A stretch of 64,000 bases of DNA from an uncultured Actinomycetota bacterium (GTDB lineage: Bacteria > Actinomycetota > Actinomycetes > JAFAQI01), in contig CAVYQE010000002.1 in the NCBI GenBank assembly GCA_963770565.1, positions 1 through 64,000 on the forward strand, written 5' to 3'. The notes beneath the pieces are model-generated. The model searched no databases, was not told where the DNA came from, and was given only the letters and a program-made list of their open reading frames with translations. The number at the start of each line of letters is the position of its first letter. Within the stretch, counting starts at the first letter, position 1. A program made the position numbers and the translations under genes. This document shows, piece by piece, positions 1-64,000 of this stretch.

Positions 1-1068
1 CAGCCGCTGCAACTCGTCGTACTGGGTCGCGGTCAATCCGACATCGATAGCGTCCACTCCCTGCACCGCAACCGCGGCGAGCTCGCCAAGCCGTTGGTGC
101 CATGGCGCCCAGAGCAGCTCGGAGATCGACGCCTCCGCGCCGGGCGGGTCAACGGCGAGCATCCGCAACGCGGTGTGGCGCATCACCTCCAGCTCGATCC
201 AGGCCTTGGTTAGCCGATCGGCAAGGATCGGGTCGTCGAGCGCGCCAGTACGACGGGCCACGCCGATCACCCGATCCAGCTCCGCGGCGAAACCGATCTG
301 GCGGCCAAGGGTGGCAACGCCGCGCTCGAAGCCCAACGTCGTCATCGCGACCCGCCACCCGTCTCCGGGCGCCCCGACGATGTTGTCGGCCGCGGTGCGC
401 GCACCGTCGAAGAAGACCTCGTTGAACTCCGACGTGCCGGACATCTGGACGATCGGCCGGACCTCGACCGCGGGCTGCTTCATCGGCACGAGGAGGTAGG
501 AGAAACCGGCGTGCCGCGGCGCGTCCGGATCGGTGCGCACGACCGCGAAGCACCAGTCCGCGTGCTGCGCGAACGAGGTCCAGACCTTCTGCCCGGTGAT
601 GACCCACTCGTCGCCGTCCCGGACCGCGGTGGTTGCGACATTGGCGAGGTCCGAGCCCGCGTTCGGCTCGGAGTAGCCCTGGCACCACAGCTCCTCGCCG
701 TGCCGGATCGGCGGCAGGAACCGTTCCCGCTGCGCGGCCGTGCCGCAGGCAATCAGGGTCGGCGCCAGCAACTGCTCACCGAGGTGGTTGATCCGGTACG
801 CACCGCCGGCCCGGGCGTACTCCTCGCGGAAGATCACCTGCTGCATCATCGACAGCCCGCGGCCATGCGGCGCCGGCCAGCCGATCCCGATCCAGTCGTG
901 CTCCCCGAGCAACCGCTCCCAGGCGCGGCACACCTCGAAGCCTTCGTGCTCGCGGCTCGCTCCGCCGAGATGGGCGATGGCGGTGAACTCGCCGGTGAGG
1001 TACGTCGCGAACCACCTCTGCACCTCGGCCCGGAAGTCCTCGTCCTCGGCCGTGAAGCGCAGGTCCAC
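1..1068 (-). CDS. fadE30: Acyl-CoA dehydrogenase, FadE30/IpdE1-like (3' end outside window)
   Basis: Manual translation from GTG 1068: MDLRFTAEDEDFRAEV...WCQGYSEPNAGSDLA...GQKVWTS...EFNEVFFDGART...GWRVAMTTLGFERG; closely resembles recalled mycobacterial FadE30. Absent from the ORF track because it runs off the window. Confidence 0.8.
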   Translation of the reverse strand, partial: MDLRFTAEDEDFRAEVQRWFATYLTGEFTAIAHLGGASREHEGFEVCRAWERLLGEHDWIGIGWPAPHGRGLSMMQQVIFREEYARAGGAYRINHLGEQLLAPTLIACGTAAQRERFLPPIRHGEELWCQGYSEPNAGSDLANVATTAVRDGDEWVITGQKVWTSFAQHADWCFAVVRTDPDAPRHAGFSYLLVPMKQPAVEVRPIVQMSGTSEFNEVFFDGARTAADNIVGAPGDGWRVAMTTLGFERGVATLGRQIGFAAELDRVIGVARRTGALDDPILADRLTKAWIELEVMRHTALRMLAVDPPGAEASISELLWAPWHQRLGELAAVAVQGVDAIDVGLTATQYDELQRL

Positions 1069-1097
1069 GTGGCTACCGTACTGTGCACGCGGGCGTG

Positions 1098-1116
1098 ACA
1101 TGACGACCCATCAGAA
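1098..1116. promoter_or_regulatory. Degenerate copy of the CTGACG-N3-CGTCAG operator (ACATGACG-ACC-CATCAGAA)
   Basis: Divergent intergenic region; two mismatches in the core relative to the other copies. Confidence 0.5.
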
Positions 1117-1139
1117 CGACTCATCAGAGGGAGCCGGCC

Positions 1140-1984
1140 ATGGAGATCAGCCAGACCACTCTCACCGCCAACGGCCTGCGCTTCGCCGCGCAGACCTGTG
1201 GGAGCAACGGCCCGCTCGGGCTGCTGTTCTGCACGGCTTTCCCGACTCAGCCCACACTTGGGACCGGCTCCTGCCCCGAGTTGGCGGCGGCCGGCTATCG
1301 GGCCGTCGCACCCTGGACTCGCGGCTACGCACCGACCGAGGTCGCTGCCGACGGCGACTACTCGATTGCCGCCCTGAGCGCGGACGCCAATCAGTTCCAC
1401 GACGCGCTCGGCGGCGACTCCGACGCCGTTCTCATCGGTCATGACTGGGGCGCGGCGACGGCGTACCTCGCCCGCGCGAGCACACCGGACCCCGGTGGCG
1501 CCGCATCGTCACCCTCGCAGTGCCGCCCACCGCGGTCGCGGCAAACGCGTTCTTCCGCTACGAGCAACTCAAGCGCAGCTTCTACGTCCTGCTGTTCCAG
1601 ACCCCGCTGGCCGAGCTGGTCGCCGGCGCCGACGACCTCCGCTTCCTCGAGCGGCTCTGGCAGGACTGGTCGCCGACGTACGACGCGACCGGCGAGATCC
1701 GGCAGATGAAGGAGTCGTTGCGTGACCCGGCCAACCTGGCCGCGGCGATCGGCTACTACCGTGCGATGTTCACGACCGGCGCGCCGAGCGACGTCCCGTC
1801 ACAGCCGACGCTGTATCTGCATGGCGCGAGCGATGGTGCCTTCAGCGTCGACAGCGTCGAAGGGACCCTCGACCATCTCGCCGCGGGATCCCGGGTCGAG
1901 GTGGTCGAGGGCGCCGGCCACTTCCTGCACCTCGAGCGGCCCGAAGTGGTCAACCCGATGATCCTCGAATGGATCGGTGGCTAG
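1140..1984 (+). CDS. Alpha/beta hydrolase (epoxide-hydrolase-like), frameshifted
   Basis: LHGFPDSAHTW, GYRAVAPWTRGY, GHDWGA and GAGHFLHLERP motifs are spread over three frames; indels near 1225, 1275 and 1490. Confidence 0.8.
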
Positions 1985-2027
1985 CCGCCAGGTCGCTGGA
2001 TACGGTGACAGGCGGAAGGAGACGGAC

Positions 2028-2402
2028 ATGGGTGGAGCAGTCGTTCACTTCGAGATCATGGGCAGCGGCGACCCGGCGAAACAGTGGTCGTTCTACTCGC
2101 AGATGTTCGGGTGGGACATCAACGGCGACAACCCGATGAACTACGGGATCGTCGACCGCACCGCGAACAGCAACGCCGACGGCATCGGGATCGGCGGCGG
2201 CATCGGCCAGAGCCCGGACGGCATGCCCGGCTACGTGACGTTCTACGTCGAGGTGCCAGATGTCGAGGCCGCGCTCGCGCAGGCCGAGCAGCTCGGCGGC
2301 AAGCGCCTGATGGGTCCGGAAAAGGTCATGGACACTCTCGAGATCGGGATGTTCCGGGATCCGGACGGGTTGCCGATCGGCGTCCTCAAGGGCGGTTCAT
2401 AA
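2028..2402 (+). CDS. VOC/glyoxalase family protein
   Basis: VVHFEI...FYSQMFGW...YVEVPDVEAAL...FRDPDG; AAGGAG RBS upstream. Confidence 0.85.
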   Translation: MGGAVVHFEIMGSGDPAKQWSFYSQMFGWDINGDNPMNYGIVDRTANSNADGIGIGGGIGQSPDGMPGYVTFYVEVPDVEAALAQAEQLGGKRLMGPEKVMDTLEIGMFRDPDGLPIGVLKGGS

Positions 2403-2406
2403 GCCG

Positions 2407-3018
2407 TCACCAGTGCGCGACAATCTCCGCGGTCGTGAGCACGGTCGCGAGCAGTGCCAGCGTGTTGTCGATCACTGACTCCGCGTACGACGGCGGGATG
2501 CCGGCCACCGCGTCACGGGCCAGCACGACCTGGTAGCCGAGGTTGACCGCATCCATCACCAGGTTGGTGACCGCGACGTTGACCGACACCCCGGCCACGA
2601 CCAGCGTCGTCACCCCGAGGTTGCGCAGCACCGGGTCCAGATCGGTGCCTGCCATCGGGTTGAGCCCATGCATCCGCGACAGCACGAGATCCTCGGGCGC
2701 GACCGAGAACTCACCGATCACCTCGGTGGCGTGGGTGCCGAGATCCATCCGGGGCAACCGCAAGAGCGCGCCGAACAACCGGGCGTTGTGGTTCGAGCCG
2801 CGGTCGTCCGGCCGGCGGCCGGCCACACAGTGCACCACCGGTACGCCGGCCGAGCGTGCCACCGCACACAGCTGCGCCCCGTTCGGCACGACGGTCAAGG
2901 CGGCCACCTCGGCGAGCTCCGGCAGCACCGACTTCGAGCCGATGACGCCGTTCTGGCACTCGCTCGTCACGACCGCGGTATGCGCCGGATCGAGCAGCTC
3001 GGCGAGATCGAGGGGCAT
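2407..3018 (-). CDS. Isochorismatase-family cysteine hydrolase
   Basis: TAVVTSECQNG...LDPVLRNLGVTTLVVAGVSVNVAV...GYQVVLARDAVAG. Confidence 0.8.
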   Translation of the reverse strand: MPLDLAELLDPAHTAVVTSECQNGVIGSKSVLPELAEVAALTVVPNGAQLCAVARSAGVPVVHCVAGRRPDDRGSNHNARLFGALLRLPRMDLGTHATEVIGEFSVAPEDLVLSRMHGLNPMAGTDLDPVLRNLGVTTLVVAGVSVNVAVTNLVMDAVNLGYQVVLARDAVAGIPPSYAESVIDNTLALLATVLTTAEIVAHW

Positions 3019-3031
3019 CGGACCGGCCTCG

Positions 3032-4084
3032 TCAGAAGGTGAGAACGCCGCGCGCGACGATCTCCCCGGCTTCCATGTCGTGAACGGCATCGGCGATGTC
3101 CGCGAGCAGATAACGGCGCGAGACCAGCTCGTCGAGCTTGAGCCGTCCACGCTGATATAGCTCGACATAGCGGCGTACGTCGCGCTGCGGCTGCGACGAG
3201 CCATACCGGCAGCCCAGGACCGACTTGTCGAGATACATCGATGCGACGTTGAACGACGCCTCGTCGGTAAAGCCCGGCACGCCGAGCATCACCGCGGTGC
3301 CACCCCAGTCGAGCAGGTCGATCGCCGCCCGAATCAGCCCGACGTGGCCGACGCACTCGAACGCGTAGTCCACCCCGGTCGACACGAGGTCGCGGACCGC
3401 GTCGATGCTCTCGAGAAAGTCAGTCGCGCCGAAAGCCAACGCTGCCTCGCGCTTGCGCGGGTTGGTGTCGACCGCGATGATCCGGCCCGCCCCGGCGAGC
3501 GCCGCACCCTGGATCACGTTGAGGCCGATCCCGCCGACCCCGATCACGAGCACGCTGGCACCCTCAGGCACTCGCGCCCGATGCAGCACGGCGCCGATTC
3601 CGGTCACCACGCCGCACCCGACAAGCGCCGCTGACTCCAGCGGCACCTCTGCCGGGATCGGCACCGCCTGGTTGGCCTTCACGACGGTCCGCTCGGAGAA
3701 CACCGAGGCGTTGGCGAACGCGTACGCCGGCTCGCCGCGCCAGGTGAACGGCTGCGGTCGGCCGCCGAAGGTCGACCGGCACATTGTCGGCCGTCCGGCG
3801 TCGCAGTACTGGCAGGCGCCACAGTTGCCCAACGTCGAGAGCACCACGTGGTCGCCCTCCTTCACCGTGGTGACCGATCCGCCGACCGCCTCGACCACGC
3901 CTGCGCCCTCGTGGCCGAGCACGACCGGCGTCGGGAACGGAATCGTCCCGTTGATCACCGACAGGTCGCTGTGACACAGCCCGGCTGCGCCGATCCGCAC
4001 CGCGATCTCACCCGGCCCGGGATCCCGAACTGACAGGTCGTCGACGACCTGATAGGCCGATCCGTCGTACACGACTCCACGCAT
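3032..4084 (-). CDS. Zn-dependent alcohol dehydrogenase (class III-like MDR)
   Basis: GLCHSD, GHEGAG, CGACQYC...C, GCGVVTG and GVGGIG motifs. Confidence 0.92.
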   Translation of the reverse strand: MRGVVYDGSAYQVVDDLSVRDPGPGEIAVRIGAAGLCHSDLSVINGTIPFPTPVVLGHEGAGVVEAVGGSVTTVKEGDHVVLSTLGNCGACQYCDAGRPTMCRSTFGGRPQPFTWRGEPAYAFANASVFSERTVVKANQAVPIPAEVPLESAALVGCGVVTGIGAVLHRARVPEGASVLVIGVGGIGLNVIQGAALAGAGRIIAVDTNPRKREAALAFGATDFLESIDAVRDLVSTGVDYAFECVGHVGLIRAAIDLLDWGGTAVMLGVPGFTDEASFNVASMYLDKSVLGCRYGSSQPQRDVRRYVELYQRGRLKLDELVSRRYLLADIADAVHDMEAGEIVARGVLTF

Positions 4085-4097
4085 CAGCTGTTCCGCC

Positions 4098-5564
4098 TCA
4101 AGTCGTACTCGGCCAGACGATCGCTTGCAGCTCGCTGTAAGCATGCAGCCCGAACGATCCGCGGTCGCGCCCGACTCCGCTTTGCTTGAAGCCGCCGAAC
4201 GGCGCTTCCATCTGCTGCGTCACCGTATTGAGGTCGACAGTGCCGGCCCGCAGCTGCCGCGCAACGCGATAGCCCCGAGCCGCGTCGGCCGACCAGACGT
4301 AGTTGATCAGCCCGTAATCCGAGTCGTTCGACAGCGCGATCGCCTCGTCCTCTGTGTCGAAACCGACCACGGACACGACCGGGCCGAAGATCTCCTCGCG
4401 CACGATTCGCATGTCGTTGTGGCAGTCGGCGAACAGAGTCGGCGCGACATAGAACCCCGGGTCGAGGTCAGGGCGCTCGCCGCCCGCGACCAGCGTCGCG
4501 CCCTCCTCGCGACCGGCGGAGATGTAGCTCTCGACCCGGTCGCGATGCGCCGCCGAGATCACCGGACCGACCACCGTGTCGGGCGCGGTCGGATCTCCGA
4601 CCTTCAGCGCCTTCGCGTACGCCGCCAGGCCCTCGACCACCTGGTCGAGCACCGAGCGATGCACGTAGACCCGGGTTGGCGCCGTGCAGATCTGACCCGA
4701 GTAGAAGCTGAAGGTCGTGCCGATCGCGCCGATCGCGGCCTTGACATCCGCGTCGTCGAACAGGATCGCCGCACCCTTGCCGCCGAGCTCCATCAACACG
4801 CGCTTCATCGATCCGCCGGCGACCGCACCGATCGCGCGCCCGACCTGCGTGCTGCCGGTGAAGCTCACCATGTCGACGTCAGGCGAGTCGACGCTCGCCT
4901 CGCCGACTCCGACCGCCTGCCCGGAGATGACGTTGACGACGCCGGCCGGCAGCCCGGCCTCCTCGAGCGCCTCGGCCATCTTCAGCACCGACAGCGGGTC
5001 CTGCGGCGCCGGCTTGACCACGAGGGTGTTGCCCATCGCCAGCGCGGGCGCGATCTTGCCGGCCGGGTTGGCCCACGGATTGTTGTACGACGTGATGCAG
5101 CTCACCACGCCGACCGGCTGCCGGATCACGAGTGCACCGGTCAGCCCACCCTTGGACAGCGGGCTGCTCTCGGTCACGGTCGGCGGCAACGGGATCTCGA
5201 CCGGCTCGAGCGCCCCCTTGGCATAGCGGCGGAACCGCGCGACCGCGACGTTGACCTGCAGCATCTTCACGGTCGCCGACGTCGCGCCGGTCTCGGCCTG
5301 CGCGATCGCGGCGTACTCGTCCGCGTGCGCAGCGATCGCGTCCGCGGCCCGACGCAGGATCTCGGCGCGCTGCTCGGGCTTGGTCGCCGACCAGGCCGGG
5401 AACGCCGCCCGGGCCGCTGCGGCCGCGTCGTACACCTGCTGTCGGGATGCCTCGGGTGCCCGGCCCACGACGGCCTCGGTCGCCGGGTTGATCACGTCGT
5501 AGTGCCCACCGGCCGGCTCGACCCACTCGCCATCGATGAACAGCCGATAGCCCTCGAAACCCAC
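4098..5564 (-). CDS. Aldehyde dehydrogenase
   Basis: LFIDGEW, SFTGST, MELGGK, SGQICTA, EEIFGPV and PFGGFKQSG; GTG start 7 nt after a TACGCT -10 box. Confidence 0.93.
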   Translation of the reverse strand: MGFEGYRLFIDGEWVEPAGGHYDVINPATEAVVGRAPEASRQQVYDAAAAARAAFPAWSATKPEQRAEILRRAADAIAAHADEYAAIAQAETGATSATVKMLQVNVAVARFRRYAKGALEPVEIPLPPTVTESSPLSKGGLTGALVIRQPVGVVSCITSYNNPWANPAGKIAPALAMGNTLVVKPAPQDPLSVLKMAEALEEAGLPAGVVNVISGQAVGVGEASVDSPDVDMVSFTGSTQVGRAIGAVAGGSMKRVLMELGGKGAAILFDDADVKAAIGAIGTTFSFYSGQICTAPTRVYVHRSVLDQVVEGLAAYAKALKVGDPTAPDTVVGPVISAAHRDRVESYISAGREEGATLVAGGERPDLDPGFYVAPTLFADCHNDMRIVREEIFGPVVSVVGFDTEDEAIALSNDSDYGLINYVWSADAARGYRVARQLRAGTVDLNTVTQQMEAPFGGFKQSGVGRDRGSFGLHAYSELQAIVWPSTT

Positions 5565-5576
5565 GCCGCGCAGCGT

Positions 5577-5595
5577 ATCTGACGCCCCGTCAGGT
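5577..5595. promoter_or_regulatory. Palindromic operator ATCTGACG-CCC-CGTCAGGT
   Basis: Overlaps the edge of the -10 box of the ALDH gene; motif recurs across the cluster. Confidence 0.8.
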
Positions 5596-5626
5596 TTGCC
5601 CTGTCGTGGGCCCACCACCGGCGACG

Positions 5627-6397
5627 TCACGGGTGCTGGCTGCTGGCCGAAATCACCTCTCCGGTCAGGTACGACGCGAGGTCGCTGGCCAGGAAGACGA
5701 TCACGTTGGCGATCTCCCACGGCTCGGCCGCGCGACCGAGCACCTCGCGCGACGTCAGCTCTGCAAGCAGCTCGTCGCTGGTTACCTTGGCCAGGTTCTC
5801 GTGCATTGCCAACGACGGCGCGACGGCGTTCACTCGCACGCCGTACTCGGCCGCTTCCACGGCCGCGGCGCGGGTCAGCGCCATCACCCCGGCCTTCGCC
5901 GCCGCGTAGTGGGCCTGCCCGGCTTGCGCCCGCCAGCCGAGCACCGAGGCGTTGTTCACGATCGCGCCACCGCGGCCGCGTGCCTTCAGCCGCTTCAGCC
6001 CTTCGCGGGTGCAGCGCATCGTGCCATTGAGGGTCACGTCGACCACCGCATGCCACTGCTCATCGGTCATGTCAGCCAGGGGCGCGGTGCCGCCGAGCCC
6101 GGCGTTGTTGACCAGAACGTCGAACTCGCCGACCGCGTCGAACATTCGCTGCACATCCGACTCGACCGTGACGTCACAGGGCACCGCGATCGGCTCGGTG
6201 CCCTGCACCGCCGCGAGCCGTTCGGCGGAGGTGGCCAGCCGCCGCTCGTGACGGTCGCTGATCGCGACCCTTGCACCCTCCTCGGCGCACCGCTTGGCAG
6301 TCGCGAATCCGATCCCGGTGCCGGCCGCCGCCGTCACCAGCACGGTCTTGCCGGCCAGCAGGCCGTGCCCGATCGGGTAGGGCGGCGGTGCCGTCAC
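5627..6397 (-). CDS. ipdF: SDR oxidoreductase, IpdF (Rv3559c)-like
   Basis: GHGLLAGKTVLVTAAAGTGIG, NNASVLGWRAQ, YAAAK and the C-terminal SSQHP match recalled IpdF. Confidence 0.8.
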   Translation of the reverse strand: MTAPPPYPIGHGLLAGKTVLVTAAAGTGIGFATAKRCAEEGARVAISDRHERRLATSAERLAAVQGTEPIAVPCDVTVESDVQRMFDAVGEFDVLVNNAGLGGTAPLADMTDEQWHAVVDVTLNGTMRCTREGLKRLKARGRGGAIVNNASVLGWRAQAGQAHYAAAKAGVMALTRAAAVEAAEYGVRVNAVAPSLAMHENLAKVTSDELLAELTSREVLGRAAEPWEIANVIVFLASDLASYLTGEVISASSQHP

Positions 6398-7311
6398 GAT
6401 GAAGCCGATGCCGACTCGGCTTGTGCCGCGCGAGCCTTCATCATGTCGATGTAGTCGAGCATCGGCAGCCGGTCGGTGCCCACCTCGCCCGGCAGTCGCG
6501 CCGCCAGCTCTTGGGGCGTCCAGCGGCCGTCCGTGACGATCTCGCGGATCTCCCGCGGTTGGGCCCACAACGCGACCCGGCCACCCACGACCGTGTAGGT
6601 CTGGCCGGTGACGTCGCGCGCGGCGTCCGACAGCAGGTAGACGACCATCGGCGCGACATCTTCCGGATCTCCGGTCTCCGCGGTGCCGCCGGGCACATTG
6701 GCCTGCATCCGGGTGCTCGCGACCGGGGCGATCGCATTCGCGGTCACGCCGTACTTGCCGAGCCCGAGCGCGGCACTGCGGACCAGCGCGACCACGCCGC
6801 CCTTGGCCGCCGCGTAGTTGGCCTGCGACACGCTGCCCCACATCCCGACCCCCGAGGTGAACGCGACCAGCGAGCCGCCACCCTCCTGCTTGCGCATCAC
6901 CGCAGCCGCGGCGCGGAACACCGTGAAGGTGCCCTTGAGATGGGTCTCGATCACCCCGTCCCACTCGTCCTCGGTCATGTTGAACAGCATCCGCTCACGC
7001 AGGATGCCGGCGACCGTGACGACGCCGTCGATCCGCCCGAACTGCTCGACCGCGGTCGCGACCAGCCGCTCGCCGGCCGCCATCGTCGAGATGTCGTCGG
7101 CGATCGCAATCGCCGCGCCACCGGCCGCTTCGATCTCCTGAACGACTGAGTCGGCGACCACACTGGTGGGGTCGGCGCCATCGATCCCCACGCCGTAGTC
7201 GTTGACGAGCACCTTGGCGCCCTCGGCCGCGCACGCAAGTGCAACCGCCCGACCGATTCCGCGCCCTGCACCGGTGATCGCGACCACCTTGTCCTGCAGG
7301 AAGCCCGACAT
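6394..7311 (-). CDS. SDR family oxidoreductase (3-hydroxyacyl-CoA dehydrogenase-like)
   Basis: TGAGRGIG, VND, NYAAAK; GTGA overlap with ipdF. Confidence 0.88.
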   Translation of the reverse strand: MSGFLQDKVVAITGAGRGIGRAVALACAAEGAKVLVNDYGVGIDGADPTSVVADSVVQEIEAAGGAAIAIADDISTMAAGERLVATAVEQFGRIDGVVTVAGILRERMLFNMTEDEWDGVIETHLKGTFTVFRAAAAVMRKQEGGGSLVAFTSGVGMWGSVSQANYAAAKGGVVALVRSAALGLGKYGVTANAIAPVASTRMQANVPGGTAETGDPEDVAPMVVYLLSDAARDVTGQTYTVVGGRVALWAQPREIREIVTDGRWTPQELAARLPGEVGTDRLPMLDYIDMMKARAAQAESASASS

Positions 7312-7323
7312 GCGCCGGAGCGT

Positions 7324-7342
7324 ACCTGACGCCTCGTCAGGT
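7324..7342. promoter_or_regulatory. Palindromic operator ACCTGACG-CCT-CGTCAGGT between divergent promoters
   Basis: Perfect 8-bp arms; flanked by TACGCT (minus strand) and TATGGT (plus strand) -10 boxes. Confidence 0.85.
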
Positions 7343-7359
7343 TCGGTATGGTCGCGCAG

Positions 7360-8169
7360 ATGACCGAGTTCGAGACCGTGCGCTACGAGATCGCCGACGG
7401 GATCGGCTGGGTCACCCTCAACCGTCCGGACGTCATGAACGCGTTCAACGACACGATGCTCGAGGAGATCTCGTCGATCTGGGCGGCGATGCGCGACGAC
7501 GACAACGTTCGCTGCGCGGTGTTGACCGGGGCCGGTGATCGAGCCTTCTGCACCGGCGTCGACCGGTCGGAGATCGGCACGGACGCGACCGCCACCGGCA
7601 GCCGGTTCGACGCCTCCTCGATCGACTACGACGACCCCGGCACGAAGCTCGGCCCGAAACGCAACGAGATGTGGAAGCCGGTGATCGCGGCGATCAACGG
7701 GATCGCCTGCGGCGGCGCGCTGTATCTCCTCGCCGAGTCCGACATCCTGATCGCCGCCGAGGGCGCGACGTTCTTCGACCCGCACGTGACCTACGGGATG
7801 CCGGCGTCGTACGAGTCGATGCTCATGGTCGGCCGGATGCCACTCGGTGAGCTGTTACGGATGCAGTTGACCGGGGCCGCAGAGCGAATCTCAGCACAGC
7901 GCGCGTATCAGGTCGGGCTGGTCTCCGAGGTTGTTCCGCTCGCCGACCTGCATGCGGCGGCCGGCCAACTCGCTGCGACGATCGCGGCCTCGCCGCCGGC
8001 CGCGGTGCAGGCCACCTTGCGCGCCGTATGGGCGGCGGTCGATCTCGGGCGCCGGCAGGCGCTCGACCTGGCGTACTCGTTCATCGCGATGGGCATGACC
8101 GCGCAGTCACTCGCTGAAGGCCAACGGCGGTTCGAATCCGGCGAGCGGATCGACTGGCGGCTGAGGTAG
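7360..8169 (+). CDS. Enoyl-CoA hydratase/isomerase (crotonase) family
   Basis: TLNRPDVMNAF, AFCTGVD, KPVIAAINGIACGG; ATG 7 nt after TATGGT. Confidence 0.9.
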   Translation: MTEFETVRYEIADGIGWVTLNRPDVMNAFNDTMLEEISSIWAAMRDDDNVRCAVLTGAGDRAFCTGVDRSEIGTDATATGSRFDASSIDYDDPGTKLGPKRNEMWKPVIAAINGIACGGALYLLAESDILIAAEGATFFDPHVTYGMPASYESMLMVGRMPLGELLRMQLTGAAERISAQRAYQVGLVSEVVPLADLHAAAGQLAATIAASPPAAVQATLRAVWAAVDLGRRQALDLAYSFIAMGMTAQSLAEGQRRFESGERIDWRLR

Positions 8170-8183
8170 TCGCTCTCGGGTGC

Positions 8184-9371
8184 TCAGGTCCCGACGATGC
8201 CGACGAAGCTGACCATCTCGCCGGGATAGCCGCCAAGGTTGTGGGTCAGTGCCAGTGACCGCTTGCCGTAGGTCGAGATCCGGCGCTCCAACGGCGCTTC
8301 ACCGCGCAGTTGCAACCAGGCCTCGTACATCATCCGGAGCCCGGATGCCCCGACCGGGTGCCCGAACGATTTCAGCCCGCCGTCCGGGTTGACCGGCAGG
8401 TCACCGTCGAGATCAAAGCAGCCGGCCAGCACGTCGCGCCACGCCGTACCTCGCTCGGAGAACCCGAGGTCCTCCATCAACACCAGCTCGGTGGGAGTGA
8501 AGCAGTCGTGTACCTCGGCCATCGCCAATTCGGCCCGCGGGTTGGTGATCCCGGCTTGCGCGTAGGCATCGGCGGCGGTCGCAGCCACCTCGGGAAAGTG
8601 GGTGTAGTCATAGCTCGGGTCGGCGAGCCCGCTCCCGTTGCCGGCGACGAACGACAGCGCCTTGATCACGACCGGCAGGTCGGTGAAGCGCGCCGCGTCC
8701 TCGACCCGGCACACGATCGCTGCCGCCGCGCCGTCGGCGACCCCCGCGCAGTCGAACACCGACAGGTCACCCGCGACCGGCGGCATGGCGAGCAACCGCT
8801 CGACCGAGATCTCCTTGCGGAACTGCGCCTTCGGATTCTTCGCACCGTTCGCATGGTTCTTCGACGCGATCCGCGCGAGCACCGTGCGTAGCTCCGCCGG
8901 GTCGACGCCATAGCGCCTCGCGTACGCCGGCCCGACCATCGAGAACATCGCGGCCGCGGTCAACGTCCGCTGCGTGCCATCCGACGGGATCGGAAACGCG
9001 TTCAACCCTTGGTATCCGGAGTCCTTGACCTTCTCCACCCCGACCGCCATCGCCAGGTCGTACGCCCCGGACGCCACCGCGTACGCCGCCTGCCGCAGCG
9101 CCTCGGACCCCGACGCGCAGTAGTTCTCGACCCGGGTCACCGGCTTTGACTCGAGCTTGAGCGGGCGGGCCAGGGTGATGCCACTCATCCCGGACTGCGC
9201 GGTGCTCAACCAATAGGCGTCGACGTCCTCCTTGCCGACCCCGGCCGCCTCGAACGCCTCGGTGGTCGCGGCCAGCAGGAGGTCGTCGGTACCGAGGTCG
9301 TAGTGCTCGGCAAACCGGGTGCAGCCCATGCCGACGATCGCGACCCGGTCCCGAATGCCATGCGACGCCAC
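8184..9371 (-). CDS. Thiolase-family acetyl-CoA acetyltransferase (SCPx/PhlC-like)
   Basis: ENYCASGSEA, AEVHDCF and KSFGHPVGASG motifs. Confidence 0.88.
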   Translation of the reverse strand: MASHGIRDRVAIVGMGCTRFAEHYDLGTDDLLLAATTEAFEAAGVGKEDVDAYWLSTAQSGMSGITLARPLKLESKPVTRVENYCASGSEALRQAAYAVASGAYDLAMAVGVEKVKDSGYQGLNAFPIPSDGTQRTLTAAAMFSMVGPAYARRYGVDPAELRTVLARIASKNHANGAKNPKAQFRKEISVERLLAMPPVAGDLSVFDCAGVADGAAAAIVCRVEDAARFTDLPVVIKALSFVAGNGSGLADPSYDYTHFPEVAATAADAYAQAGITNPRAELAMAEVHDCFTPTELVLMEDLGFSERGTAWRDVLAGCFDLDGDLPVNPDGGLKSFGHPVGASGLRMMYEAWLQLRGEAPLERRISTYGKRSLALTHNLGGYPGEMVSFVGIVGT

Positions 9372-9372
9372 G

Positions 9373-10707
9373 TCAGTCGTCACCGCCCCGCACCGGCCGG
9401 GCCTTCCAGAAGTAGTTCGCGATGCCATCGGCGGTAAACAACCGGCGGAACGTCATCTCCACCCGCATGCCGACCGAGACGTCGGTGGCCGTCACGTCGG
9501 TCAGCTCGACCGGGAGCCGCTCGCCGTCATCGAAGTCGACGACCGCGAACACCACCGGCGGGCTCGGCGAGTAGGCGAGCCGATCGATAGTAAACGTCGT
9601 CACGGTCCCCTCCTGGTCGGCGAGCACGCCCTCCGGCGAGGCCAGGCCGAACTTCCAGTCGACGCTGCGACCGGCGGCACTTGCCGACGGCCGGGCCGGC
9701 TCCGGCCGCCGCGGCGGCTCGACCGCAAGCAGCCCGCGCCAGGCCAAGTAGCGGCCGTAGTCAACCGGTGCACCCACCAGCACCTGTGAGGCGACCGGAC
9801 GCGACGACCGGTAGTCGGCAATGGCCGCAGTGGTGCGGAACACGAAGCAGTCCGCACCGTCCGACAAGGTCAACAGCACGACCACCCGGCCCGGCTCGGC
9901 CTGCTCAAGCGCCCGTGCGAGCAGCAGCAACGGTTGCGCCGCGCCGGGATTGCCGACCGATGCCGCCAACCGATCCGCGATCCGGTCGGCCGCCACCCCG
10001 GAGCCCTTCGCGACCGCGGCGCACGCTCGCTCGTGCAGTCCGGCGACGACGAGTGTGTCCACTTCGTCGATTTCGACGGCCGCCGCCCGCAGCGCCGCGC
10101 CGAGCGCGTCGAGTCCGAGCGGGACGTACTTGGTTTCGCCGAACCGCTCCTCCCACACCCGCGACCCGACCTCGCCGGGCTCCCGCCACCGGTCGAGGAA
10201 CTCCGCGGTCGCCGACCCGCGGCCGAGTAGCTCGGCCAGGACCGGCCCGTCGTCGGGACCACCGACGAGGACGGCCGCTGCGGCATCCGCGCCGGCGGAT
10301 TCCTCGGCCGAGCCAGGCCGGCCGGTCCGCAGGTCGCTGGCCACCACCAACGCCGACCCGAATCCATCAAGGGCGGCGCGCAGCGCACCCGAGGTGGAGC
10401 GCACCGAGCCGACCGCGTCGTACGCCGGCACCTCGCGGTCGAGCCGCAGCGCCGCATGCACGGCGGTCGCATTCGTCTTATCGAGATATACCGGCGTCGT
10501 GGTGGCCAGCCACACCGCGTCCGGTGCGGTGCCGGCGTCCCGCAAGACGATCCGGCCCGCCTCGACCGCCATCGTGGTGGTGTCCTCGTCGTACGACGCG
10601 ACCACCCGAGTCCCGGCGCCGCCACCGACACCGACCAACGGCGCGATCTGGCCCCGGTCGAGCCGGTGGCGCGGCAGGTGAACGCCCCACCCGACGATGC
10701 CGCGCAT
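9373..10707 (-). CDS. HMG-CoA-synthase-like domain fused to a DUF35 OB-fold
   Basis: N-terminal GIVGWGVHLP...DEDTTTMAVEA...GADAAAAVLVG; C-terminal GTVTTFTIDRL...VGMRVEMTFRR...YFWKARP. Confidence 0.82.
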   Translation of the reverse strand: MRGIVGWGVHLPRHRLDRGQIAPLVGVGGGAGTRVVASYDEDTTTMAVEAGRIVLRDAGTAPDAVWLATTTPVYLDKTNATAVHAALRLDREVPAYDAVGSVRSTSGALRAALDGFGSALVVASDLRTGRPGSAEESAGADAAAAVLVGGPDDGPVLAELLGRGSATAEFLDRWREPGEVGSRVWEERFGETKYVPLGLDALGAALRAAAVEIDEVDTLVVAGLHERACAAVAKGSGVAADRIADRLAASVGNPGAAQPLLLLARALEQAEPGRVVVLLTLSDGADCFVFRTTAAIADYRSSRPVASQVLVGAPVDYGRYLAWRGLLAVEPPRRPEPARPSASAAGRSVDWKFGLASPEGVLADQEGTVTTFTIDRLAYSPSPPVVFAVVDFDDGERLPVELTDVTATDVSVGMRVEMTFRRLFTADGIANYFWKARPVRGGDD

Positions 10708-10718
10708 GTTTCGCGAGT

Positions 10719-12293
10719 CTACGCAGGACCTGACGCCCCGTCAGAAACCTCGCCACCCGAGGCGAACTGCTCACGCAACTTGAACTTCAACACCTTGTTG
10801 AGGGTCTCGTTGCGCGGCAGCCGGTCGACGATCTCGAGTCGCTCCGGCACCTTCTGCATCATCAGGCCGGCGTCACGACACCACCCGGTCATCTCCTCGA
10901 GCGTGAGCGGATCATCTGGCCCGGCCAGCTCGACGACCGCGCAGACCAGCTCGCCGCGCTCGGCATCGGGCAGGCCGATGACCGCGACCTCGGCCACCTT
11001 GGGATGCGAGAACAACACCTCTTCGAGCTCGCGGGCCGAGATGTTCTCGCCCTTACGGATGATCACGTCCTTCAGCCGGCCGGTCAGCCGCAGGTGCCCG
11101 TCCGGCCGGAGCACGCCGAGATCGCCGGTTCGGAACCAGCCCTCGGCGTCGAAGGCGGCCGCGTTCGCCGCCGGGTCGGTGTAGCCGACACAGACCACCG
11201 GGCCACGCACCCGCACCTCGCCTTCGGCGCCGGACGCGACGACGACGTCATCCACGCCGACGATGCGGATCTCCGCGCCGAGGACCGGACGACCGTCGGT
11301 CTCGGCGAGCTGCTCGTCGGTGTCGTGCGGCGATCCCATCGCGATCATCGGCACCTCGGTCATGCCGTAGCCGTGCACGACCCGCACGTCCATCTCGCGC
11401 TGGACGTCGTAGAAGATCTCCGCCGGTTTCGCCGCGCCACCACCCGACATCAGCCGCAACGACGGGACGATCGGGGCGCCTGGCGACTTGCGTTGCTCGG
11501 CCAGGTACATCTGATAGAACGCCGTACTGCCGCCACACATCGTCACGCCCAGCTGCCGGAACGTCGCCACCGCATCGGCCGGCACGAACGTTTCGAGCAG
11601 CACAGCGCCGAAGCCGGCCGCCAGCATCATCAGCAGGTAGTCCGGCCCGGCGATATGCGAGTACGGGAAGGCGATCGAACCCAGGTCGTCGGCGGACATG
11701 TCGAGGGCGGCGGCCAGGCCGCGCCCGCCGGCCATCAGGGTCCGGTCGGTGTGCTGGACGCCCTTGGGCTCGGAGGTGGTGCCCGACGTGTAGTAGACCC
11801 AGCGGACCTCTTCCGCCGACGCCGGCGGCGGTGGCAGCGTCGAGGGATCAGCGAGCGGAAGGCCGGCACCGAGGTCGACCACCGCCGGAGGCCGGTCGAG
11901 ATCCGCGCCAAGTGCGGTAGCCATCGCGCCGAAGTCACGGTCGCGCCACACTCCCGGCACCAAGAAGAACGCCGGCCGGCTCTGGCGCAGCACCGCGGCA
12001 ACTTCGCGCTCGCGGTACAGGTGCAGCACTGGGTTCTGGATCGCGCCGAGCCGCGCCAACGCCATCGACACGACCACGCTGTCGATCCGGGTCGGCAGCT
12101 GCCAGGTCACCTGGGTCCCGGGCCCGATTCCGAGCGACTGCAGGCCGGCCGCGGCGGCCTCGGCCAGCTCGGCGAACTCCGCGAAGCTCACCCGACGGCC
12201 CGCGGTGTCGAGCAACATGGTCCGCTGACCCGACCGCTCGGCCCGCCGGCGGACCAGCTCCCAGATCGTCGGCGCCTCGAGCAACTCGCTCAT
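10719..12293 (-). CDS. AMP-dependent acyl-CoA ligase
   Basis: YTSGTTSEPKG, GYGMTE, GWFRTGD, GRLKDVIIRKGENI. Confidence 0.92.
   Translation of the reverse strand: MSELLEAPTIWELVRRRAERSGQRTMLLDTAGRRVSFAEFAELAEAAAAGLQSLGIGPGTQVTWQLPTRIDSVVVSMALARLGAIQNPVLHLYREREVAAVLRQSRPAFFLVPGVWRDRDFGAMATALGADLDRPPAVVDLGAGLPLADPSTLPPPPASAEEVRWVYYTSGTTSEPKGVQHTDRTLMAGGRGLAAALDMSADDLGSIAFPYSHIAGPDYLLMMLAAGFGAVLLETFVPADAVATFRQLGVTMCGGSTAFYQMYLAEQRKSPGAPIVPSLRLMSGGGAAKPAEIFYDVQREMDVRVVHGYGMTEVPMIAMGSPHDTDEQLAETDGRPVLGAEIRIVGVDDVVVASGAEGEVRVRGPVVCVGYTDPAANAAAFDAEGWFRTGDLGVLRPDGHLRLTGRLKDVIIRKGENISARELEEVLFSHPKVAEVAVIGLPDAERGELVCAVVELAGPDDPLTLEEMTGWCRDAGLMMQKVPERLEIVDRLPRNETLNKVLKFKLREQFASGGEVSDGASGPA
10728..10746. 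promoter_or_regulatory. Palindromic operator ACCTGACG-CCC-CGTCAGAA
   Basis: Embedded in the last codons of the ligase gene, just upstream of the TAGACT -10 box of the HMGS-like gene. Confidence 0.78.
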
Positions 12294-12341
12294 CGCCGCA
12301 CCCGTACCGGGCGCACCGATGCAGAGACGCCGATGACACTG

Positions 12342-12377
12342 GAGCGAGCCACCTTCGCTTCGCTTCGGTACTCGCTC
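12342..12377. repeat. Small intergenic hairpin (REP-like)
   Basis: GAGCGAG...CTCGCTC arms around (CTTCG)3. Confidence 0.35.
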
Positions 12378-13281
12378 ATGAGCCGCCGTACACCGGGGTC
12401 GGGGTCCGCGCCTCTTCCAGGAGCTCGTGCACCGCGGCACCGATCTCGGCCGGCGACCATCGCTCGCCCTTGTCCGTCCGTGGTCCGTGCGCCCAGCCGT
12501 CGGCGACGCTCAAGACGCCGCCCTCCACCTCGAACACCCGGCCGGTCACGTCACCCGACGCCACCGAGCCGAGCCACACCACGAGCGGTGACACGTTCTC
12601 CGGTGCCATCGCGTCGAAGCCCGACTCCGGCGCCCGCATCATGTCCGGCATCGCCACCTCTGTCATCCGGGTGCGGGCGGCCGGCGCGATGGCGTTGACC
12701 GTGACGCCGTAGCGGGCGAGCTCAGCCGCGGCGACCGCGGTCAAGCCGAGGATCCCGGCCTTCGCGGCGCTGTAGTTGGCCTGGCCGACGCTTCCCATCA
12801 AGCCGGCGCCGGACGAGGTGTTGATCACCCGCGCTTCGACCGGCTCACCTCGCTTGGCCTGCTCGCGCCAGTAGCCGCCGGCCTGGCGAAGCGGGCAGAA
12901 GTGCCCGCGCAGGTGCACCCGGATGACCGCGTCCCATTCCTCGGCCGACATTCCGACCAGCATCCGGTCACGGAGGAAGCCGGCGTTGTTGACCAGCACG
13001 TCCAACCCGCCGAACGCCTCGATCGCGGTGCCCACCAGCGACGCCGCGCCGTCCCAGTCCGTGACGTCATCGAGGTTCGCGACCGCCACTCCGCCGGCAG
13101 CGCGGATCTCGTCGACCACCAGATGCGCCGGCTCGTCCGACGCCCCTTCACCCTCCCGCGACGTCCCGATGTCGTTGACGACGACGCGAGCACCTTCGGC
13201 CGCAAACGCGAGCGCATGGGCCCGCCCGAGCCCGCCGCCGGCACCGGTGACGATGACGACGCGACCGTCGCAGATCCCCAT
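12376..13281 (-). CDS. SDR oxidoreductase, Rv3548c-like
   Basis: MGICDGRVVIVTGAGGGLGRAHALAF...FDAMAPENVSPLVVWLGS...PVYG resembles the recalled KstR2-regulon SDR. Confidence 0.85.
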   Translation of the reverse strand: MGICDGRVVIVTGAGGGLGRAHALAFAAEGARVVVNDIGTSREGEGASDEPAHLVVDEIRAAGGVAVANLDDVTDWDGAASLVGTAIEAFGGLDVLVNNAGFLRDRMLVGMSAEEWDAVIRVHLRGHFCPLRQAGGYWREQAKRGEPVEARVINTSSGAGLMGSVGQANYSAAKAGILGLTAVAAAELARYGVTVNAIAPAARTRMTEVAMPDMMRAPESGFDAMAPENVSPLVVWLGSVASGDVTGRVFEVEGGVLSVADGWAHGPRTDKGERWSPAEIGAAVHELLEEARTPTPVYGGS

Positions 13282-13289
13282 CGAGCCCC

Positions 13290-14069
13290 TTATCGCAGGT
13301 ACGCCTGGCCGCCGTCGACCATCAGCGTCGACCCGGTGACGTACGCCGCATCCTCCGACAGCAGGAACGCGACCGCGCGCCCGACATCCTGCTCGAGCCG
13401 GCCGACCCGCCCGAGCGGAATCGTCGCGACGAAGTCCTCGAACTCCTTGGGCGCGAACTCCGACCACATCTTCAGTCCCGGCGACATCGCGTTCGGGATC
13501 ACCGAGTTGACCCGGATGCCGTCCGCACCCCATTCGAGCGCGGCCATCCGGGTCAGGGTCCGGATCATCTCCTTGGTGCCCGCGTACAGCGCGAACCCGG
13601 GCAGGTCGTTGCGCAGCGCAGACCCGGTGCCGAGGTTGACCACGCTGCCCTTGGCCTCCTTCAAGGCCGGATGCGCGGCCTGCATGAACCACAACGAGCC
13701 GAGGAACCCGCTCTCCCAGGTCCGGCGCGCGGCCTTCTCAGTGATCTCGAGCACCGGCCCGAGCGACACCATCTGGGCGTTGTTCACCAGGCCGTCGAGC
13801 CGGCCGAATCGATGCAACGTGGCGGCCACACAGGCATCGACCTGCTCGCGATTCCGTACATCGCACTGCACCGCAAGTGCACTCACGCCGCGCGCCTGGA
13901 GGTCGGTCGCGGTCTGCTCGACCTTCTCCAACGTCCGGCCCGCCGCCACCACCGACGCGCCCTCGGCGGCCGCCGCCAGCGCGATCCCCGCACCGACACC
14001 TTGGCCGGCGCCGGTCACCAGGATGACCTTGCCATCCAGACGGCCCACGAGGTGTCCACGCCCTTTCAT
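13290..14069 (-). CDS. SDR family oxidoreductase (alternative start GTG 14048)
   Basis: TGAGQGVG, VNNA, YAGTK, VDGG. Confidence 0.88.
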   Translation of the reverse strand: MKGRGHLVGRLDGKVILVTGAGQGVGAGIALAAAAEGASVVAAGRTLEKVEQTATDLQARGVSALAVQCDVRNREQVDACVAATLHRFGRLDGLVNNAQMVSLGPVLEITEKAARRTWESGFLGSLWFMQAAHPALKEAKGSVVNLGTGSALRNDLPGFALYAGTKEMIRTLTRMAALEWGADGIRVNSVIPNAMSPGLKMWSEFAPKEFEDFVATIPLGRVGRLEQDVGRAVAFLLSEDAAYVTGSTLMVDGGQAYLR

Positions 14070-14091
14070 TGCGCCGATCCGATCGATCCGG

Positions 14092-14110
14092 ACCTGACGA
14101 CCCGTCAGGT
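14092..14110. promoter_or_regulatory. Palindromic operator ACCTGACG-ACC-CGTCAGGT
   Basis: Perfect arms; abuts the TATCGT -10 box (14111-14116) of the ACAD gene. Confidence 0.85.
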
Positions 14111-14123
14111 TATCGTTGCCCGC

Positions 14124-15314
14124 GTGGACCTGCGCGACTCACCGGAGGAGCGAAGCTTCCGGTCCGAGCTGCGTGCCTGGCTGGCCAGAGTGCTTCCCAC
14201 CCTGCCGCCGAAACCCGACCCCGACGACTGGCCGGGCCGGCGGGCCTACGACACCGGCTGGCAGCGGCTGCTGCATGACGCCGGTTACGCCGGCATCAAC
14301 TGGCCGGCGGAGTACGGCGGGCGCGGCGCGACGCCGTCCGAGCACCTGATCTTCCTGGAGGAAGCCGAACGGGCCGGGGCGCCGTACGTCGGGGTGAACT
14401 TCGTCGGGCTGCTGCACGCCGGGCCGACGATCATCACCGAGGGCAGCGCCGAGCAGCGCGCCGAGCACCTGCCGCGAATCCTGCGCGGCGAGGAGATCTG
14501 GTGCCAGGGCTTCAGCGAGCCGAGCGCCGGCTCCGACCTGGCCGCGATGCGCACCCGCGCGACCCGCGACGGCGACGAGTACGTCGTCAACGGGCACAAG
14601 CTGTGGACGTCGCACGCGACCGTCGCCGACTACTGCGAGCTGCTGGTCCGCACCGACCCGGACGCGCCCAAGCACCACGGCATCAGCTGGCTGATCCTCC
14701 CGATGGACTCACCCGGTATCGAAGTCAGGCCGCTGCGGACGATCCTCGGCTCGACTGAGTTCAGCGAGGTCTTCTTCGACGACGTCCGCATCCCGGTCGC
14801 CAACCGGGTCGGCGCGGAGAACGACGGCTGGCGGGTCACGATGGTCACGCTGTCGTTCGAGCGCGGCACCGCCTGGGTCGACCAGATCGTCGACTCGATG
14901 CGCCTGGTCCGCGAGCTTGCCGCGCTGGCCAAGACGGTCCCGAGCCGCGACGGCGTCAGCTGGGACGACCGCGGGCTACGCAACGACCTCGGTCACCTGG
15001 CCGCCGAGTTCGACGCGCTGTGGGGACTGACGAAACGCGGTGTCACCGAGGCGAGCTCGGGTTCCGGCGTACCGGGTCCTGGCGCGTCGGTGATCAAGCT
15101 GCGCTACACGGAGGCGCGACAGCGGCTGATGGACGTCGGTGCCCGCGTGCTCGGCCGGGCCGCGCTCTCGCGGGTCGACCTGGCCGACCTCCCGAGCGCG
15201 GAGTGGGGCAACGAGCGGATCAACTCGCTGAACTACACGATCGCGGCCGGCACCTCACAGATCCAACGCAACATCATCGGCGAACGCATCCTCGGCCTGC
15301 CGCGGGAGCCCTGA
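14124..15314 (+). CDS. Acyl-CoA dehydrogenase (alpha-type subunit of a heteromeric pair)
   Basis: WCQGFSEPSAGSDLA, EFSEVFFDDV, TIAAGTSQIQRNIIGER. Confidence 0.92.
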   Translation: MDLRDSPEERSFRSELRAWLARVLPTLPPKPDPDDWPGRRAYDTGWQRLLHDAGYAGINWPAEYGGRGATPSEHLIFLEEAERAGAPYVGVNFVGLLHAGPTIITEGSAEQRAEHLPRILRGEEIWCQGFSEPSAGSDLAAMRTRATRDGDEYVVNGHKLWTSHATVADYCELLVRTDPDAPKHHGISWLILPMDSPGIEVRPLRTILGSTEFSEVFFDDVRIPVANRVGAENDGWRVTMVTLSFERGTAWVDQIVDSMRLVRELAALAKTVPSRDGVSWDDRGLRNDLGHLAAEFDALWGLTKRGVTEASSGSGVPGPGASVIKLRYTEARQRLMDVGARVLGRAALSRVDLADLPSAEWGNERINSLNYTIAAGTSQIQRNIIGERILGLPREP

Positions 15315-16222
15315 TGCACTTCGCCCCGACCGCCGATCAGCTCGCCCTGCAGCGAACCGTGCGCGACCTGCTCGACGCGCAGTTCCCGCTCTCCAAGCTT
15401 CCCGGCGGGTACGACGCCGAGCTCTGGCAGGCGCTCACCGACATCGGCGTGTTCAGCGTGCGCACCGAGTTGGGGCTCGGCCTCGCCGACGCCGTGCTGG
15501 TTTACGAGGAGCTCGGCCGCGCCGCCGTACCGGGTCCATTGGTCGGGACCTTCCTCGCGGCCGGCCGGACGGTCGGCCCGGTGACCGTCGTCGACCCTGA
15601 CATCCGGCCGCTGCTCGTCACGCACCTCGACATCGCGCAGAGCCTACTGCTGCTCGATCGCTCTGGACCGATGGTGACCGCGCCGATCGCCGGCAACCCG
15701 ATCGCCGAGCCGCTCGACCCACTGACGCCACTGCATGAGCTCACCGGACCGCCGATGAACGCGGGCATCAGGATCGAGATGCCCACCCACCGGCTCCGGC
15801 AGGAAGGCGCGCTGCTGACCGCCGCCCTCCAGGTCGGCCTGGCCGCGCGCCTCACCGAGCTCGCGGTCGACTATGCCAACCAGCGCGAGCAGTTCGGCCG
15901 GCCGATCGGCTCGTTCCAAGCGGTGAAGCACTCGTGTGCGGACATGTTCGTGCGCACCGAGCTCGCCCGCGCCTCGCTGCACGTCGCCGCGGTCACCCTC
16001 GACGATCCCGACGCGGGCGACCCGCGGCGGTCGGTGGCCGGCGCCAAGCTGCTTGCCGATGAGGCCGCGTCGGCGAACGGCCGGGCCTGCCTGCAGGTGC
16101 ACGGCGGGATGGGCTTCACCTGGGAGGTCCCGGTGCACTTCTTCCTCAAGCGGGCCTGGCTGCACGCGACCGAGTTCGGTACGGCGGACGAGCACGCCGA
16201 GGATCTCGCCGCGCTGTTGTGA
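15314..16222 (+). CDS. Short acyl-CoA dehydrogenase (partner subunit)
   Basis: REQFGRPIGSFQAVKH and QVHGGMGFTWE; TGATG overlap with the upstream ACAD. Confidence 0.88.
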   Translation: MHFAPTADQLALQRTVRDLLDAQFPLSKLPGGYDAELWQALTDIGVFSVRTELGLGLADAVLVYEELGRAAVPGPLVGTFLAAGRTVGPVTVVDPDIRPLLVTHLDIAQSLLLLDRSGPMVTAPIAGNPIAEPLDPLTPLHELTGPPMNAGIRIEMPTHRLRQEGALLTAALQVGLAARLTELAVDYANQREQFGRPIGSFQAVKHSCADMFVRTELARASLHVAAVTLDDPDAGDPRRSVAGAKLLADEAASANGRACLQVHGGMGFTWEVPVHFFLKRAWLHATEFGTADEHAEDLAALL

Positions 16223-17712
16223 CCGCACTGAGCGCACTAAGCCCGGTCAGTCCGGATGCGATCGCGGTCGACGACGGGCTGCGGCGGGTGTCGTGGCAGG
16301 ATCTCGATGCGCGCAGCACAGCCTTCGGGCACGGCATCGAGTCGCTCGGCGGCACACCCGGCGAGCACGTCGCGATCTGTGTGAGCAACCGGGCCGAGTT
16401 CGTCGACGCGGTGCTCGGGGCCTGGCGCGCGGGCTGCGCCTACACCCCGTTGAAGACCAGCTGGACCGCACCTGAGGTCGGCGCCGTACTCGACGACGCC
16501 GCGACCCGGGTGCTCGTCACCGATCGAGCGGCGGCGGCCGAGGCCGCGCGGGCCCGCGGTATCGCGGTGGTCGACGTCAACCATCCCGAGTTCGAGACCT
16601 GGCTCGCCGGGCAGTCCGATGCACCGCTGAGCGGCGACCGCTGCGGATACAAGCTCCCCTACACCTCGGGCACGACCGGACGCCCGAAGGGTGTCGTCAT
16701 GTCCGGCTCGGGCACGACGCCGTTCGCGGCCGGCTGGGCCGGCATCGCCCGATGGGCCGAGTCGCTTCACCTACCGGGCGAGGGGACCCACCTGTTCGTC
16801 TCGCGGTTGTTCAACGGCGCGCCGCAGACGTTCGGCTTCGGGGCGATGGCCCGCGGCGCGACGCTGCGCATCCTTCGACAGTGGGATCCGCGCCTCGCGC
16901 TCGCAGCGCTGGCCGAGCCGGACGTCACGTCGACGATCATGGTGCCGACGATGTTCCGGCAGCTGCTGGACCTGCCGAATATCGACCGCACCAAGCGCCC
17001 CGCTCCGCGCCTTCGGACCATCCTGCACGGCGGTGAACCGTGTCCCATCCCGCTCAAAGCTGCGATGAGCGAGTGGTTCGGCGAGATCCTGGTCGAGTAC
17101 TACGGCTTCACCGAGGGTGGCATGACCGTGGTCGGCCCGGCCGATGCCCGCAGCCACCCGGGCACGGTCGGCAAGCCCGCCGCCGGCATGTCGGTGCGAA
17201 TCCTCGATGACGCCGGCCGCGAGGTCGGGCCCGGCGTCGAGGGCACGGTGTATTTCGAGCTGACGAGCGGCCGCCGGTTTCACTACCGCGGCGACTCCGC
17301 CCCGACCGAGCAGGCACATGTCGGCGACGCGTTCACGGTCGGTGACATCGGCCGGCTCGACGACGACGGGTTCCTCTATCTCTGTGGGCGAGCCGACGAC
17401 GTGGTGATCTCCGCGGGGGTCAACATCTACCCGGCCGAGATCGAGCAAGCCCTCTGCGACCTCGCCGGCGTCGCGGACTTGTGCGTGGTCGGCGGGCCGG
17501 ACGAGGTACGGGGCGAGGTCCCGGTCCTCTTCGTCTCGCTGCTGCCCGGCGCAGACCCCGACCCGGTCCGGGCCGCGGTTGCAGAGGCGAGCAGCAAGCG
17601 GCTCGCGCCGTACAAACGGCCGCAGTCCGTGACCGTAGTCGGGGAGATCCCGCGCGATCCGACCGGAAAGCTCCTCCGGCGTGCGCTCCGCGACCCGCTG
17701 TGGGAAACCTGA
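16219..17712 (+). CDS. Acyl-CoA synthetase (AMP-binding)
   Basis: YTSGTTGRPKG, YYGFTEG, GDIGRLDDDGFLY, TGKL. Confidence 0.92.
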   Translation: MTALSALSPVSPDAIAVDDGLRRVSWQDLDARSTAFGHGIESLGGTPGEHVAICVSNRAEFVDAVLGAWRAGCAYTPLKTSWTAPEVGAVLDDAATRVLVTDRAAAAEAARARGIAVVDVNHPEFETWLAGQSDAPLSGDRCGYKLPYTSGTTGRPKGVVMSGSGTTPFAAGWAGIARWAESLHLPGEGTHLFVSRLFNGAPQTFGFGAMARGATLRILRQWDPRLALAALAEPDVTSTIMVPTMFRQLLDLPNIDRTKRPAPRLRTILHGGEPCPIPLKAAMSEWFGEILVEYYGFTEGGMTVVGPADARSHPGTVGKPAAGMSVRILDDAGREVGPGVEGTVYFELTSGRRFHYRGDSAPTEQAHVGDAFTVGDIGRLDDDGFLYLCGRADDVVISAGVNIYPAEIEQALCDLAGVADLCVVGGPDEVRGEVPVLFVSLLPGADPDPVRAAVAEASSKRLAPYKRPQSVTVVGEIPRDPTGKLLRRALRDPLWET

Positions 17713-17725
17713 CGCCCCGTCAGAT
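17707..17725. promoter_or_regulatory. Palindromic operator ACCTGACG-CCC-CGTCAGAT
   Basis: Overlaps the ligase stop codon; upstream of TAGACT (17733-17738) and GTG 17746. Confidence 0.82.
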
Positions 17726-17745
17726 CTGCCCCTAGACTGACCGCC

Positions 17746-18231
17746 GTGCTCGTGGATGTCGACAGCAGGCTCGGCCGGTTCGTCGTCAAGGCGAGCGGCT
17801 CGAAGACCTTCATGCGGATCGGCCCCAAGGTCGTGCCACGCATCGACCGGATGCTGCACAAGGTGTCCGGCGGGCGGGTCCTGATGAGCGGCGGGATGCT
17901 TCCGTCGCTGATGTTGACGAGCACCGGCGCGAAGTCCGGGCTGCGTCGGACTACTCCGCTCGCGACAATGCCGGTCGACGGCTCGTGGTACGTCGTCGGC
18001 AGCAACTTCGGCCGCGACCACCATCCGGCGTGGACCGCCAACCTGCTCGCCGACCCGCAGGCAGAGGTGTCCTTCCAGGCCGCCGTGACCCCGGTCCGGG
18101 CGCACTTGCTCACCGCCGAGGAGAAGGCCGAAACCTGGCCGCAGCTGGCCGCGCTCTGGCCGAACTACGACCTCTACGTCGAGCGCAGCGGACGCGACCT
18201 GCGCGTGTTCCGGCTCGATCCGCGCGGCTGA
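17746..18231 (+). CDS. Deazaflavin (F420H2)-dependent nitroreductase family (Ddn/FDOR-A)
   Basis: LTSTGAKSGLRRTTPL, VVGSNFGRDHHPAWTANL, YVERSGRDLRVF. Confidence 0.88.
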   Translation: MLVDVDSRLGRFVVKASGSKTFMRIGPKVVPRIDRMLHKVSGGRVLMSGGMLPSLMLTSTGAKSGLRRTTPLATMPVDGSWYVVGSNFGRDHHPAWTANLLADPQAEVSFQAAVTPVRAHLLTAEEKAETWPQLAALWPNYDLYVERSGRDLRVFRLDPRG

Positions 18232-18234
18232 CGG

Positions 18235-19287
18235 ATGCAGGTTCTCCTCACCGGCGGCACCGGGTACGTCGGTTCCTACGTCGTGAAGGCACTGCTCGAG
18301 GCCGGTCACGCGCCGCGGCTGCTGGTCCGCAACCGCGACCGGCTGGCCGCGACCGTCGCTGCCATCGGCGTCGATGTCGACGCGCTTGCGATCACCGACG
18401 GCGACATGACCGACGCAGACGCAGTCCACGACGCGGTCGCCGGCATGGACGCGGTCATTCACGCCGCTGCGGTGGTCGCGGCGCTCAATCGCACCGACGC
18501 CGAGCGAACCGTCGACACCAACATCCGCGGCGCCGAGACCGTGATCGACGCGGCGGTCGCGGCCGGCTGCGACCCGGTCGTGCACGTGTCGAGCGTCGCC
18601 GCGGTCTACACCCCGACCGCGCCGCTGATCACCGCCGACCTCGCGCCGGCCGTCACCGCGACCAGCCCCTACATCCGCGCCAAGGCGAAGGCGGAGGAGC
18701 ACGCCCGCGCGCGGCAGGCCGACGGCGCTCCGGTCACGATCGTCTATCCCGGCGGCGTGAGCGGGCCCGCGGCCGGCGACGCGTTCGGCGACGTCGCCGA
18801 GGGATTCGTCTCGATGCTGACCAGCGGAGTGGTGCCCCTGCGCGGCGGCGGCTTCGGCATCATCGACGTCCGCGACCTTGCCGACGTACTCGTCGCGACC
18901 CTGACCCCGGGGATGGGCGCGCGACGGTTCGTCGCCGGCGGCGAGCTGCTCGACATGAACGGCGTCGCCGCGCTTCTTCGGATCGTGACCGGCCGCCGGA
19001 TGCCGGTGATCCCCACGCCGGGGGTGGTCTTCCGCGGAGTCGGGCGGGCGGCCGACCTGCTGCGCAAGGTGGTCTCGTTCGACACCGTCTACACCGCGGA
19101 GGCGATGGACCTGCTCACCCGGGCCCGACCGACCGACGATGCTGCCGTTCACGACCAACTCGGCATCAGATATCGCCCGCCGATCGAGACGGTCGAAGCG
19201 ATGGTTCAGGCGCTGTACGACGGCGGCCGGCTCACCGCCAAGCAGGTCGGGCGGCTCGGCCGCTCATCCGAACGGCTGCCGGCATGA
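18235..19287 (+). CDS. NAD-dependent epimerase/dehydratase (extended SDR)
   Basis: TGGTGYVG, HAAA, VSS, YIRAK. Confidence 0.85.
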   Translation: MQVLLTGGTGYVGSYVVKALLEAGHAPRLLVRNRDRLAATVAAIGVDVDALAITDGDMTDADAVHDAVAGMDAVIHAAAVVAALNRTDAERTVDTNIRGAETVIDAAVAAGCDPVVHVSSVAAVYTPTAPLITADLAPAVTATSPYIRAKAKAEEHARARQADGAPVTIVYPGGVSGPAAGDAFGDVAEGFVSMLTSGVVPLRGGGFGIIDVRDLADVLVATLTPGMGARRFVAGGELLDMNGVAALLRIVTGRRMPVIPTPGVVFRGVGRAADLLRKVVSFDTVYTAEAMDLLTRARPTDDAAVHDQLGIRYRPPIETVEAMVQALYDGGRLTAKQVGRLGRSSERLPA

Positions 19288-19297
19288 TGCTGCCGAC

Positions 19298-20227
19298 ATG
19301 CTGAGGGCGAGACTCGTCTCGCTGGCCGTCGGGGGGACGGTCGCGATGACGGGCGTCGCGACCGCCGCACCGACCTCGGCGCACTACGACTTCCATCGGG
19401 TCCAGGTCCGGCTCAAGTCCGGAAAGGTGCGGGCCGCGACCCAGATCGCGATGGTGACCACGTCCGGCGACACAGTCGGGGCGCTGGCCGGTCCCGGCCC
19501 GAACGTCAGCCGGGCGTTCATCCTCCGACCGGGTGGCGCCACGACCTGGCTGCGCGTCACTGGATTCGCCAACACCCTGATCGATGCGGCCTCCGAGGGT
19601 GGCACCGTCGTCATCACCGTCTACGGCGCGCACCGGGCCACCCGGGTCTACCTCCGCCATCCCAACGCGAAGCTGAAGCGGATCCGCGTCCCCGGCCTCG
19701 ACCCCGCGAGTGTCGTCGTCACCGGCGTCAACGACTCCGGCGACCTGGTCGGATCAGGCTTCACCAAGGGCGGTCAGTCGCGGTCGTTCCTCGAGCGGAG
19801 CGGCCACTACCGGATGTTCGCCGTACCGGTGAAGCGGGCGAGCATGACCTTCGCAGCCGGCATCAATGACGCCGGCGTCATCGTCGGCAGCTACACCGAC
19901 CGGCGCGGCGTCACCCACGGCTTCATCGACCAACACGGCAAGGTGCAGATCGTGCGGCTGCCCGGGGCCGGCACCCACGCCGGCCACGGCTCGGCGGTGC
20001 AGGCGATCTCCGACAGCGGCAGCTGGCTCGGCGTCGCCACCACCGACCGCGCGACGGTCATCGACTACGTGCACGGCACCGGTGGCGGCCTGGTCAAGCT
20101 GCGCTACCCGCAGCCGCACACGACCACGTACGTGACCGCGATCAACAGCCTAGGAGTGGTGGTCGGCACCTTCTACAGCGCTGGGACGAGGTCGTACCAC
20201 GCCTTCGTCGCGACCCCGGCCGCCTGA
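19298..20227 (+). CDS. Secreted protein with HAF-like extracellular repeats
   Basis: Signal-peptide-like N-terminus; repeats GVNDSGDLVG, GINDAGVIVG, AISDSGSWLG, AINSLGVVVG; THGF and YHAF motifs. Confidence 0.65.
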   Translation: MLRARLVSLAVGGTVAMTGVATAAPTSAHYDFHRVQVRLKSGKVRAATQIAMVTTSGDTVGALAGPGPNVSRAFILRPGGATTWLRVTGFANTLIDAASEGGTVVITVYGAHRATRVYLRHPNAKLKRIRVPGLDPASVVVTGVNDSGDLVGSGFTKGGQSRSFLERSGHYRMFAVPVKRASMTFAAGINDAGVIVGSYTDRRGVTHGFIDQHGKVQIVRLPGAGTHAGHGSAVQAISDSGSWLGVATTDRATVIDYVHGTGGGLVKLRYPQPHTTTYVTAINSLGVVVGTFYSAGTRSYHAFVATPAA

Positions 20228-20234
20228 CCCACCA

Positions 20235-20328
20235 CACGCATGGCCCATTGGTGGCGCTATAGCCCCACGCATGGCCCATCGGTGGCGCTATAGCCCCACG
20301 CATGGGCCATCGGTGGAGCGAGAGCCAC
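20235..20328. repeat. 31-bp tandem repeat, 3 units (CACGCATGGCCCATYGGTGGCGCTATAGCCC), REP-like
   Basis: Units start at 20235, 20266 and 20297; third unit degenerate; lies between convergent genes. Confidence 0.85.
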
Positions 20329-20337
20329 TAGGCCGTA

Positions 20338-20925
20338 TCAACGAGTCCAGCGAGCGAGCGCGGCGTCGACCACAGCGGCGAGCCGTCCTTCGGCGTACCG
20401 CTCGGGGTAGAGCAGGGCATGCACGCTCAACCCGTCGATGAGGCCGGCCAGAATCTCGGCGATCATGTCGGGGTCGTCATCGACGAGCTCGCCGGTCTGC
20501 TGCGCGCCGACGATCAGCCCGCGGAGCACCCCCCGCCAGTGGGCGGACTCGGCGCGCTGCACCGCCCGAAGGTCGTCGTTGACGAGTGCCCGGCTCCAGA
20601 AGCTGATCTCGAGGTGCGTCTCACGGGCCTGCTGGGCGTGCATCGGCACCTCGTCGTAGCAGAACGCGCGCAGCGCATCCAGGCCGCTCAGCGGCTCGAG
20701 CTCGCCACCCAGCCGCTTCGTGATGTTGGCGTGCGAGATCCGCAGCGCCTCGAGCAGGATGTCGTCCTTGCGCTCGTAGTAGTGCGACAGCACGCCTGAG
20801 GAGTAGCCGGCCTCCTTGGCGATCTCGCGCGTCGTCGCGCCGTCGATGCCGCTCTCCACGATCACCTTCCAGGCCGCCTCGGCGAGCTCGCGGCGACGCT
20901 GGTCGTGGTCAACGATCTTGGGCAT
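20338..20925 (-). CDS. TetR family regulator (BetI-type C-terminus)
   Basis: MPKIVDHDQRR...ATTREIAKEAGYSSGVLSHYYERKDDIL. Confidence 0.92.
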   Translation of the reverse strand: MPKIVDHDQRRRELAEAAWKVIVESGIDGATTREIAKEAGYSSGVLSHYYERKDDILLEALRISHANITKRLGGELEPLSGLDALRAFCYDEVPMHAQQARETHLEISFWSRALVNDDLRAVQRAESAHWRGVLRGLIVGAQQTGELVDDDPDMIAEILAGLIDGLSVHALLYPERYAEGRLAAVVDAALARWTR

Positions 20926-20958
20926 CTGGACTCTCCGATCCGATCGCCGCGTTCGTCG

Positions 20959-20988
20959 TTGTGTTGTATTCGGACGTCCGTCTATAGT
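20959..20988 (+). promoter_or_regulatory. Putative sigma70 promoter TTGTGT-N18-TATAGT with palindrome CGGACGTCCG (20971-20980) in the spacer
   Basis: Divergent TetR/operon intergenic region; candidate TetR operator. Confidence 0.55.
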
Positions 20989-21041
20989 GCCCACACTTAC
21001 CACGAACACGCGCCGTCGCGCGCGGACGAGGGAGGCTGATC

Positions 21042-21950
21042 ATGGCCACCGCAGTATGCAATGCGGGTCCGATCCCGGCGCGCGGAACGGCAGAGCGCGC
21101 GCAGCTCGTCGACCTGTTGCGGGTCAAGGCGAAACTGTCCCGCCGCGAGACGGTACGGCTGACCAGGATCGCCGGCGCCGGGCACTACACCAGCACCTTC
21201 TCGGCCGCCGAGCTGTTCGCTGCGATCTACTACGCGCGACTGCGCTACTCCCCCAGCGACCCAGACTGGCTCGACCGCGACCGCTTCGTCCTGAGCAAGG
21301 GGCACGCCGCGATCGGGCTGTATCCGCTGCTCGCCGACGTGGGCTTCTTCGACCCGATCGAGCTCGATGACTACACCCGGCTCGGCAGCATGTTCGGCGA
21401 CCATCCGGACATGCGCAAGATCCCGGGCATCGACTTCAGCTCGGGCTCGCTCGGCCACGGCCTCTCGATCGGCCTCGGCATGGCGCTTGCCGCCCGGATC
21501 AGCGGCCGGTCCTACCGGACGTACTGCATGCTCGGCGACGGCGAGCTGGGCGAGGGCCAGGTGTGGGAAGCCGTGATGGCGGCCGGACAGTTCCGGGTCG
21601 GCCGGCTGATCGCGATCATCGACCGCAACCAGCTCTCGATCGACGGCCCGACCGAGGAGCTGATGGGCGTCGAGCCGATCGAGGACAAGTTCGAGGCGTT
21701 CCGCTGGCGGGTCAATCGGATCGACGGTCACGACCTCGACGCGATCCTCGACGAATTCGCCGAGCTCGACGACAACCCCGACGCGCCGCCGCAGCTGATC
21801 GTCGCCGACACCGTCAAGGGTCGCGGCGTACGACGAATGGAGCTGGACAAGAACTGGCACGTCGGCAACCTGGTCGGCGAGGACTACGACGACGTGATGG
21901 CTGAGATCGACGGCGGCCTGCAGCCGCTCCTCGCGGAGGTGGGCAAGTGA
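21042..21950 (+). CDS. Split transketolase, N-terminal ThDP-binding subunit
   Basis: DRFVLSKGHA, GDHPD, GSLGHG, GDGELGEG...DRN, TVKGRG. Confidence 0.92.
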   Translation: MATAVCNAGPIPARGTAERAQLVDLLRVKAKLSRRETVRLTRIAGAGHYTSTFSAAELFAAIYYARLRYSPSDPDWLDRDRFVLSKGHAAIGLYPLLADVGFFDPIELDDYTRLGSMFGDHPDMRKIPGIDFSSGSLGHGLSIGLGMALAARISGRSYRTYCMLGDGELGEGQVWEAVMAAGQFRVGRLIAIIDRNQLSIDGPTEELMGVEPIEDKFEAFRWRVNRIDGHDLDAILDEFAELDDNPDAPPQLIVADTVKGRGVRRMELDKNWHVGNLVGEDYDDVMAEIDGGLQPLLAEVGK

Positions 21951-23005
21951 CCGAGACGACCCAAGGCGCGCGATCGTCGACCGACTCGCAGGAGATCAGC
22001 GAGGTCTTCCGCGGTAGCGCGGACGGATCCACCAAACTCAAGCCGAAGGGGACCGTCAAGGGCATCGAGGCCGCCTCGATCCCGGCCTTCGTGGCCGGCG
22101 AGGAGCTTGCCGACCTTGGCGACCACGACCGGCGGATCGTCGTACTCACCGCCGACCTGGCCGGCGCCAGTCGCACCTCGGACTTCCAGGCCCGCCATCC
22201 GAGCCGGTTCTTCAACCTGGGGATCGCGGAGCAGAACATGATGTCGGTCGCCGCCGGGCTGGCGTCGACCGGGCTCCGGCCGTACGTGAGCACGTTCGCG
22301 GCGTACGCCGGGTTGCTGTGCTGCGAGCAGATCCGCACCGACCTTGCCTACCCGGGGATGCCGGTCGGGATCCTGGCGCACCACTCCGGGATGAGCCTCG
22401 GCTACTACGGCACCAGCCACCACTCGCTCGAAGACCTCAGCGTTACCCGCGCGATCGCCGGGCTGACCGTGGTCAGCGTCGCCGATGCCAACCAGCTCCG
22501 GGCGATCCTGCGGGCGTCGCTGAGCCTGACCGAGCCGATCTACATCCGGCTCGGTCGCGGCCGCGATCCCGAGGTCTATCCCGAGGTGCCGGCCGACTAC
22601 GCCTTCGGGCGGGCGATCCGGCTCAGCGAGGGCAGCGACCTGACCTTGATCACGCACGGCGCCGAGGTGCGGCCGTGCCTCGACGCGGCCGAGGCACTCG
22701 GCCGGGACGGGATCGGGGTCCGGGTCGTCGACATGCACACGATCAGCGACATCGATGCGACCGAGGTCTTCGCCGCCGCGAAGGAGACCGGCGCGATCCT
22801 CACCGTCGAGGAGCACAACATCACCGGCGGGATGGGATCGGCGGTCGCCGAGACACTGCTCGAGGCCGGCGTGATGACCCGGTTCCTGCGAGCCGGTGTC
22901 CCTGACGAGCACGTACTGCTCGGCCCACCAGCCGGTTTGTACGCCCACTACGAGTTGGATGCCGCGGGCGTCGAGGCACGCGCCCGCCGGTTCCTGGCCG
23001 TCTGA
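21947..23005 (+). CDS. Split transketolase, C-terminal subunit
   Basis: GIAEQNM, EQIRTD, GTSHHSLED, YIRLGR, VEEH. Confidence 0.92.
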   Translation: MTETTQGARSSTDSQEISEVFRGSADGSTKLKPKGTVKGIEAASIPAFVAGEELADLGDHDRRIVVLTADLAGASRTSDFQARHPSRFFNLGIAEQNMMSVAAGLASTGLRPYVSTFAAYAGLLCCEQIRTDLAYPGMPVGILAHHSGMSLGYYGTSHHSLEDLSVTRAIAGLTVVSVADANQLRAILRASLSLTEPIYIRLGRGRDPEVYPEVPADYAFGRAIRLSEGSDLTLITHGAEVRPCLDAAEALGRDGIGVRVVDMHTISDIDATEVFAAAKETGAILTVEEHNITGGMGSAVAETLLEAGVMTRFLRAGVPDEHVLLGPPAGLYAHYELDAAGVEARARRFLAV

Positions 23006-23017
23006 AGGAGACCCGCC

Positions 23018-24274
23018 ATGACCGAGCTAGCCAGCCACCAGCGCACCCGTACCAACGACGGGAATCTCCGCACCCGCGCCAAGCGGGTCATCCCCAACGG
23101 CATGACCGGGCACATGAGCGTGGGTGCGCTGCCGACGGAATTCCCGCAGTTCTACGACTCGGGCGAGGGCGCCCGGGTCCGGGACGTCGACGGCAACAGC
23201 TACGTCGACATGATGTGCAGTTTCGGGCCGAACATCCTCGGCTACCGCCACCCGAAGGTCGAGGCGGCGGTCGCCGCCCAGCACGCCCGTGGCAACACGC
23301 TGTCCGGTCCGGGCGAGTGCATGGTCGAGCTGGCCGAGCTCCTCGTCGATCGAGTGGGGCACGCCGACTGGGCGATGTTCGCGAAGAACGGTACGGACGC
23401 GACCAGCCTCTGCCTGAGCATCGCCCGCGCCACCACCGGCCGCTCGGCGGTCGTGACCGGCGCCGGGGCGTACCACGGCTGGGCGGGGTGGAGCAATCTC
23501 AAGCCGGACGGCGTCACCGCCGAGGAGCGCTCGGTCGTGCACACCTATACCTACAACGACCTGTCGAGCGTCGAGCAGGCGATCGACGCGGCCGGTCCGG
23601 AGAACGTGGCCTGCGTGTTCATCTCGCCGTTCCGCCACGACGCCGGACACGACCAGGAGCTGGTGGAACCGGAGTTCGCGAAGGGTGTTCGAGCGCTGTG
23701 CGACGCGCATGGTGCGGCACTGGTGATGGACGAGGTGCGCACCGGCTTCCGGCTGCACCACGGCAGCTCGTGGGAGCCGCTGGGCGTCGAGCCGGACCTG
23801 AGCGCATGGAGCAAGGCGATCGCCAACGGCCAGCCGATCGCCGCGGCGCTGGGCACCGGCGCCTACCGTGACGGCGCGGAACGGATCTTCGCCACCGGCT
23901 CGTTCTGGTACCAGGCGGTGCCGATGGCCGCCGCGATCGCGACCATCCACGCGCTGCGCGACGAGGATGCGATCGGCGCGATGGTGAAGGCCGGCACGCA
24001 GTTCCGCCAGGGCATCGAGGCGCAGTCGCGCGACCACGGGATCGCGGTCAACCAGACCGGCCCGGTGCAGATGCCGAACCTCAGCTTCCCGGGAGATGCC
24101 AACTTCGCCAAGGCGTTCGCGTTCTGCGCGGCGGCGGTCGAGAACGGCACCCTCCTGCACCCGCGGCACAACTGGTTCCTGAGCTCGGCGCACACCGAGG
24201 CCGATATCGATCAGGCGCTGATGGCGACCGATGCCGGCTTCCGTGCAGTGCGCAGCCAGTTCGGCAGCGATTGA
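23018..24274 (+). CDS. Class III PLP aminotransferase, FumI (aminopentol aminotransferase)-like
   Basis: RVIPNGMTGH, LPTEFPQF, HADWAMFAKNGTDATS, PFRHD, DEVRTGFR, WSKAIANG, TGSFW, QTGPVQMP and HPRHNWFLS parallel the recalled Sphingopyxis FumI. Confidence 0.85.
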   Translation: MTELASHQRTRTNDGNLRTRAKRVIPNGMTGHMSVGALPTEFPQFYDSGEGARVRDVDGNSYVDMMCSFGPNILGYRHPKVEAAVAAQHARGNTLSGPGECMVELAELLVDRVGHADWAMFAKNGTDATSLCLSIARATTGRSAVVTGAGAYHGWAGWSNLKPDGVTAEERSVVHTYTYNDLSSVEQAIDAAGPENVACVFISPFRHDAGHDQELVEPEFAKGVRALCDAHGAALVMDEVRTGFRLHHGSSWEPLGVEPDLSAWSKAIANGQPIAAALGTGAYRDGAERIFATGSFWYQAVPMAAAIATIHALRDEDAIGAMVKAGTQFRQGIEAQSRDHGIAVNQTGPVQMPNLSFPGDANFAKAFAFCAAAVENGTLLHPRHNWFLSSAHTEADIDQALMATDAGFRAVRSQFGSD

Positions 24275-24275
24275 G

Positions 24276-25103
24276 ATGAGCGAGCGGTTGAAGGTGCTCG
24301 TCGTCACCGGCGGGCATCCGTTCGAGCTGGAGCCTTACCTCGAGATCTACGCGGCGAACGACGAGATCGACTGGACGCACGTCGAGCCACCCGAGGCGCG
24401 CGAGTGGTTCCACCCGGACCACGTCGGCGAGTGGGACGCGATCGTCTGCTACGACATGCAAGGCATCGAGTTCCGCAAGCCGGAGCCGCCGATCCTGCAC
24501 ACTCCCCCACCGGACTACGCCCATGGGCTCGCGGCAATGCTCGAGCGAGGGCAGGGCATCGTCTTCCTGCACCATGCGATGTCGGCCTGGCCGACCTGGC
24601 CGTTGTGGGCGGACATCGTCGGCGGTCGCTGGCACTACGTGCCCGGCGAGCTGCACGGCGAGCGCTACCCCGCCTCCGGCTACACCCGCGAGGTCAACCA
24701 CCACATCTCGGTGCTCGATCCCGGGCACCCGATCTGCGCCGGGGTCGGTGACGGCTTCGACATCGTCGACGAGATCTACCTCAACCCGGTGTTCGAGGAT
24801 CGCGTCGTACCGCTGCTTCGCACCGACTTCGAGATGACCCCGGAGAACTTCTACTCCGGCGAGCTGGCGATCCTGGGCAGCCTGTACGACCGGACCGGAT
24901 GGACCCACCCGCGCGGCAGTGGGCTGGTCGGCTGGGTCAAGACGGCCGGCAACAGCCCGATCGCCTACCTGCAGTCAGGGCACGGCCCTGCGGCGTACGC
25001 GAACACCTCGTTCCGAACCGTGCTGGCCAATGCGATTCGATGGGTGGCCTCGGACGACGCACACACATGGGCGCGCGGGCGCCCGACCGCTCTGGCGGTC
25101 TGA
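24276..25103 (+). CDS. ThuA-like (class I glutamine amidotransferase-like fold) protein
   Basis: VLVVTGGHPF, GIVFLHHA, HPICAG...DEIY, YLQSGH. Confidence 0.78.
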   Translation: MSERLKVLVVTGGHPFELEPYLEIYAANDEIDWTHVEPPEAREWFHPDHVGEWDAIVCYDMQGIEFRKPEPPILHTPPPDYAHGLAAMLERGQGIVFLHHAMSAWPTWPLWADIVGGRWHYVPGELHGERYPASGYTREVNHHISVLDPGHPICAGVGDGFDIVDEIYLNPVFEDRVVPLLRTDFEMTPENFYSGELAILGSLYDRTGWTHPRGSGLVGWVKTAGNSPIAYLQSGHGPAAYANTSFRTVLANAIRWVASDDAHTWARGRPTALAV

Positions 25104-25123
25104 CCGACCTGAGCAGGAGAAAC

Positions 25124-26071
25124 ATGGAGCTGCCGAGCTACGACGAGCTGCCCGAGGCACCGAAAGGGGGCCGATCGGGCTGGCATGTGTTCGGGGCCGA
25201 CGACCAGGTCGGTCTTATGAACCTGCAGACGCCTGACCGGGTGGCTGCCGCCGCCGCCGAGATCCAGCGCGGCGCGGTCTTCGCCCTGAGCGCCGAGGTC
25301 CGGATGTTCGACCCGCCGCTGTATGGCCGGGTGATGCCGAAGCACCGGCTGATCACCGTGGAGGGCGACACCGGCTTCGACGACGCGCTGGACGACTTCA
25401 ACCCGCAGTCGTCGAGCCAGTGGGACTCCCTCGCCCACGAGGGCTACGGCCGCGACACCTTCTACAACAACGCCACCCGCGACGACATCCTCGCGGGCCG
25501 GCGCAACTCGATCTCGCACTGGGCCAGGCGCGGAATCGTCGGCCGCGCAGTCGTGCTCGACGTGGCCGCGATGATGGGCGACGACTACGACCCGGGTAAG
25601 GCCCGGTCGATCTCGGTCGACGACCTGGAGCGTTGCCGGGCCACGGCCGGCGTTGACTACCGGCCCGGCGACGTGCTCATCCTCCACACCGGCTTCGCGG
25701 CCTGGTATCGCGAGCAGGACGCCGCGCGACGCGAGCTGATGGTCAGCGACAAGACGCTGACCGCGGTCGGCCTCGAGCATTCGGAGGCGATGGCGCGCTA
25801 CCTGTGGGACGCGCACGTATCCGCTGTGGTCGGCGACAACCCGGCGGTCGAGGTGTGGCCGCCGGACTTCAGCCGCGAATCGAGGCCATTCGGCTACATG
25901 CATCGGATCCTCATCGGGCAGTTCGGGATGGGGCTCGGCGAGCTGTGGTGGCTGGACGACCTGGCGCGGGACTGTCGCGAGGACGGCCGCTACACGGCGT
26001 TCTTCTCCAGCGCGCCGCTGCATGTCGAGGGCGGCGTCAGCTCGCCGCCGAACGCGGTGGCGATCAAGTGA
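25124..26071 (+). CDS. Cyclase family (kynurenine-formamidase-like) metal-dependent hydrolase
   Basis: QSSSQWDSLAH, GIVGRAVVLD, GDVLILHTG, GDNPAVE, GELWWLDDL, GGVSSPPNAVAIK. Confidence 0.85.
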   Translation: MELPSYDELPEAPKGGRSGWHVFGADDQVGLMNLQTPDRVAAAAAEIQRGAVFALSAEVRMFDPPLYGRVMPKHRLITVEGDTGFDDALDDFNPQSSSQWDSLAHEGYGRDTFYNNATRDDILAGRRNSISHWARRGIVGRAVVLDVAAMMGDDYDPGKARSISVDDLERCRATAGVDYRPGDVLILHTGFAAWYREQDAARRELMVSDKTLTAVGLEHSEAMARYLWDAHVSAVVGDNPAVEVWPPDFSRESRPFGYMHRILIGQFGMGLGELWWLDDLARDCREDGRYTAFFSSAPLHVEGGVSSPPNAVAIK

Positions 26072-26715
26072 GCGAGATCGACCGCGCGCGCCAGGACCTC
26101 ATCGACTACAGCGGCCGGTTGGTCACCGACGGGCTGTGCATGGGCACGTCCGGCAACATCAGCGTGCGGATCGGCGATCAGGTCTTCATCACCCCGAGCA
26201 GCATCCCGGCCGCCGACATGACGCCCGAGCTGATCGCGGAGACCGATCTCGACGGCCGGGTCGTGGCGGCGTCATCGCGACCCTCGACCGAGCTGCCGTT
26301 CCACACCGCGATCTACAACGGCACAGATGCCGGCGCCGTCGTGCACACGCACTCGATGTATGCGACCGCACTGTCGACGACGATCGACGAGCTGCCGGCG
26401 ATCCACTACATGATCAATCACGTCGGCGGTCCGGTGCGGGTCGTGCCCTACTGCACCTTCGGCACTGAGGAGCTCGCGCAACGAGTGCGGGCGGGCGTCA
26501 AGGACCGGTACGCGACGCTGATCCAGAACCACGGCACGGTGGCGTACGGCGCCACTCTCGCCGAGGCCTACTTCCGGGCCCAGTTATTGGAGTGGCTCTC
26601 CGAGCTGTATTGGCGCGCACTACAGGTCGGCACCCCGCGGATCCTGAGCGAGTCAGAGCTCGCCGAGGTGCGCGAGCAGAACAAGCGGCTGCGCTACGCC
26701 TGGAGCCAGCGATGA
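26068..26715 (+). CDS. Class II aldolase (L-fuculose-1-phosphate aldolase-like)
   Basis: GTSGNIS, ITPS, PSTELPFH, VVHTHS, NHG. Confidence 0.9.
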   Translation: MSEIDRARQDLIDYSGRLVTDGLCMGTSGNISVRIGDQVFITPSSIPAADMTPELIAETDLDGRVVAASSRPSTELPFHTAIYNGTDAGAVVHTHSMYATALSTTIDELPAIHYMINHVGGPVRVVPYCTFGTEELAQRVRAGVKDRYATLIQNHGTVAYGATLAEAYFRAQLLEWLSELYWRALQVGTPRILSESELAEVREQNKRLRYAWSQR

Positions 26716-27662
26716 CGCCGAAGGTGGTCTGTCTCGGTCCGATCATTCTCGATGTCCTGGGCCGGCCCTGCCTCGAGCTACCGCCCGGGCAGCTCGGCCA
26801 GCGGATCTCCCAGATCCGGCTCACCGTCGCCGGCACCGGCGCGGGCACCGCGATCGACCTGGCGAAGCTCGATACCTCGGTCACCCTGCTCGGCGCGATC
26901 GGCAATGACGACGCGGGCGACTTCTTGCTCACCGTCCTCGGCCATTTCGAAGTGGACGTCTCACTTGTCCAGCGAACCGACGCCGCGCAGAGCTCGGCCT
27001 CGATGCTGCCGATCCGGCCGAACGGCGACCGCGGCGCCTACCACGTGGTGGGCGCAAACGCGCATCTCGCGCTCACTCCTGAGCTGCTCGCCACCGCGCT
27101 CGACGGTGCGTCGCACATCCATGTCGGCGGCGCCGAGTCGATGGGCGACTACATCCTCGAGGACTTTGCGATGACCCTGCGGACCGCCCGCGCGGCCGGC
27201 GTCACCACCAGCGTCGACGTACTCGCGTCCGGCTACGAAGACCACCAGCGCAAGGCCTTCCGCGACGCGATGCCGTTCGTCGACTACTTCCTGCCGAACG
27301 ACCAGCAGATCTGCGCGATCTATGACGTCGAGGACGTGGAAACCGCGGCGACGGCCGCCCTGCGGGACGGGGTCGGCGCGGTCGTGGTCGCGTGCGGGCC
27401 GGACGGTGCACTCCTGGCCCGCGGCGACGAGCGGGTCCGCGTGCCGGCGCTCGCGATCGAGGTGGTGGACACGACCGGCTGCGGCGACGCACTGAGCGCT
27501 GGCTTCATCCGAGCCAAGCTGATGGGCTGGGACGACGTCGAGGCGGCCCGGCTCGGCTGCACCGCCGGCAGTCTGGTCGCGACCGGGCTCGGCTCGGACG
27601 CCGGTCTGGTCGACCTCGCGTCGACGATCGAGCGCAGCCGCGAGCTCGCCTCCACCACCTAG
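26712..27662 (+). CDS. PfkB/ribokinase-family kinase
   Basis: AGTGAGTA, GAIGNDDAG, PN, DTTGCGD. Confidence 0.9.
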   Translation: MTPKVVCLGPIILDVLGRPCLELPPGQLGQRISQIRLTVAGTGAGTAIDLAKLDTSVTLLGAIGNDDAGDFLLTVLGHFEVDVSLVQRTDAAQSSASMLPIRPNGDRGAYHVVGANAHLALTPELLATALDGASHIHVGGAESMGDYILEDFAMTLRTARAAGVTTSVDVLASGYEDHQRKAFRDAMPFVDYFLPNDQQICAIYDVEDVETAATAALRDGVGAVVVACGPDGALLARGDERVRVPALAIEVVDTTGCGDALSAGFIRAKLMGWDDVEAARLGCTAGSLVATGLGSDAGLVDLASTIERSRELASTT

Positions 27663-27671
27663 CCTGTCGGC

Positions 27672-28283
27672 GTGACCGAACCGAGTCGCTGGGCGGCCGC
27701 GAACCGTACGACGGACGCCAAGGGATACGCCGCGCATTTCGCCGAGCTCGAATCGAGCGGGGTCGACATCCACGGCGAGGCGACTCTCGTGGCCTCGCTC
27801 GTCCCGCCCGGGACGCACGTGCTCGACGCCGGCTGCGGCACCGGGCGGGTCGCGATCCGCCTCGCCGAGCTCGGCTACCTCTGTGTCGGCGTCGACAACG
27901 ACGTGGCCATGCTCGGCGTGGCGCGGGCGGCTTCCGAGCAGGTGACCTGGCTGCTCGCGGACCTGCTCGACGTCGACCGGCTCGCCGAATCCTTCGACCT
28001 CGTGATCGCGGCCGGTAACGTCATCCCGTTGCTCGCGCCGGGCACCGAACCAACTGTGATCTCCGGGCTCGCGAATCGACTCGCGCCGGACGGTCTCCTG
28101 CTGGCCGGCTTCGGGCTCGACGCCGCCCACCTGCCGATCGCGGCCGCGCCGTTCGGTCTCGCCGAGTACGACGAGTGGTGCGCAGCCGCAGGACTCGACC
28201 TAGTCGACCGGTTCTCGACCTGGGACCGGGCGCCGTACGACAGCGGCCCCTACGCCGTGAACCTCCACCGCCGCCTGACCTGA
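27672..28283 (+). CDS. Class I SAM-dependent methyltransferase
   Basis: VLDAGCGTGR, GVD, AGNV. Confidence 0.88.
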   Translation: MTEPSRWAAANRTTDAKGYAAHFAELESSGVDIHGEATLVASLVPPGTHVLDAGCGTGRVAIRLAELGYLCVGVDNDVAMLGVARAASEQVTWLLADLLDVDRLAESFDLVIAAGNVIPLLAPGTEPTVISGLANRLAPDGLLLAGFGLDAAHLPIAAAPFGLAEYDEWCAAAGLDLVDRFSTWDRAPYDSGPYAVNLHRRLT

Positions 28284-28320
28284 TCACCAACGAGGCGGTC
28301 CACGTGCGAGGCTCGACACC

Positions 28321-28695
28321 ATGGATGCCCGCGACATACTCGGCCGCCTCGCAGAGGCGACGTCCCGTGGCGACCTCGCTGCAATCGACGCGCTGGGGAG
28401 CAACGAGCGACTGAACGAATCCTTTCGGCGATTGACGACGGCCTTTCCGGACGTCCACGTAGAGCTCGAGTGGACCGTCGAAGAGGGCTTACGGGTGGTG
28501 GGCTGGGCCCACATCACCGGGACCCACGGCGGAGTCTGGCGTGACCTGCAGCCAACGCATCGGACTATCGACGTGCACGGGATGATCGCACTCGAAGTCA
28601 CCAACGATGGAACGGTCCACGACTTCTGGCTCGTCAATGACTGGCTGGGAATCGCGACCCAGCTCGGCGTCCGTCTCGAACTGCCCGCTGACTGA
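28321..28695 (+). CDS. SnoaL-like/ester cyclase family protein
   Basis: AFPDVHV...GTHGG...PTHRTI...DWLG pattern. Confidence 0.75.
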   Translation: MDARDILGRLAEATSRGDLAAIDALGSNERLNESFRRLTTAFPDVHVELEWTVEEGLRVVGWAHITGTHGGVWRDLQPTHRTIDVHGMIALEVTNDGTVHDFWLVNDWLGIATQLGVRLELPAD

Positions 28696-28732
28696 CGAAC
28701 GGCAAGTCCTGAGCGGGGCCTGACGTCCGGTG

Positions 28733-29266
28733 TCAGCTCGGCGCGCGCCCGGTGTAGGCGAGCAGGCGCTGCTGCGGGGTTGAGTCGCCGTCAAGCGGAA
28801 TCTCGGGCTTGAACACGCCCTTGCGCTGCTCGTCCGTGAACCGGCCGTGGATCACGCCGTACGCGGCTTCGGCCAGGCCGTCGGGCATGGTGTCGTCCTG
28901 ACCGGTAGAGCGGGCGACATCCCACCCGTGCAGGAGCTGATCGGCGAAGGCGATGCCCAGTGCAGGGCCGGTCTTATCGATGACGCCGTCCTGACCGAAG
29001 ACCTCAAGAACCTGCAACCGCGTGCTCTTGAAGTCCCCCACCGGATCGTCGCTGAGCAAGTCCGGGGGATGAGGGCTCGGCAGCGAAGCGTCCTTGCCGA
29101 GCGCAGCATTGATGAAGTACTGCTGCGTCTCCAACATGTGGTTGAGCAGGTCACGCAGCTGCCACTCGTCACACGTCGTCGCCGTGTCGAGGTCGGCCGC
29201 GCCCGCGACCTTGCCGGCCGTCCAGTCGCTCGCCTGGCCGTACAGAATCAGCAGATCGGCATCCAT
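28733..29266 (-). CDS. TIGR03086 / MDMPI (DinB-like) metal-binding protein
   Basis: TTCDEWQLRDLLNH, LLHGWDVA, RLLAYTGR; GAGGAG RBS. Confidence 0.82.
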   Translation of the reverse strand: MDADLLILYGQASDWTAGKVAGAADLDTATTCDEWQLRDLLNHMLETQQYFINAALGKDASLPSPHPPDLLSDDPVGDFKSTRLQVLEVFGQDGVIDKTGPALGIAFADQLLHGWDVARSTGQDDTMPDGLAEAAYGVIHGRFTDEQRKGVFKPEIPLDGDSTPQQRLLAYTGRAPS

Positions 29267-29428
29267 GATGTCTCCTCTCACACCTGCTATACCCATCCGA
29301 GCACCAGTCTGTACCGCCCGCTAGTCCCAAGGGAGCCATCGATGGGTGCCCTCCGCAGGCATCCGTAGCGGACCGGCGTTAGCGTGGCGTCCACTGAGCG
29401 CCACGGACCGGACGGGGGGCCAGGTCGA

Positions 29429-30136
29429 ATGCTGAAGAAGCTGGTCGTGCCGGCGTCGCTGATCTGCCTCCTCATGGCTGGATGCGATACCGCTGGGTCG
29501 ACCGGCTTGCAGGCCAACGAGCCGCAGAGTCCGGGATCCCCATCGCCGGCAAGCTCGAGTCCGACCGTCGCGCCGACTCCCACAGCGACTCGCTCCGTCT
29601 ACCACCCGTTGGCGTGGGTGCAAACAAACGAGGCGGTATGCGTGTCGCTCATCAGAAGCAGCGACCCCGGGCGCGCGGTACGACTACTGACGAGCGGCGA
29701 CCTTCTCCCGCTGGCCGGGCCGGCAAACGCGGAGAACTGGATCGACACCGGCAGCTATGACCGCTACTGGATCGCAGTCGGTCGAGTGGGTAAGTGGACC
29801 TTCCTCTGGGAAGACAACGGATACGACGGCTCGCTACCGCGCATTGCCCGACGACTGTCGGTCGGCACGGTCTTCGCCTCGTTCTACTGGAACGTCAACT
29901 CGGACGAACAGTTCACCTACGCCTCCCACGGTCGGATCGTGCGGTCCTTCGACCCAATCCTCGACAAACGGAACGGCGGCGTCGGCGCCCCGCTCCCGGC
30001 CGAGGCGGGCCTGCATTGGAAGAGCGCGCCGGAGGTGTCCATGGTGCGGCTGCAGTCGTTGATCACGAGGCGACCGCTGGCGAATCCGGACTGGCTAAGG
30101 CGGCAGGGCGTGACCTTCTGGGGCTCACACCTGTAG
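29429..30136 (+). CDS. Lipoprotein, DUF6461-like
   Basis: Lipobox LMAGC, Ser/Pro/Thr linker, YWNVN...FTYASHG...FDP. Confidence 0.65.
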   Translation: MLKKLVVPASLICLLMAGCDTAGSTGLQANEPQSPGSPSPASSSPTVAPTPTATRSVYHPLAWVQTNEAVCVSLIRSSDPGRAVRLLTSGDLLPLAGPANAENWIDTGSYDRYWIAVGRVGKWTFLWEDNGYDGSLPRIARRLSVGTVFASFYWNVNSDEQFTYASHGRIVRSFDPILDKRNGGVGAPLPAEAGLHWKSAPEVSMVRLQSLITRRPLANPDWLRRQGVTFWGSHL

Positions 30137-30155
30137 CTGCCGAGGCGAAGCCGAC

Positions 30156-30268
30156 TTTCCCGTTTCAGCACACAACGACGTACTCGGGATCTCCCAAGTC
30201 GGTATGCGACGGCACGGCGGGGGCTGGAGTTCCGGCCGATGGCGAGTGTTGTGTGCTGAAACGGGAAA
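30156..30268. repeat. Intergenic element with perfect 21-bp terminal inverted repeats (MITE/REP-like, copy 1)
   Basis: TTTCCCGTTTCAGCACACAAC (30156-30176) / GTTGTGTGCTGAAACGGGAAA (30248-30268). Confidence 0.85.
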
Positions 30269-30279
30269 CGCGGGCGGAC

Positions 30280-31194
30280 TCAGAGCTTCAGGTCGTTGCC
30301 GACTGCGAAGCTGTGGCGCTCGCCGTCGGCAAGAAACGCGCCGACCGTCTCGTCGAGTTCGGCGACCGTCCAGGTGTCGCCAACCGACGCGAACGAGCGA
30401 TCGAGCGACGGTGCTTTCATCACGCCGACCTTTCCGCCGTACACGACGAAGACCTGACCGGTCACCTGGTCGGCGCCCCGGGTGCCGAGCCAGACCACCA
30501 GCGGTACGACGTGCTCGATCGCCCACGGGTCAACCTCGTCGCCCTCGGGCGCGGGCGGAAAGGTGGCCTCGGTCATCGCGGTCCTGGCGCGCGGTGCGAT
30601 CGCGTTGGCGCGGACACCGTAGCGGCCGCACCCGTGCGCGACCGACAATGTCAACGCCGCGATCCCGGCCTTCGCGGCCGAGTAGTTGGGCTGGCCGGGC
30701 GATCCGAACAGGAACGCCTCCGACGCGGTGTTGATCACCCGCGCCCACTGCGGCTCACCGGTGGTCTTGTTGCGATCCCGCCAGTACGCCGTCGCGGCCT
30801 GGCACGTCGCCGCGTGGCCACGCAGGTGCACCCGAAGCACGGTGTCCCACTCGTCCGCGCTCACCGAGAAGATCATTCGGTCGCGCAGGACCCCGGCGTT
30901 GTTCACCAACACGTTGAGATCGCCGTACGTCGCCACCGCGCGACCCACGAGCGAGGTCGCAAAGTCCCAGTCGCCGATGTCGCCGGGCGCGGCGATCGCC
31001 TCACCACCGGCGGCGGCAATCTCGGCCGCCACCGACTCCGCGGCGGCACCGATGTCGTTCACGACTACCTTCGCGCCGGCCGCCGCGAGCGCCAGCGCCT
31101 CGGCCCGGCCGAGCCCCACTCCCGCACCGGTGACCAGCGCGACCGCACCGGCGAGTTCGTCCCCCGCAAAGTGCGGGACGAGCGGTCGGCTCAT
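30280..31194 (-). CDS. SDR 3-hydroxyacyl-CoA dehydrogenase, ChsB1/Hsd4A (Rv3502c)-like
   Basis: TGAGVGLGRAEAL, NTASEA, NYSAAK, PRARTAMT, GQVFVVYG. Confidence 0.82.
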   Translation of the reverse strand: MSRPLVPHFAGDELAGAVALVTGAGVGLGRAEALALAAAGAKVVVNDIGAAAESVAAEIAAAGGEAIAAPGDIGDWDFATSLVGRAVATYGDLNVLVNNAGVLRDRMIFSVSADEWDTVLRVHLRGHAATCQAATAYWRDRNKTTGEPQWARVINTASEAFLFGSPGQPNYSAAKAGIAALTLSVAHGCGRYGVRANAIAPRARTAMTEATFPPAPEGDEVDPWAIEHVVPLVVWLGTRGADQVTGQVFVVYGGKVGVMKAPSLDRSFASVGDTWTVAELDETVGAFLADGERHSFAVGNDLKL

Positions 31195-32372
31195 CGATCG
31201 GCACCGAGCATCAGCGCGCTGGTCGGCACGCCGGTCCCCCCGGTCACCAGGACGTGCGCCGCGTCGGGTACCTGGTTCACCGATGTGCCGCGCACCTGGC
31301 GGACCGCCTCGGCAATGCCGTTCATGCCGTGCAGATAGGCCTCGCCGAGCTGCCCGCCGTGGGTGTTGATCGGCAGCCGGCCGCCGAGCTCGATCGCGCC
31401 GTCGGCGATGAAGTCCTTCGCCTCGCCGCGGCCGCAGAAGCCGAACTCCTCGAGCTGTGGCAGCACGAACGGCGTGAAGTGGTCGTAGAGCACCGCGGTC
31501 GCCACGTCGTCCGGCCCGAGCCCCGAGGTCTCCCAGATCTGGCGGGCGCAGGTGCTCATCTCCGGCAGCCCGACCAGCGACTCGCGGAAGAACGACCGCA
31601 TCATCTGCTGGTCGTCGGCCATCCCTTGCGCGGCGGCTTCGACGACGACCGCGGGCTTCTCCAGGTCGCGGGCCCGCTCCAGCGTGGTCACCAGGATCGC
31701 CTGGCCGCCGTCGGTCTCCTGGCAGCAGTCGAGCAGGTGCAGCGGCTCGACGATCCAGCGCGACGCTTGATGATCGGCTAGCGTGATCGGCTGACCGAAG
31801 AAGTGAGCGGCCGGGTTGGTCGCTGCGTGCTTGCGCGCGGCAACGGCGATCCGGCCGAAGTCCTCGCTGGTCACGCCGTACTCATGCATCATCCGGGTCG
31901 CGAACATCGCCACCCACGACGCGGGGGTCAACAGCCCGAACGGCGAGGTCCAAGCGAACTGCGCCGACTCCGCGGTCTCGCCAGCCGGCCGATCCTGGAC
32001 ACCGGCGCCGAACCGCCGGCCGGACCGCTCGTTGAACGCGCGATAACAGAGCACGAAATCGCTGACACCTGCCGTCACCGCCATCGCGGCGTACTGCACG
32101 GTCGCGCACGGCGCACCGCCACCGAAGTGGATCCGGCTGAAGTGCGTCAGCTCCTTGATCCCGAGGCCGCGCATGATCTCGGTCTCGGGGTTCGTCTCCA
32201 TCGTGAAGGTCGACAGGCCCGACACCTGATCCGGATCAACTCCGGCGTCGGCGCACGCAGCCACACAGGCCTCGAGCGCGAGCTGCAGCTCACTGCGTCC
32301 GGACGCTTTGGAGAACTCGGTCGCACCGATCCCGACAATCGCCGCGCGGCCGGCGTAGCTGTGCCGGGTCAT
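31191..32372 (-). CDS. ltp2: Lipid-transfer protein Ltp2 (thiolase-fold steroid side-chain aldolase)
   Basis: AAIVGIGATEFSK, YRAFNERSG, LLDCCQETDG, YDHFTPF, NTHGGQLGEAYLHG, GTGVPTS. Confidence 0.9.
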   Translation of the reverse strand: MTRHSYAGRAAIVGIGATEFSKASGRSELQLALEACVAACADAGVDPDQVSGLSTFTMETNPETEIMRGLGIKELTHFSRIHFGGGAPCATVQYAAMAVTAGVSDFVLCYRAFNERSGRRFGAGVQDRPAGETAESAQFAWTSPFGLLTPASWVAMFATRMMHEYGVTSEDFGRIAVAARKHAATNPAAHFFGQPITLADHQASRWIVEPLHLLDCCQETDGGQAILVTTLERARDLEKPAVVVEAAAQGMADDQQMMRSFFRESLVGLPEMSTCARQIWETSGLGPDDVATAVLYDHFTPFVLPQLEEFGFCGRGEAKDFIADGAIELGGRLPINTHGGQLGEAYLHGMNGIAEAVRQVRGTSVNQVPDAAHVLVTGGTGVPTSALMLGADR

Positions 32373-33794
32373 GACGGCAGCTCCAGCTCGACCGTGCCTT
32401 CGATGTGCGGACCGAGCTCGTTGCGGGCGGTGACCGTGACGGTGACCCGTCCGGACGCAGGATCGACCGTGTGCACCGAGCCGGTGAAGGTCAACGGCAA
32501 ATACGGGTACGCCGGTGCGCCGAGCCGCACCCGCAACGCCTTTACCAGCGTCTCGGGGCCGGCCCAATCGGTGACGAAGCGCTGCATGAGACCGAGCGAG
32601 GTGTTGATGTTGAGGAAGATGTCCGCCGAGCCCTTGCGCCTGGCCAGGTCGCGGTCGTGATGCACGTCCTGGAAGTCACGGGTCGCGAGCGCGCCGGACA
32701 CGATCAGCGTCGGCGTGACCGGCAGGACCCAGATCGGCATCTCGTCCCGGGCGCCGAGCGAGCCGGCCGTCATCGTGTCGGCCCGGCGCTCCGGCGTCTC
32801 CGGGCGGAACTGCGGCAGCGTGATCGCGCCTTGCGAGTCGGTCGCACCCTCGACGAGCGCCGGGTGGCTGTCGAGCCAGTCGACCTCCATCCGCATGCCG
32901 ATTCGCAGCTGTTCCGGGGCGAGCCCGACCAGGTCGGTGACGATCCGCGGACCTTCGTCGAGCTCGATCAACCCGACCGGCAGCGGGTAGCGGAAGCCCG
33001 GCACCTTGCGGGTGGTGCACCACGCTGAACGAGTAGAGCTGGCCCCCGCCGCCGGCCACGACGGACCCGAAGTCGAAGCCGCCGCAGGCGCTGCAGCGCG
33101 GCACCGGCGGCAGGCTGCCCATCCCGCAGCCGTTGCAGACCGGGATCCGCAGCTCGCGGTCGCGGTAGCCGGCCCAGATCATCGCGTTGTCCGCATTGAT
33201 CGCGGGCCGCGGTCGCAACGATGGCGTGGGATCCGGAGCAGTCGTCGCGTCGGTCGGGGTGGGCGCAGCACCGGTGCCCGGCTTGAACTTCAGGATCCGG
33301 AACAGCAGATCGCCCACGTGCTCGTCGTCGTCGGTCGTGTAGCGGTGGCGGGTCGTCACGAAGTGCCCAACGCCGAGCGCGGTCGGTTTCTCGGCGGTGA
33401 CGTCCTCGAGCGACTGCACGTTGCGCAGCACCTCGCCCGGTCGCAGATAGCGCTCGAGCACCAACTCACTGTTGACCGCAACGACGCCGACGAAGCCGGC
33501 CGTCTCGAGCAGTTCCATCACCTTCGACCGGGGATCGGTGCCCCGCCCCGACGCTCCCGACTGCCCCGGCAGCCCGGCCCGGTCCCAGATGTCGAGGGTG
33601 GCCGGCGGGGCGACCACACCGCCGTGCACACTGCGAGCCGCGAAGGATGGGTCGGAGTAGCTGGGGTTGCCGTCACCGATGGCGTCACACCAGTCGGCGA
33701 TCGCGGCGGTCGTGATCGGATGCCGGGCGACGTGCACGGGACCTTGCTGGCCGACGAACTCGCGCAGCGCCCTGACCAGCTCTGCCGAGGTCAT
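32369..33794 (-). CDS. chsH2: ChsH2(MaoC-DUF35)-ChsH1(MaoC) fusion hydratase, with a +1 frameshift near 33006
   Basis: N-terminal MaoC (WCDAIGDGNP, APPA), CNGC...CSAC Zn ribbon and OB-fold, continuing without a stop into the ChsH1 signature ALATRDFQDVHHDRD. Confidence 0.8.
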
Positions 33795-33896
33795 TGACCG
33801 CTGAATCCCTTCGTCACCGTGCGCCGGGTCGGACTCTGGCCGCGGGTCTGATCCAGGTACTTACATTTCGAGCCTCGTACTAATGTATCTCCCACA

Positions 33897-35084
33897 ATGC
33901 AGCTCGACGACTGCGCGGAAGAGCGAGCTCTGCGCGCTCGGCTGCGCGACTATTTCACCACCCTGATCACGCCCGAGACCGCCGATTCGCTCGGTGCGCC
34001 CGGCGAGAATGCGGCTGCCTTCCGCGCGGTCATCCGCCGGCTCGGAGCCGACGGCTGGCTGGGGTTCGGCTGGCCCACCGAGTACGGCGGCCAGGGCCGA
34101 TCGGCAACCGAGCAGTACATCGTCTTCGACGAGATCCAGCGGGCCGGGGTGCCGTTCCCGTTTGTGACGATCAACACGGTCGGCCCGACGATCATGCGAT
34201 TCGGCACCGACGAGCAGAAGGCCCGCTTCCTGCCCCCGATCCTCGCTGGCGAGCTGAACGCGGCGATCGGCTACACCGAGCCGTCGGCCGGCACCGACCT
34301 CGCGTCACTGCGCACCACCGGCCGCCTCGACGGTGCCGAGTGGGTGATCAACGGCAGCAAGATCTTCACCTCCGGCGCCAACCAGGCCGACTACATCTGG
34401 CTGGCCTGCCGGACCGAGCCAGACGCCGACAAGCACGCCGGCCTGTCGATCATCATGGTGCCGACCGACTCCCCGGGCTTCCGCTGTACGCCGATCGTGA
34501 CCGTCGGCGACATCGTCACGACGACGACGTACTACGACGACGTCCACGTGCCCGCCGGCAACCTGATCGGTGAGCGCGGCGGCGGCTGGCGGATGATCAC
34601 CACGCAGCTCAACCATGAGCGGGTCGGCCTGGCCGCGCTGGGCGGCGCGGCGTGGCGGCTGTGGGGCGAGGTCGGCGCGTGGGCCCGGCAGACCCCGGTG
34701 AGCGGCGACTCCGGTGACGCGCGAGTCGGCGACCTGCCGTGGGTGCGCGCCGATCTGGCCGACTGCTATGTGCGGCTCGAGGCGATGAAGCTGATCAACC
34801 GCCGGCTCGTGACCGCCGCCGCGGCCGAATCGCTCGCACCGGCCGATGCCTCGACCGCGAAGTTCTACGGCACCGAGACCCACGTCCACGTCTATCGCAA
34901 GCTGCTCGGCATCCTCGGGGCGGCTGGCTGGCTGCGCGGCGACTCCCCCGGGGCGGCGTTGCAGGGTCGGGTCGAGCGGGCCGGCCGCAGTGCCCAGATC
35001 AACACCTTCGGCGGCGGGGTCAACGAGGTGCAGCGCGAGATCGTCGCGGCCAGTGGCCTGCTGATGGCGCGACGAGCCCGATGA
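33897..35084 (+). CDS. Acyl-CoA dehydrogenase, FadE29/FadE26 (ChsE2/ChsE4)-like
   Basis: IGYTEPSAGTDLASLRT, QLNHERV, TFGGGVNEVQRE. Confidence 0.88.
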   Translation: MQLDDCAEERALRARLRDYFTTLITPETADSLGAPGENAAAFRAVIRRLGADGWLGFGWPTEYGGQGRSATEQYIVFDEIQRAGVPFPFVTINTVGPTIMRFGTDEQKARFLPPILAGELNAAIGYTEPSAGTDLASLRTTGRLDGAEWVINGSKIFTSGANQADYIWLACRTEPDADKHAGLSIIMVPTDSPGFRCTPIVTVGDIVTTTTYYDDVHVPAGNLIGERGGGWRMITTQLNHERVGLAALGGAAWRLWGEVGAWARQTPVSGDSGDARVGDLPWVRADLADCYVRLEAMKLINRRLVTAAAAESLAPADASTAKFYGTETHVHVYRKLLGILGAAGWLRGDSPGAALQGRVERAGRSAQINTFGGGVNEVQREIVAASGLLMARRAR

Positions 35085-36166
35085 GCCTCGAGCCCGACGA
35101 GACTCAGCATCAGCTGCGCGAGCTCGCCGGCCAGATCCTCGCCGGCCGCGCCGCGACCGATCGCGTCGCGCAGATCGAGTCCACCGCAGATCGGTTCGAC
35201 CGCGAGCTGTGGCACGAGCTGGCCGCTGCGGGCCTGCTCGGCGTCGTCGTTCCCGAGGCGTTCGGAGGGCTCGGATTCGGCTCGGTGGAGCTCGGTCTTG
35301 TCGCCGAGGAGCTCGGCCGGGTGGTCGCGCCGATACCGCTGGTGGCGACCCTCTGTGGCGCCTACCTGATCGCCACGATCGGTGATTCCGACCAGCAGCA
35401 CCAATGGCTGCCCCTTGTCGCTGACGGTTCGGCGGTCATCGCCCTCGCCGCACCGCAGTCGGTCGCCGCGATCCGACGCGACGGCAACCAGATCTCCGGC
35501 GAGCTGGTCGGGGTCGCCTGGGCGCACGTTGCCGACCTCCTGTTGCTTCCGATCGGCGACGCGGTCGTGGCGATCGACCCGGCCGCCGAGGGCGTGACCG
35601 CCGAGCGAGGAGTGACCACCGCTCGTGAGGTCGCACTGAGCCTGCACCTCGACGGCGTCGTGGCCGAACAGATCGGCGGCGACGGCGCGGCCACCTGGTT
35701 GCGATACCGATGGCTGGCCGCCCTTGCCGCGCTGCAGGCCGGAGTGACCGACGCCGCGCTTCGGATGACCGCGGCCTACACCTCGCATCGCGAACAGTTC
35801 GGCAAGCCGCTGTCGACCTTTCAGGCGGTTGCCCTCAAGGCCGCCGACGGCTATCTCGACACCACGGCGATCCGCTCCTGCGCCCGACAGGCGGCGCTGA
35901 TGCTCGACGCCGAACCGGAGTCGGATCCGACGCTCGCGGTTCTCACCGCGGCGTGGTGGGCGGCGGAGGGCGGTCAACACTGCGTCCATCTGACCCAGCA
36001 TCTGCACGGCGGGATGGGCGCCGATATCACTTACCCCGTGCACCGATATTTCTTGTGGGGCAAGCAAACCGAGCTGCTGGTCGGCGGCGCGTCAGCACTG
36101 CTCGCCGAGATCGGTGACGCGCTCGCCGACCGACCCGACGCCGGCGATGCCGTTGCCCTGGACTGA
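35081..36166 (+). CDS. Acyl-CoA dehydrogenase, FadE28/FadE27 (ChsE1/ChsE5)-like partner
   Basis: REQFGKPLSTFQAV and HLHGGMGADITYPVHRY; ATGA overlap. Confidence 0.88.
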   Translation: MSLEPDETQHQLRELAGQILAGRAATDRVAQIESTADRFDRELWHELAAAGLLGVVVPEAFGGLGFGSVELGLVAEELGRVVAPIPLVATLCGAYLIATIGDSDQQHQWLPLVADGSAVIALAAPQSVAAIRRDGNQISGELVGVAWAHVADLLLLPIGDAVVAIDPAAEGVTAERGVTTAREVALSLHLDGVVAEQIGGDGAATWLRYRWLAALAALQAGVTDAALRMTAAYTSHREQFGKPLSTFQAVALKAADGYLDTTAIRSCARQAALMLDAEPESDPTLAVLTAAWWAAEGGQHCVHLTQHLHGGMGADITYPVHRYFLWGKQTELLVGGASALLAEIGDALADRPDAGDAVALD

Positions 36167-36989
36167 CCAGGTCGCGGGTGAGCCGGCTCCCACCAACGAC
36201 ATCGTCGAGCGGCTCCGGGCGGCGGGCTGCGTGTTTGCCGAGGACGAGGCCCGGCTGCTCGTCGCGAACGCCGGTTCGCCGGCCGAGCTCGCCGACCTTG
36301 TCGACCGGCGGGTTGCCGGCTTCCCGCTCGAGCACGTCCTCGGCTGGGCCGAGTTCTGCGGGCGGCGGATCGCGGTCGCGCCCGGCGTTTTCGTTCCTCG
36401 GCGGCGGACCGAGCTGCTCGTCCGTACCGCGATCGAGGCTGCGACCCGAATCCGGCGACGACCGCCGAACGCGAACGCACCACTGCGGATCGTCGACCTG
36501 TGCTGCGGTTCCGGAGCGATCGGCGCGGTCCTCGCGGACGCCCTCGATCCGGTCGAGCTCTACGCCGCCGACGTCGATCCTGCGGCGGCGCGGTGCGCCC
36601 GCCGCAACCTCGAAGGGATCGGCACGGTCGTCGAAGGCGACTTGTTCGAGCCGCTACCCGACCACCTGCTGGGTGCCGTCGATCTGCTCGTCGTCAACGC
36701 GCCGTACGTGCCGACCGGTGAGATCGAGCTGATGCCCCCCGAGGCCCGGTTGCACGAAGCCAGGGTGGCGCTCGACGGCGGCGGCGACGGCCTCGACGTC
36801 CACCGTCGGGTCGCCGGTGCGGCGTCGGACTGGCTGCGGCCGGGCGGCGAGCTTCTGATCGAGACGAGTGAACGCCAGGCGCCGGCCGCCCTCGAGCTGC
36901 TCGCCAGCAGCGGGCTGGCTGCCCGAGCGGTGTCGGACGACGCGCTGGCGGCGACCGTCGTGATCGGGGTCAGACCCGAGCTCGCCTAG
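36147..36989 (+). CDS. Putative protein N5-glutamine methyltransferase (HemK/PrmC-like)
   Basis: RLRAAGCVFAEDEA, FVPRRRTE, DLCCGSG, NAPY, DGGGDGL. Confidence 0.85.
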   Translation: MPLPWTDQVAGEPAPTNDIVERLRAAGCVFAEDEARLLVANAGSPAELADLVDRRVAGFPLEHVLGWAEFCGRRIAVAPGVFVPRRRTELLVRTAIEAATRIRRRPPNANAPLRIVDLCCGSGAIGAVLADALDPVELYAADVDPAAARCARRNLEGIGTVVEGDLFEPLPDHLLGAVDLLVVNAPYVPTGEIELMPPEARLHEARVALDGGGDGLDVHRRVAGAASDWLRPGGELLIETSERQAPAALELLASSGLAARAVSDDALAATVVIGVRPELA

Positions 36990-38353
36990 CGGGCGACTGC
37001 AGCCTCAAAGGCGTCGAGCTCGGCCAGCAGATGGTCGGCCATTGTCCGAAGGTCGGGCATGAACTCCCGGCAGGACTGGACCCCGATCGAGAAGTTGTCC
37101 TGGTAGCTCCACGCGGTGAGGTTCAGGCCGAGCACCCGGCTCAACGGGCCCATCGACCGGACCGCGACCACCGGCGCACCGGCGAGAGCAAGCGGCGGCG
37201 GGCCTTTCACGTTGGATACCACGGCATTGAACAGTGGCCGTTTGGCCACCTTCTCGACCACGGCGAGCGTCTTCAGCGTGACCTTGCCGAAGAGCAGGTA
37301 GTAGTCCTGCCACACCGCGAAGAGCTCGATATCGCCCTTCGCCCACTCACGCGCCGCGTCAAGGCTGGCCTTCACCGCCGCCAGCCGTTCGATCGGATCG
37401 GCGATGTCGGTGCCCAACGCGACGTACCAGTACGACGTGCGATTGCCGAAGTCGTCGATCTCGGACGGTTGGCGGATCGACACCGGGTGCGCGACGTTGA
37501 GGCACTTGTCCGGCGTCTCGCCGTGGGCTTCGAGATAGCGCCGGATCGCGCCGCCGCAGACCGTCACGAACAGCTCGTTCACGGTGACGCCGGCCGCGGA
37601 CTTCAGCGCCTGGATCCGCGCGAACGGCACGGTGACGTCGACGTAGATCCGGTCCGCAAGAGGAAGCCGGTTGAACCGGGTGGACGGACCGGACATCGGG
37701 TTGACGACCGGCACCCCGGCGGCCTTGCGAGCGCGGTTCTCCCGAGCCGAGCGGACCGATCGCCGGACCACCGCGGGCAGCTGCCGGTAGAGCCGCGCGT
37801 GCGAGCGCATCGCGAATCCGACCAGCGCAGACCGCGACGGCGCCGGCTCGGGCCGGTCGGGCACCGGCGGGAACGACAGGTCAGCGCCACTGTCGAAGGC
37901 AAGCTCGAAGAACCGGACGCTGGCCTGCCCGTCCATGATCGAGTGGTGGATCTTGAAGACCAGCGCGACCTGGTCGTCGGGCAAGCCCTCGACGATGGTC
38001 AGCTCCCAGAGCGGCCGGTCGCGGGCCAGCTGCACACTGGCGATCCGCGACACCAGTTCGTCGAACTCCTCGTCGCTTCCCGACTCGAGTCGCTCGACGA
38101 ACAAGTGCCGGCCGACGTCGAAGGCCCCGGCATCGAGGAAGACCGGGCGGCCGAGTCCGTACGGGATCTTGACCACGGTCCAGCGCATGGCCGGGATCTG
38201 CGGCAACCGCTCGCGGGCCCACGCTTTGATCTCCTCGACCGCGACCGGCCCGTCCGGCCGGGCGCCGACGATGGCCAGCTTGATCGTGTGCATGTGCTCG
38301 CCGGCCGATTCCTCCAGCACATGGAGCGCGTCGACGCCGCTGAGTTGGCGCAT
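36986..38353 (-). CDS. Wax ester synthase/diacylglycerol acyltransferase (WS/DGAT)
   Basis: MRQLSGVDA, RDRPLWE, catalytic HHSIMDG, SNVKGP, LNLTAWSY. Confidence 0.9.
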   Translation of the reverse strand: MRQLSGVDALHVLEESAGEHMHTIKLAIVGARPDGPVAVEEIKAWARERLPQIPAMRWTVVKIPYGLGRPVFLDAGAFDVGRHLFVERLESGSDEEFDELVSRIASVQLARDRPLWELTIVEGLPDDQVALVFKIHHSIMDGQASVRFFELAFDSGADLSFPPVPDRPEPAPSRSALVGFAMRSHARLYRQLPAVVRRSVRSARENRARKAAGVPVVNPMSGPSTRFNRLPLADRIYVDVTVPFARIQALKSAAGVTVNELFVTVCGGAIRRYLEAHGETPDKCLNVAHPVSIRQPSEIDDFGNRTSYWYVALGTDIADPIERLAAVKASLDAAREWAKGDIELFAVWQDYYLLFGKVTLKTLAVVEKVAKRPLFNAVVSNVKGPPPLALAGAPVVAVRSMGPLSRVLGLNLTAWSYQDNFSIGVQSCREFMPDLRTMADHLLAELDAFEAAVAR

Positions 38354-38401
38354 CTACCGCTTGACCCCCTCCACACCCCTCCAGCACTCCGCCGCGACCC
38401 G

Positions 38402-38420
38402 ATCTGACTCCTCGTCAGAT
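38402..38420. promoter_or_regulatory. Palindromic operator ATCTGACT-CCT-CGTCAGAT
   Basis: Divergent WS/DGAT-MaoC intergenic region; one mismatch to the core. Confidence 0.72.
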
Positions 38421-38519
38421 TCGTCCCTGCACGCTACACACCGACGGCAGCCGCGAGAAGGCGAATCGCAGGCCGCTGCTAGCGTCATCGTCGATTCCGG
38501 GCACTGGAGGTGGGATGCG

Positions 38520-38981
38520 ATGCCGCTCAACCGCGACCTGATCGGCCGCACCTATCGCGGCGAGGGCAGCTTCGAAGTGTCCCGCGAGCACATCCGCCGG
38601 TTTGCCCAGGCCATCGGTGACGCCAACCCGGCCTACACCGACCCCGAAGCCGCGCGGGCTCTCGGCCACCCGGACGTGATCGCGCCGCCGACCTTCCTCA
38701 TCACGGTCGGCACGAGCATGATCGGCCGCGGCCCGATCACCGACCCCGAGCTGGGCCTGAACTACTCACTTGTCGTGCACGGCGAGCAGAGGTTCGTCCA
38801 CCACCGGCCGGCCCGGCCCGGCGACGTACTTACCGCCAAGACCACGATCGAGTCGATCCGCGACGCCGGGACCAACGAGCTGATGAAGATGCGGATGGAC
38901 ATCAGTACGACGGACGGCGAGCTGATCTGCGAAGCCCACAACCTGATCGTTTCGCGCGGAACCGCGGCCGCGGCCGGCTGA
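38520..38981 (+). CDS. MaoC/hot-dog dehydratase N-terminal domain protein (HadA-like)
   Basis: FEVSREHIRRFAQAIG, APPTF, VVHGEQRF; GGAGG RBS. Confidence 0.85.
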   Translation: MPLNRDLIGRTYRGEGSFEVSREHIRRFAQAIGDANPAYTDPEAARALGHPDVIAPPTFLITVGTSMIGRGPITDPELGLNYSLVVHGEQRFVHHRPARPGDVLTAKTTIESIRDAGTNELMKMRMDISTTDGELICEAHNLIVSRGTAAAAG

Positions 38982-39056
38982 TTGCCCGGCGAGCGACACC
39001 ACCGTCAATCCCCGTTGCTTCGCCGCTCGAAGGCCGGCATCGGCGATGATGGCGTC

Positions 39057-40397
39057 ATGACGTCCGGCACGCCGGCGCACCAGTCCTCGCAGGGGGCGGC
39101 CGGGACGGAGCCGGATCCGACCGCGGCGATGCAGTTCGTCCCGCCGACCCGCCGGCGACATCGGCTCCGGCTGGCGCTGCCCGACCAGGAGACGACGGCG
39201 CGACAGGCCCGGCCACTTCTGCTCGTGCTCGGCCTGCCGACGTTCGGGCTGGCGTTCGCGATCACGGTACTGACGGTTTACGGGCCACCGATCCTGCTCC
39301 CGCTCACCCACAACTCAGCGGCCAAGGTGGGCGCCCTGATCGGTGGCGAGGGCGCGTTCGCACTGGTGGTCCCGCTCATCTCCGGCGCCCTGTCGGACCG
39401 GGTGAAAGCTCCGACCCGCAGCGCGCGCCGACTGCCGTTCGTGCTCGTCGGCGCGCCGCTGGCGGCCGCCGGCCTGGTCCTGCTGCCGTTCGTGCCCAAC
39501 CTGCAGCTCGCCGGCGTGACGATCCTGATGTTCTTCGTCGGCTACTACCTCTACTACCCGCCGTACCGGGCGATCTACGCCGACCTGCTCCCGCGCCGGC
39601 TGTTCGCCCGCGCCCAGTCTGCGCAGGCAGTCCAGCGCGGCGCCGGCTTCGGGATCGCACTGATCTCCGGGGGGCTACTACTCAGCCTGTGGACGCCGCT
39701 GCCGTTCGTTCTGGGCGCGGCGGTTCTTGGTCTCGCCACGCTGACGCTCAAGCCCGTCATCCGGCTCGATCGCGCGGTCGCCGAGGAGATCCCCGACGAC
39801 GAGAGCAGCGGCTCGTCCGTGCGCGAACTGTTCCTGCACAACCGGAAGATGCAGGCGTTCGCGGTCGCGAACATGCTGTGGGAGTTCAGCCTGGCCGGGC
39901 TGAAGGTGTTCATCGTCCTCTACATCACCCACGGTCTGGGGAAGTCGAAGGCGCTCGCATCGGCGTTCCTGGCCCTCGTTGCCCTCGCGTACGTCGTCGG
40001 CGCTCCGATCGCCAGCCGACTCGCGGACCGCTACGGAATCGTCCAGGTCATGAAGTGGTCCGCCGCGGCGTACGGCGTCGCGCTCTGCATCGGGGTGATC
40101 CCGACGACGGCGACCCCGATGACCATCCTGCTGCCGATCGGGGCCCTCGCCGGCGCGATGCTGATGACCTTGCCTCAGGCGCTGGCCTTCACGCTCGCGC
40201 CTGAGGCGGGTCAGGGCGCTGCGGCCGGCCTGGTCGACTTCTCCCGTGGCATAGGGGTCGTGCTGGGACCGGTGCTGGTCGGGGCGGCGGTGTCGAGCGC
40301 CGGATCCTGGCTGCCCAGCACCCACGGCTACGCCATCATGTGGCCAGCGATCGGGCTGCCGGTCCTCGCCTCGCTGCTCCTGCTGCGGCGCTTCTGA
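39057..40397 (+). CDS. MFS transporter
   Basis: About 12 hydrophobic segments; GALSDR...RRLPF and RLADRYG. Confidence 0.85.
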   Translation: MTSGTPAHQSSQGAAGTEPDPTAAMQFVPPTRRRHRLRLALPDQETTARQARPLLLVLGLPTFGLAFAITVLTVYGPPILLPLTHNSAAKVGALIGGEGAFALVVPLISGALSDRVKAPTRSARRLPFVLVGAPLAAAGLVLLPFVPNLQLAGVTILMFFVGYYLYYPPYRAIYADLLPRRLFARAQSAQAVQRGAGFGIALISGGLLLSLWTPLPFVLGAAVLGLATLTLKPVIRLDRAVAEEIPDDESSGSSVRELFLHNRKMQAFAVANMLWEFSLAGLKVFIVLYITHGLGKSKALASAFLALVALAYVVGAPIASRLADRYGIVQVMKWSAAAYGVALCIGVIPTTATPMTILLPIGALAGAMLMTLPQALAFTLAPEAGQGAAAGLVDFSRGIGVVLGPVLVGAAVSSAGSWLPSTHGYAIMWPAIGLPVLASLLLLRRF

Positions 40398-40408
40398 GCC
40401 GGCCGAAA

Positions 40409-40435
40409 CGATCCAATCCCGCAGTTCGCGACGAA
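40409..40435 (+). promoter_or_regulatory. Putative SigK/RpoE-type ECF promoter CGATCC-N16-ACGAA
   Basis: Resembles the recalled SigK consensus CCATCC...CCGAA; upstream of an Rv0449c-like operon. Confidence 0.55.
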
Positions 40436-40472
40436 TATTCACGACAGGGCGAACTTAGGGAAGGATCGCGTC

Positions 40473-41774
40473 GTGACATTCGGAGGGATCCGATCGACCG
40501 ACGTCGGTCATCGGGGCCGGGTCGCTGTGGTCGGCAGCGGGGTCGCCGGGCTCACCGCGGCCTACCTGCTCCAGCGCCGCTACGACGTCTCGCTCTACGA
40601 AGCCGACGAACGGCTCGGCGGTCACGCCCACACCCACGACGTGCTGACCCCGGACTCCGGCCTGGCCGCGATCGACACCGGGTTCATCGTGCATAACGCG
40701 CGCACCTACCCCTCCCTGCTCCGGCTGTTCGACGAGCTCCGGGTGGCCACCCGGCCGACCGAGATGAGCATGTCGGTGCGCTGCGACGGCTGCGGCCTCG
40801 AGTACGCCGGTGCGAAAGGGCTTGGCGGACTGTTCGCCCAGGCCCGCTCGCTGGCCCGGCCGGCGTTCCTGCGGATGCTCGTCGCGGTCAAGCGGTTTCA
40901 CCGTGATGCGCAGCGACTGCTCGAGTCCGGCAACGACGAGGTGACCCTCGGCGAGTTCCTGCGAACCGGGGGCTATCCGTCGTACTTCGGCCAGCATTTC
41001 ATCGTCCCGCTGGTCTCGTGTGTGTGGTCCACGTCGCAGGAGGCGGCCCTCAGCTATCCCGCCCGCTACCTGTTCTCCTTTCTCGGCAATCACGGCATGC
41101 TGAGCGTGACCGGATCGCCGCAGTGGCGGACGGTGGTAGGGGGATCGCGCAGCTATGTCGAGAAGGCGGCGAAGGAGCTCACCTCGGTGCGGCTCGCGAC
41201 CCCGGTGCGGAGCATCCATCGGGGCGCGCGCGGCCTGTCGGTCCGGGACGCCGACGACGGTCTCGAGACCTACTCGCGGGTCGTCGTCGCGACCCACGCC
41301 GACACCGCGCTGGGGCTGCTCGCGAACCCGACTGCGGCCGAACGGTCGGTGCTGGGGGCATTCGGCTACTCGCGCAACCACACCGTCCTGCACACCGACG
41401 ACCGGCTGCTCCCCCGCAGCCCTCGCGCGCGCGCCTCATGGAACTACGTCATGCCGACCTGCGACACCTCGAGCGCCGAGGTCATGGTGAGCTACGACAT
41501 GAACCGGCTGCAGCACCTCGCGACGCAGACGCCGTACGTCGTCAGCCTGAACGCCGGCGAACGGATCCCGCCCGAGCAGGTGGTCCGGCGGATGGACTAC
41601 GAGCACCCGATCTACGACGTCGCCGCGGTCACCGCCCAGCGCTGGCTGCCCGAGCTGAACGACGGCCGGATCGCCTTCGCCGGCGCCTACCAGGGCTGGG
41701 GCTTCCACGAGGACGGCTGCCGGGCCGGCGTCGAAGCGGCTCGGTCGTTCGGCGTCGAGTGGGAGTCGCGATGA
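40473..41774 (+). CDS. FAD-dependent oxidoreductase (Rv0449c/UfaD-like fatty-acid desaturase)
   Basis: GSGVAGL, RLGGHAHT, DTGFIVHN, ASWNY, GAYQGWGFHEDG. Confidence 0.88.
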   Translation: MTFGGIRSTDVGHRGRVAVVGSGVAGLTAAYLLQRRYDVSLYEADERLGGHAHTHDVLTPDSGLAAIDTGFIVHNARTYPSLLRLFDELRVATRPTEMSMSVRCDGCGLEYAGAKGLGGLFAQARSLARPAFLRMLVAVKRFHRDAQRLLESGNDEVTLGEFLRTGGYPSYFGQHFIVPLVSCVWSTSQEAALSYPARYLFSFLGNHGMLSVTGSPQWRTVVGGSRSYVEKAAKELTSVRLATPVRSIHRGARGLSVRDADDGLETYSRVVVATHADTALGLLANPTAAERSVLGAFGYSRNHTVLHTDDRLLPRSPRARASWNYVMPTCDTSSAEVMVSYDMNRLQHLATQTPYVVSLNAGERIPPEQVVRRMDYEHPIYDVAAVTAQRWLPELNDGRIAFAGAYQGWGFHEDGCRAGVEAARSFGVEWESR

Positions 41775-42505
41775 GCGCGGCGACCGCAGTGACCTACGAC
41801 ACCGTCGTCACGCACGCGCGGCAGGCACCGTTGCGCAACCGCTTCCGCTACCGCACCCGGGCCTGGCTGGTCGACCTCGACCGGGTACCGACGCTCCCGC
41901 GCGGCCTGCAATGGCTGGCCCGGTTCGACGCCCGCGATCATCTCGGCCGATCGACCGAGTCGTTGCGGGACAACGTGACCGCGCTGCTCGCCAGCCACGG
42001 CATCGACCTGGCGGACGGTCGGATCGTGATGCTGGCCAATGCGCGCGCGCTCGGGCACGTGTTCAACCCGATCAGCGTCCACTGGTGCTACGACCGCGCG
42101 GAGGACCTGGTCGCGGTCGTCGCCGAAGTGCACAACACGTACGGCGACCGGCACGCCTACCTGATGCACCCCGGCCCGGACGGTCAGGTCGATGAATGGC
42201 TCGACAAGGCGATGTACGTCTCGCCGTTCAACCCGGTCGACGGGCGCTACCGCATCACGGTGTCGGAGCCGACGCATCGGGTATCAGTCTGTGTGACCCT
42301 GGAACGCGATGGGCAGCCGCCGTTTGTCGCGACCCTGCGAGGCACCCGCAGGGAGCCGGGCAATGTCGTCGCGACCGCCGTTGCGACGGCGGCGACCTCC
42401 CTGCGGGTCAGCGCACTGATCCGCTGGCAAGGGGTCCGGCTGTTCCTTCGCGGTCTTCGGGTCGAGCCACGTCCGATGCATCCCGCACAGGAGGCAGTCT
42501 CATGA
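41771..42505 (+). CDS. DUF1365 protein (Rv0448c/UfaO-like)
   Basis: FNPISVHWC, AEVHNTYGDRHAY, KAMYVSPF, LIRWQG. Confidence 0.88.
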   Translation: MSAATAVTYDTVVTHARQAPLRNRFRYRTRAWLVDLDRVPTLPRGLQWLARFDARDHLGRSTESLRDNVTALLASHGIDLADGRIVMLANARALGHVFNPISVHWCYDRAEDLVAVVAEVHNTYGDRHAYLMHPGPDGQVDEWLDKAMYVSPFNPVDGRYRITVSEPTHRVSVCVTLERDGQPPFVATLRGTRREPGNVVATAVATAATSLRVSALIRWQGVRLFLRGLRVEPRPMHPAQEAVS

Positions 42506-43749
42506 CCACGGCGCACGACACCACCCGGACCCAGGCGGTGGATCTCGAACGGTGGCCGGCCATGGCCGGCCCGAGCCCCTCGCCGTTCCGCGCGCTCGTC
42601 GCGCGCAACCTGCTGCGCCGCGTCGTGGCCCGGACCGGGATCCGGGTCGTACTTCCGGATGGCACGTCATGGGGCCGGCCCGACGCACCGACGCTGCGGG
42701 TGCTCAACGTCGACGCCTTCTTCACCCGGCTCGGCCGCGACGGGCTGGTCGGGTTCGGTGAGTCGTACATGGCCGGCGACTGGGACAGCGACGACATCGT
42801 GGCGGTGCTCACCCCGATGGCCCGCGACATGGGCTCGCTCGTCCCACCGGCGGTCCAATGGCTGCGGCGCTGGTACAACGAACGGCATCCGCCGGCCGAG
42901 GACAACGACCGTCGCGGGGCGCGCCGCAACATCGCCCGGCACTACGACCTGTCCAACGACCTGTTCGCGGCGTTCCTCGACGAGACGATGACGTACTCTG
43001 CGGCGTTGCTCGACTCGCCCGGCAACGACCTGGCGACCGGCCAGCGGCGAAAGATCCAGCGCATCCTCGACGCGGCCGGCGTGACCTCCGACACGACGGT
43101 GCTCGAGGTCGGCACCGGCTGGGGTGAGCTGGCGTTGGAGGCGGCGCAACGCGGCGCCAAGGTCACCACGGTCACGCTGTCGACCGAGCAGGCTGCGCTG
43201 GCCCGCGAGCGGGTGCGGGACGCCAACCTCAGCGACCGCGTCGACGTACGGGTCCAGGACTACCGCGACGTCGACGGCCGGTACGACGCGATCGTCAGCG
43301 TCGAGATGATCGAGGCGGTCGGCGAGAAGTGGTGGCCGACCTTCTTCCGGACCCTCGACGACCGGCTCGAGCCGGGTGGCCGGATCGGCTTGCAGGCGAT
43401 CCTGATGCCGCATGACCGCCTGATGGCGAGCCGCCGGTCGTGGACCTGGATCCACAAGTACATCTTCCCGGGCGGCCTGCTGCTCTCCGAACGGGTCATC
43501 GACGAGGTGTGCGCGGCACACACCTCGCTGCGGGTGATCGACCGGTTGCACATGCCGGCGGCGTACGCCGAGACCCTCCGGCAGTGGCGGGAGCGATTCC
43601 ACGCGCACAGCAAGCGGATCGAGGAGCTCGGTTTCGACGCGACCTTCCGCAAGATGTGGACCTTCTACCTCGCCTACTGCGAGGCAGGCTTCCGGGCCGG
43701 CTATCTCAACGTTGCGCAGCTGACCCTGGCCCGAGGAGCGCATGCATGA
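42502..43749 (+). CDS. Cfa/UfaA1-type fatty-acyl-phospholipid methyltransferase 1
   Basis: GFGESYMAGDW, HYDLSN, MTYS, LEVGTGWG, SVEMIEAVG, YIFPGG, YLAYCEAGF. Confidence 0.92.
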   Translation: MTTAHDTTRTQAVDLERWPAMAGPSPSPFRALVARNLLRRVVARTGIRVVLPDGTSWGRPDAPTLRVLNVDAFFTRLGRDGLVGFGESYMAGDWDSDDIVAVLTPMARDMGSLVPPAVQWLRRWYNERHPPAEDNDRRGARRNIARHYDLSNDLFAAFLDETMTYSAALLDSPGNDLATGQRRKIQRILDAAGVTSDTTVLEVGTGWGELALEAAQRGAKVTTVTLSTEQAALARERVRDANLSDRVDVRVQDYRDVDGRYDAIVSVEMIEAVGEKWWPTFFRTLDDRLEPGGRIGLQAILMPHDRLMASRRSWTWIHKYIFPGGLLLSERVIDEVCAAHTSLRVIDRLHMPAAYAETLRQWRERFHAHSKRIEELGFDATFRKMWTFYLAYCEAGFRAGYLNVAQLTLARGAHA

Positions 43750-45077
43750 CGACGGTCGCCGACACGCTCGCCCGAGTGGTCACACCGCTGTTCGACGGGC
43801 CGCTACCGGTGAACCTGCGGACCTGGGACGGCAGCGAGCTGCGCGCCGACGACCCAACCGCGCCGACCGTGGTGCTGACATCGCCCAATGCGTTGCGGCG
43901 CCTGGTGTGGGCGCCGGGCGAGATCGGCCTGTCGCGGGCCTACGTGACCGGCGAGCTCGACATCGACGGTGACCTGGCGGACGCGTTCCGGCGGATCTGG
44001 GCGGTCACCCGCGCGCGCCAGCCCGGCGGCCGGCCCGGCGCGGCGGCACTCGCCCGCGCGCTCAGGGCGGCCATCGCGCTCGGCGTGGTGAGGCGCCCGC
44101 TCCCGCCGCCACGGTCCGAGGCCCGGCCGAAGGGCCGGCTGCACAGCCGGCGACGCGACGCCCAGGTGATCAGCCACCACTACGACCTGTCCAACGCGCT
44201 CTACACCCTGCTGCTCGACGACGAGCATGTCGCCTACTCGTGCGGCTACTGGACCAGCGACGCCCCGGCGTACACGGTGGTCGACGCGCAGCGCGACAAG
44301 CTCGACCTGATCTGCCGCAAGCTCGACCTGCGGCCGGGGGCTCGACTGCTCGACGTGGGCTGCGGCTGGGGCGCCCTGTCGGTGCATGCCGCCAAGGAGT
44401 ACGGCGCACAGGTCACCGGCGTGACGATCTCGCGCGAGCAGCTGGAGTTCGGCCGCGCTCGGGTAGCGACGGAGGGCCTCGACCACCTGGTCGACCTGCG
44501 ATTGCAGGACTACCGCGACATCGCCGACGGGCCCTACGACGCGATCTCCACGATCGAGATGGGCGAGCACGTCGGTGCGGCCAACTACCCGGCTTTTCTG
44601 GCGATCCTGCACCGCCTCCTGCGCGACGAAGGAAGGCTGCTGGTGCAGCAGATGTCGCACGCCCCCAACCATCCGGGCGGCGGTCCGTTCATCGAGCGCT
44701 ACATCGCTCCCGACATGTACATGCGGCCGTTGCCCGAGCTGCTCGGCCTGATCCACGCAAGCGGTTTCGAGATCCGTGATGTGCATGCGCTTCGCGAGCA
44801 CTATGTCCGAACGGTCGAGGCGTGGCACGAGGAGTTCGAGCGGCGCTGGGACGAGGTCGTGGCGCTGGTCGGTCTCGAGCAGGCCCGGGTCTGGCGGCTG
44901 TACCTTGTCGGTGGCGCCTTGACCTTCGAGGAGAACCGGATGGGGATCGACCAGATCTTGTCGGTCAAGCCGACTGCCGCCGGGCGCTCGTCGATGCCGG
45001 CGACCCGGCTCGGCTGGGAGCCGCACGCCAGTCGCGGCACGTACGACGACTCGGCTGCCGACAGCTCCCGCGCGTGA
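43746..45077 (+). CDS. Cfa-type fatty-acyl-phospholipid methyltransferase 2
   Basis: HHYDLSN, YSCGYW, LDVGCGWG, IEMGEHVG, RVWRLYL. Confidence 0.92.
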   Translation: MTTVADTLARVVTPLFDGPLPVNLRTWDGSELRADDPTAPTVVLTSPNALRRLVWAPGEIGLSRAYVTGELDIDGDLADAFRRIWAVTRARQPGGRPGAAALARALRAAIALGVVRRPLPPPRSEARPKGRLHSRRRDAQVISHHYDLSNALYTLLLDDEHVAYSCGYWTSDAPAYTVVDAQRDKLDLICRKLDLRPGARLLDVGCGWGALSVHAAKEYGAQVTGVTISREQLEFGRARVATEGLDHLVDLRLQDYRDIADGPYDAISTIEMGEHVGAANYPAFLAILHRLLRDEGRLLVQQMSHAPNHPGGGPFIERYIAPDMYMRPLPELLGLIHASGFEIRDVHALREHYVRTVEAWHEEFERRWDEVVALVGLEQARVWRLYLVGGALTFEENRMGIDQILSVKPTAAGRSSMPATRLGWEPHASRGTYDDSAADSSRA

Positions 45078-45880
45078 ACTCGTTCGCGGTCCATCCCTTC
45101 CTCACCGGTTTGGCCCTCACCCTTGGGGTCTCGTTCGCGGTCTTCGTGTTGTCGTGGCTGGTGGCAGTTCGGGTCGGGCGGTTCAACATCGTCGACGTCG
45201 TCTGGGGTGCGTCGTTCATCATCACCGCGGTCGTGTCGCTGGTGTGGTCGGACGGCCACGAGGTGCCGACCTGGCGGCGAGTGCTCGTCCTCGCACTGGT
45301 GGCGCTGTGGGGCGGCCGGCTGGCGATCTACATCGCTATCCGCAGCCACGACAAGGGCGAGGATCCGCGCTACACCGAGATGCTCGGCGACGGTCCGCAC
45401 CGCGCGCTGCGCGCTCTCGGCACGGTCTTCGTCCTGCAGGCGGTCATCGCATGGTTCATCTCGCTCCCGGTGCAGGCGGCGATGTACATCCGCACCGGTT
45501 GGTCGGCGCTCGCCTTCGTCGGTGTTGCAGCCTGGCTCGTCGGTGTCTACTTCGAGGCGGTCGGCGATGCCCAGATGGCGGCGTTCCGCAACGATCCGGC
45601 CAACCGTGGCACGGTCATGGACCGCGGCCTGTGGCGCTACACCCGCCATCCCAACTACTTCGGTGACGCCACGGTCTGGGCCGGGCTCTATCTGATCGCC
45701 GCCGAGCACTGGATCGGTGCGCTGACAGTCGCCTCACCGGCGCTGATGGCGTGGTTCCTGTCGTTCAAGACCGGCAAGCCACTGCTCGAGAAGCAGATGG
45801 CGGCCACCAAACCCGGGTACGCCGACTACATGCGTCGTACCAGTGGCTTCTTCCCCCGCCCGCCCCACCCCCGAAGTTGA
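45074..45880 (+). CDS. DUF1295 membrane protein (steroid-5-alpha-reductase-like, Rv0446c-like)
   Basis: VDVVWG, GEDPRY, EAVGDAQ, GLWRYTRHPNYFG. Confidence 0.88.
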   Translation: MNSFAVHPFLTGLALTLGVSFAVFVLSWLVAVRVGRFNIVDVVWGASFIITAVVSLVWSDGHEVPTWRRVLVLALVALWGGRLAIYIAIRSHDKGEDPRYTEMLGDGPHRALRALGTVFVLQAVIAWFISLPVQAAMYIRTGWSALAFVGVAAWLVGVYFEAVGDAQMAAFRNDPANRGTVMDRGLWRYTRHPNYFGDATVWAGLYLIAAEHWIGALTVASPALMAWFLSFKTGKPLLEKQMAATKPGYADYMRRTSGFFPRPPHPRS

Positions 45881-45937
45881 TCATGGCGAAACGCGCAGTA
45901 TTTTCAACGAAAATCGCGCTTTTTGCCATGATCAACT
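45875..45937. repeat. Imperfect long hairpin AGTTGATCATGGC...GCCATGATCAACT (REP-like, possible terminator)
   Basis: 13-bp perfect outer arms with further internal pairing; overlaps the DUF1295 stop codon. Confidence 0.8.
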
Positions 45938-45963
45938 CCCGATAGCCGCATACGCTCGCTGCC

Positions 45964-46728
45964 ATGGACCTCGGACTCGGCGGGAAGGTCGGACTCGTCA
46001 CCGGTGTCAGTTCCGGCATCGGTGCGGCCGCTGCGGATGCGCTCATCGCCGAAGGGATGCGCGTCTTCGGCACCAGCCGGGGCTCGCCCGAGCCGCGGGC
46101 CGACCTCGCGCACGCGAGCATCGACATGGGCGCTGCAGACGCGGGCGACAAAGCCGTTGCCGGCTGCATCGAGACATTCGGTCGCCTCGACGTGTTGGTG
46201 AACAACGTCGGCAGCGGTCGAATCGGCACCGGCTTCGTCGACGAATCCGACGACATCTGGCAGCAGTACTGGAATCTCAACTTCATGTCCGCGGTTCGCA
46301 CGGCGCGTTCAGCGCTGCCATTCCTGGCCGAGAGCCGGGGTGTCATCGTGAACGTCTCGAGCATCAATGGCCGTTTGCCTGAAGCAGGCATCTACTCCTA
46401 CAGCGCCACCAAGGCGGCGATGAACAACCTCACCGTCAATCTCGCACGCGAGTACGCCGGGCGCGGAGTTCGGGTCGTCGGCGTCGCGCCCGGTCCGGTC
46501 GACACCCCGTTATGGCTCGGACCGTACGGCGTCGCCGCGCAGGTCTCCGCGATGGGCGGCGGCGACGCCGAATCGATCATCGCGGGTGCCCGACAGGAGG
46601 TGCCGATCGGTCGGTTCAGCTCGGCAGCGGAGGTCGGCGCCCTGATCGCCTTCCTGTCGAGCGAGCGGGCCGGATCGATCACGGGCACCACCGTCACGAT
46701 CGACGGGGGCATCACACCGACCACCTGA
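45964..46728 (+). CDS. SDR family oxidoreductase
   Basis: TGVSSGIG, NNVG, YSATK, IDGG; TACGCT -10 box 7 nt upstream. Confidence 0.9.
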   Translation: MDLGLGGKVGLVTGVSSGIGAAAADALIAEGMRVFGTSRGSPEPRADLAHASIDMGAADAGDKAVAGCIETFGRLDVLVNNVGSGRIGTGFVDESDDIWQQYWNLNFMSAVRTARSALPFLAESRGVIVNVSSINGRLPEAGIYSYSATKAAMNNLTVNLAREYAGRGVRVVGVAPGPVDTPLWLGPYGVAAQVSAMGGGDAESIIAGARQEVPIGRFSSAAEVGALIAFLSSERAGSITGTTVTIDGGITPTT

Positions 46729-46730
46729 GG

Positions 46731-47276
46731 TCAGAAGACGAAGGGGATCAGCATCTTCGTCGAGTCCCGGTACGCCGGATAGGTGTCCGGGAACTTCTCG
46801 GTCATGTACCGCTGCTCCATGACCGCGCTGTAGACGAAGTAGCCACCGAGCAGGACCACGATCACGAGCCACTGCACGCTCACCGCGATGGCGGTGCCGG
46901 TCATGGCGAGGATCAGGCCGGAGTAGATCGGGTTCCGGATCCAGTGGTACGGACCGGTGGTGACTAGCTCCGGATCGACCTTCTCCGACATCGGCGAACC
47001 CCAGTTGCGGCCGAGGTGCACCCGGGCCCAGACCGCCAGCGCCAGCCCCGCCACGAACAGCGGCAATCCGATCGCCCCGAGCACGGGGTCGTGGGTCACA
47101 GCGTGACGGAAGGCCGGGATCCGCTCGAGGACCAGGATCACCACCACGATCACGATCCGGTCGCCAGCGAATCTCCCCCATCGGGTTCGACCGGATTTCG
47201 CGCCAGCGGCGGCAAGCAGCCAGCCAATCGCGAAAACGACCCAGCCGACGCCGATGACGATGTCGGTGGCACGCAT
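46731..47276 (-). CDS. Isoprenylcysteine carboxylmethyltransferase (ICMT/PEMT) family
   Basis: HLGRNWG, LVTTGPYHWIRNPIYSG, YPAY...LIPF. Confidence 0.85.
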   Translation of the reverse strand: MRATDIVIGVGWVVFAIGWLLAAAGAKSGRTRWGRFAGDRIVIVVVILVLERIPAFRHAVTHDPVLGAIGLPLFVAGLALAVWARVHLGRNWGSPMSEKVDPELVTTGPYHWIRNPIYSGLILAMTGTAIAVSVQWLVIVVLLGGYFVYSAVMEQRYMTEKFPDTYPAYRDSTKMLIPFVF

Positions 47277-47309
47277 GATTGGCTACAGACGGTACTCGGC
47301 GCGCGATCG

Positions 47310-47789
47310 CTAGGCGCGACGAGACAACGTCATCTCCCAGTTGGTCCGCCAGCTCGCCCCGCCGTCCGCGCTAAATGCCTGCCGCCAGACCGGGTGAGTC
47401 TTGTCGGCGGTCCACTCGAAGCGAACCTCCGTCGGTCGCCCGGCGATGACGTCGTGGCAGGTGAACACCCCGATCCCGTCGCTGAACGCCCCGACAACCG
47501 GTGGATCGAGCCGGCCCGGCGCGCGGGTCGAGCTCCACCAGATGCTCCACGTGCTCAAGGCCGGATCGAACAACCGCAGGGTGAAACCCTCGAACGGTGC
47601 GCCATCCGGCGGGTCAGGGACGAACATCCGGTCGACGTGCCCGATCCCGGCGAGGACGTTGAAGGCCTCGCTGGTCGCCTCGAACTCGACCCAGTCGCTG
47701 CATTCCGGGTCGGTGACGTCACGCAACTTGCGGTTGTGAACGCTCCAGCGCCCGATGATGAAGTCGAAATCGTGGTTAGGGTTGCTCAT
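47310..47789 (-). CDS. Conserved hypothetical protein (DUF1579-like)
   Basis: HDFDFIIGRWSVHNR...WSIWW...WRQAFSADGGASWRTNW. Confidence 0.75.
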   Translation of the reverse strand: MSNPNHDFDFIIGRWSVHNRKLRDVTDPECSDWVEFEATSEAFNVLAGIGHVDRMFVPDPPDGAPFEGFTLRLFDPALSTWSIWWSSTRAPGRLDPPVVGAFSDGIGVFTCHDVIAGRPTEVRFEWTADKTHPVWRQAFSADGGASWRTNWEMTLSRRA

Positions 47790-47840
47790 AGCCCTCGTCA
47801 TACATCGAGCCACCGACAGCGGGAAGCCCGGAGCTGGCCG

Positions 47841-48125
47841 TCACAGAACGTGGAACTCGATCCGGTAGACCAGCGTCTCGTCGTCGATCGGGCCGGCATG
47901 GGCCGCGCGCTGCCGCAACGTCTCGCGGTCTCGCTCCCCGGAACGCGCGACGTCCTCGGCTGATACCGCCGAGAAGGGCAGCAGCTCGACTGAGTCGACC
48001 TCGATGTCGAACCCGTGGCTCGCGTAGCGCCCGCCGGTCTTCACCTTGGGCCGCGACCAGAGTCTGATCGACACCGTGATGTCGCCGGCGGCAACCCGAT
48101 CGCGCAGCTCCGGGCTGAACATCAC
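47841..48125 (-). CDS. Small ASCH/PUA-like domain protein
   Basis: FSPELRDRVAAGDITVSIRLW...DVARSG...VYRIEF. Confidence 0.65.
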   Translation of the reverse strand: MMFSPELRDRVAAGDITVSIRLWSRPKVKTGGRYASHGFDIEVDSVELLPFSAVSAEDVARSGERDRETLRQRAAHAGPIDDETLVYRIEFHVL

Positions 48126-48156
48126 CCGCCCACGGTAAGTCGCTGCGCTGGCGTAA

Positions 48157-49446
48157 TCAGGTACGGGCAGTTGCGAGGCCCAGCCGCTTACTGCCGAGAC
48201 CAGGGAAGACCTTGCCGGTGCTGACGCCACAACGCTTCTCCAGCAGCTCGGCCAGGATCGTGCGGTAGTCGTTCGCACCGGCCAGGTTGCCGAGCACCAG
48301 GTCGGAGTCGGCCAGCCCCGGCCAGCGACCGTAGACGCTGCCGCCCTTGACGCCGCCGCCGAGGACGAACACCGCGTTGCCATGACCGTGGTCGAGGCCC
48401 CCGGAGTCGTTCTCCATCACCCGTCGACCGAACTCGGACAGCGTGACCACGACGATGTTCGACATCGCCGAGCCGAGGTCGGTCGCGAACGCGGCGAGCG
48501 CCTGACCGAGACCGGTCAGGTTGCCGTACATCCAGCCGTTCGTCGGAGCGCCCAGCCCGACATGCATGTCCCAGTTGCCGCAGTCGACCGCCGCGACCCG
48601 CAGCCCGACGCCGGCCTTGATCAGCTGCGCCACGTTGCTCAGCGAGCCACCGACATCGTCGTTCGGGTACGACGCGCCGTTTGCCGGCGTGTACTTCGCG
48701 GCTGAGAGTGTCTGCGTGGTCTTCAACGCCGCGAGCGTGGTCCGGGCCGGCGCCGACACCAGTTCCGGAGCGCCGTGCTGGAGCTCGCGCAGCGCGGTGT
48801 GCCAGGACGCGACATCGGCGCTCGAGGCACCGCTCAACGCGAACGAGCTCAACGTCTGCATCGCGGTGACCGGATAGTTGCCACTCATCGACGACGGCGC
48901 CGTCGCGGGGCCGACCGAGCTCGCCGCAAACGGCGTCCCGCTGCCGGTGGCGCCCGCCATCCGGTCGATCCAGCCGGTTCGGATCGTCGACCCCGGCGCG
49001 GCGCGCTCCATCTCCTCCATCGCCTCGAAGTGCGACATGGTCGGGTCCTTCTGGCCGACCGCGTGCACGAACGCGAGCTGGCCGGCATTCCAGAGCGGGA
49101 TCAGCGGCGCGAGCGCCTGGTTCATGCCGAACATCGAGTCGAGGGTGAACAGCTGCGAGGACGGGATGCCGATGCTCGGTCGGTTGGGTGCGTAGTGCGG
49201 GTCGCCGGCCGGCACGATCGCGGACAGGCCGTCGAAACCGCCGCGCAGGCTCACGACCACCAGTACGTCGCCGTCGTACCCGGAGTCGGCGAACGCCAGC
49301 TGGGTCGAGCCGAACGGCCCGAACCCGCTGACCATCCCGAGTGCGGCGAGGCCGGCCGCACCGCCGAGGAACCCGCGGCGGCTCAGCCGCGCGCCCTCGC
49401 ACTCGCTGCACCCGATCATGGCCGGGGAGCCGACGTCGCTGTTCAT
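48157..49446 (-). CDS. DUF1501 protein with Tat signal
   Basis: SRRGFLG, LRGGFDGLS, SHFEA, WDMH, SEFGRR, DHGHG, GGGVKGG. Confidence 0.88.
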   Translation of the reverse strand: MNSDVGSPAMIGCSECEGARLSRRGFLGGAAGLAALGMVSGFGPFGSTQLAFADSGYDGDVLVVVSLRGGFDGLSAIVPAGDPHYAPNRPSIGIPSSQLFTLDSMFGMNQALAPLIPLWNAGQLAFVHAVGQKDPTMSHFEAMEEMERAAPGSTIRTGWIDRMAGATGSGTPFAASSVGPATAPSSMSGNYPVTAMQTLSSFALSGASSADVASWHTALRELQHGAPELVSAPARTTLAALKTTQTLSAAKYTPANGASYPNDDVGGSLSNVAQLIKAGVGLRVAAVDCGNWDMHVGLGAPTNGWMYGNLTGLGQALAAFATDLGSAMSNIVVVTLSEFGRRVMENDSGGLDHGHGNAVFVLGGGVKGGSVYGRWPGLADSDLVLGNLAGANDYRTILAELLEKRCGVSTGKVFPGLGSKRLGLATART

Positions 49447-50972
49447 CGCATCGCCTGGTGTGAGCTGTCGAGGATCAGTGCGACCAGGTACGGCAACCGC
49501 CAGGTGACCGCTTCGTCGTCGGCGGTCAACGGCGTGCCCGGCTTGCTGCCCACGAAGCGGGTCAGCGCGGAGCGCTGCACCCCATTGAGCGCGGGCACGT
49601 TGAGCGCGGCCGCAAGCGAGTCGACCAGGTGTCCGTGTGTCTTCGGCAACGGCTTCGGAACGAAGGAGTCGAGCTTGGTAAACCGCAGGCCGGCCGGCCA
49701 CCATTGACCGGCGAGGCTCATGTGGGCGTTCCACTTCCCGAGCGTCGCGGAGGTCGACGACCAGGCCGCTGCGGTGTCGGCGTACCCGTTCGGCGCGTGC
49801 CAGCCGAGCGGCGGCTGGCCGACCGTGCTGGCCAACCACTGCAGCTCCCGGACCGCACTCGTCCCGTGCTTCGGCGGCTCGATCCGCAGCACCCGAAGGG
49901 TGGCGATCATGTCCTCGTACGGCGTGCGCACCTTCTCGTTCACCGAGCGCGCGAACTCCGGCGAGGCAAAGAGCTCGCGGAGCACCGGCACGATCTGCGT
50001 ACCGTGATGCCGGTAGGTCGCGGCCAGCCGGTTGACGAGCGAGCTCGGTGGGTTGTCCGACACGAACCGCACCGCGAGCTTGGTCGCAAGGTGACGGGCC
50101 GTGCTCGGGTGGTGGGCGAGGTAGCGGAGGTACTCCATCGCGACGCCCTCGCCCTTGGCCGCCGAGTGGTTGCCCGAATGGAAGCCCATCACCTTGACCG
50201 GGCCGACGTGGTGCATCCAAGGCTTGTACTCGAACTCGCCACCCTCCGGCTGCACGGACAGCCCGGTGAGGATCAGCGCGCTGTTGTGTACGTCCTTCTG
50301 CGAGTAGCCGGCGGTGATGCCGACGGTGTGCAGCTCGAGCAGCTCGCGGCCCCAGTTCTCGTTCGGGGCGGCGCCGGTGCTCTCCGCGTTGCCGAGGTAG
50401 TTGAGCATGGCCGGCGCCTTGCCGGTCGCGCAGATCATGTCGCTGAATGACCCGAGGGCGTGCTTGCGGATCACGTCGCGGTCGAACAGGTGCCGGCTGT
50501 CCCACACGTCGCTGCTCGGGCAGGTGACGTTGAGGTGGTTCGACCAGAAGTCGACCATGATCTCGAGCAGCTGCCGCTTCGACCAGATCGCGCGGGCGAT
50601 GTGCGTGTCGACCAGGTCGAACATGACATCCCAGTCGCCGTCCTGCAGATGCTTGCGCACCTGCCAGGTGTTCCACTTCAACCGCGGCCAGCGCTTGAGC
50701 AGATGCTCCATCGCGTCGTCGTTGACCCGACCGGGGTGCAGCTGGTCCTCAAGCCACGCCGTCGTGCCGCGCTTCTCGACCTCTCGGGTCAGTGCAGGGG
50801 TCGCGCCGTACGTCGCACGCCTCAGCAGATGCGCAACGACGGAGGGCTTGGGGTGCTTGGAATGGCGGGCCTGCCCCGCAGCCGCCCAGGCATCGTCGAG
50901 GCCGCCGGTTGCCGAGGCGGCCAGCACTGCCGCTCCGGTCATCGCACCGAACTCGCGACGCGTGACAGGCAC
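49443..50972 (-). CDS. DUF1800 protein with Tat signal (start approximate)
   Basis: TRREFG, HLLRRATYG, FWSNHLNV, PAMLNYL, NENWGRELLELHTVG, KVRTP. Confidence 0.88.
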   Translation of the reverse strand: MPVTRREFGAMTGAAVLAASATGGLDDAWAAAGQARHSKHPKPSVVAHLLRRATYGATPALTREVEKRGTTAWLEDQLHPGRVNDDAMEHLLKRWPRLKWNTWQVRKHLQDGDWDVMFDLVDTHIARAIWSKRQLLEIMVDFWSNHLNVTCPSSDVWDSRHLFDRDVIRKHALGSFSDMICATGKAPAMLNYLGNAESTGAAPNENWGRELLELHTVGITAGYSQKDVHNSALILTGLSVQPEGGEFEYKPWMHHVGPVKVMGFHSGNHSAAKGEGVAMEYLRYLAHHPSTARHLATKLAVRFVSDNPPSSLVNRLAATYRHHGTQIVPVLRELFASPEFARSVNEKVRTPYEDMIATLRVLRIEPPKHGTSAVRELQWLASTVGQPPLGWHAPNGYADTAAAWSSTSATLGKWNAHMSLAGQWWPAGLRFTKLDSFVPKPLPKTHGHLVDSLAAALNVPALNGVQRSALTRFVGSKPGTPLTADDEAVTWRLPYLVALILDSSHQAMR

Positions 50973-51077
50973 ACTCCGATATCGGCATCGCGGATGGACC
51001 GCTTCAGTTGCTGCCTTCGCGCGTTGAAGATCACCCATTCGCACTACCGTTGGTGCGCAGAGCGCGGAGGTGAGCAG

Positions 51078-51659
51078 ATGGACATCGCAGTGATCGGCAC
51101 CGGCTTCATCGGAGGCACGCTCGGCCGGTCATTGGCCGGATCGGGCCACCGGGTCGTCTTCGGCTCACGCCATCCGGGCGACGATCCGGTCGCGGCCGAC
51201 ACCTCGGCAACGGTCGACACGATCGGTTCCGCGCTCGGCGCCGCAGATGTCGTGATCCTCGCCGTTCCCGGCGCAGCGGTGGGAGTCGTCACCGACGAGT
51301 ACGCCGACACGCTGGCCGGCAAGCTGGTGATCGATGCGACCAACCGGACCGGGCAACCGGTCGCCAACGCCCGCGCCGTGCTGCCGGCCACGATCCGGTA
51401 CGCGCGCGCGTTCAACTCCCTCGGCGGGGAGAACATGGCCGACCCGGTGTTCTCGGACGGCCCGGCGGACATGTTCTTCTCGGCCCCCGAGGCCGACCGC
51501 GGCACGGTCGAGACCGTGATCGAGGGGGTCGGCCTTCACCCGATCTACGTCGGCGAGGACCAGGAAGCGCTGATCGATGCGTTGTTCCAGCTCTGGATCA
51601 CCCTCGCGATGAAGCAGGGCCGCGGCCGCCGCCTCGCACTGCGGCTGCTCGACCGCTAG
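51078..51659 (+). CDS. NADPH-dependent F420 reductase-like dinucleotide-binding protein
   Basis: IGTGFIG, FGSR, ILAVP, IDATN, RAFN; GGAGG RBS. Confidence 0.8.
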   Translation: MDIAVIGTGFIGGTLGRSLAGSGHRVVFGSRHPGDDPVAADTSATVDTIGSALGAADVVILAVPGAAVGVVTDEYADTLAGKLVIDATNRTGQPVANARAVLPATIRYARAFNSLGGENMADPVFSDGPADMFFSAPEADRGTVETVIEGVGLHPIYVGEDQEALIDALFQLWITLAMKQGRGRRLALRLLDR

Positions 51660-51706
51660 TCGCAGCGACGAAGAAACTGCCTCTCGACAGCAGGCGCGGT
51701 CCCGAG

Positions 51707-51721
51707 TAATATACCCGGTAT
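51707..51721 (+). promoter_or_regulatory. TAATAT -10 box overlapping palindrome ATACCCGGTAT (candidate PadR site)
   Basis: Directly upstream of padR. Confidence 0.45.
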
Positions 51722-51756
51722 CATACTGGACGGAGCCTCCCGATGAATGCAGCCCG

Positions 51757-52341
51757 ATGAGCGTGCGGCACGCGTTGCTCGCGCTGCTCAGCGAGGGCCC
51801 GAAGTACGGGCTTCAGCTGCGCCAGGAGTTCGAAGCCGGCACCGGCGAGGTCTGGCCGCTGAACGTCGGGCAGGTCTATACGACGCTCCAGCGGCTGGAG
51901 CGCGACGGCCTGGTCGAGTCCGACGACGATGGCGAGGACGGCGGTCCGCAGAAGGACTTCCGGATCACCGCAGACGGCGAAGCCGAGCTCGCCGAATGGC
52001 TGCGCACTCCCCCCGACCTGTCCTCGCCGCCCCGCGACGAGCTCGTCATCAAGGTGCTCATCGCGTTGCGCGTGCCGGGCACCGACATCGGCGAAGTGAT
52101 CCAGTCTCACCGGCGCTACCTGGTCGAGCTCATGCAGGAGTGGACCCGGCTCAAAGAACACTCCGGCGACCGCGACCTCAACTTCACCCTGGTCGTCGAC
52201 GCCGAGCTGTATCGCCTCGACTCGGCGATCCGCTGGCTCGACGCCGCGGACGGCCGGATCAAGCGAGCTGCGGACGATCCGCCGGTGCGGCCGAGCGTCG
52301 CCCTACCCAAGCTTCCGAGAAAGGCAGGAGCACCACGATGA
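51757..52341 (+). CDS. PadR family transcriptional regulator
   Basis: MSVRHALLALL...YGLQL...GQVYTTLQRLERDG. Confidence 0.92.
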   Translation: MSVRHALLALLSEGPKYGLQLRQEFEAGTGEVWPLNVGQVYTTLQRLERDGLVESDDDGEDGGPQKDFRITADGEAELAEWLRTPPDLSSPPRDELVIKVLIALRVPGTDIGEVIQSHRRYLVELMQEWTRLKEHSGDRDLNFTLVVDAELYRLDSAIRWLDAADGRIKRAADDPPVRPSVALPKLPRKAGAPR

Positions 52342-53061
52342 GCACGCTGGAGTTACGAGCGGTGTCGAAGGTGTACGGCGACGGACCGACCGAGGTCCAT
52401 GCGCTGCGTGACATCAGCCTGACCGTCGACCAGGGAGAGCTGGTCGCAGTGATGGGCCCGAGCGGCTCGGGCAAGAGCACGCTGCTGACGATCGCGGGCA
52501 GCCTCGAGGAGCCCACCACCGGCGAGGTCGTCGTCGGCGGCGCAGTGGTGTCCCGGATGTCGCGCGGCGGACCGGGCGAGACTCCGGCGCCGCTTCATCG
52601 GCTTCGTCTTCCAGGACTTCAACCTGCTCAACGGCCTCACCGCCGCGGAGAACGTCTCGCTGCCGCTGGAGCTGGACGGCATGGCGGCGAAGGCTGCCCG
52701 AGCGGTCGGCATGGCCATCCTCGACGACCTCGGGCTGTCCGCGCGTGCCGACCGGATGCCCGACGAGCTCTCCGGCGGCGAGCGCCAGCGGGTGGCGATC
52801 GCGCGAGCGATCGTCGGCGACCGCAAGCTGCTGCTGGCCGACGAGCCCTCCGGTGCGTTGGACTCCGCGAACGGCGAGGCGGTGATGCGGATGATCCGCG
52901 CGGCCTGTCGCAACGGCGTCGCGGGGATCGTCGTCACCCACGACGCGCAGCTTGCGTCCTGGGCCGACCGGGTCGTCTTCTTGCGCGACGGGGCAGTCGT
53001 CGACCAGACCACACCCCATGACGGGCCCGAGTCGCTGCTGGCCCGCGAACGCCGATCATGA
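52338..53061 (+). CDS. ABC transporter ATP-binding protein (LolD/MacB-type), frameshift near 52570
   Basis: GPSGSGKS in the first frame; FVFQDFNL, LSGGERQR, LADEP and VVTH in the second. Confidence 0.88.
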
Positions 53062-55619
53062 CGACCGCGCTCGCCGACCGGCCGGCCGGGAAGGCCACGA
53101 GCGACCGCAGCCCGGCCGCCCGGCGCGCGGTCAATCGGTGGGCCTGGCGGCTGTTCCGCCGGGAGTGGCGGCGCCAGGCTCTGATTCTCGGCCTGCTCGC
53201 CTTTGCGATGGCGGCCATCACGGTCGGTCTCGGGACGGCATCCAATGCGGCCGGCCTCAAGCCCGACCCGACCTTCGGTACGGCGAACACGATCTTGACC
53301 GTCACCGGGTCGGACCCGCAGCTGGCCGCGGACCTGGCCGCGATCAAGGGCGAGTTCGGCACCGTCGACGTGATCGCGCACCGGTCGATCCCGATTCCGG
53401 GCTCGATCGCCAGCATTGACCTGCGCGCCGAGAGCCCGACCGCCGCCTTCGCGGGCCCGACCCTCGCCCTCGATGCCGGCCATTACCCAACCGCACCCGG
53501 AGAGGTCGCCGTCACGAAGTCGGTCGCGACCGCGTTCGGTCTGTCGATCGGCAGCACCTGGCAGGCGGCCGGCCGCTCGTACCGCGTCGTCGGCCTGGTC
53601 GAGAACCCGCTCGACCTGCTCGACGAGTTCGCCATGGTGGCGCCGGGCCAGGCCAACCCGCCGGAATCGGTCTCGGTCCTTCTCAACGCCAGCCGGCAAC
53701 AGCTGCAGACCTTCCGGCTGTCCGGCGGACGCGGTCTGGACATCAACAGCCGATCCGCGGCCGGCCAGGCGGCGGGCGCCGCGATCGTCCTCATCCTCGG
53801 CACCCTCGGACTGCTGTTCGTCGGGTTGGTGTCGATGGCCGGCTTCACCGTCCTCGCGCAGCGCCGGTTGCGGGCGCTCGGCATGCTGGGCGCGCTCGGG
53901 GCGAGCGACCGGGACATCCGCCGGGTGATGCTCGCGAACGGGGCGGCCGTCGGCGGCACGGCAGCCGTCGTCGGCGCGGCGATCGGACTGGTCGCGTGGT
54001 TTGCCCTGACGCCCGCGCTGCAGTCGTTGACCAACCAGCGGATCGACCGGTTCGACCTGCCGTGGTGGGCGATCGCGGTCGCGATGGCGCTGGCGGTCGC
54101 GACCGCGATCGGCGCCGCGTGGTGGCCGGCCCGGGCCGCGGCCAGGATCTCGGTCGTGTCAGCGCTGTCCGGGCGCGCGTCGCGCCCGCACCCCGCACAT
54201 CGCTTCGCGGCCGGCGGCGCGGTGCTGCTCGCGGTCGGCGTCCTGCTGCTCGTGTTCGCCGACGGCCATCGCGCGCCGATGATCATCGCCGGCACTCTGG
54301 CCACGCCGATCGGCCTCGTGCTGCTCGCGCCGATCGCGCTCACGGCCGCGGGAGCGGCGGGCGGGCGCGCTCCGGTCCCGGTTCGCCTCGCGGTCCGCGA
54401 CCTGTCCCGCTTCCGCGCGCGGTCGGGGGCGGCACTCAGCGCGATCACGCTCGCGATCGGCATCGCGGCCACGATTGCGATCGCGGCGGCCGCCTCGCGA
54501 CCGCCGACCACCGCGGGGAACCTGCCGAGCAACCAGCTCGTCGTCTACCTCACGGCGGCCGGGCCGGGCGCCGGCCAGGTGGCGGCGTTGAGCCCCGCTC
54601 AGATTGCGGCCGCGACCGTGCAGGTCGATCGCTTTGCCTCGGCGATCGGGGCCGGTCGGCCACTCGCCCTCGATCAGGCCTACGACCCGAACGGCCCGCT
54701 CTCGGCGCCCCCGATTGCCCAGGGATCGGGTTCCGGCCGCAAGAGTGTCGGTCCCGGGTCCGACGGGACCGCCGCCGGGCAGGGCGGCGGATACGCGACC
54801 GCGAACCTCGCCGTCGTCACGGCCAACGGCCGAGGCATTTCGGCGTCCCAGATGACCCCGCTCTACGTCGCGACCCCCGCGGTGCTCGCGCATTACGGCC
54901 TGTCCCCGACCCTCGTGGGCTCCACCGCCGACGTACTCACCGGGCAGTCCGGTCTGCTCCACCGGCAGCTCTTCGAGCCGGACGTTCGGGCGTCGTCTTC
55001 GCGGGTGCCCGGGCTGGCGCACCCGGCGATCACCGTGGTCCACGGGCTGCCGGCGTACACCTCGGCGCCCGGGACGCTGATCACCCGGCACGCCATGAGC
55101 GCGCTCGGGCTGCGGCCCATCCCGGCCGGATGGCTGGTGCAGACCGCGCACCCGCTCACCGCGAGCCAGATCCGTACGGCGCAGCGGGCCGCCGCCGTCG
55201 GCGGGCTCTACATCGAGACGAGGAACTCCCGGCACAGCCTGTCGGCACTGCAGACCTGGTCGACGCTGGCCGGTCTGCTGCTGGCCCTCGGCGTGCTGGC
55301 CATGACGGTCGGACTGATCCGGAGCGAGACCGGGCGCGACCTGCGGACCTTGGCCGCGAACGGCGCGAGCGGCACCGCGCGCCGAAACATCACCGCCGCG
55401 ACCGCCGCCACGCTGGCCCTGCTCGGCGCGATGCTCGGCACCGCCGGCGCCTACGCCGCGCTGCTCGCGTGGTATCGCAGCAACCTCACCCCGCTCGGCC
55501 ATGTGCCGGTCCTCGACCTGGTTCTCCTGCTGGTCGGCCTACCCGTGCTCGCCGGGATCGTTGCCTGGATGGTCGCCGGCCGCGAGCCGCCCGACCTCGG
55601 TCGGGCCGCGCTGGAGTAG
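53058..55619 (+). CDS. FtsX/MacB-like ABC permease
   Basis: Duplicated TM clusters with RRLRALGMLGALGA and RDLRTLAANGA motifs. Confidence 0.88.
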   Translation: MTTALADRPAGKATSDRSPAARRAVNRWAWRLFRREWRRQALILGLLAFAMAAITVGLGTASNAAGLKPDPTFGTANTILTVTGSDPQLAADLAAIKGEFGTVDVIAHRSIPIPGSIASIDLRAESPTAAFAGPTLALDAGHYPTAPGEVAVTKSVATAFGLSIGSTWQAAGRSYRVVGLVENPLDLLDEFAMVAPGQANPPESVSVLLNASRQQLQTFRLSGGRGLDINSRSAAGQAAGAAIVLILGTLGLLFVGLVSMAGFTVLAQRRLRALGMLGALGASDRDIRRVMLANGAAVGGTAAVVGAAIGLVAWFALTPALQSLTNQRIDRFDLPWWAIAVAMALAVATAIGAAWWPARAAARISVVSALSGRASRPHPAHRFAAGGAVLLAVGVLLLVFADGHRAPMIIAGTLATPIGLVLLAPIALTAAGAAGGRAPVPVRLAVRDLSRFRARSGAALSAITLAIGIAATIAIAAAASRPPTTAGNLPSNQLVVYLTAAGPGAGQVAALSPAQIAAATVQVDRFASAIGAGRPLALDQAYDPNGPLSAPPIAQGSGSGRKSVGPGSDGTAAGQGGGYATANLAVVTANGRGISASQMTPLYVATPAVLAHYGLSPTLVGSTADVLTGQSGLLHRQLFEPDVRASSSRVPGLAHPAITVVHGLPAYTSAPGTLITRHAMSALGLRPIPAGWLVQTAHPLTASQIRTAQRAAAVGGLYIETRNSRHSLSALQTWSTLAGLLLALGVLAMTVGLIRSETGRDLRTLAANGASGTARRNITAATAATLALLGAMLGTAGAYAALLAWYRSNLTPLGHVPVLDLVLLLVGLPVLAGIVAWMVAGREPPDLGRAALE

Positions 55620-56244
55620 CCGGTCGAGCCACCGCGGCAGCGGAGCCAGCCCGAGCACTCCGAGGGTGAAGCCCACGGTGATCCGGTTCCAGCGCCGCCA
55701 GCGGAAGACCATCGCGTGCATGTCGCCGGGCACCACGACGTAACCCGCCGTGCCGCCGGCGGCGAGGATCCGCGTCGGCGTACCGCCGGGACGCCCGCGG
55801 CGAGGTGACCACGTCGAGAGTGCCGTGCGCGATCACGACGGTCGCGGCGGCCAGCTGATCGACCGGGTCACCGTCTTCGACCCATGGGGCGAGCGCGCAG
55901 ATTCCGCGCACCGACGGGTCGTCACCGACCGCGAACGCGGTGCGGCCACCCATCGAGTGCCCGACCAGCGCGACCGGGACGTCGCCGTGGCGGCGGCGAA
56001 CCTCGTCGAGCGCCCAACGGGCGTCCGCGACCGGCGAGCGGTCTTCGCCGTTCCAGCCGCGGTACCGGTAGCGCACCAGCCACACCGCGAGACCGCGGCG
56101 GCGGCCACGCCGGTGCAGGAGCGCCGCGAACGGCCGCATCCGCGCCACCGCCAGCCGGCCCGACGCGCTCGGCTCGAAGCTGCTTGCCCGGCCACCGGGA
56201 AGCACGAGCGCGACCGCAGTGGTGGCGCCGGTCGCCGGACGCAC
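55539..56244 (-). CDS. Alpha/beta hydrolase, frameshift near 55772
   Basis: GHSMGG nucleophile, HGTLD, and the HAM motif in the shifted frame. Confidence 0.75.
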
Positions 56245-56289
56245 GTCGACCGACGGCGCGAACGCGGTGGGTTCGGCGGCGGCCGGGCG

Positions 56290-57045
56290 TCACCGCTTGC
56301 GTTTCGCGCGCTTGCGGGCCAGCGCGGCGAGCTCGATCGGCCGGGCCTCCTCGAGCGTCGGTGCGGTGCCGCCGAGATACGCCGGCTGCCACCAGGAGTC
56401 CTCGGCCGACTGCGGCGGCGGGTAGGCGCGCTGCACCTCCTCGACGAGCTTGGTCAGCCGCTCGCGCAACAGCGCGGTGAGCTCGATCGGAGTCTCGCCG
56501 CCCGACAGCTCGATCGGCGCATCGATCTTGACCACGATCGGGATGTGTCGACGCAACCGGGGCCGGTGGCCGGTGGTCCAGATCCGTTGCCCGCCCCAGA
56601 TCGCGACCGGGATGAGCGGGACGCCGGCGTCGAGCGCCATCCGTGCCGCACCCGACTTGAAGGTGCGCGGCACGAAGGCCCGGCTGATCGTGGACTCGGG
56701 AAAGACCCCTACCAGCTCACCGTCGTGCAGCGCCTGGACGGCGACGCCGTACGCCGAGGTGCCGGCCGCGCGGTCGACCGGGATGTGATGCATCGCCCGC
56801 ATCAGCGGGCCCGACACCGGGTTGTCGAACACCGACTTCTTCGCCATGAACCGGACCAACCGGTGCTTGTCGCGGGCGGCATAGCCGACGAAGGTGAAGT
56901 CGAGGTAGCTCACGTGGTTGGACGCAAGAACCGCGCCACCCTCGTCGGGAAGGTGTTCGACTCCCTCGATCGTGAACTGGAAGTCGAGCAGCCGAAAACC
57001 ACCGATCGCGGTCCTGATCACCGCTTCATACACGCGCTCCGTCAC
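56290..57045 (-). CDS. Lysophospholipid acyltransferase (PlsC family)
   Basis: NHVSYLD, FMAK, PVDR, FPES. Confidence 0.9.
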   Translation of the reverse strand: MTERVYEAVIRTAIGGFRLLDFQFTIEGVEHLPDEGGAVLASNHVSYLDFTFVGYAARDKHRLVRFMAKKSVFDNPVSGPLMRAMHHIPVDRAAGTSAYGVAVQALHDGELVGVFPESTISRAFVPRTFKSGAARMALDAGVPLIPVAIWGGQRIWTTGHRPRLRRHIPIVVKIDAPIELSGGETPIELTALLRERLTKLVEEVQRAYPPPQSAEDSWWQPAYLGGTAPTLEEARPIELAALARKRAKRKR

Positions 57046-57082
57046 GCCAAGATCTTCGCGTGTCGCAGCGCCGCGGTTCGAC

Positions 57083-58582
57083 TCAGGTGGCGGGTGTCGC
57101 GAACTCGGTCGCAGTCGAGGCCGGGTCGCCGGGTCGGACCCGGATCAGCACCAGCGCCGCAATCAGGCCGAAGAGCGCGAAGATCGCCCCGGCTCTGAAC
57201 GCCATGTCGGCACCGTGGGTGAAGGCGTGGTGGGCCAGCGCGCTGCCGTGCAGGACCGCGGAGTTTGCCGCGATGTCGTGCCGCGACGCGGTGCTGAACA
57301 CCGTCACCAGGGCCGACAACCCGATCGTGCCGCCGACCTGCTGGCAGACGTTGAGCATCGCCGACGCGATCCCCGAGTCCTCCGGGGCAACCCCGCCCAC
57401 CGCGGTCAACGTGATCGGTACGAAGACGAATCCCATCCCCATCGCGATCAGGGCGATCGCCGGCAGGATGTGCTCGACGTACGACGAGCCGGGGGTCAGC
57501 GAGGACAGGAACAGCAGCCCGAAGCCGGTAAGGATGGTGCCACTGACGATCAGCGTCTGCGCACCGAGCTTCGACACCAGCCGACTGGCGATCTGGGCGA
57601 CCACCACGATGACGGCGCTGACCGGCAGGAACGCGAAGCCGGCCTTCAACGGCGAGAAGCCCTCGACCTGTTGGACGTACTGCGTGAGGAAGTAGAACAT
57701 CGCGAACACGGCCGCACCCAGCACGAGCATCACGACGTAGCTGCCGACCCGGATCCGGCTGCGGAACATCCGCAGCGGCATGATCGGGTTGGCGATCCGC
57801 GCCTCGATCATGACGAACGCGGTCAGCAACACGATCGCGATCGCGAACGACAGCAGGGTCGTGGAGTTTCCCCAGCTGACCGTCGCCGCATGAATGAAGC
57901 CATAGACCAACGCGGCCATCCCGCCGGTCGAGGTCACCGCGCCTTGCACGTCGAGCACGCCGGTCTTGCGACGCGAGGTCTCCGCGATGACGTACGGCGC
58001 GGCGATCGCGAGCGCGATCCCGATCGGTGCGTTGACGAACAACACCCAACGCCACGACAGCAGATCGGTGAGGACGCCGCCGAGGATCAGCCCGATCGCC
58101 GCACCCGCACCGGAAACTGCGGCGTACACACCGAACGCCCGGTTGCGCTCGGGGCCCTCGGGGAACGTCGTCGTGACCAACGACAGCGCGGTGGGCGAGG
58201 CGATCGCGCCGCCGACTCCTTGTAACGCCCGCATCGCGAGCAGGAAGCCCTTGTCCTGCGCGAAGCCGCCCGCGAGGCTCGCCATCGCGAACAGCAGCAC
58301 GCCGATGATGAACATCCGGCGGCGGCCGAAGAGATCGCCGGTGCGACCGCCGAGCAAGAGCAGGCCGCCGAAGACAAGGGTGTAGGCGTTCAGCACCCAC
58401 GACAAACCGGTCGGCGAGAACTTCAACGCAGTGTGGATGCTCGGGAGTGCGATGTTCACGATGGTGGCGTCGAGCACGACCATGAGCTGGGCCGCGGCAA
58501 TTACCGCCAGCGCCAGGTTCGGATGCACCTTGTGAGGCACTCCGCCGCCCGCCGAAGTCTCGATGTCGGTGGTGATGGTCAC
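57083..58582 (-). CDS. DHA2 (14-TMS) MFS efflux transporter
   Basis: LDATIVNIALP, GRTGDLFGRRR, WRWVLFVN, QQVGGTIG. Confidence 0.92.
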   Translation of the reverse strand: MTITTDIETSAGGGVPHKVHPNLALAVIAAAQLMVVLDATIVNIALPSIHTALKFSPTGLSWVLNAYTLVFGGLLLLGGRTGDLFGRRRMFIIGVLLFAMASLAGGFAQDKGFLLAMRALQGVGGAIASPTALSLVTTTFPEGPERNRAFGVYAAVSGAGAAIGLILGGVLTDLLSWRWVLFVNAPIGIALAIAAPYVIAETSRRKTGVLDVQGAVTSTGGMAALVYGFIHAATVSWGNSTTLLSFAIAIVLLTAFVMIEARIANPIMPLRMFRSRIRVGSYVVMLVLGAAVFAMFYFLTQYVQQVEGFSPLKAGFAFLPVSAVIVVVAQIASRLVSKLGAQTLIVSGTILTGFGLLFLSSLTPGSSYVEHILPAIALIAMGMGFVFVPITLTAVGGVAPEDSGIASAMLNVCQQVGGTIGLSALVTVFSTASRHDIAANSAVLHGSALAHHAFTHGADMAFRAGAIFALFGLIAALVLIRVRPGDPASTATEFATPAT

Positions 58583-58597
58583 GACAATCCCCTTAAC

Positions 58598-58663
58598 AGT
58601 GAACGATCACGTTCCTTATTGCGGACGCTACCCAGTCTTGCTAGGAAACGCAAACGTTCACTA
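58598..58663. promoter_or_regulatory. Two palindromic TetR-type operators (AGTGAACG-N4-CGTTCCTT and AGGAAACG-N4-CGTTCACT)
   Basis: Mutually inverted copies in the divergent MFS/TetR intergenic region; the second abuts the TATCCT -10 box. Confidence 0.75.
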
Positions 58664-58673
58664 TCCTGGGCTG

Positions 58674-59267
58674 GTGACGACCGCTCCGCCCGCCATCCGC
58701 CGACGAGGTGACGCGCTCGTCGACGCGATTCTCCAAGCCACGATGGCCGAGCTCGCCAGCCAAGGGTACGACGGTCTCACCATCGAAGCCGTCGCGGAGC
58801 GCGCCCAGACCGGCAAGGCGAGCATCTACCGCCGCTGGCCGAACAAGCTCGAGCTCGCGCTCGACGCGATCGAGAAGCACATGCCGTCGATCGGCAGCAC
58901 GCCCGATACCGGCAGCGTCCGCGGCGATCTGCTCGTCGTGCTGCGTCGGTTCGCGAAGCACATGAACAGCCGCGAGGGCGGGGCCATGCGAGCCTGCATG
59001 AGCGACCTCAAGTCGCACGTCGAGCTTGCGGCCGCGGTCCGCGAGCGCCTCGTCGCGCCGCGCAAGCAGGTCGTGTTCGACGTCCTGCAACGCGGCGTCG
59101 AGCGCGGCGAGGTGCGACCGGACGCGCTCACCGACCGGGTCGCGGAGCTCGGTCCGATGTTGCTCAACGCCGAACAGATGCAGCACGGCCGCCCGCTTCG
59201 CGACGGCGACATCCTCGCGATCCTCGACGACGTACTCATCCCGGTGATCAGACCAGCCGGGCGCTGA
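58674..59267 (+). CDS. TetR family regulator (TetR_C_11 type)
   Basis: LTIEAVAERAQTGKASIYRRWPNK, PDTGSVRGDL. Confidence 0.92.
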   Translation: MTTAPPAIRRRGDALVDAILQATMAELASQGYDGLTIEAVAERAQTGKASIYRRWPNKLELALDAIEKHMPSIGSTPDTGSVRGDLLVVLRRFAKHMNSREGGAMRACMSDLKSHVELAAAVRERLVAPRKQVVFDVLQRGVERGEVRPDALTDRVAELGPMLLNAEQMQHGRPLRDGDILAILDDVLIPVIRPAGR

Positions 59268-59272
59268 CGACG

Positions 59273-59650
59273 ATGCCGACCCTCGCCGGCAAGCTGGGCA
59301 TTCGCGGATCGACCCGCACGCTGGTCGTCGGACCCGCGCCCGATCCCGTTCTTGGGGTTCTGTTCGACCCGCATCGGCGGCCGGGCCGAGACCGGTACGA
59401 CGCGATCGTCGCATTCTGCCCCGATCGGCGCGCGCTCGATCGGCACGCGGCATCCCTGCCCGAGCGGCTGACCGTCGCCGGTGGACTCTGGCTGCTCTGG
59501 CCGAAGCGAGCCAGCGGAGTGCCGACTGACATCGGCGAAGCGGACGTCCGCGCGACCGGGTTGGCGACCGGCTTGGTCGACGTCAAGATCGCGGCGATCG
59601 ACGACACCTGGTCGGGCCTGCGGTTCGTCCGGCGGCTCGCCGACCGCTAG
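59273..59650 (+). CDS. DUF3052-like protein
   Basis: LAGKLGI, LWLLWPK, GLVDVKIAAIDDTWSGLRF. Confidence 0.75.
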   Translation: MPTLAGKLGIRGSTRTLVVGPAPDPVLGVLFDPHRRPGRDRYDAIVAFCPDRRALDRHAASLPERLTVAGGLWLLWPKRASGVPTDIGEADVRATGLATGLVDVKIAAIDDTWSGLRFVRRLADR

Positions 59651-60240
59651 GCCCTGACGAAGGCGAGCGAGCGCCGACCCTGATCGGCCGCCACCACCGC
59701 AATGACCAGGGCCGCCGTCGCATCTGCCCACCACCAGCCGAAGGCGCGATCGAGCCCGAGGCCGAGCAGGGTGAACGCAGCGGTCGAGGTGCCCACCATC
59801 GTGATGTGCGCGTCGGATCTAAGCGCCCGGCTTCCGATCAGGGCCGCGACGGCGTACTTCCACCGGCCGAGCAACGGCAGCACGACCAGGTTGGCCGCAG
59901 CGAGCACGAGCCCGACCACGGGTGCACTCGGGTGACGATGTGCGACCAGGTGCTGCACGCCGGTCGCAGCCAGCACGATCCCGATCAATAGCAGGCCGAG
60001 GGCAGCAACCACCTGGGCCCGGCGCTCTGCCGACTCGGGGAACGCGGCCGAGTCCCGCTCCCGGCGGAACCGCCAGATCAACACCGCGGAGGACACCACG
60101 TCGACCAGCACACTCCCACCGAGGCCCCCGAGCGAGAGGCTGCCGGCAAGCAGGCCGACCACCAGCGAAGCGATCCCCGACCCGACGCTCCAGGACACCG
60201 TCACCCACGATGCCCGCAGCGCCGCTCGCACCGGATCCAC
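59647..60240 (-). CDS. Cation diffusion facilitator-like membrane protein
   Basis: Six TM segments; SRALRSDA and WWWADATAAL. Confidence 0.75.
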   Translation of the reverse strand: MDPVRAALRASWVTVSWSVGSGIASLVVGLLAGSLSLGGLGGSVLVDVVSSAVLIWRFRRERDSAAFPESAERRAQVVAALGLLLIGIVLAATGVQHLVAHRHPSAPVVGLVLAAANLVVLPLLGRWKYAVAALIGSRALRSDAHITMVGTSTAAFTLLGLGLDRAFGWWWADATAALVIAVVAADQGRRSLAFVRA

Positions 60241-60310
60241 CGGGCAGAGATTATTGCCACAGCCGGGCAACCTTTTGCTCCGCCGCTGGGTGTATCGATC
60301 GTGAGGGTGC

Positions 60311-60808
60311 ATGGATCAGCAGCTCGCTGACTACGTGAGCGCCCGCTGGCCGGCGCTGGTCCGCTACGCGACCGTCGTCTGCGGCGACGCCGCGGAGGGC
60401 GAAGAGCTGGCCCAGGCGGCGTTGGTGCGGGTCGCATCGCGCTGGCGGGCGCTACGCGACCGCCACGACATCGACGCGTACGTCCGGACCGCGATCGTTA
60501 ACGGTCACCTCAACAAACGCCAGCGGCTCTGGCGCCGCGAGGAACGGGTCGGCTCGACGCCACATGTTGTCGTCGCTGACGCCAGCGACCGGGTCAGCCG
60601 CGGTGTCGACATCCGTCGCGCCCTCGCCGCGCTGCCACCACGGCAGCGGGCCGTCCTGGCTCTGCGCTATCTCGACGATCAGTCCGAGGCCCAGACCGCG
60701 GCGATCCTCGGCTGCTCGGTCGGCACGGTCAAGAGCCAGGCCAGCAAGGCGCTGGCGACGTTGCGCGAGTCCTTCCCCGAGCTGACCGACCAGGAGGTCC
60801 CGGTATGA
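60311..60808 (+). CDS. ECF RNA polymerase sigma factor (SigE-family, Streptomyces type)
   Basis: LPPRQRAVLALRY...TAAILGCSVGTVKSQASKAL. Confidence 0.92.
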   Translation: MDQQLADYVSARWPALVRYATVVCGDAAEGEELAQAALVRVASRWRALRDRHDIDAYVRTAIVNGHLNKRQRLWRREERVGSTPHVVVADASDRVSRGVDIRRALAALPPRQRAVLALRYLDDQSEAQTAAILGCSVGTVKSQASKALATLRESFPELTDQEVPV

Positions 60809-61944
60809 CCGACATCCGCGAACTACTCCGCGAAGCGACCGCAGACCTCGGCATCGACGGCGACCCGGTCGCCCGGGTCAGCCGCGCGACCACCCGCCAC
60901 CGGCAGCGAACCGGCTTCGGTGCGGTCGTCGCAGTTGCGGTAGCGGTCGCGGCGATCGTCACACCCCTGTCGATCGCCCGCGGCCACGGACCGCAGGTCT
61001 CGACGCCGACGCACAAGCCGCCGGCCACCCCGGGCATCCAGCACTGGTCGAAGGACGACGCGGTCGCCGCGGACGGCTTCGGCGCCGTGTGGGGCCTCGA
61101 CGTCCACACCGCGACGGTCGACGTACTCGACCCCAACACCGGGCACCGCCTGGCGCAGATCTCAGTACCGGCACCGGCCAGCCAGATCGCGGCCGGCTCC
61201 GGTCACGTCTGGGTCATCGGTGCCAGTTCGGCGAGCGGCGGGACAGTGCAGGTGTCCGCGATCGACCCCACGACCCACGACGTCACGACACGGACCGTCT
61301 CCCCCACCACCGGCAGGCCGTTCGCGGTCGCCTTCGCGGCCCAGTCGGCCTGGGTCACCGTCCCGAACCGCAACACGGTCTGGCGGTTCCGCGTCACACC
61401 GAGCAGCACCGCGAGTAACTCCGCCCAGCCCGTCCTCACGATGACCGGCGTACGGGTGGTCGGCCGGCCGACCACGATCGCGGCGACCGGTAACGGGGTC
61501 CTCTGGGTCCAGCAGGCGGCAGTGAAGAAGCTCAGCCGGATCGACCCCGCCGGCGGCGGGGCAGTGGGCAAGACGGTCTCGTGGCCGGGCAAGGTGTTCG
61601 CCGCGGCCGGCCACACCACGTTGTGGGCGACGTTCAGGTCGCACACGATCCTTCAGCTCACGCCGCAGTTCCTTTCCAGCTGCAGCGCCTGTGCAGAGGT
61701 CGACAACATACTGATCAAGGGCAGGTTCACCGGCGCCATCGCGACGGCTCGCGGGCTGTTCGCGACCGTGGTCGGTCCGCCAGGCACACCCGTGACCGAC
61801 TTCTGGAGCAACAAAGCCCTCAGCAAGAGCAGCGAGAAGCCCACCGCGCACGTGCCCTTCGTCGGCTCGCTGGCCGCCGACGGCCACGGCGTCGTGATCG
61901 GGGCGGGCAAAGACGGACTGATTCACTGGGTCCCGGCCAAGTGA
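60805..61944 (+). CDS. Single-pass membrane protein with a beta-propeller-like extracellular domain (putative anti-sigma factor)
   Basis: ATGA overlap with the sigma gene; short N-domain, TM helix, repeats GFGAVW/GSGHVW/AQSAW/GNGVLW with IDP/LDP. Confidence 0.65.
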   Translation: MTDIRELLREATADLGIDGDPVARVSRATTRHRQRTGFGAVVAVAVAVAAIVTPLSIARGHGPQVSTPTHKPPATPGIQHWSKDDAVAADGFGAVWGLDVHTATVDVLDPNTGHRLAQISVPAPASQIAAGSGHVWVIGASSASGGTVQVSAIDPTTHDVTTRTVSPTTGRPFAVAFAAQSAWVTVPNRNTVWRFRVTPSSTASNSAQPVLTMTGVRVVGRPTTIAATGNGVLWVQQAAVKKLSRIDPAGGGAVGKTVSWPGKVFAAAGHTTLWATFRSHTILQLTPQFLSSCSACAEVDNILIKGRFTGAIATARGLFATVVGPPGTPVTDFWSNKALSKSSEKPTAHVPFVGSLAADGHGVVIGAGKDGLIHWVPAK

Positions 61945-61949
61945 GCTGA

Positions 61950-62045
61950 CCCGCTTCAGCACACAACGGTCCGCCAATCGGATCGGTATGCGGTCCGATG
62001 TCTGATTGACGGCGCCGATTGGCGACCGCTGTGTGCTGAAGCGGG
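61950..62045. repeat. Intergenic inverted-repeat element (copy 2 of the 30156 family)
   Basis: CCCGCTTCAGCACACAACGGTCCGCCAATCGG / CCGATTGGCGACCGCTGTGTGCTGAAGCGGG. Confidence 0.85.
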
Positions 62046-62117
62046 GGTGGGCGGCTCGGGCGTAGCCTGGACCGGCCATCAAATCGATCACCCCGCTTGA
62101 AAGAGGCGACCCTCGCC

Positions 62118-64000
<1,883 letters not shown>

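Follow-up and report, generated by a model that had tools for sequence, protein, structure and literature searches.

Within the window (the whole 64,000-nucleotide stretch of DNA that was analysed), a gene encoding a TetR-family repressor with a BetI-type C-terminal domain (20338..20927, minus strand; Pfam TetR_N 44.9 bits, TetR_C_6 72.6 bits; below the NCBIfam BetI cut-offs) is divergent from seven translationally coupled genes on the plus strand. These encode the N-terminal (ThDP/PP-domain) subunit of a split transketolase (TK-N, 21042..21950; Pfam Transketolase_N, 153 bits), its C-terminal subunit with Pyr and C domains (TK-C, 21947..23005; Pfam Transket_pyr and Transketolase_C), a FumI-like class III (GSA-aminomutase-like) aminotransferase (23018..24274; Pfam Aminotran_3; PDB 6hbs), a ThuA-domain protein (24276..25103; Pfam ThuA, 69 bits), a cyclase-family (PF04199) protein (25124..26071; Pfam Cyclase, 48 bits), a FucA-type class II DHAP aldolase (26068..26715; Pfam Aldolase_II, 164 bits), and a PfkB-family kinase (26712..27662; Pfam PfkB, 143 bits). 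A Pfam search found all eight genes with the families given to them in a preliminary description of this DNA. The coordinates in that description match the longest open reading frames, but the likely starts differ for TetR (probable ATG at 20927, the longest frame reaching 21009), ThuA (24276), the cyclase-like protein (25124), the aldolase (26068), and PfkB (26712). Coupling is as tight as had been described, with 4-base overlaps between TK-N and TK-C, cyclase and aldolase, and aldolase and kinase, and gaps of 12 nt (TK-C/aminotransferase), 1 nt (aminotransferase/ThuA), and 20 nt (ThuA/cyclase). A class I SAM methyltransferase gene (27672..28283, plus strand; Pfam Methyltransf_25), which starts 9 nt past the PfkB gene, may be an eighth operon gene; among 80 loci of relatives, it is conserved only in L009.

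The 114-bp gap between the TetR and TK-N genes contains an operator-like imperfect palindrome, TATTCGGACGTCCGTCTAT (20967..20985), with the core GGACGTCC at 20972-20979, which lies inside the region previously proposed for EMSA (20959-20988). Judged from the window alone, this single match is not significant, and is reached by 23 of 100 shuffles. Across the 80 loci (1.38 Mb), the operator 15-mer, with up to two mismatches, has 48 matches, of which 47 fall in the TetR-operon gap and in the orientation of the operon. It is found at loci of the transketolase type and of the aldolase type alike, and 20967-20985 is the sole perfect site in the 4.43-Mb genome.

The gene arrangement is not due to chance, as dozens of other genomes show the same genes in the same order, together with the operator. 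The neighbourhood is conserved, as the proposal in the preliminary description requires: 65 of the 80 related loci have a cleavage module, either a split transketolase (23 loci) or an aldolase and/or PfkB kinase without a transketolase (42 loci), while 15 have neither. The divergent TetR homologue is present at 55 loci. ThuA-like and cyclase-family proteins accompany the transketolase-type loci; the ThuA-like gene occurs at 17 loci (16 with a transketolase, plus L031, where the stretch begins at the aminotransferase) and the cyclase-family gene at 15. A kinase without aldolase or transketolase was seen at six loci, within the locus stretch covered. Searches of four of the six genomes (those of L050, L052, L058, and L086, the last being the operon carrier Trebonia kvetii) found FucA-like genes elsewhere, with no visible link to the kinase locus. 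Genome G001 has one locus of the transketolase type and one of the aldolase type, both equipped with an aminotransferase and a TetR of their own. Aminotransferases from the two kinds of locus fall into distinct clades, so that each module may have its own substrate instead of a shared one.

The TK-N motifs GH, RDRFVLSKGH, GDHPD, GDGE, and DRN align with those of the canonical transketolase of the same genome, and the ThDP and donor-site residues are retained, with the His, GDG, and Asn motifs present. The best PDB match of TK-C is the C-chain of a split transketolase (6yaj; E 4e-66). However, TK-C reads GYYGTSHH instead of GEDGPTHQ, and G[YF]YGTSHH makes the same replacement in all 22 homologues that are linked to an aminotransferase and span the motif; the TK-C of L112 also carries it. 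The signature puts Tyr at the position of E. coli Asp469 and Tyr or Phe at that of Glu468. There is no Arg aligned to the canonical ATRK motif, and equivalents of His461 and Arg520 are present. By comparison, 28 other split transketolases, at loci from a 400-genome sample of the phylum, have other motifs and no aminotransferase linkage. Since a separate canonical tkt is encoded elsewhere in the genome, the split transketolase is an accessory enzyme. Judging from these residues, it is probably not an ordinary sugar-phosphate enzyme, in agreement with the preliminary description, and the pattern would suit an enzyme that releases a non-sugar aldehyde from HOCH2-CO-CH(OH)-R. An anionic substrate (phosphate or carboxylate) is nonetheless conceivable, because the enzyme still has its equivalents of His461 and Arg520.

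Canonical transketolases favour (3S) donors, and FucA-type aldolases (3R); by our own CIP reasoning, natural sphingoid bases would give (3R) ketones. The E. coli D469Y variant is described as favouring non-hydroxylated aldehydes, with 8-fold higher activity on propanal, and its product is (3R)-1,3-dihydroxypentan-2-one with 68% ee (R) (PMC3657141). By analogy with this product, the C3 stereochemistry, which the preliminary description left open, appears compatible with the chemistry that it proposed. Among the split enzymes, the top pentanal conversion came from a natural one with Leu at the Asp469 position (PMC13663882).

These residues bear directly on a rival reading, in which the pathway handles amino-sugars or sugar phosphates and the transketolase step is conventional, like the AptAB cleavage of apulose-4-phosphate. 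The kinase would then supply the sugar phosphate, and the substrate of the aminotransferase would be an amino-sugar, free or phosphorylated. PfkB, FucA-like, and ThuA families usually belong to carbohydrate pathways, L023 bears a sugar-type ABC transporter, and the conserved His461 and Arg520 equivalents would suit such a route. The replacement of Asp469 and Glu468 in every linked enzyme covering the motif, together with the missing ATRK Arg, nevertheless argues against it, as do the lack of an isomerase, deaminase, or phosphatase in the operon (Pfam search) and the fact that the nearest characterised aminotransferase has an acyclic amino-alcohol as substrate. We regard this pathway as quite improbable.

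The label "FumI-like" given to the aminotransferase is correct. Its best PDB match is 6hbs, "aminopentol aminotransferase" (FumI; E 4.2e-129, 434 bits), aligned over query residues 12-417 (406 residues) with one short gap, and the second-best solved relatives are GSA aminomutases (E 1.8e-44). The substrate of FumI is a sphinganine analogue (PMC3136697; PMC2933618), namely a 1-deoxy 2-amino-3-ol whose C1 is a methyl group; the compound is a secondary amine and lacks a C1 hydroxyl (PMC2933618). Given that methyl C1, the product of FumI itself would not be a transketolase donor, which corrects the preliminary description. The chemistry documented for FumI would be matched exactly by a 1-deoxy substrate, CH3-CH(NH2)-CH(OH)-R (a fumonisin/AAL backbone, a 1-deoxysphingoid, or a norephedrine-like compound), with the transketolase-like enzyme serving as an acyloin lyase on CH3-CO-CH(OH)-R (PMC2933618), and some wild-type split transketolases are reported to accept pyruvate as donor (PMC13663882). 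Yet the His100 equivalent (in GDHPD) is kept in the window enzyme, whereas DXS, a methyl-ketone enzyme, usually has Phe or Tyr there (PMC13663882). Furthermore, the kinase and DHAP aldolase require a C1 hydroxyl, and the Pfam search found no FumD-like carboxylesterase in the operon. A 1-deoxy substrate is therefore very unlikely.

The reading that we favour, tentatively and at slightly under an even chance, is that soil actinobacteria use this TetR-repressed cluster to break down a vicinal amino-alcohol whose head group is a 2-amino-1,3-diol or 2-amino-1,3,4-triol, probably water-soluble, by way of two alternative C-C cleavage modules. We infer all of the reactions, as well as the class of substrate and the direction of flow. 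In the first step, the FumI-like transaminase would use a keto acid as acceptor for the amino group at C2, giving a 1,3-dihydroxy-2-ketone. In branch A, the split transketolase, with its donor site intact and Tyr/Tyr rather than Glu/Asp in the aldehyde pocket, would then cut C2-C3 to yield an R-CHO that is not alpha-hydroxylated and a ThDP-bound C2 unit. In branch B, the PfkB kinase would phosphorylate the C1 hydroxymethyl group, and the FucA-type aldolase would cut C3-C4 of congeners with a C4 hydroxyl, releasing DHAP and an aldehyde. We count in favour of the amino-diol reading that both module types prepare cleavage beside a hydroxymethyl ketone. A substrate common to both modules requires that the Tyr substitution have the effect seen in E. 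coli D469Y, which counts against the reading, as do the six loci with a kinase but neither aldolase nor transketolase and the paired loci of G001. Moreover, the scheme gives no part to the ThuA-like and cyclase-family proteins, the substrate of FumI itself is without a C1 hydroxyl (PMC2933618), and we know of no abundant natural small 2-amino-1,3-diol. IolC and YdjH phosphorylate a CH2OH beside a ketone, upstream of a DHAP-releasing aldolase, and the window kinase, whose best PDB match is YdjH (3h49; E 4.6e-19) and whose best NCBIfam match is the IolC N-domain (103 bits, under the cut-off; it scores far under every NCBIfam cut-off), is probably a hydroxymethyl-ketone (ketose-1) kinase. The aldolase matches E. 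coli FucA (1fua; E 2.4e-37), its catalytic stretches pstE, HtH, ihY, nHG, and GTsGN being conserved and corresponding to pssE, HnH, ihY, hHG, and GTaGN. A DHAP aldolase cuts C3-C4 and requires a C4 hydroxyl, so that the kinase/aldolase branch could not act on a sphinganine-type ketodiol, contrary to the preliminary description. The ThuA-like protein had no match in a PDB sequence search, and its Atlas clusters are all ThuA. The sole PDB match of the cyclase-family protein is an "uncharacterized protein" (5ibz; E 1e-35); with no characterised relative in the PDB search, and no formamidase metal motif found, a part for it in the N-deacylation proposed previously is unsupported.

A terminal amine could also be the substrate, for example ethanolamine converted to glycolaldehyde, with the transketolase and aldolase condensing, and so assimilating, the aldehyde. 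At seven loci, TetR and the aminotransferase (at six, the transketolase as well) adjoin a GS-like/GATase/ALDH/SDR cluster that resembles gamma-glutamyl amine pathways and is found elsewhere in the window's genome. The TetR is of BetI type, the permease at related loci is of amino-acid/choline type, and the best NCBIfam match of the aldolase is ribulose-1-phosphate aldolase, which yields glycolaldehyde and DHAP. We consider this route distinctly unlikely: the kinase has no clear place in it, glycolaldehyde is alpha-hydroxylated and would suit the canonical Asp, and the FumI substrate is a secondary amine (PMC2933618).

The preliminary description proposed a long-chain sphingoid base (sphinganine, sphingosine, or phytosphingosine, possibly from ceramide), whose fatty aldehyde would enter the beta-oxidation encoded on the flanks, with no need for S1P lyase. 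Such a substrate is consistent with the close relationship to FumI (PMC3136697; PMC2933618), with the preference and (3R) product associated with Tyr at Asp469 (PMC3657141), and with bacterial sphingoid-base catabolism being described as still unresolved (PMC11893366). By our CIP reasoning, 2-keto-sphinganine would be (3R) and 2-keto-phytosphingosine (3R,4R), the FucA configuration, so that the transketolase branch could take dihydroxy and the aldolase branch trihydroxy sphingoid bases. The operon in the window has no transporter gene (Pfam search), as stated previously and as expected for a membrane-permeant lipid, and the lipid genes on its flanks are real though distant (ACADs and an acyl-CoA ligase at 13.6-17.7 kb, ALDH at 4098-6056, WS/DGAT at 36986-38353). 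However, of the 80 loci, the near-identical L009 is the only one to share these flanks, which argues against a link to the operon. Moreover, a solute importer directly follows the aminotransferase at 45 of the 80 loci, under the same operator: an ACT-type APC permease at 35, and a family-5 solute-binding protein with an Opp-type ABC system at 10. The sugar-type ABC system of L023 points the same way, as does the kinase, since the characterised PfkB kinases known to us have small, polar substrates. None of the operon genes was identified as a ceramidase, and the aldolase branch depends on a C4 hydroxyl. A sphingoid base is thus an unlikely substrate; the amino-diol transamination and transketolase chemistry fits, but a membrane sphingolipid is not its likeliest target, and a small, water-soluble compound is the most probable one. 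In one further genome (G116), a transketolase, aminotransferase, and Zn-ADH lie opposite an Lrp regulator, an ALDH, and an amino-acid permease; this gene set and the importers point to uptake and aldehyde disposal, and therefore to a catabolic role, in favour of the amino-diol reading.

Several known systems resemble parts of the favoured amino-diol scheme. FumI of Sphingopyxis sp. MTA144 (PDB 6hbs/6hbv) has the same class III fold, the Lys of its ...W(S/G)K... stretch aligns, and pyruvate-type transamination of an amino group beside a carbinol is likely common to both. Its gene belongs to a fumonisin cluster that also includes a carboxylesterase gene and tricarballylate genes (PMC3136697), none of which is found here, whereas the partners of the window family are TetR, transketolase or aldolase/kinase, and solute importers. 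The Tyr that was engineered into E. coli D469Y is natural in the window enzyme, which differs in having Tyr/Phe at 468, His at 462 and 474, and no ATRK Arg. The split transketolase of Carboxydothermus hydrogenoformans (6yaj) likewise has two subunits and similar ThDP and donor-site motifs, an architecture shared with the wild-type split enzymes tested as biocatalysts (PMC13663882), but it reads GEDGASHQ in the alignment with TK-C, which has GYYGTSHH, and the window enzyme, in contrast, stands beside a canonical tkt and is genetically tied to an aminotransferase. The substrate class may overlap with that of the S1P-lyase route and of Pseudomonas sphBCD if the sphingoid reading holds; the operon nevertheless has no S1P lyase-type step, and its proteins are unrelated to SphC and SphB, a periplasmic oxidase and a cytochrome c (PMC11893366). 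In FucK/FucA, YdjH/YdjI, and IolC/IolJ, a PfkB or sugar kinase also precedes a DHAP-releasing aldolase, with the ketone supplied by an isomerase or dehydratase rather than, as in our scheme, by transamination. Finally, synthetic transketolase-transaminase cascades make 2-amino-1,3-diols, such as 2-amino-1,3,4-butanetriol, through the same reaction types and intermediates as the proposed pathway; the window operon would be a natural, degradative, and repressor-controlled counterpart.

The stretch has a G+C content of ~70% and belongs to a genome of 4.43 Mb in 11 contigs. Gene starts were set by start-codon inspection (the coordinates in the preliminary description are those of the longest open reading frames), and every protein family named there for the operon was confirmed by Pfam. 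The TetR gene (20338-20927, start by the same inspection) encodes TetR_N plus a BetI-type TetR_C_6 domain. Divergent from it are TK-N (21042-21950; Transketolase_N) and TK-C (21947-23005; Transket_pyr plus Transketolase_C), which together encode a split transketolase, followed by the class III aminotransferase gene AT (23018-24274; Aminotran_3, 132.8 bits), a ThuA-like gene (24276-25103; ThuA), a cyclase-like gene (25124-26071; Cyclase, PF04199, 48 bits), an aldolase gene (26068-26715; Aldolase_II) and a PfkB kinase gene (26712-27662; PfkB, 143 bits against a cut-off of 25.8). Three junctions are 4-base overlaps, the remaining gaps measure 1, 12, and 20 nt, and a methyltransferase gene begins 9 nt past PfkB. 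A search of Rfam with 19000-29500 (E up to 0.1) gave no match, and a promoter and terminator scan of the region returned nothing useful. Soil metagenome runs contain the stretch; no RNA run is among those listed, which has no bearing on expression. Upstream of the TetR gene lie a deazaflavin-dependent nitroreductase-family gene (17746-18231), an HpnA-like NAD-dependent epimerase/dehydratase gene (18235-19287) and, directly upstream, a 362-aa open reading frame with no family match (19139-20227), all common only to the window and its near-identical relative, L009. At 40473-45077, a flavin amine oxidase gene precedes two tandem genes encoding methyltransferases of the CMAS type (mycolic acid cyclopropane synthase family); just upstream of this group is an MFS gene (38982-40397).

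The label "FumI-like" for AT proved to be correct. Its best PDB match, over residues 12-417 with one short gap, is 6hbs, "aminopentol aminotransferase" (FumI; E 4.2e-129, 434 bits), against E 1.8e-44 for the next chains, which are glutamate-1-semialdehyde aminomutases. With pyruvate, FumI is reported to convert hydrolysed fumonisin B1 (2-amino-12,16-dimethylicosane-3,5,10,14,15-pentol) to the 2-ketone (PMC2933618). Since the substrate of FumI has a methyl C1, its own product is not a transketolase donor. A protein search with AT retrieved 6784 proteins at E < 0.001 among 8000 scored candidates, and a scan of species-representative genomes gave 446 confirmed relatives. Window proteins were compared by tblastn with the loci of the best 80 of these 446, each taken with up to 10 kb per side; nearly all come from soil metagenome-assembled Actinomycetota, together with Trebonia kvetii and an Acidobacteriota clade.

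Conservation of the neighbourhood across genomes, the check proposed in the preliminary description, was borne out by recurrent gene orders among the 80 loci. A divergent TetR homologue is found in 55, a ThuA-like gene in 17 (16 with transketolase, plus L031, where the available stretch starts at AT) and a cyclase-like gene in 15. The split transketolase is present in 23 loci: 16 without aldolase or kinase, four with both, two with the kinase and one with the aldolase. Conversely, 42 loci carry aldolase and/or kinase without transketolase (both in 33, kinase alone in six, aldolase alone in three), and 15, counting L031, carry neither module. Order A runs from the divergent TetR through TK-N, TK-C, AT, a family-5 solute-binding protein (SBP), ThuA, and ABC permeases and ATPases to the cyclase; order B is TetR, then aldolase, PfkB, AT, and an APC permease; in order C, TetR and TK-N, TK-C, and AT adjoin a cluster of SDR, ALDH, GATase, GntR, GS-like, and MenC-like genes; and order D has all modules together, as in the window. 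Yet another form occurs in a complete genome of the same class, G116, drawn from a phylum sample (locus L157, G116:C6:391000-410999), where TK-N, TK-C, AT, and a Zn-ADH gene lie opposite genes for an Lrp-type regulator, an ALDH, and an amino-acid permease; this locus has neither TetR nor operator, and its TK-C motif reads GFYG. The Zn-ADH resembles NDMA-dependent and mycothiol-formaldehyde dehydrogenases, the ALDH is lactaldehyde-dehydrogenase-like, the regulator is of the Lrp/AsnC type, and Mce4-like genes lie nearby.

Several further arrangements were observed. In L024, L027-L030, L032, and L044, a conserved cluster by TetR and AT lies ~2-8 kb upstream of AT; six of the seven loci also have the transketolase, L030 being the one without. 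This cluster holds an APC permease, a MenC-like enolase-superfamily protein, a GS-like ligase (gamma-glutamylputrescine-synthetase-like), GntR, a class II GATase-like hydrolase, a betaine-aldehyde-dehydrogenase-like ALDH, and an SDR, a set suggestive of a pathway that gamma-glutamylates an amine or amino-alcohol. The window genome carries it on another contig (G000:C11:113000-131000; ALDH 75% and GS-like protein 65% identical). In a Baekduia sp. locus (L023), an open frame past AT (2022-5186) joins a PfkB-like part to a C-terminal domain like the N,N-dimethylformamidase beta-subunit and may be two genes fused by ORF calling; then come aldolase, cyclase-like, and sugar-type ABC transporter genes, with a LysR regulator instead of TetR. 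The dimethylformamidase-like frame has no similarity to the ThuA-like protein of the window.

The two modules follow two lineages of the aminotransferase. In a quick maximum-likelihood tree of 81 rows (outgroup L002; L031, L063, and L083, aligned over <=330 residues, were left out as too short), a transketolase-linked clade of 26 rows, 23 of them with transketolase, has an SH-aLRT of 95, and an aldolase/kinase-linked clade of 39 rows (38 plus L077, which has kinase and transketolase) one of 96. The window AT falls in the transketolase clade, and the window has aldolase and kinase besides. One metagenome-assembled genome, G001, has both an A-type locus (L011) and a B-type locus (G001:C16:127000-146000), the latter with its own TetR, operator, aldolase, and kinase and an AT that is 57% identical. 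As each of its two loci has its own TetR, operator, and AT paralogue, the modules are not simple replacements of each other. A separate clade is formed by Acidobacteriota homologues of AT (L033-L037, L043, and L082; 50-51% identical), which adjoin sulfatase, DUF2911, sodium:solute symporter, and DUF1501 genes at loci lacking transketolase, aldolase, kinase, and TetR.

Within the 114 bp that separate TetR from TK-N lies TATTCGGACGTCCGTCTAT (20967-20985), a palindrome found by eye and by script, although an inverted-repeat tool run on the gap detected nothing. The stretch earlier put forward for EMSA, 20959-20988, thus contains an operator-like sequence. Allowing <=2 mismatches, the 80 loci (1.38 Mb in total) contain the 15-mer TCGGACGTCCGTCTA 48 times; in 47 cases it sits in the space separating TetR from the opening gene of the operon, always in operon orientation, in A-type and B-type loci alike. 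No occurrence at <=2 mismatches was found in C-type loci; two of them, L024 and L029, have variants sharing a GGACGTCCG core. A single 15-mer match within the window alone is not significant, and the predicted operator carries weight because it recurs at the same position in other genomes. In the window genome there is one perfect site, near-matches are not above the reversed-pattern control, and with no second convincing site the operator search located no separate transporter. The TetR protein scores 74 bits against the BetI equivalog cut-off of 201, and shares with BetI only the TetR_C_6 domain type.

The most distinctive protein of the operon is its transketolase, which was aligned to a canonical full-length tkt encoded elsewhere in the window genome. 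TK-N retains the GH, RDRFVLSKGH, GDHPD, GDGE, and DRN motifs, and the split enzyme keeps the ThDP/Mg motifs and the equivalents of what we take to be H26, H66, H100, H261, and H473 of E. coli. In contrast, TK-C reads LAHHSGMSLGYYGTSHH in place of the canonical WTHDSIGLGEDGPTHQ and has no Arg at the ATRK motif position; equivalents of E. coli H461 and R520 are kept, and in the alignment those of the acceptor-site Asp469 (with Glu468) and of the phosphate-binding Arg358 are missing. On the E. coli numbering of a library table that lists G467, D469, G470, and T472 (PMC3657141), the Asp469 position is Tyr. The same source gives for the engineered E. coli D469Y variant an 8-fold increase in specific activity on propanal and a selectivity reversed to 68% ee (R). 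The Asp469 position is described as an established hotspot of specificity and stereoselectivity, a natural split enzyme with Leu there as having the top pentanal conversion among split enzymes, and His100 as the residue that discriminates donors of the hydroxymethyl-ketone type from DXS-type methyl-ketone chemistry (PMC13663882). The residues retained suggest that the donor end would be the usual HOCH2-CO- group, and those replaced that the aldehyde half probably lacks an alpha-hydroxyl and is not a typical sugar phosphate; in the altered pocket, the usual sugar-phosphate acceptors would be a poor fit.

This signature, G[YF]YGTSHH instead of GEDGPTHQ, is found in all 22 AT-linked homologues that cover the motif, and again in G116 (L112), where AT is adjacent. 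Among 400 other genomes of the phylum sample, 59 have a split-transketolase match at E < 1e-60, and in 29 loci examined from those 59 genomes the signature occurs only in that of G116; the other 28 read GEDGATHQ, GNGGTTHH, or further variants, with no linked AT. Another group (L113-L118), whose active-site motif is GNGGTTHH in five loci and GDGGPTHH in one, suggests that split transketolases have further specificities as yet unexplored. Elsewhere in the window genome (G000:C1:176301-177314), several frames match Transketolase_N, and one of them is interrupted by TGA and TAG; either a transketolase-like gene is broken or frameshifted here, or the assembly is in error.

The second module would act as a DHAP-releasing branch. 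The aldolase aligns to E. coli FucA (1fua; E 2.4e-37) and matches it at pstE/pssE, HtH/HnH, ihY/ihY, nHG/hHG, and GTsGN/GTaGN, presumably the catalytic Glu, the His-x-His pair, the Tyr, the third His and the phosphate loop, including the Zn-binding His triad; it scores under the NCBIfam FucA cut-offs. The PfkB kinase reaches no cut-off among the NCBIfam equivalogs, and the characterised proteins nearest to it are IolC (NCBIfam, 103 bits, sub-cut-off) and YdjH (PDB, E 4.6e-19), both of which phosphorylate a CH2OH beside a ketone upstream of a DHAP-releasing aldolase. A DHAP aldolase cleaves C3-C4 and must have a hydroxyl on the leaving aldehyde carbon; therefore the aldolase branch requires a 1,3,4-triol and cannot process a sphinganine-type ketodiol, a point absent from the preliminary scheme. 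A phytosphingosine-type ketone, or one derived from an amino-deoxy-alditol, could be. Four genomes with a kinase/AT/permease-only locus have FucA-like genes elsewhere (41-51% identity), and no Tyr-type transketolase was found in them; perhaps the aldolase is dispensable, or is provided in trans.

The remaining two proteins, each well conserved within its group, lack close relatives of characterised function. PDB gave no sequence match for the ThuA-like protein, and its Atlas neighbours are "ThuA domain" clusters only; the cyclase-like protein has one PDB match, the uncharacterised structure 5ibz. Kynurenine formamidases carry an HxGTHxDxPxH metal motif. Where it is expected, the cyclase-like protein reads SSQWDSLAH, with other His, Asp, and Glu residues conserved. 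With this sequence at the metal-motif place and no characterised relative, the N-deacylase role proposed for it is unsupported, if still conceivable.

The neighbours of the operon bear on what it acts upon. The preliminary description had favoured a sphingoid base whose fatty aldehyde would feed flanking lipid genes. Such genes are indeed present, but 3 to 16 kb distant, and among the 80 loci they recur only in L009 (proteins 83-97% identical), so that the proposed link to them is unsupported. In the relatives, it is importers that accompany AT: an APC permease directly after AT in 35 of the 80 loci, nearest to the amino-acid/choline transporter group and to urea-carboxylase-associated permeases; a family-5 SBP with an Opp-type ABC system, likewise directly after AT, in 10; a sugar-type ABC system in L023; and an amino-acid permease in G116. 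These AT-linked transporters are importers of polar solutes, most under the common predicted operator. Because of these importers and the restriction of the lipid flanks to L009, we favour a polar solute, and consider a 2-amino-1,3-diol or 2-amino-1,3,4-triol of small or medium size, soluble in water, more likely than a membrane lipid. A sphingoid substrate nevertheless has points in its favour: the window operon contains no transporter gene, and the Tyr-lined aldehyde pocket and the stereochemistry suit sphingoid head groups well. By CIP reasoning, 2-keto-sphinganine is (3R), as is the D469Y product, and 2-keto-phytosphingosine is (3R,4R), the FucA configuration. The best APC homologue in the window genome (40% identity) is part of the gamma-glutamyl amine cluster, on a different contig and with no operator, and the best family-5 SBP homologue is 29% identical. 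The head-group chemistry (2-amino-1,3-diol or 1,3,4-triol) is the best-supported part of the scheme. Other candidates were rejected: alaninol and hydroxyacetone have no C3 hydroxyl for either cleavage, and with serinol alone the kinase already gives DHAP, leaving the 33 aldolase-bearing loci without explanation. A biosynthetic role was also rejected, since the importers and the repressor argue for catabolism.

We infer the chemistry, its direction, and the substrate from what is observed directly, namely the families, motifs, conservation, putative operator, and transketolase signature. The substrate would be taken up by the transporter whose gene accompanies AT in most relatives (none is in the window operon), and transaminated at C2 to a 1,3-dihydroxy-2-ketone. 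The specialised split transketolase could then cut this ketone between C2 and C3 in a ThDP-dependent step; alternatively, phosphorylation at C1 could precede FucA-type C3-C4 cleavage to DHAP and an aldehyde. The aldehyde may be disposed of by an ALDH with an SDR or ADH, as encoded near C-type loci and the G116 locus, and TetR would be released from its operator by the substrate or the substrate's ketone. A more specific version takes the AT-linked G[YF]YGTSHH transketolases to be a natural subfamily that has departed from sugar-phosphate chemistry, acting as (3R)-selective cleavers, or lyases, of non-sugar 1,3-dihydroxy-2-ketones. With AT and the FucA/PfkB branch for 4-hydroxylated congeners, they would make up an S1P-lyase-free route for sphingoid-type head groups, possibly with the transketolase handling sphinganine and the aldolase turning phytosphingosine into DHAP and pentadecanal; we consider this version improbable.

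If the general scheme is true, it would be a new bacterial route for vicinal amino-alcohols, in which transamination is followed by breakage of a C-C bond next to the ketone so formed. The FumI family, with its 446 confirmed relatives in species-representative genomes, would thereby gain a physiological role beyond mycotoxin degradation. The scheme would also reveal a natural transketolase lineage with the substitution that engineers introduced to obtain (3R) products when aliphatic aldehydes are the substrates, which biocatalysis could use directly. With TetR, the predicted operator common to these loci offers a ready biosensor handle for finding the substrate, and Trebonia kvetii (L086), a cultured carrier of TetR, PfkB, AT, and APC permease genes, makes the substrate question testable. 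Bacterial sphingoid-base catabolism has itself been described as still unresolved (PMC11893366). The literature searched, which included few subscription journals and no supplements, held no description of the gene set, the shared regulon, or a natural Tyr-bearing transketolase subfamily.

Each enzyme comes from a known family, and the operon is a combination of known families with a distinctive transketolase. The trehalose-utilisation ThuA system has a ThuA domain in common with the operon, whereas the operon has no ThuB-type oxidoreductase or sugar transporter; no Gfo/Idh/MocA (ThuB-type) gene was found in it or in the annotated loci. As to AptAB, the transketolase motifs speak against a sugar-phosphate enzyme of that kind, and no apiose-pathway genes were seen among the Pfam families of the operon. 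The fumonisin-degradation cluster of FumI is reported to include a carboxylesterase (FumD-like) and tricarballylate genes (PMC3136697); neither family occurs among the operon genes or their neighbours in the window. AT and FumI share the class III fold.
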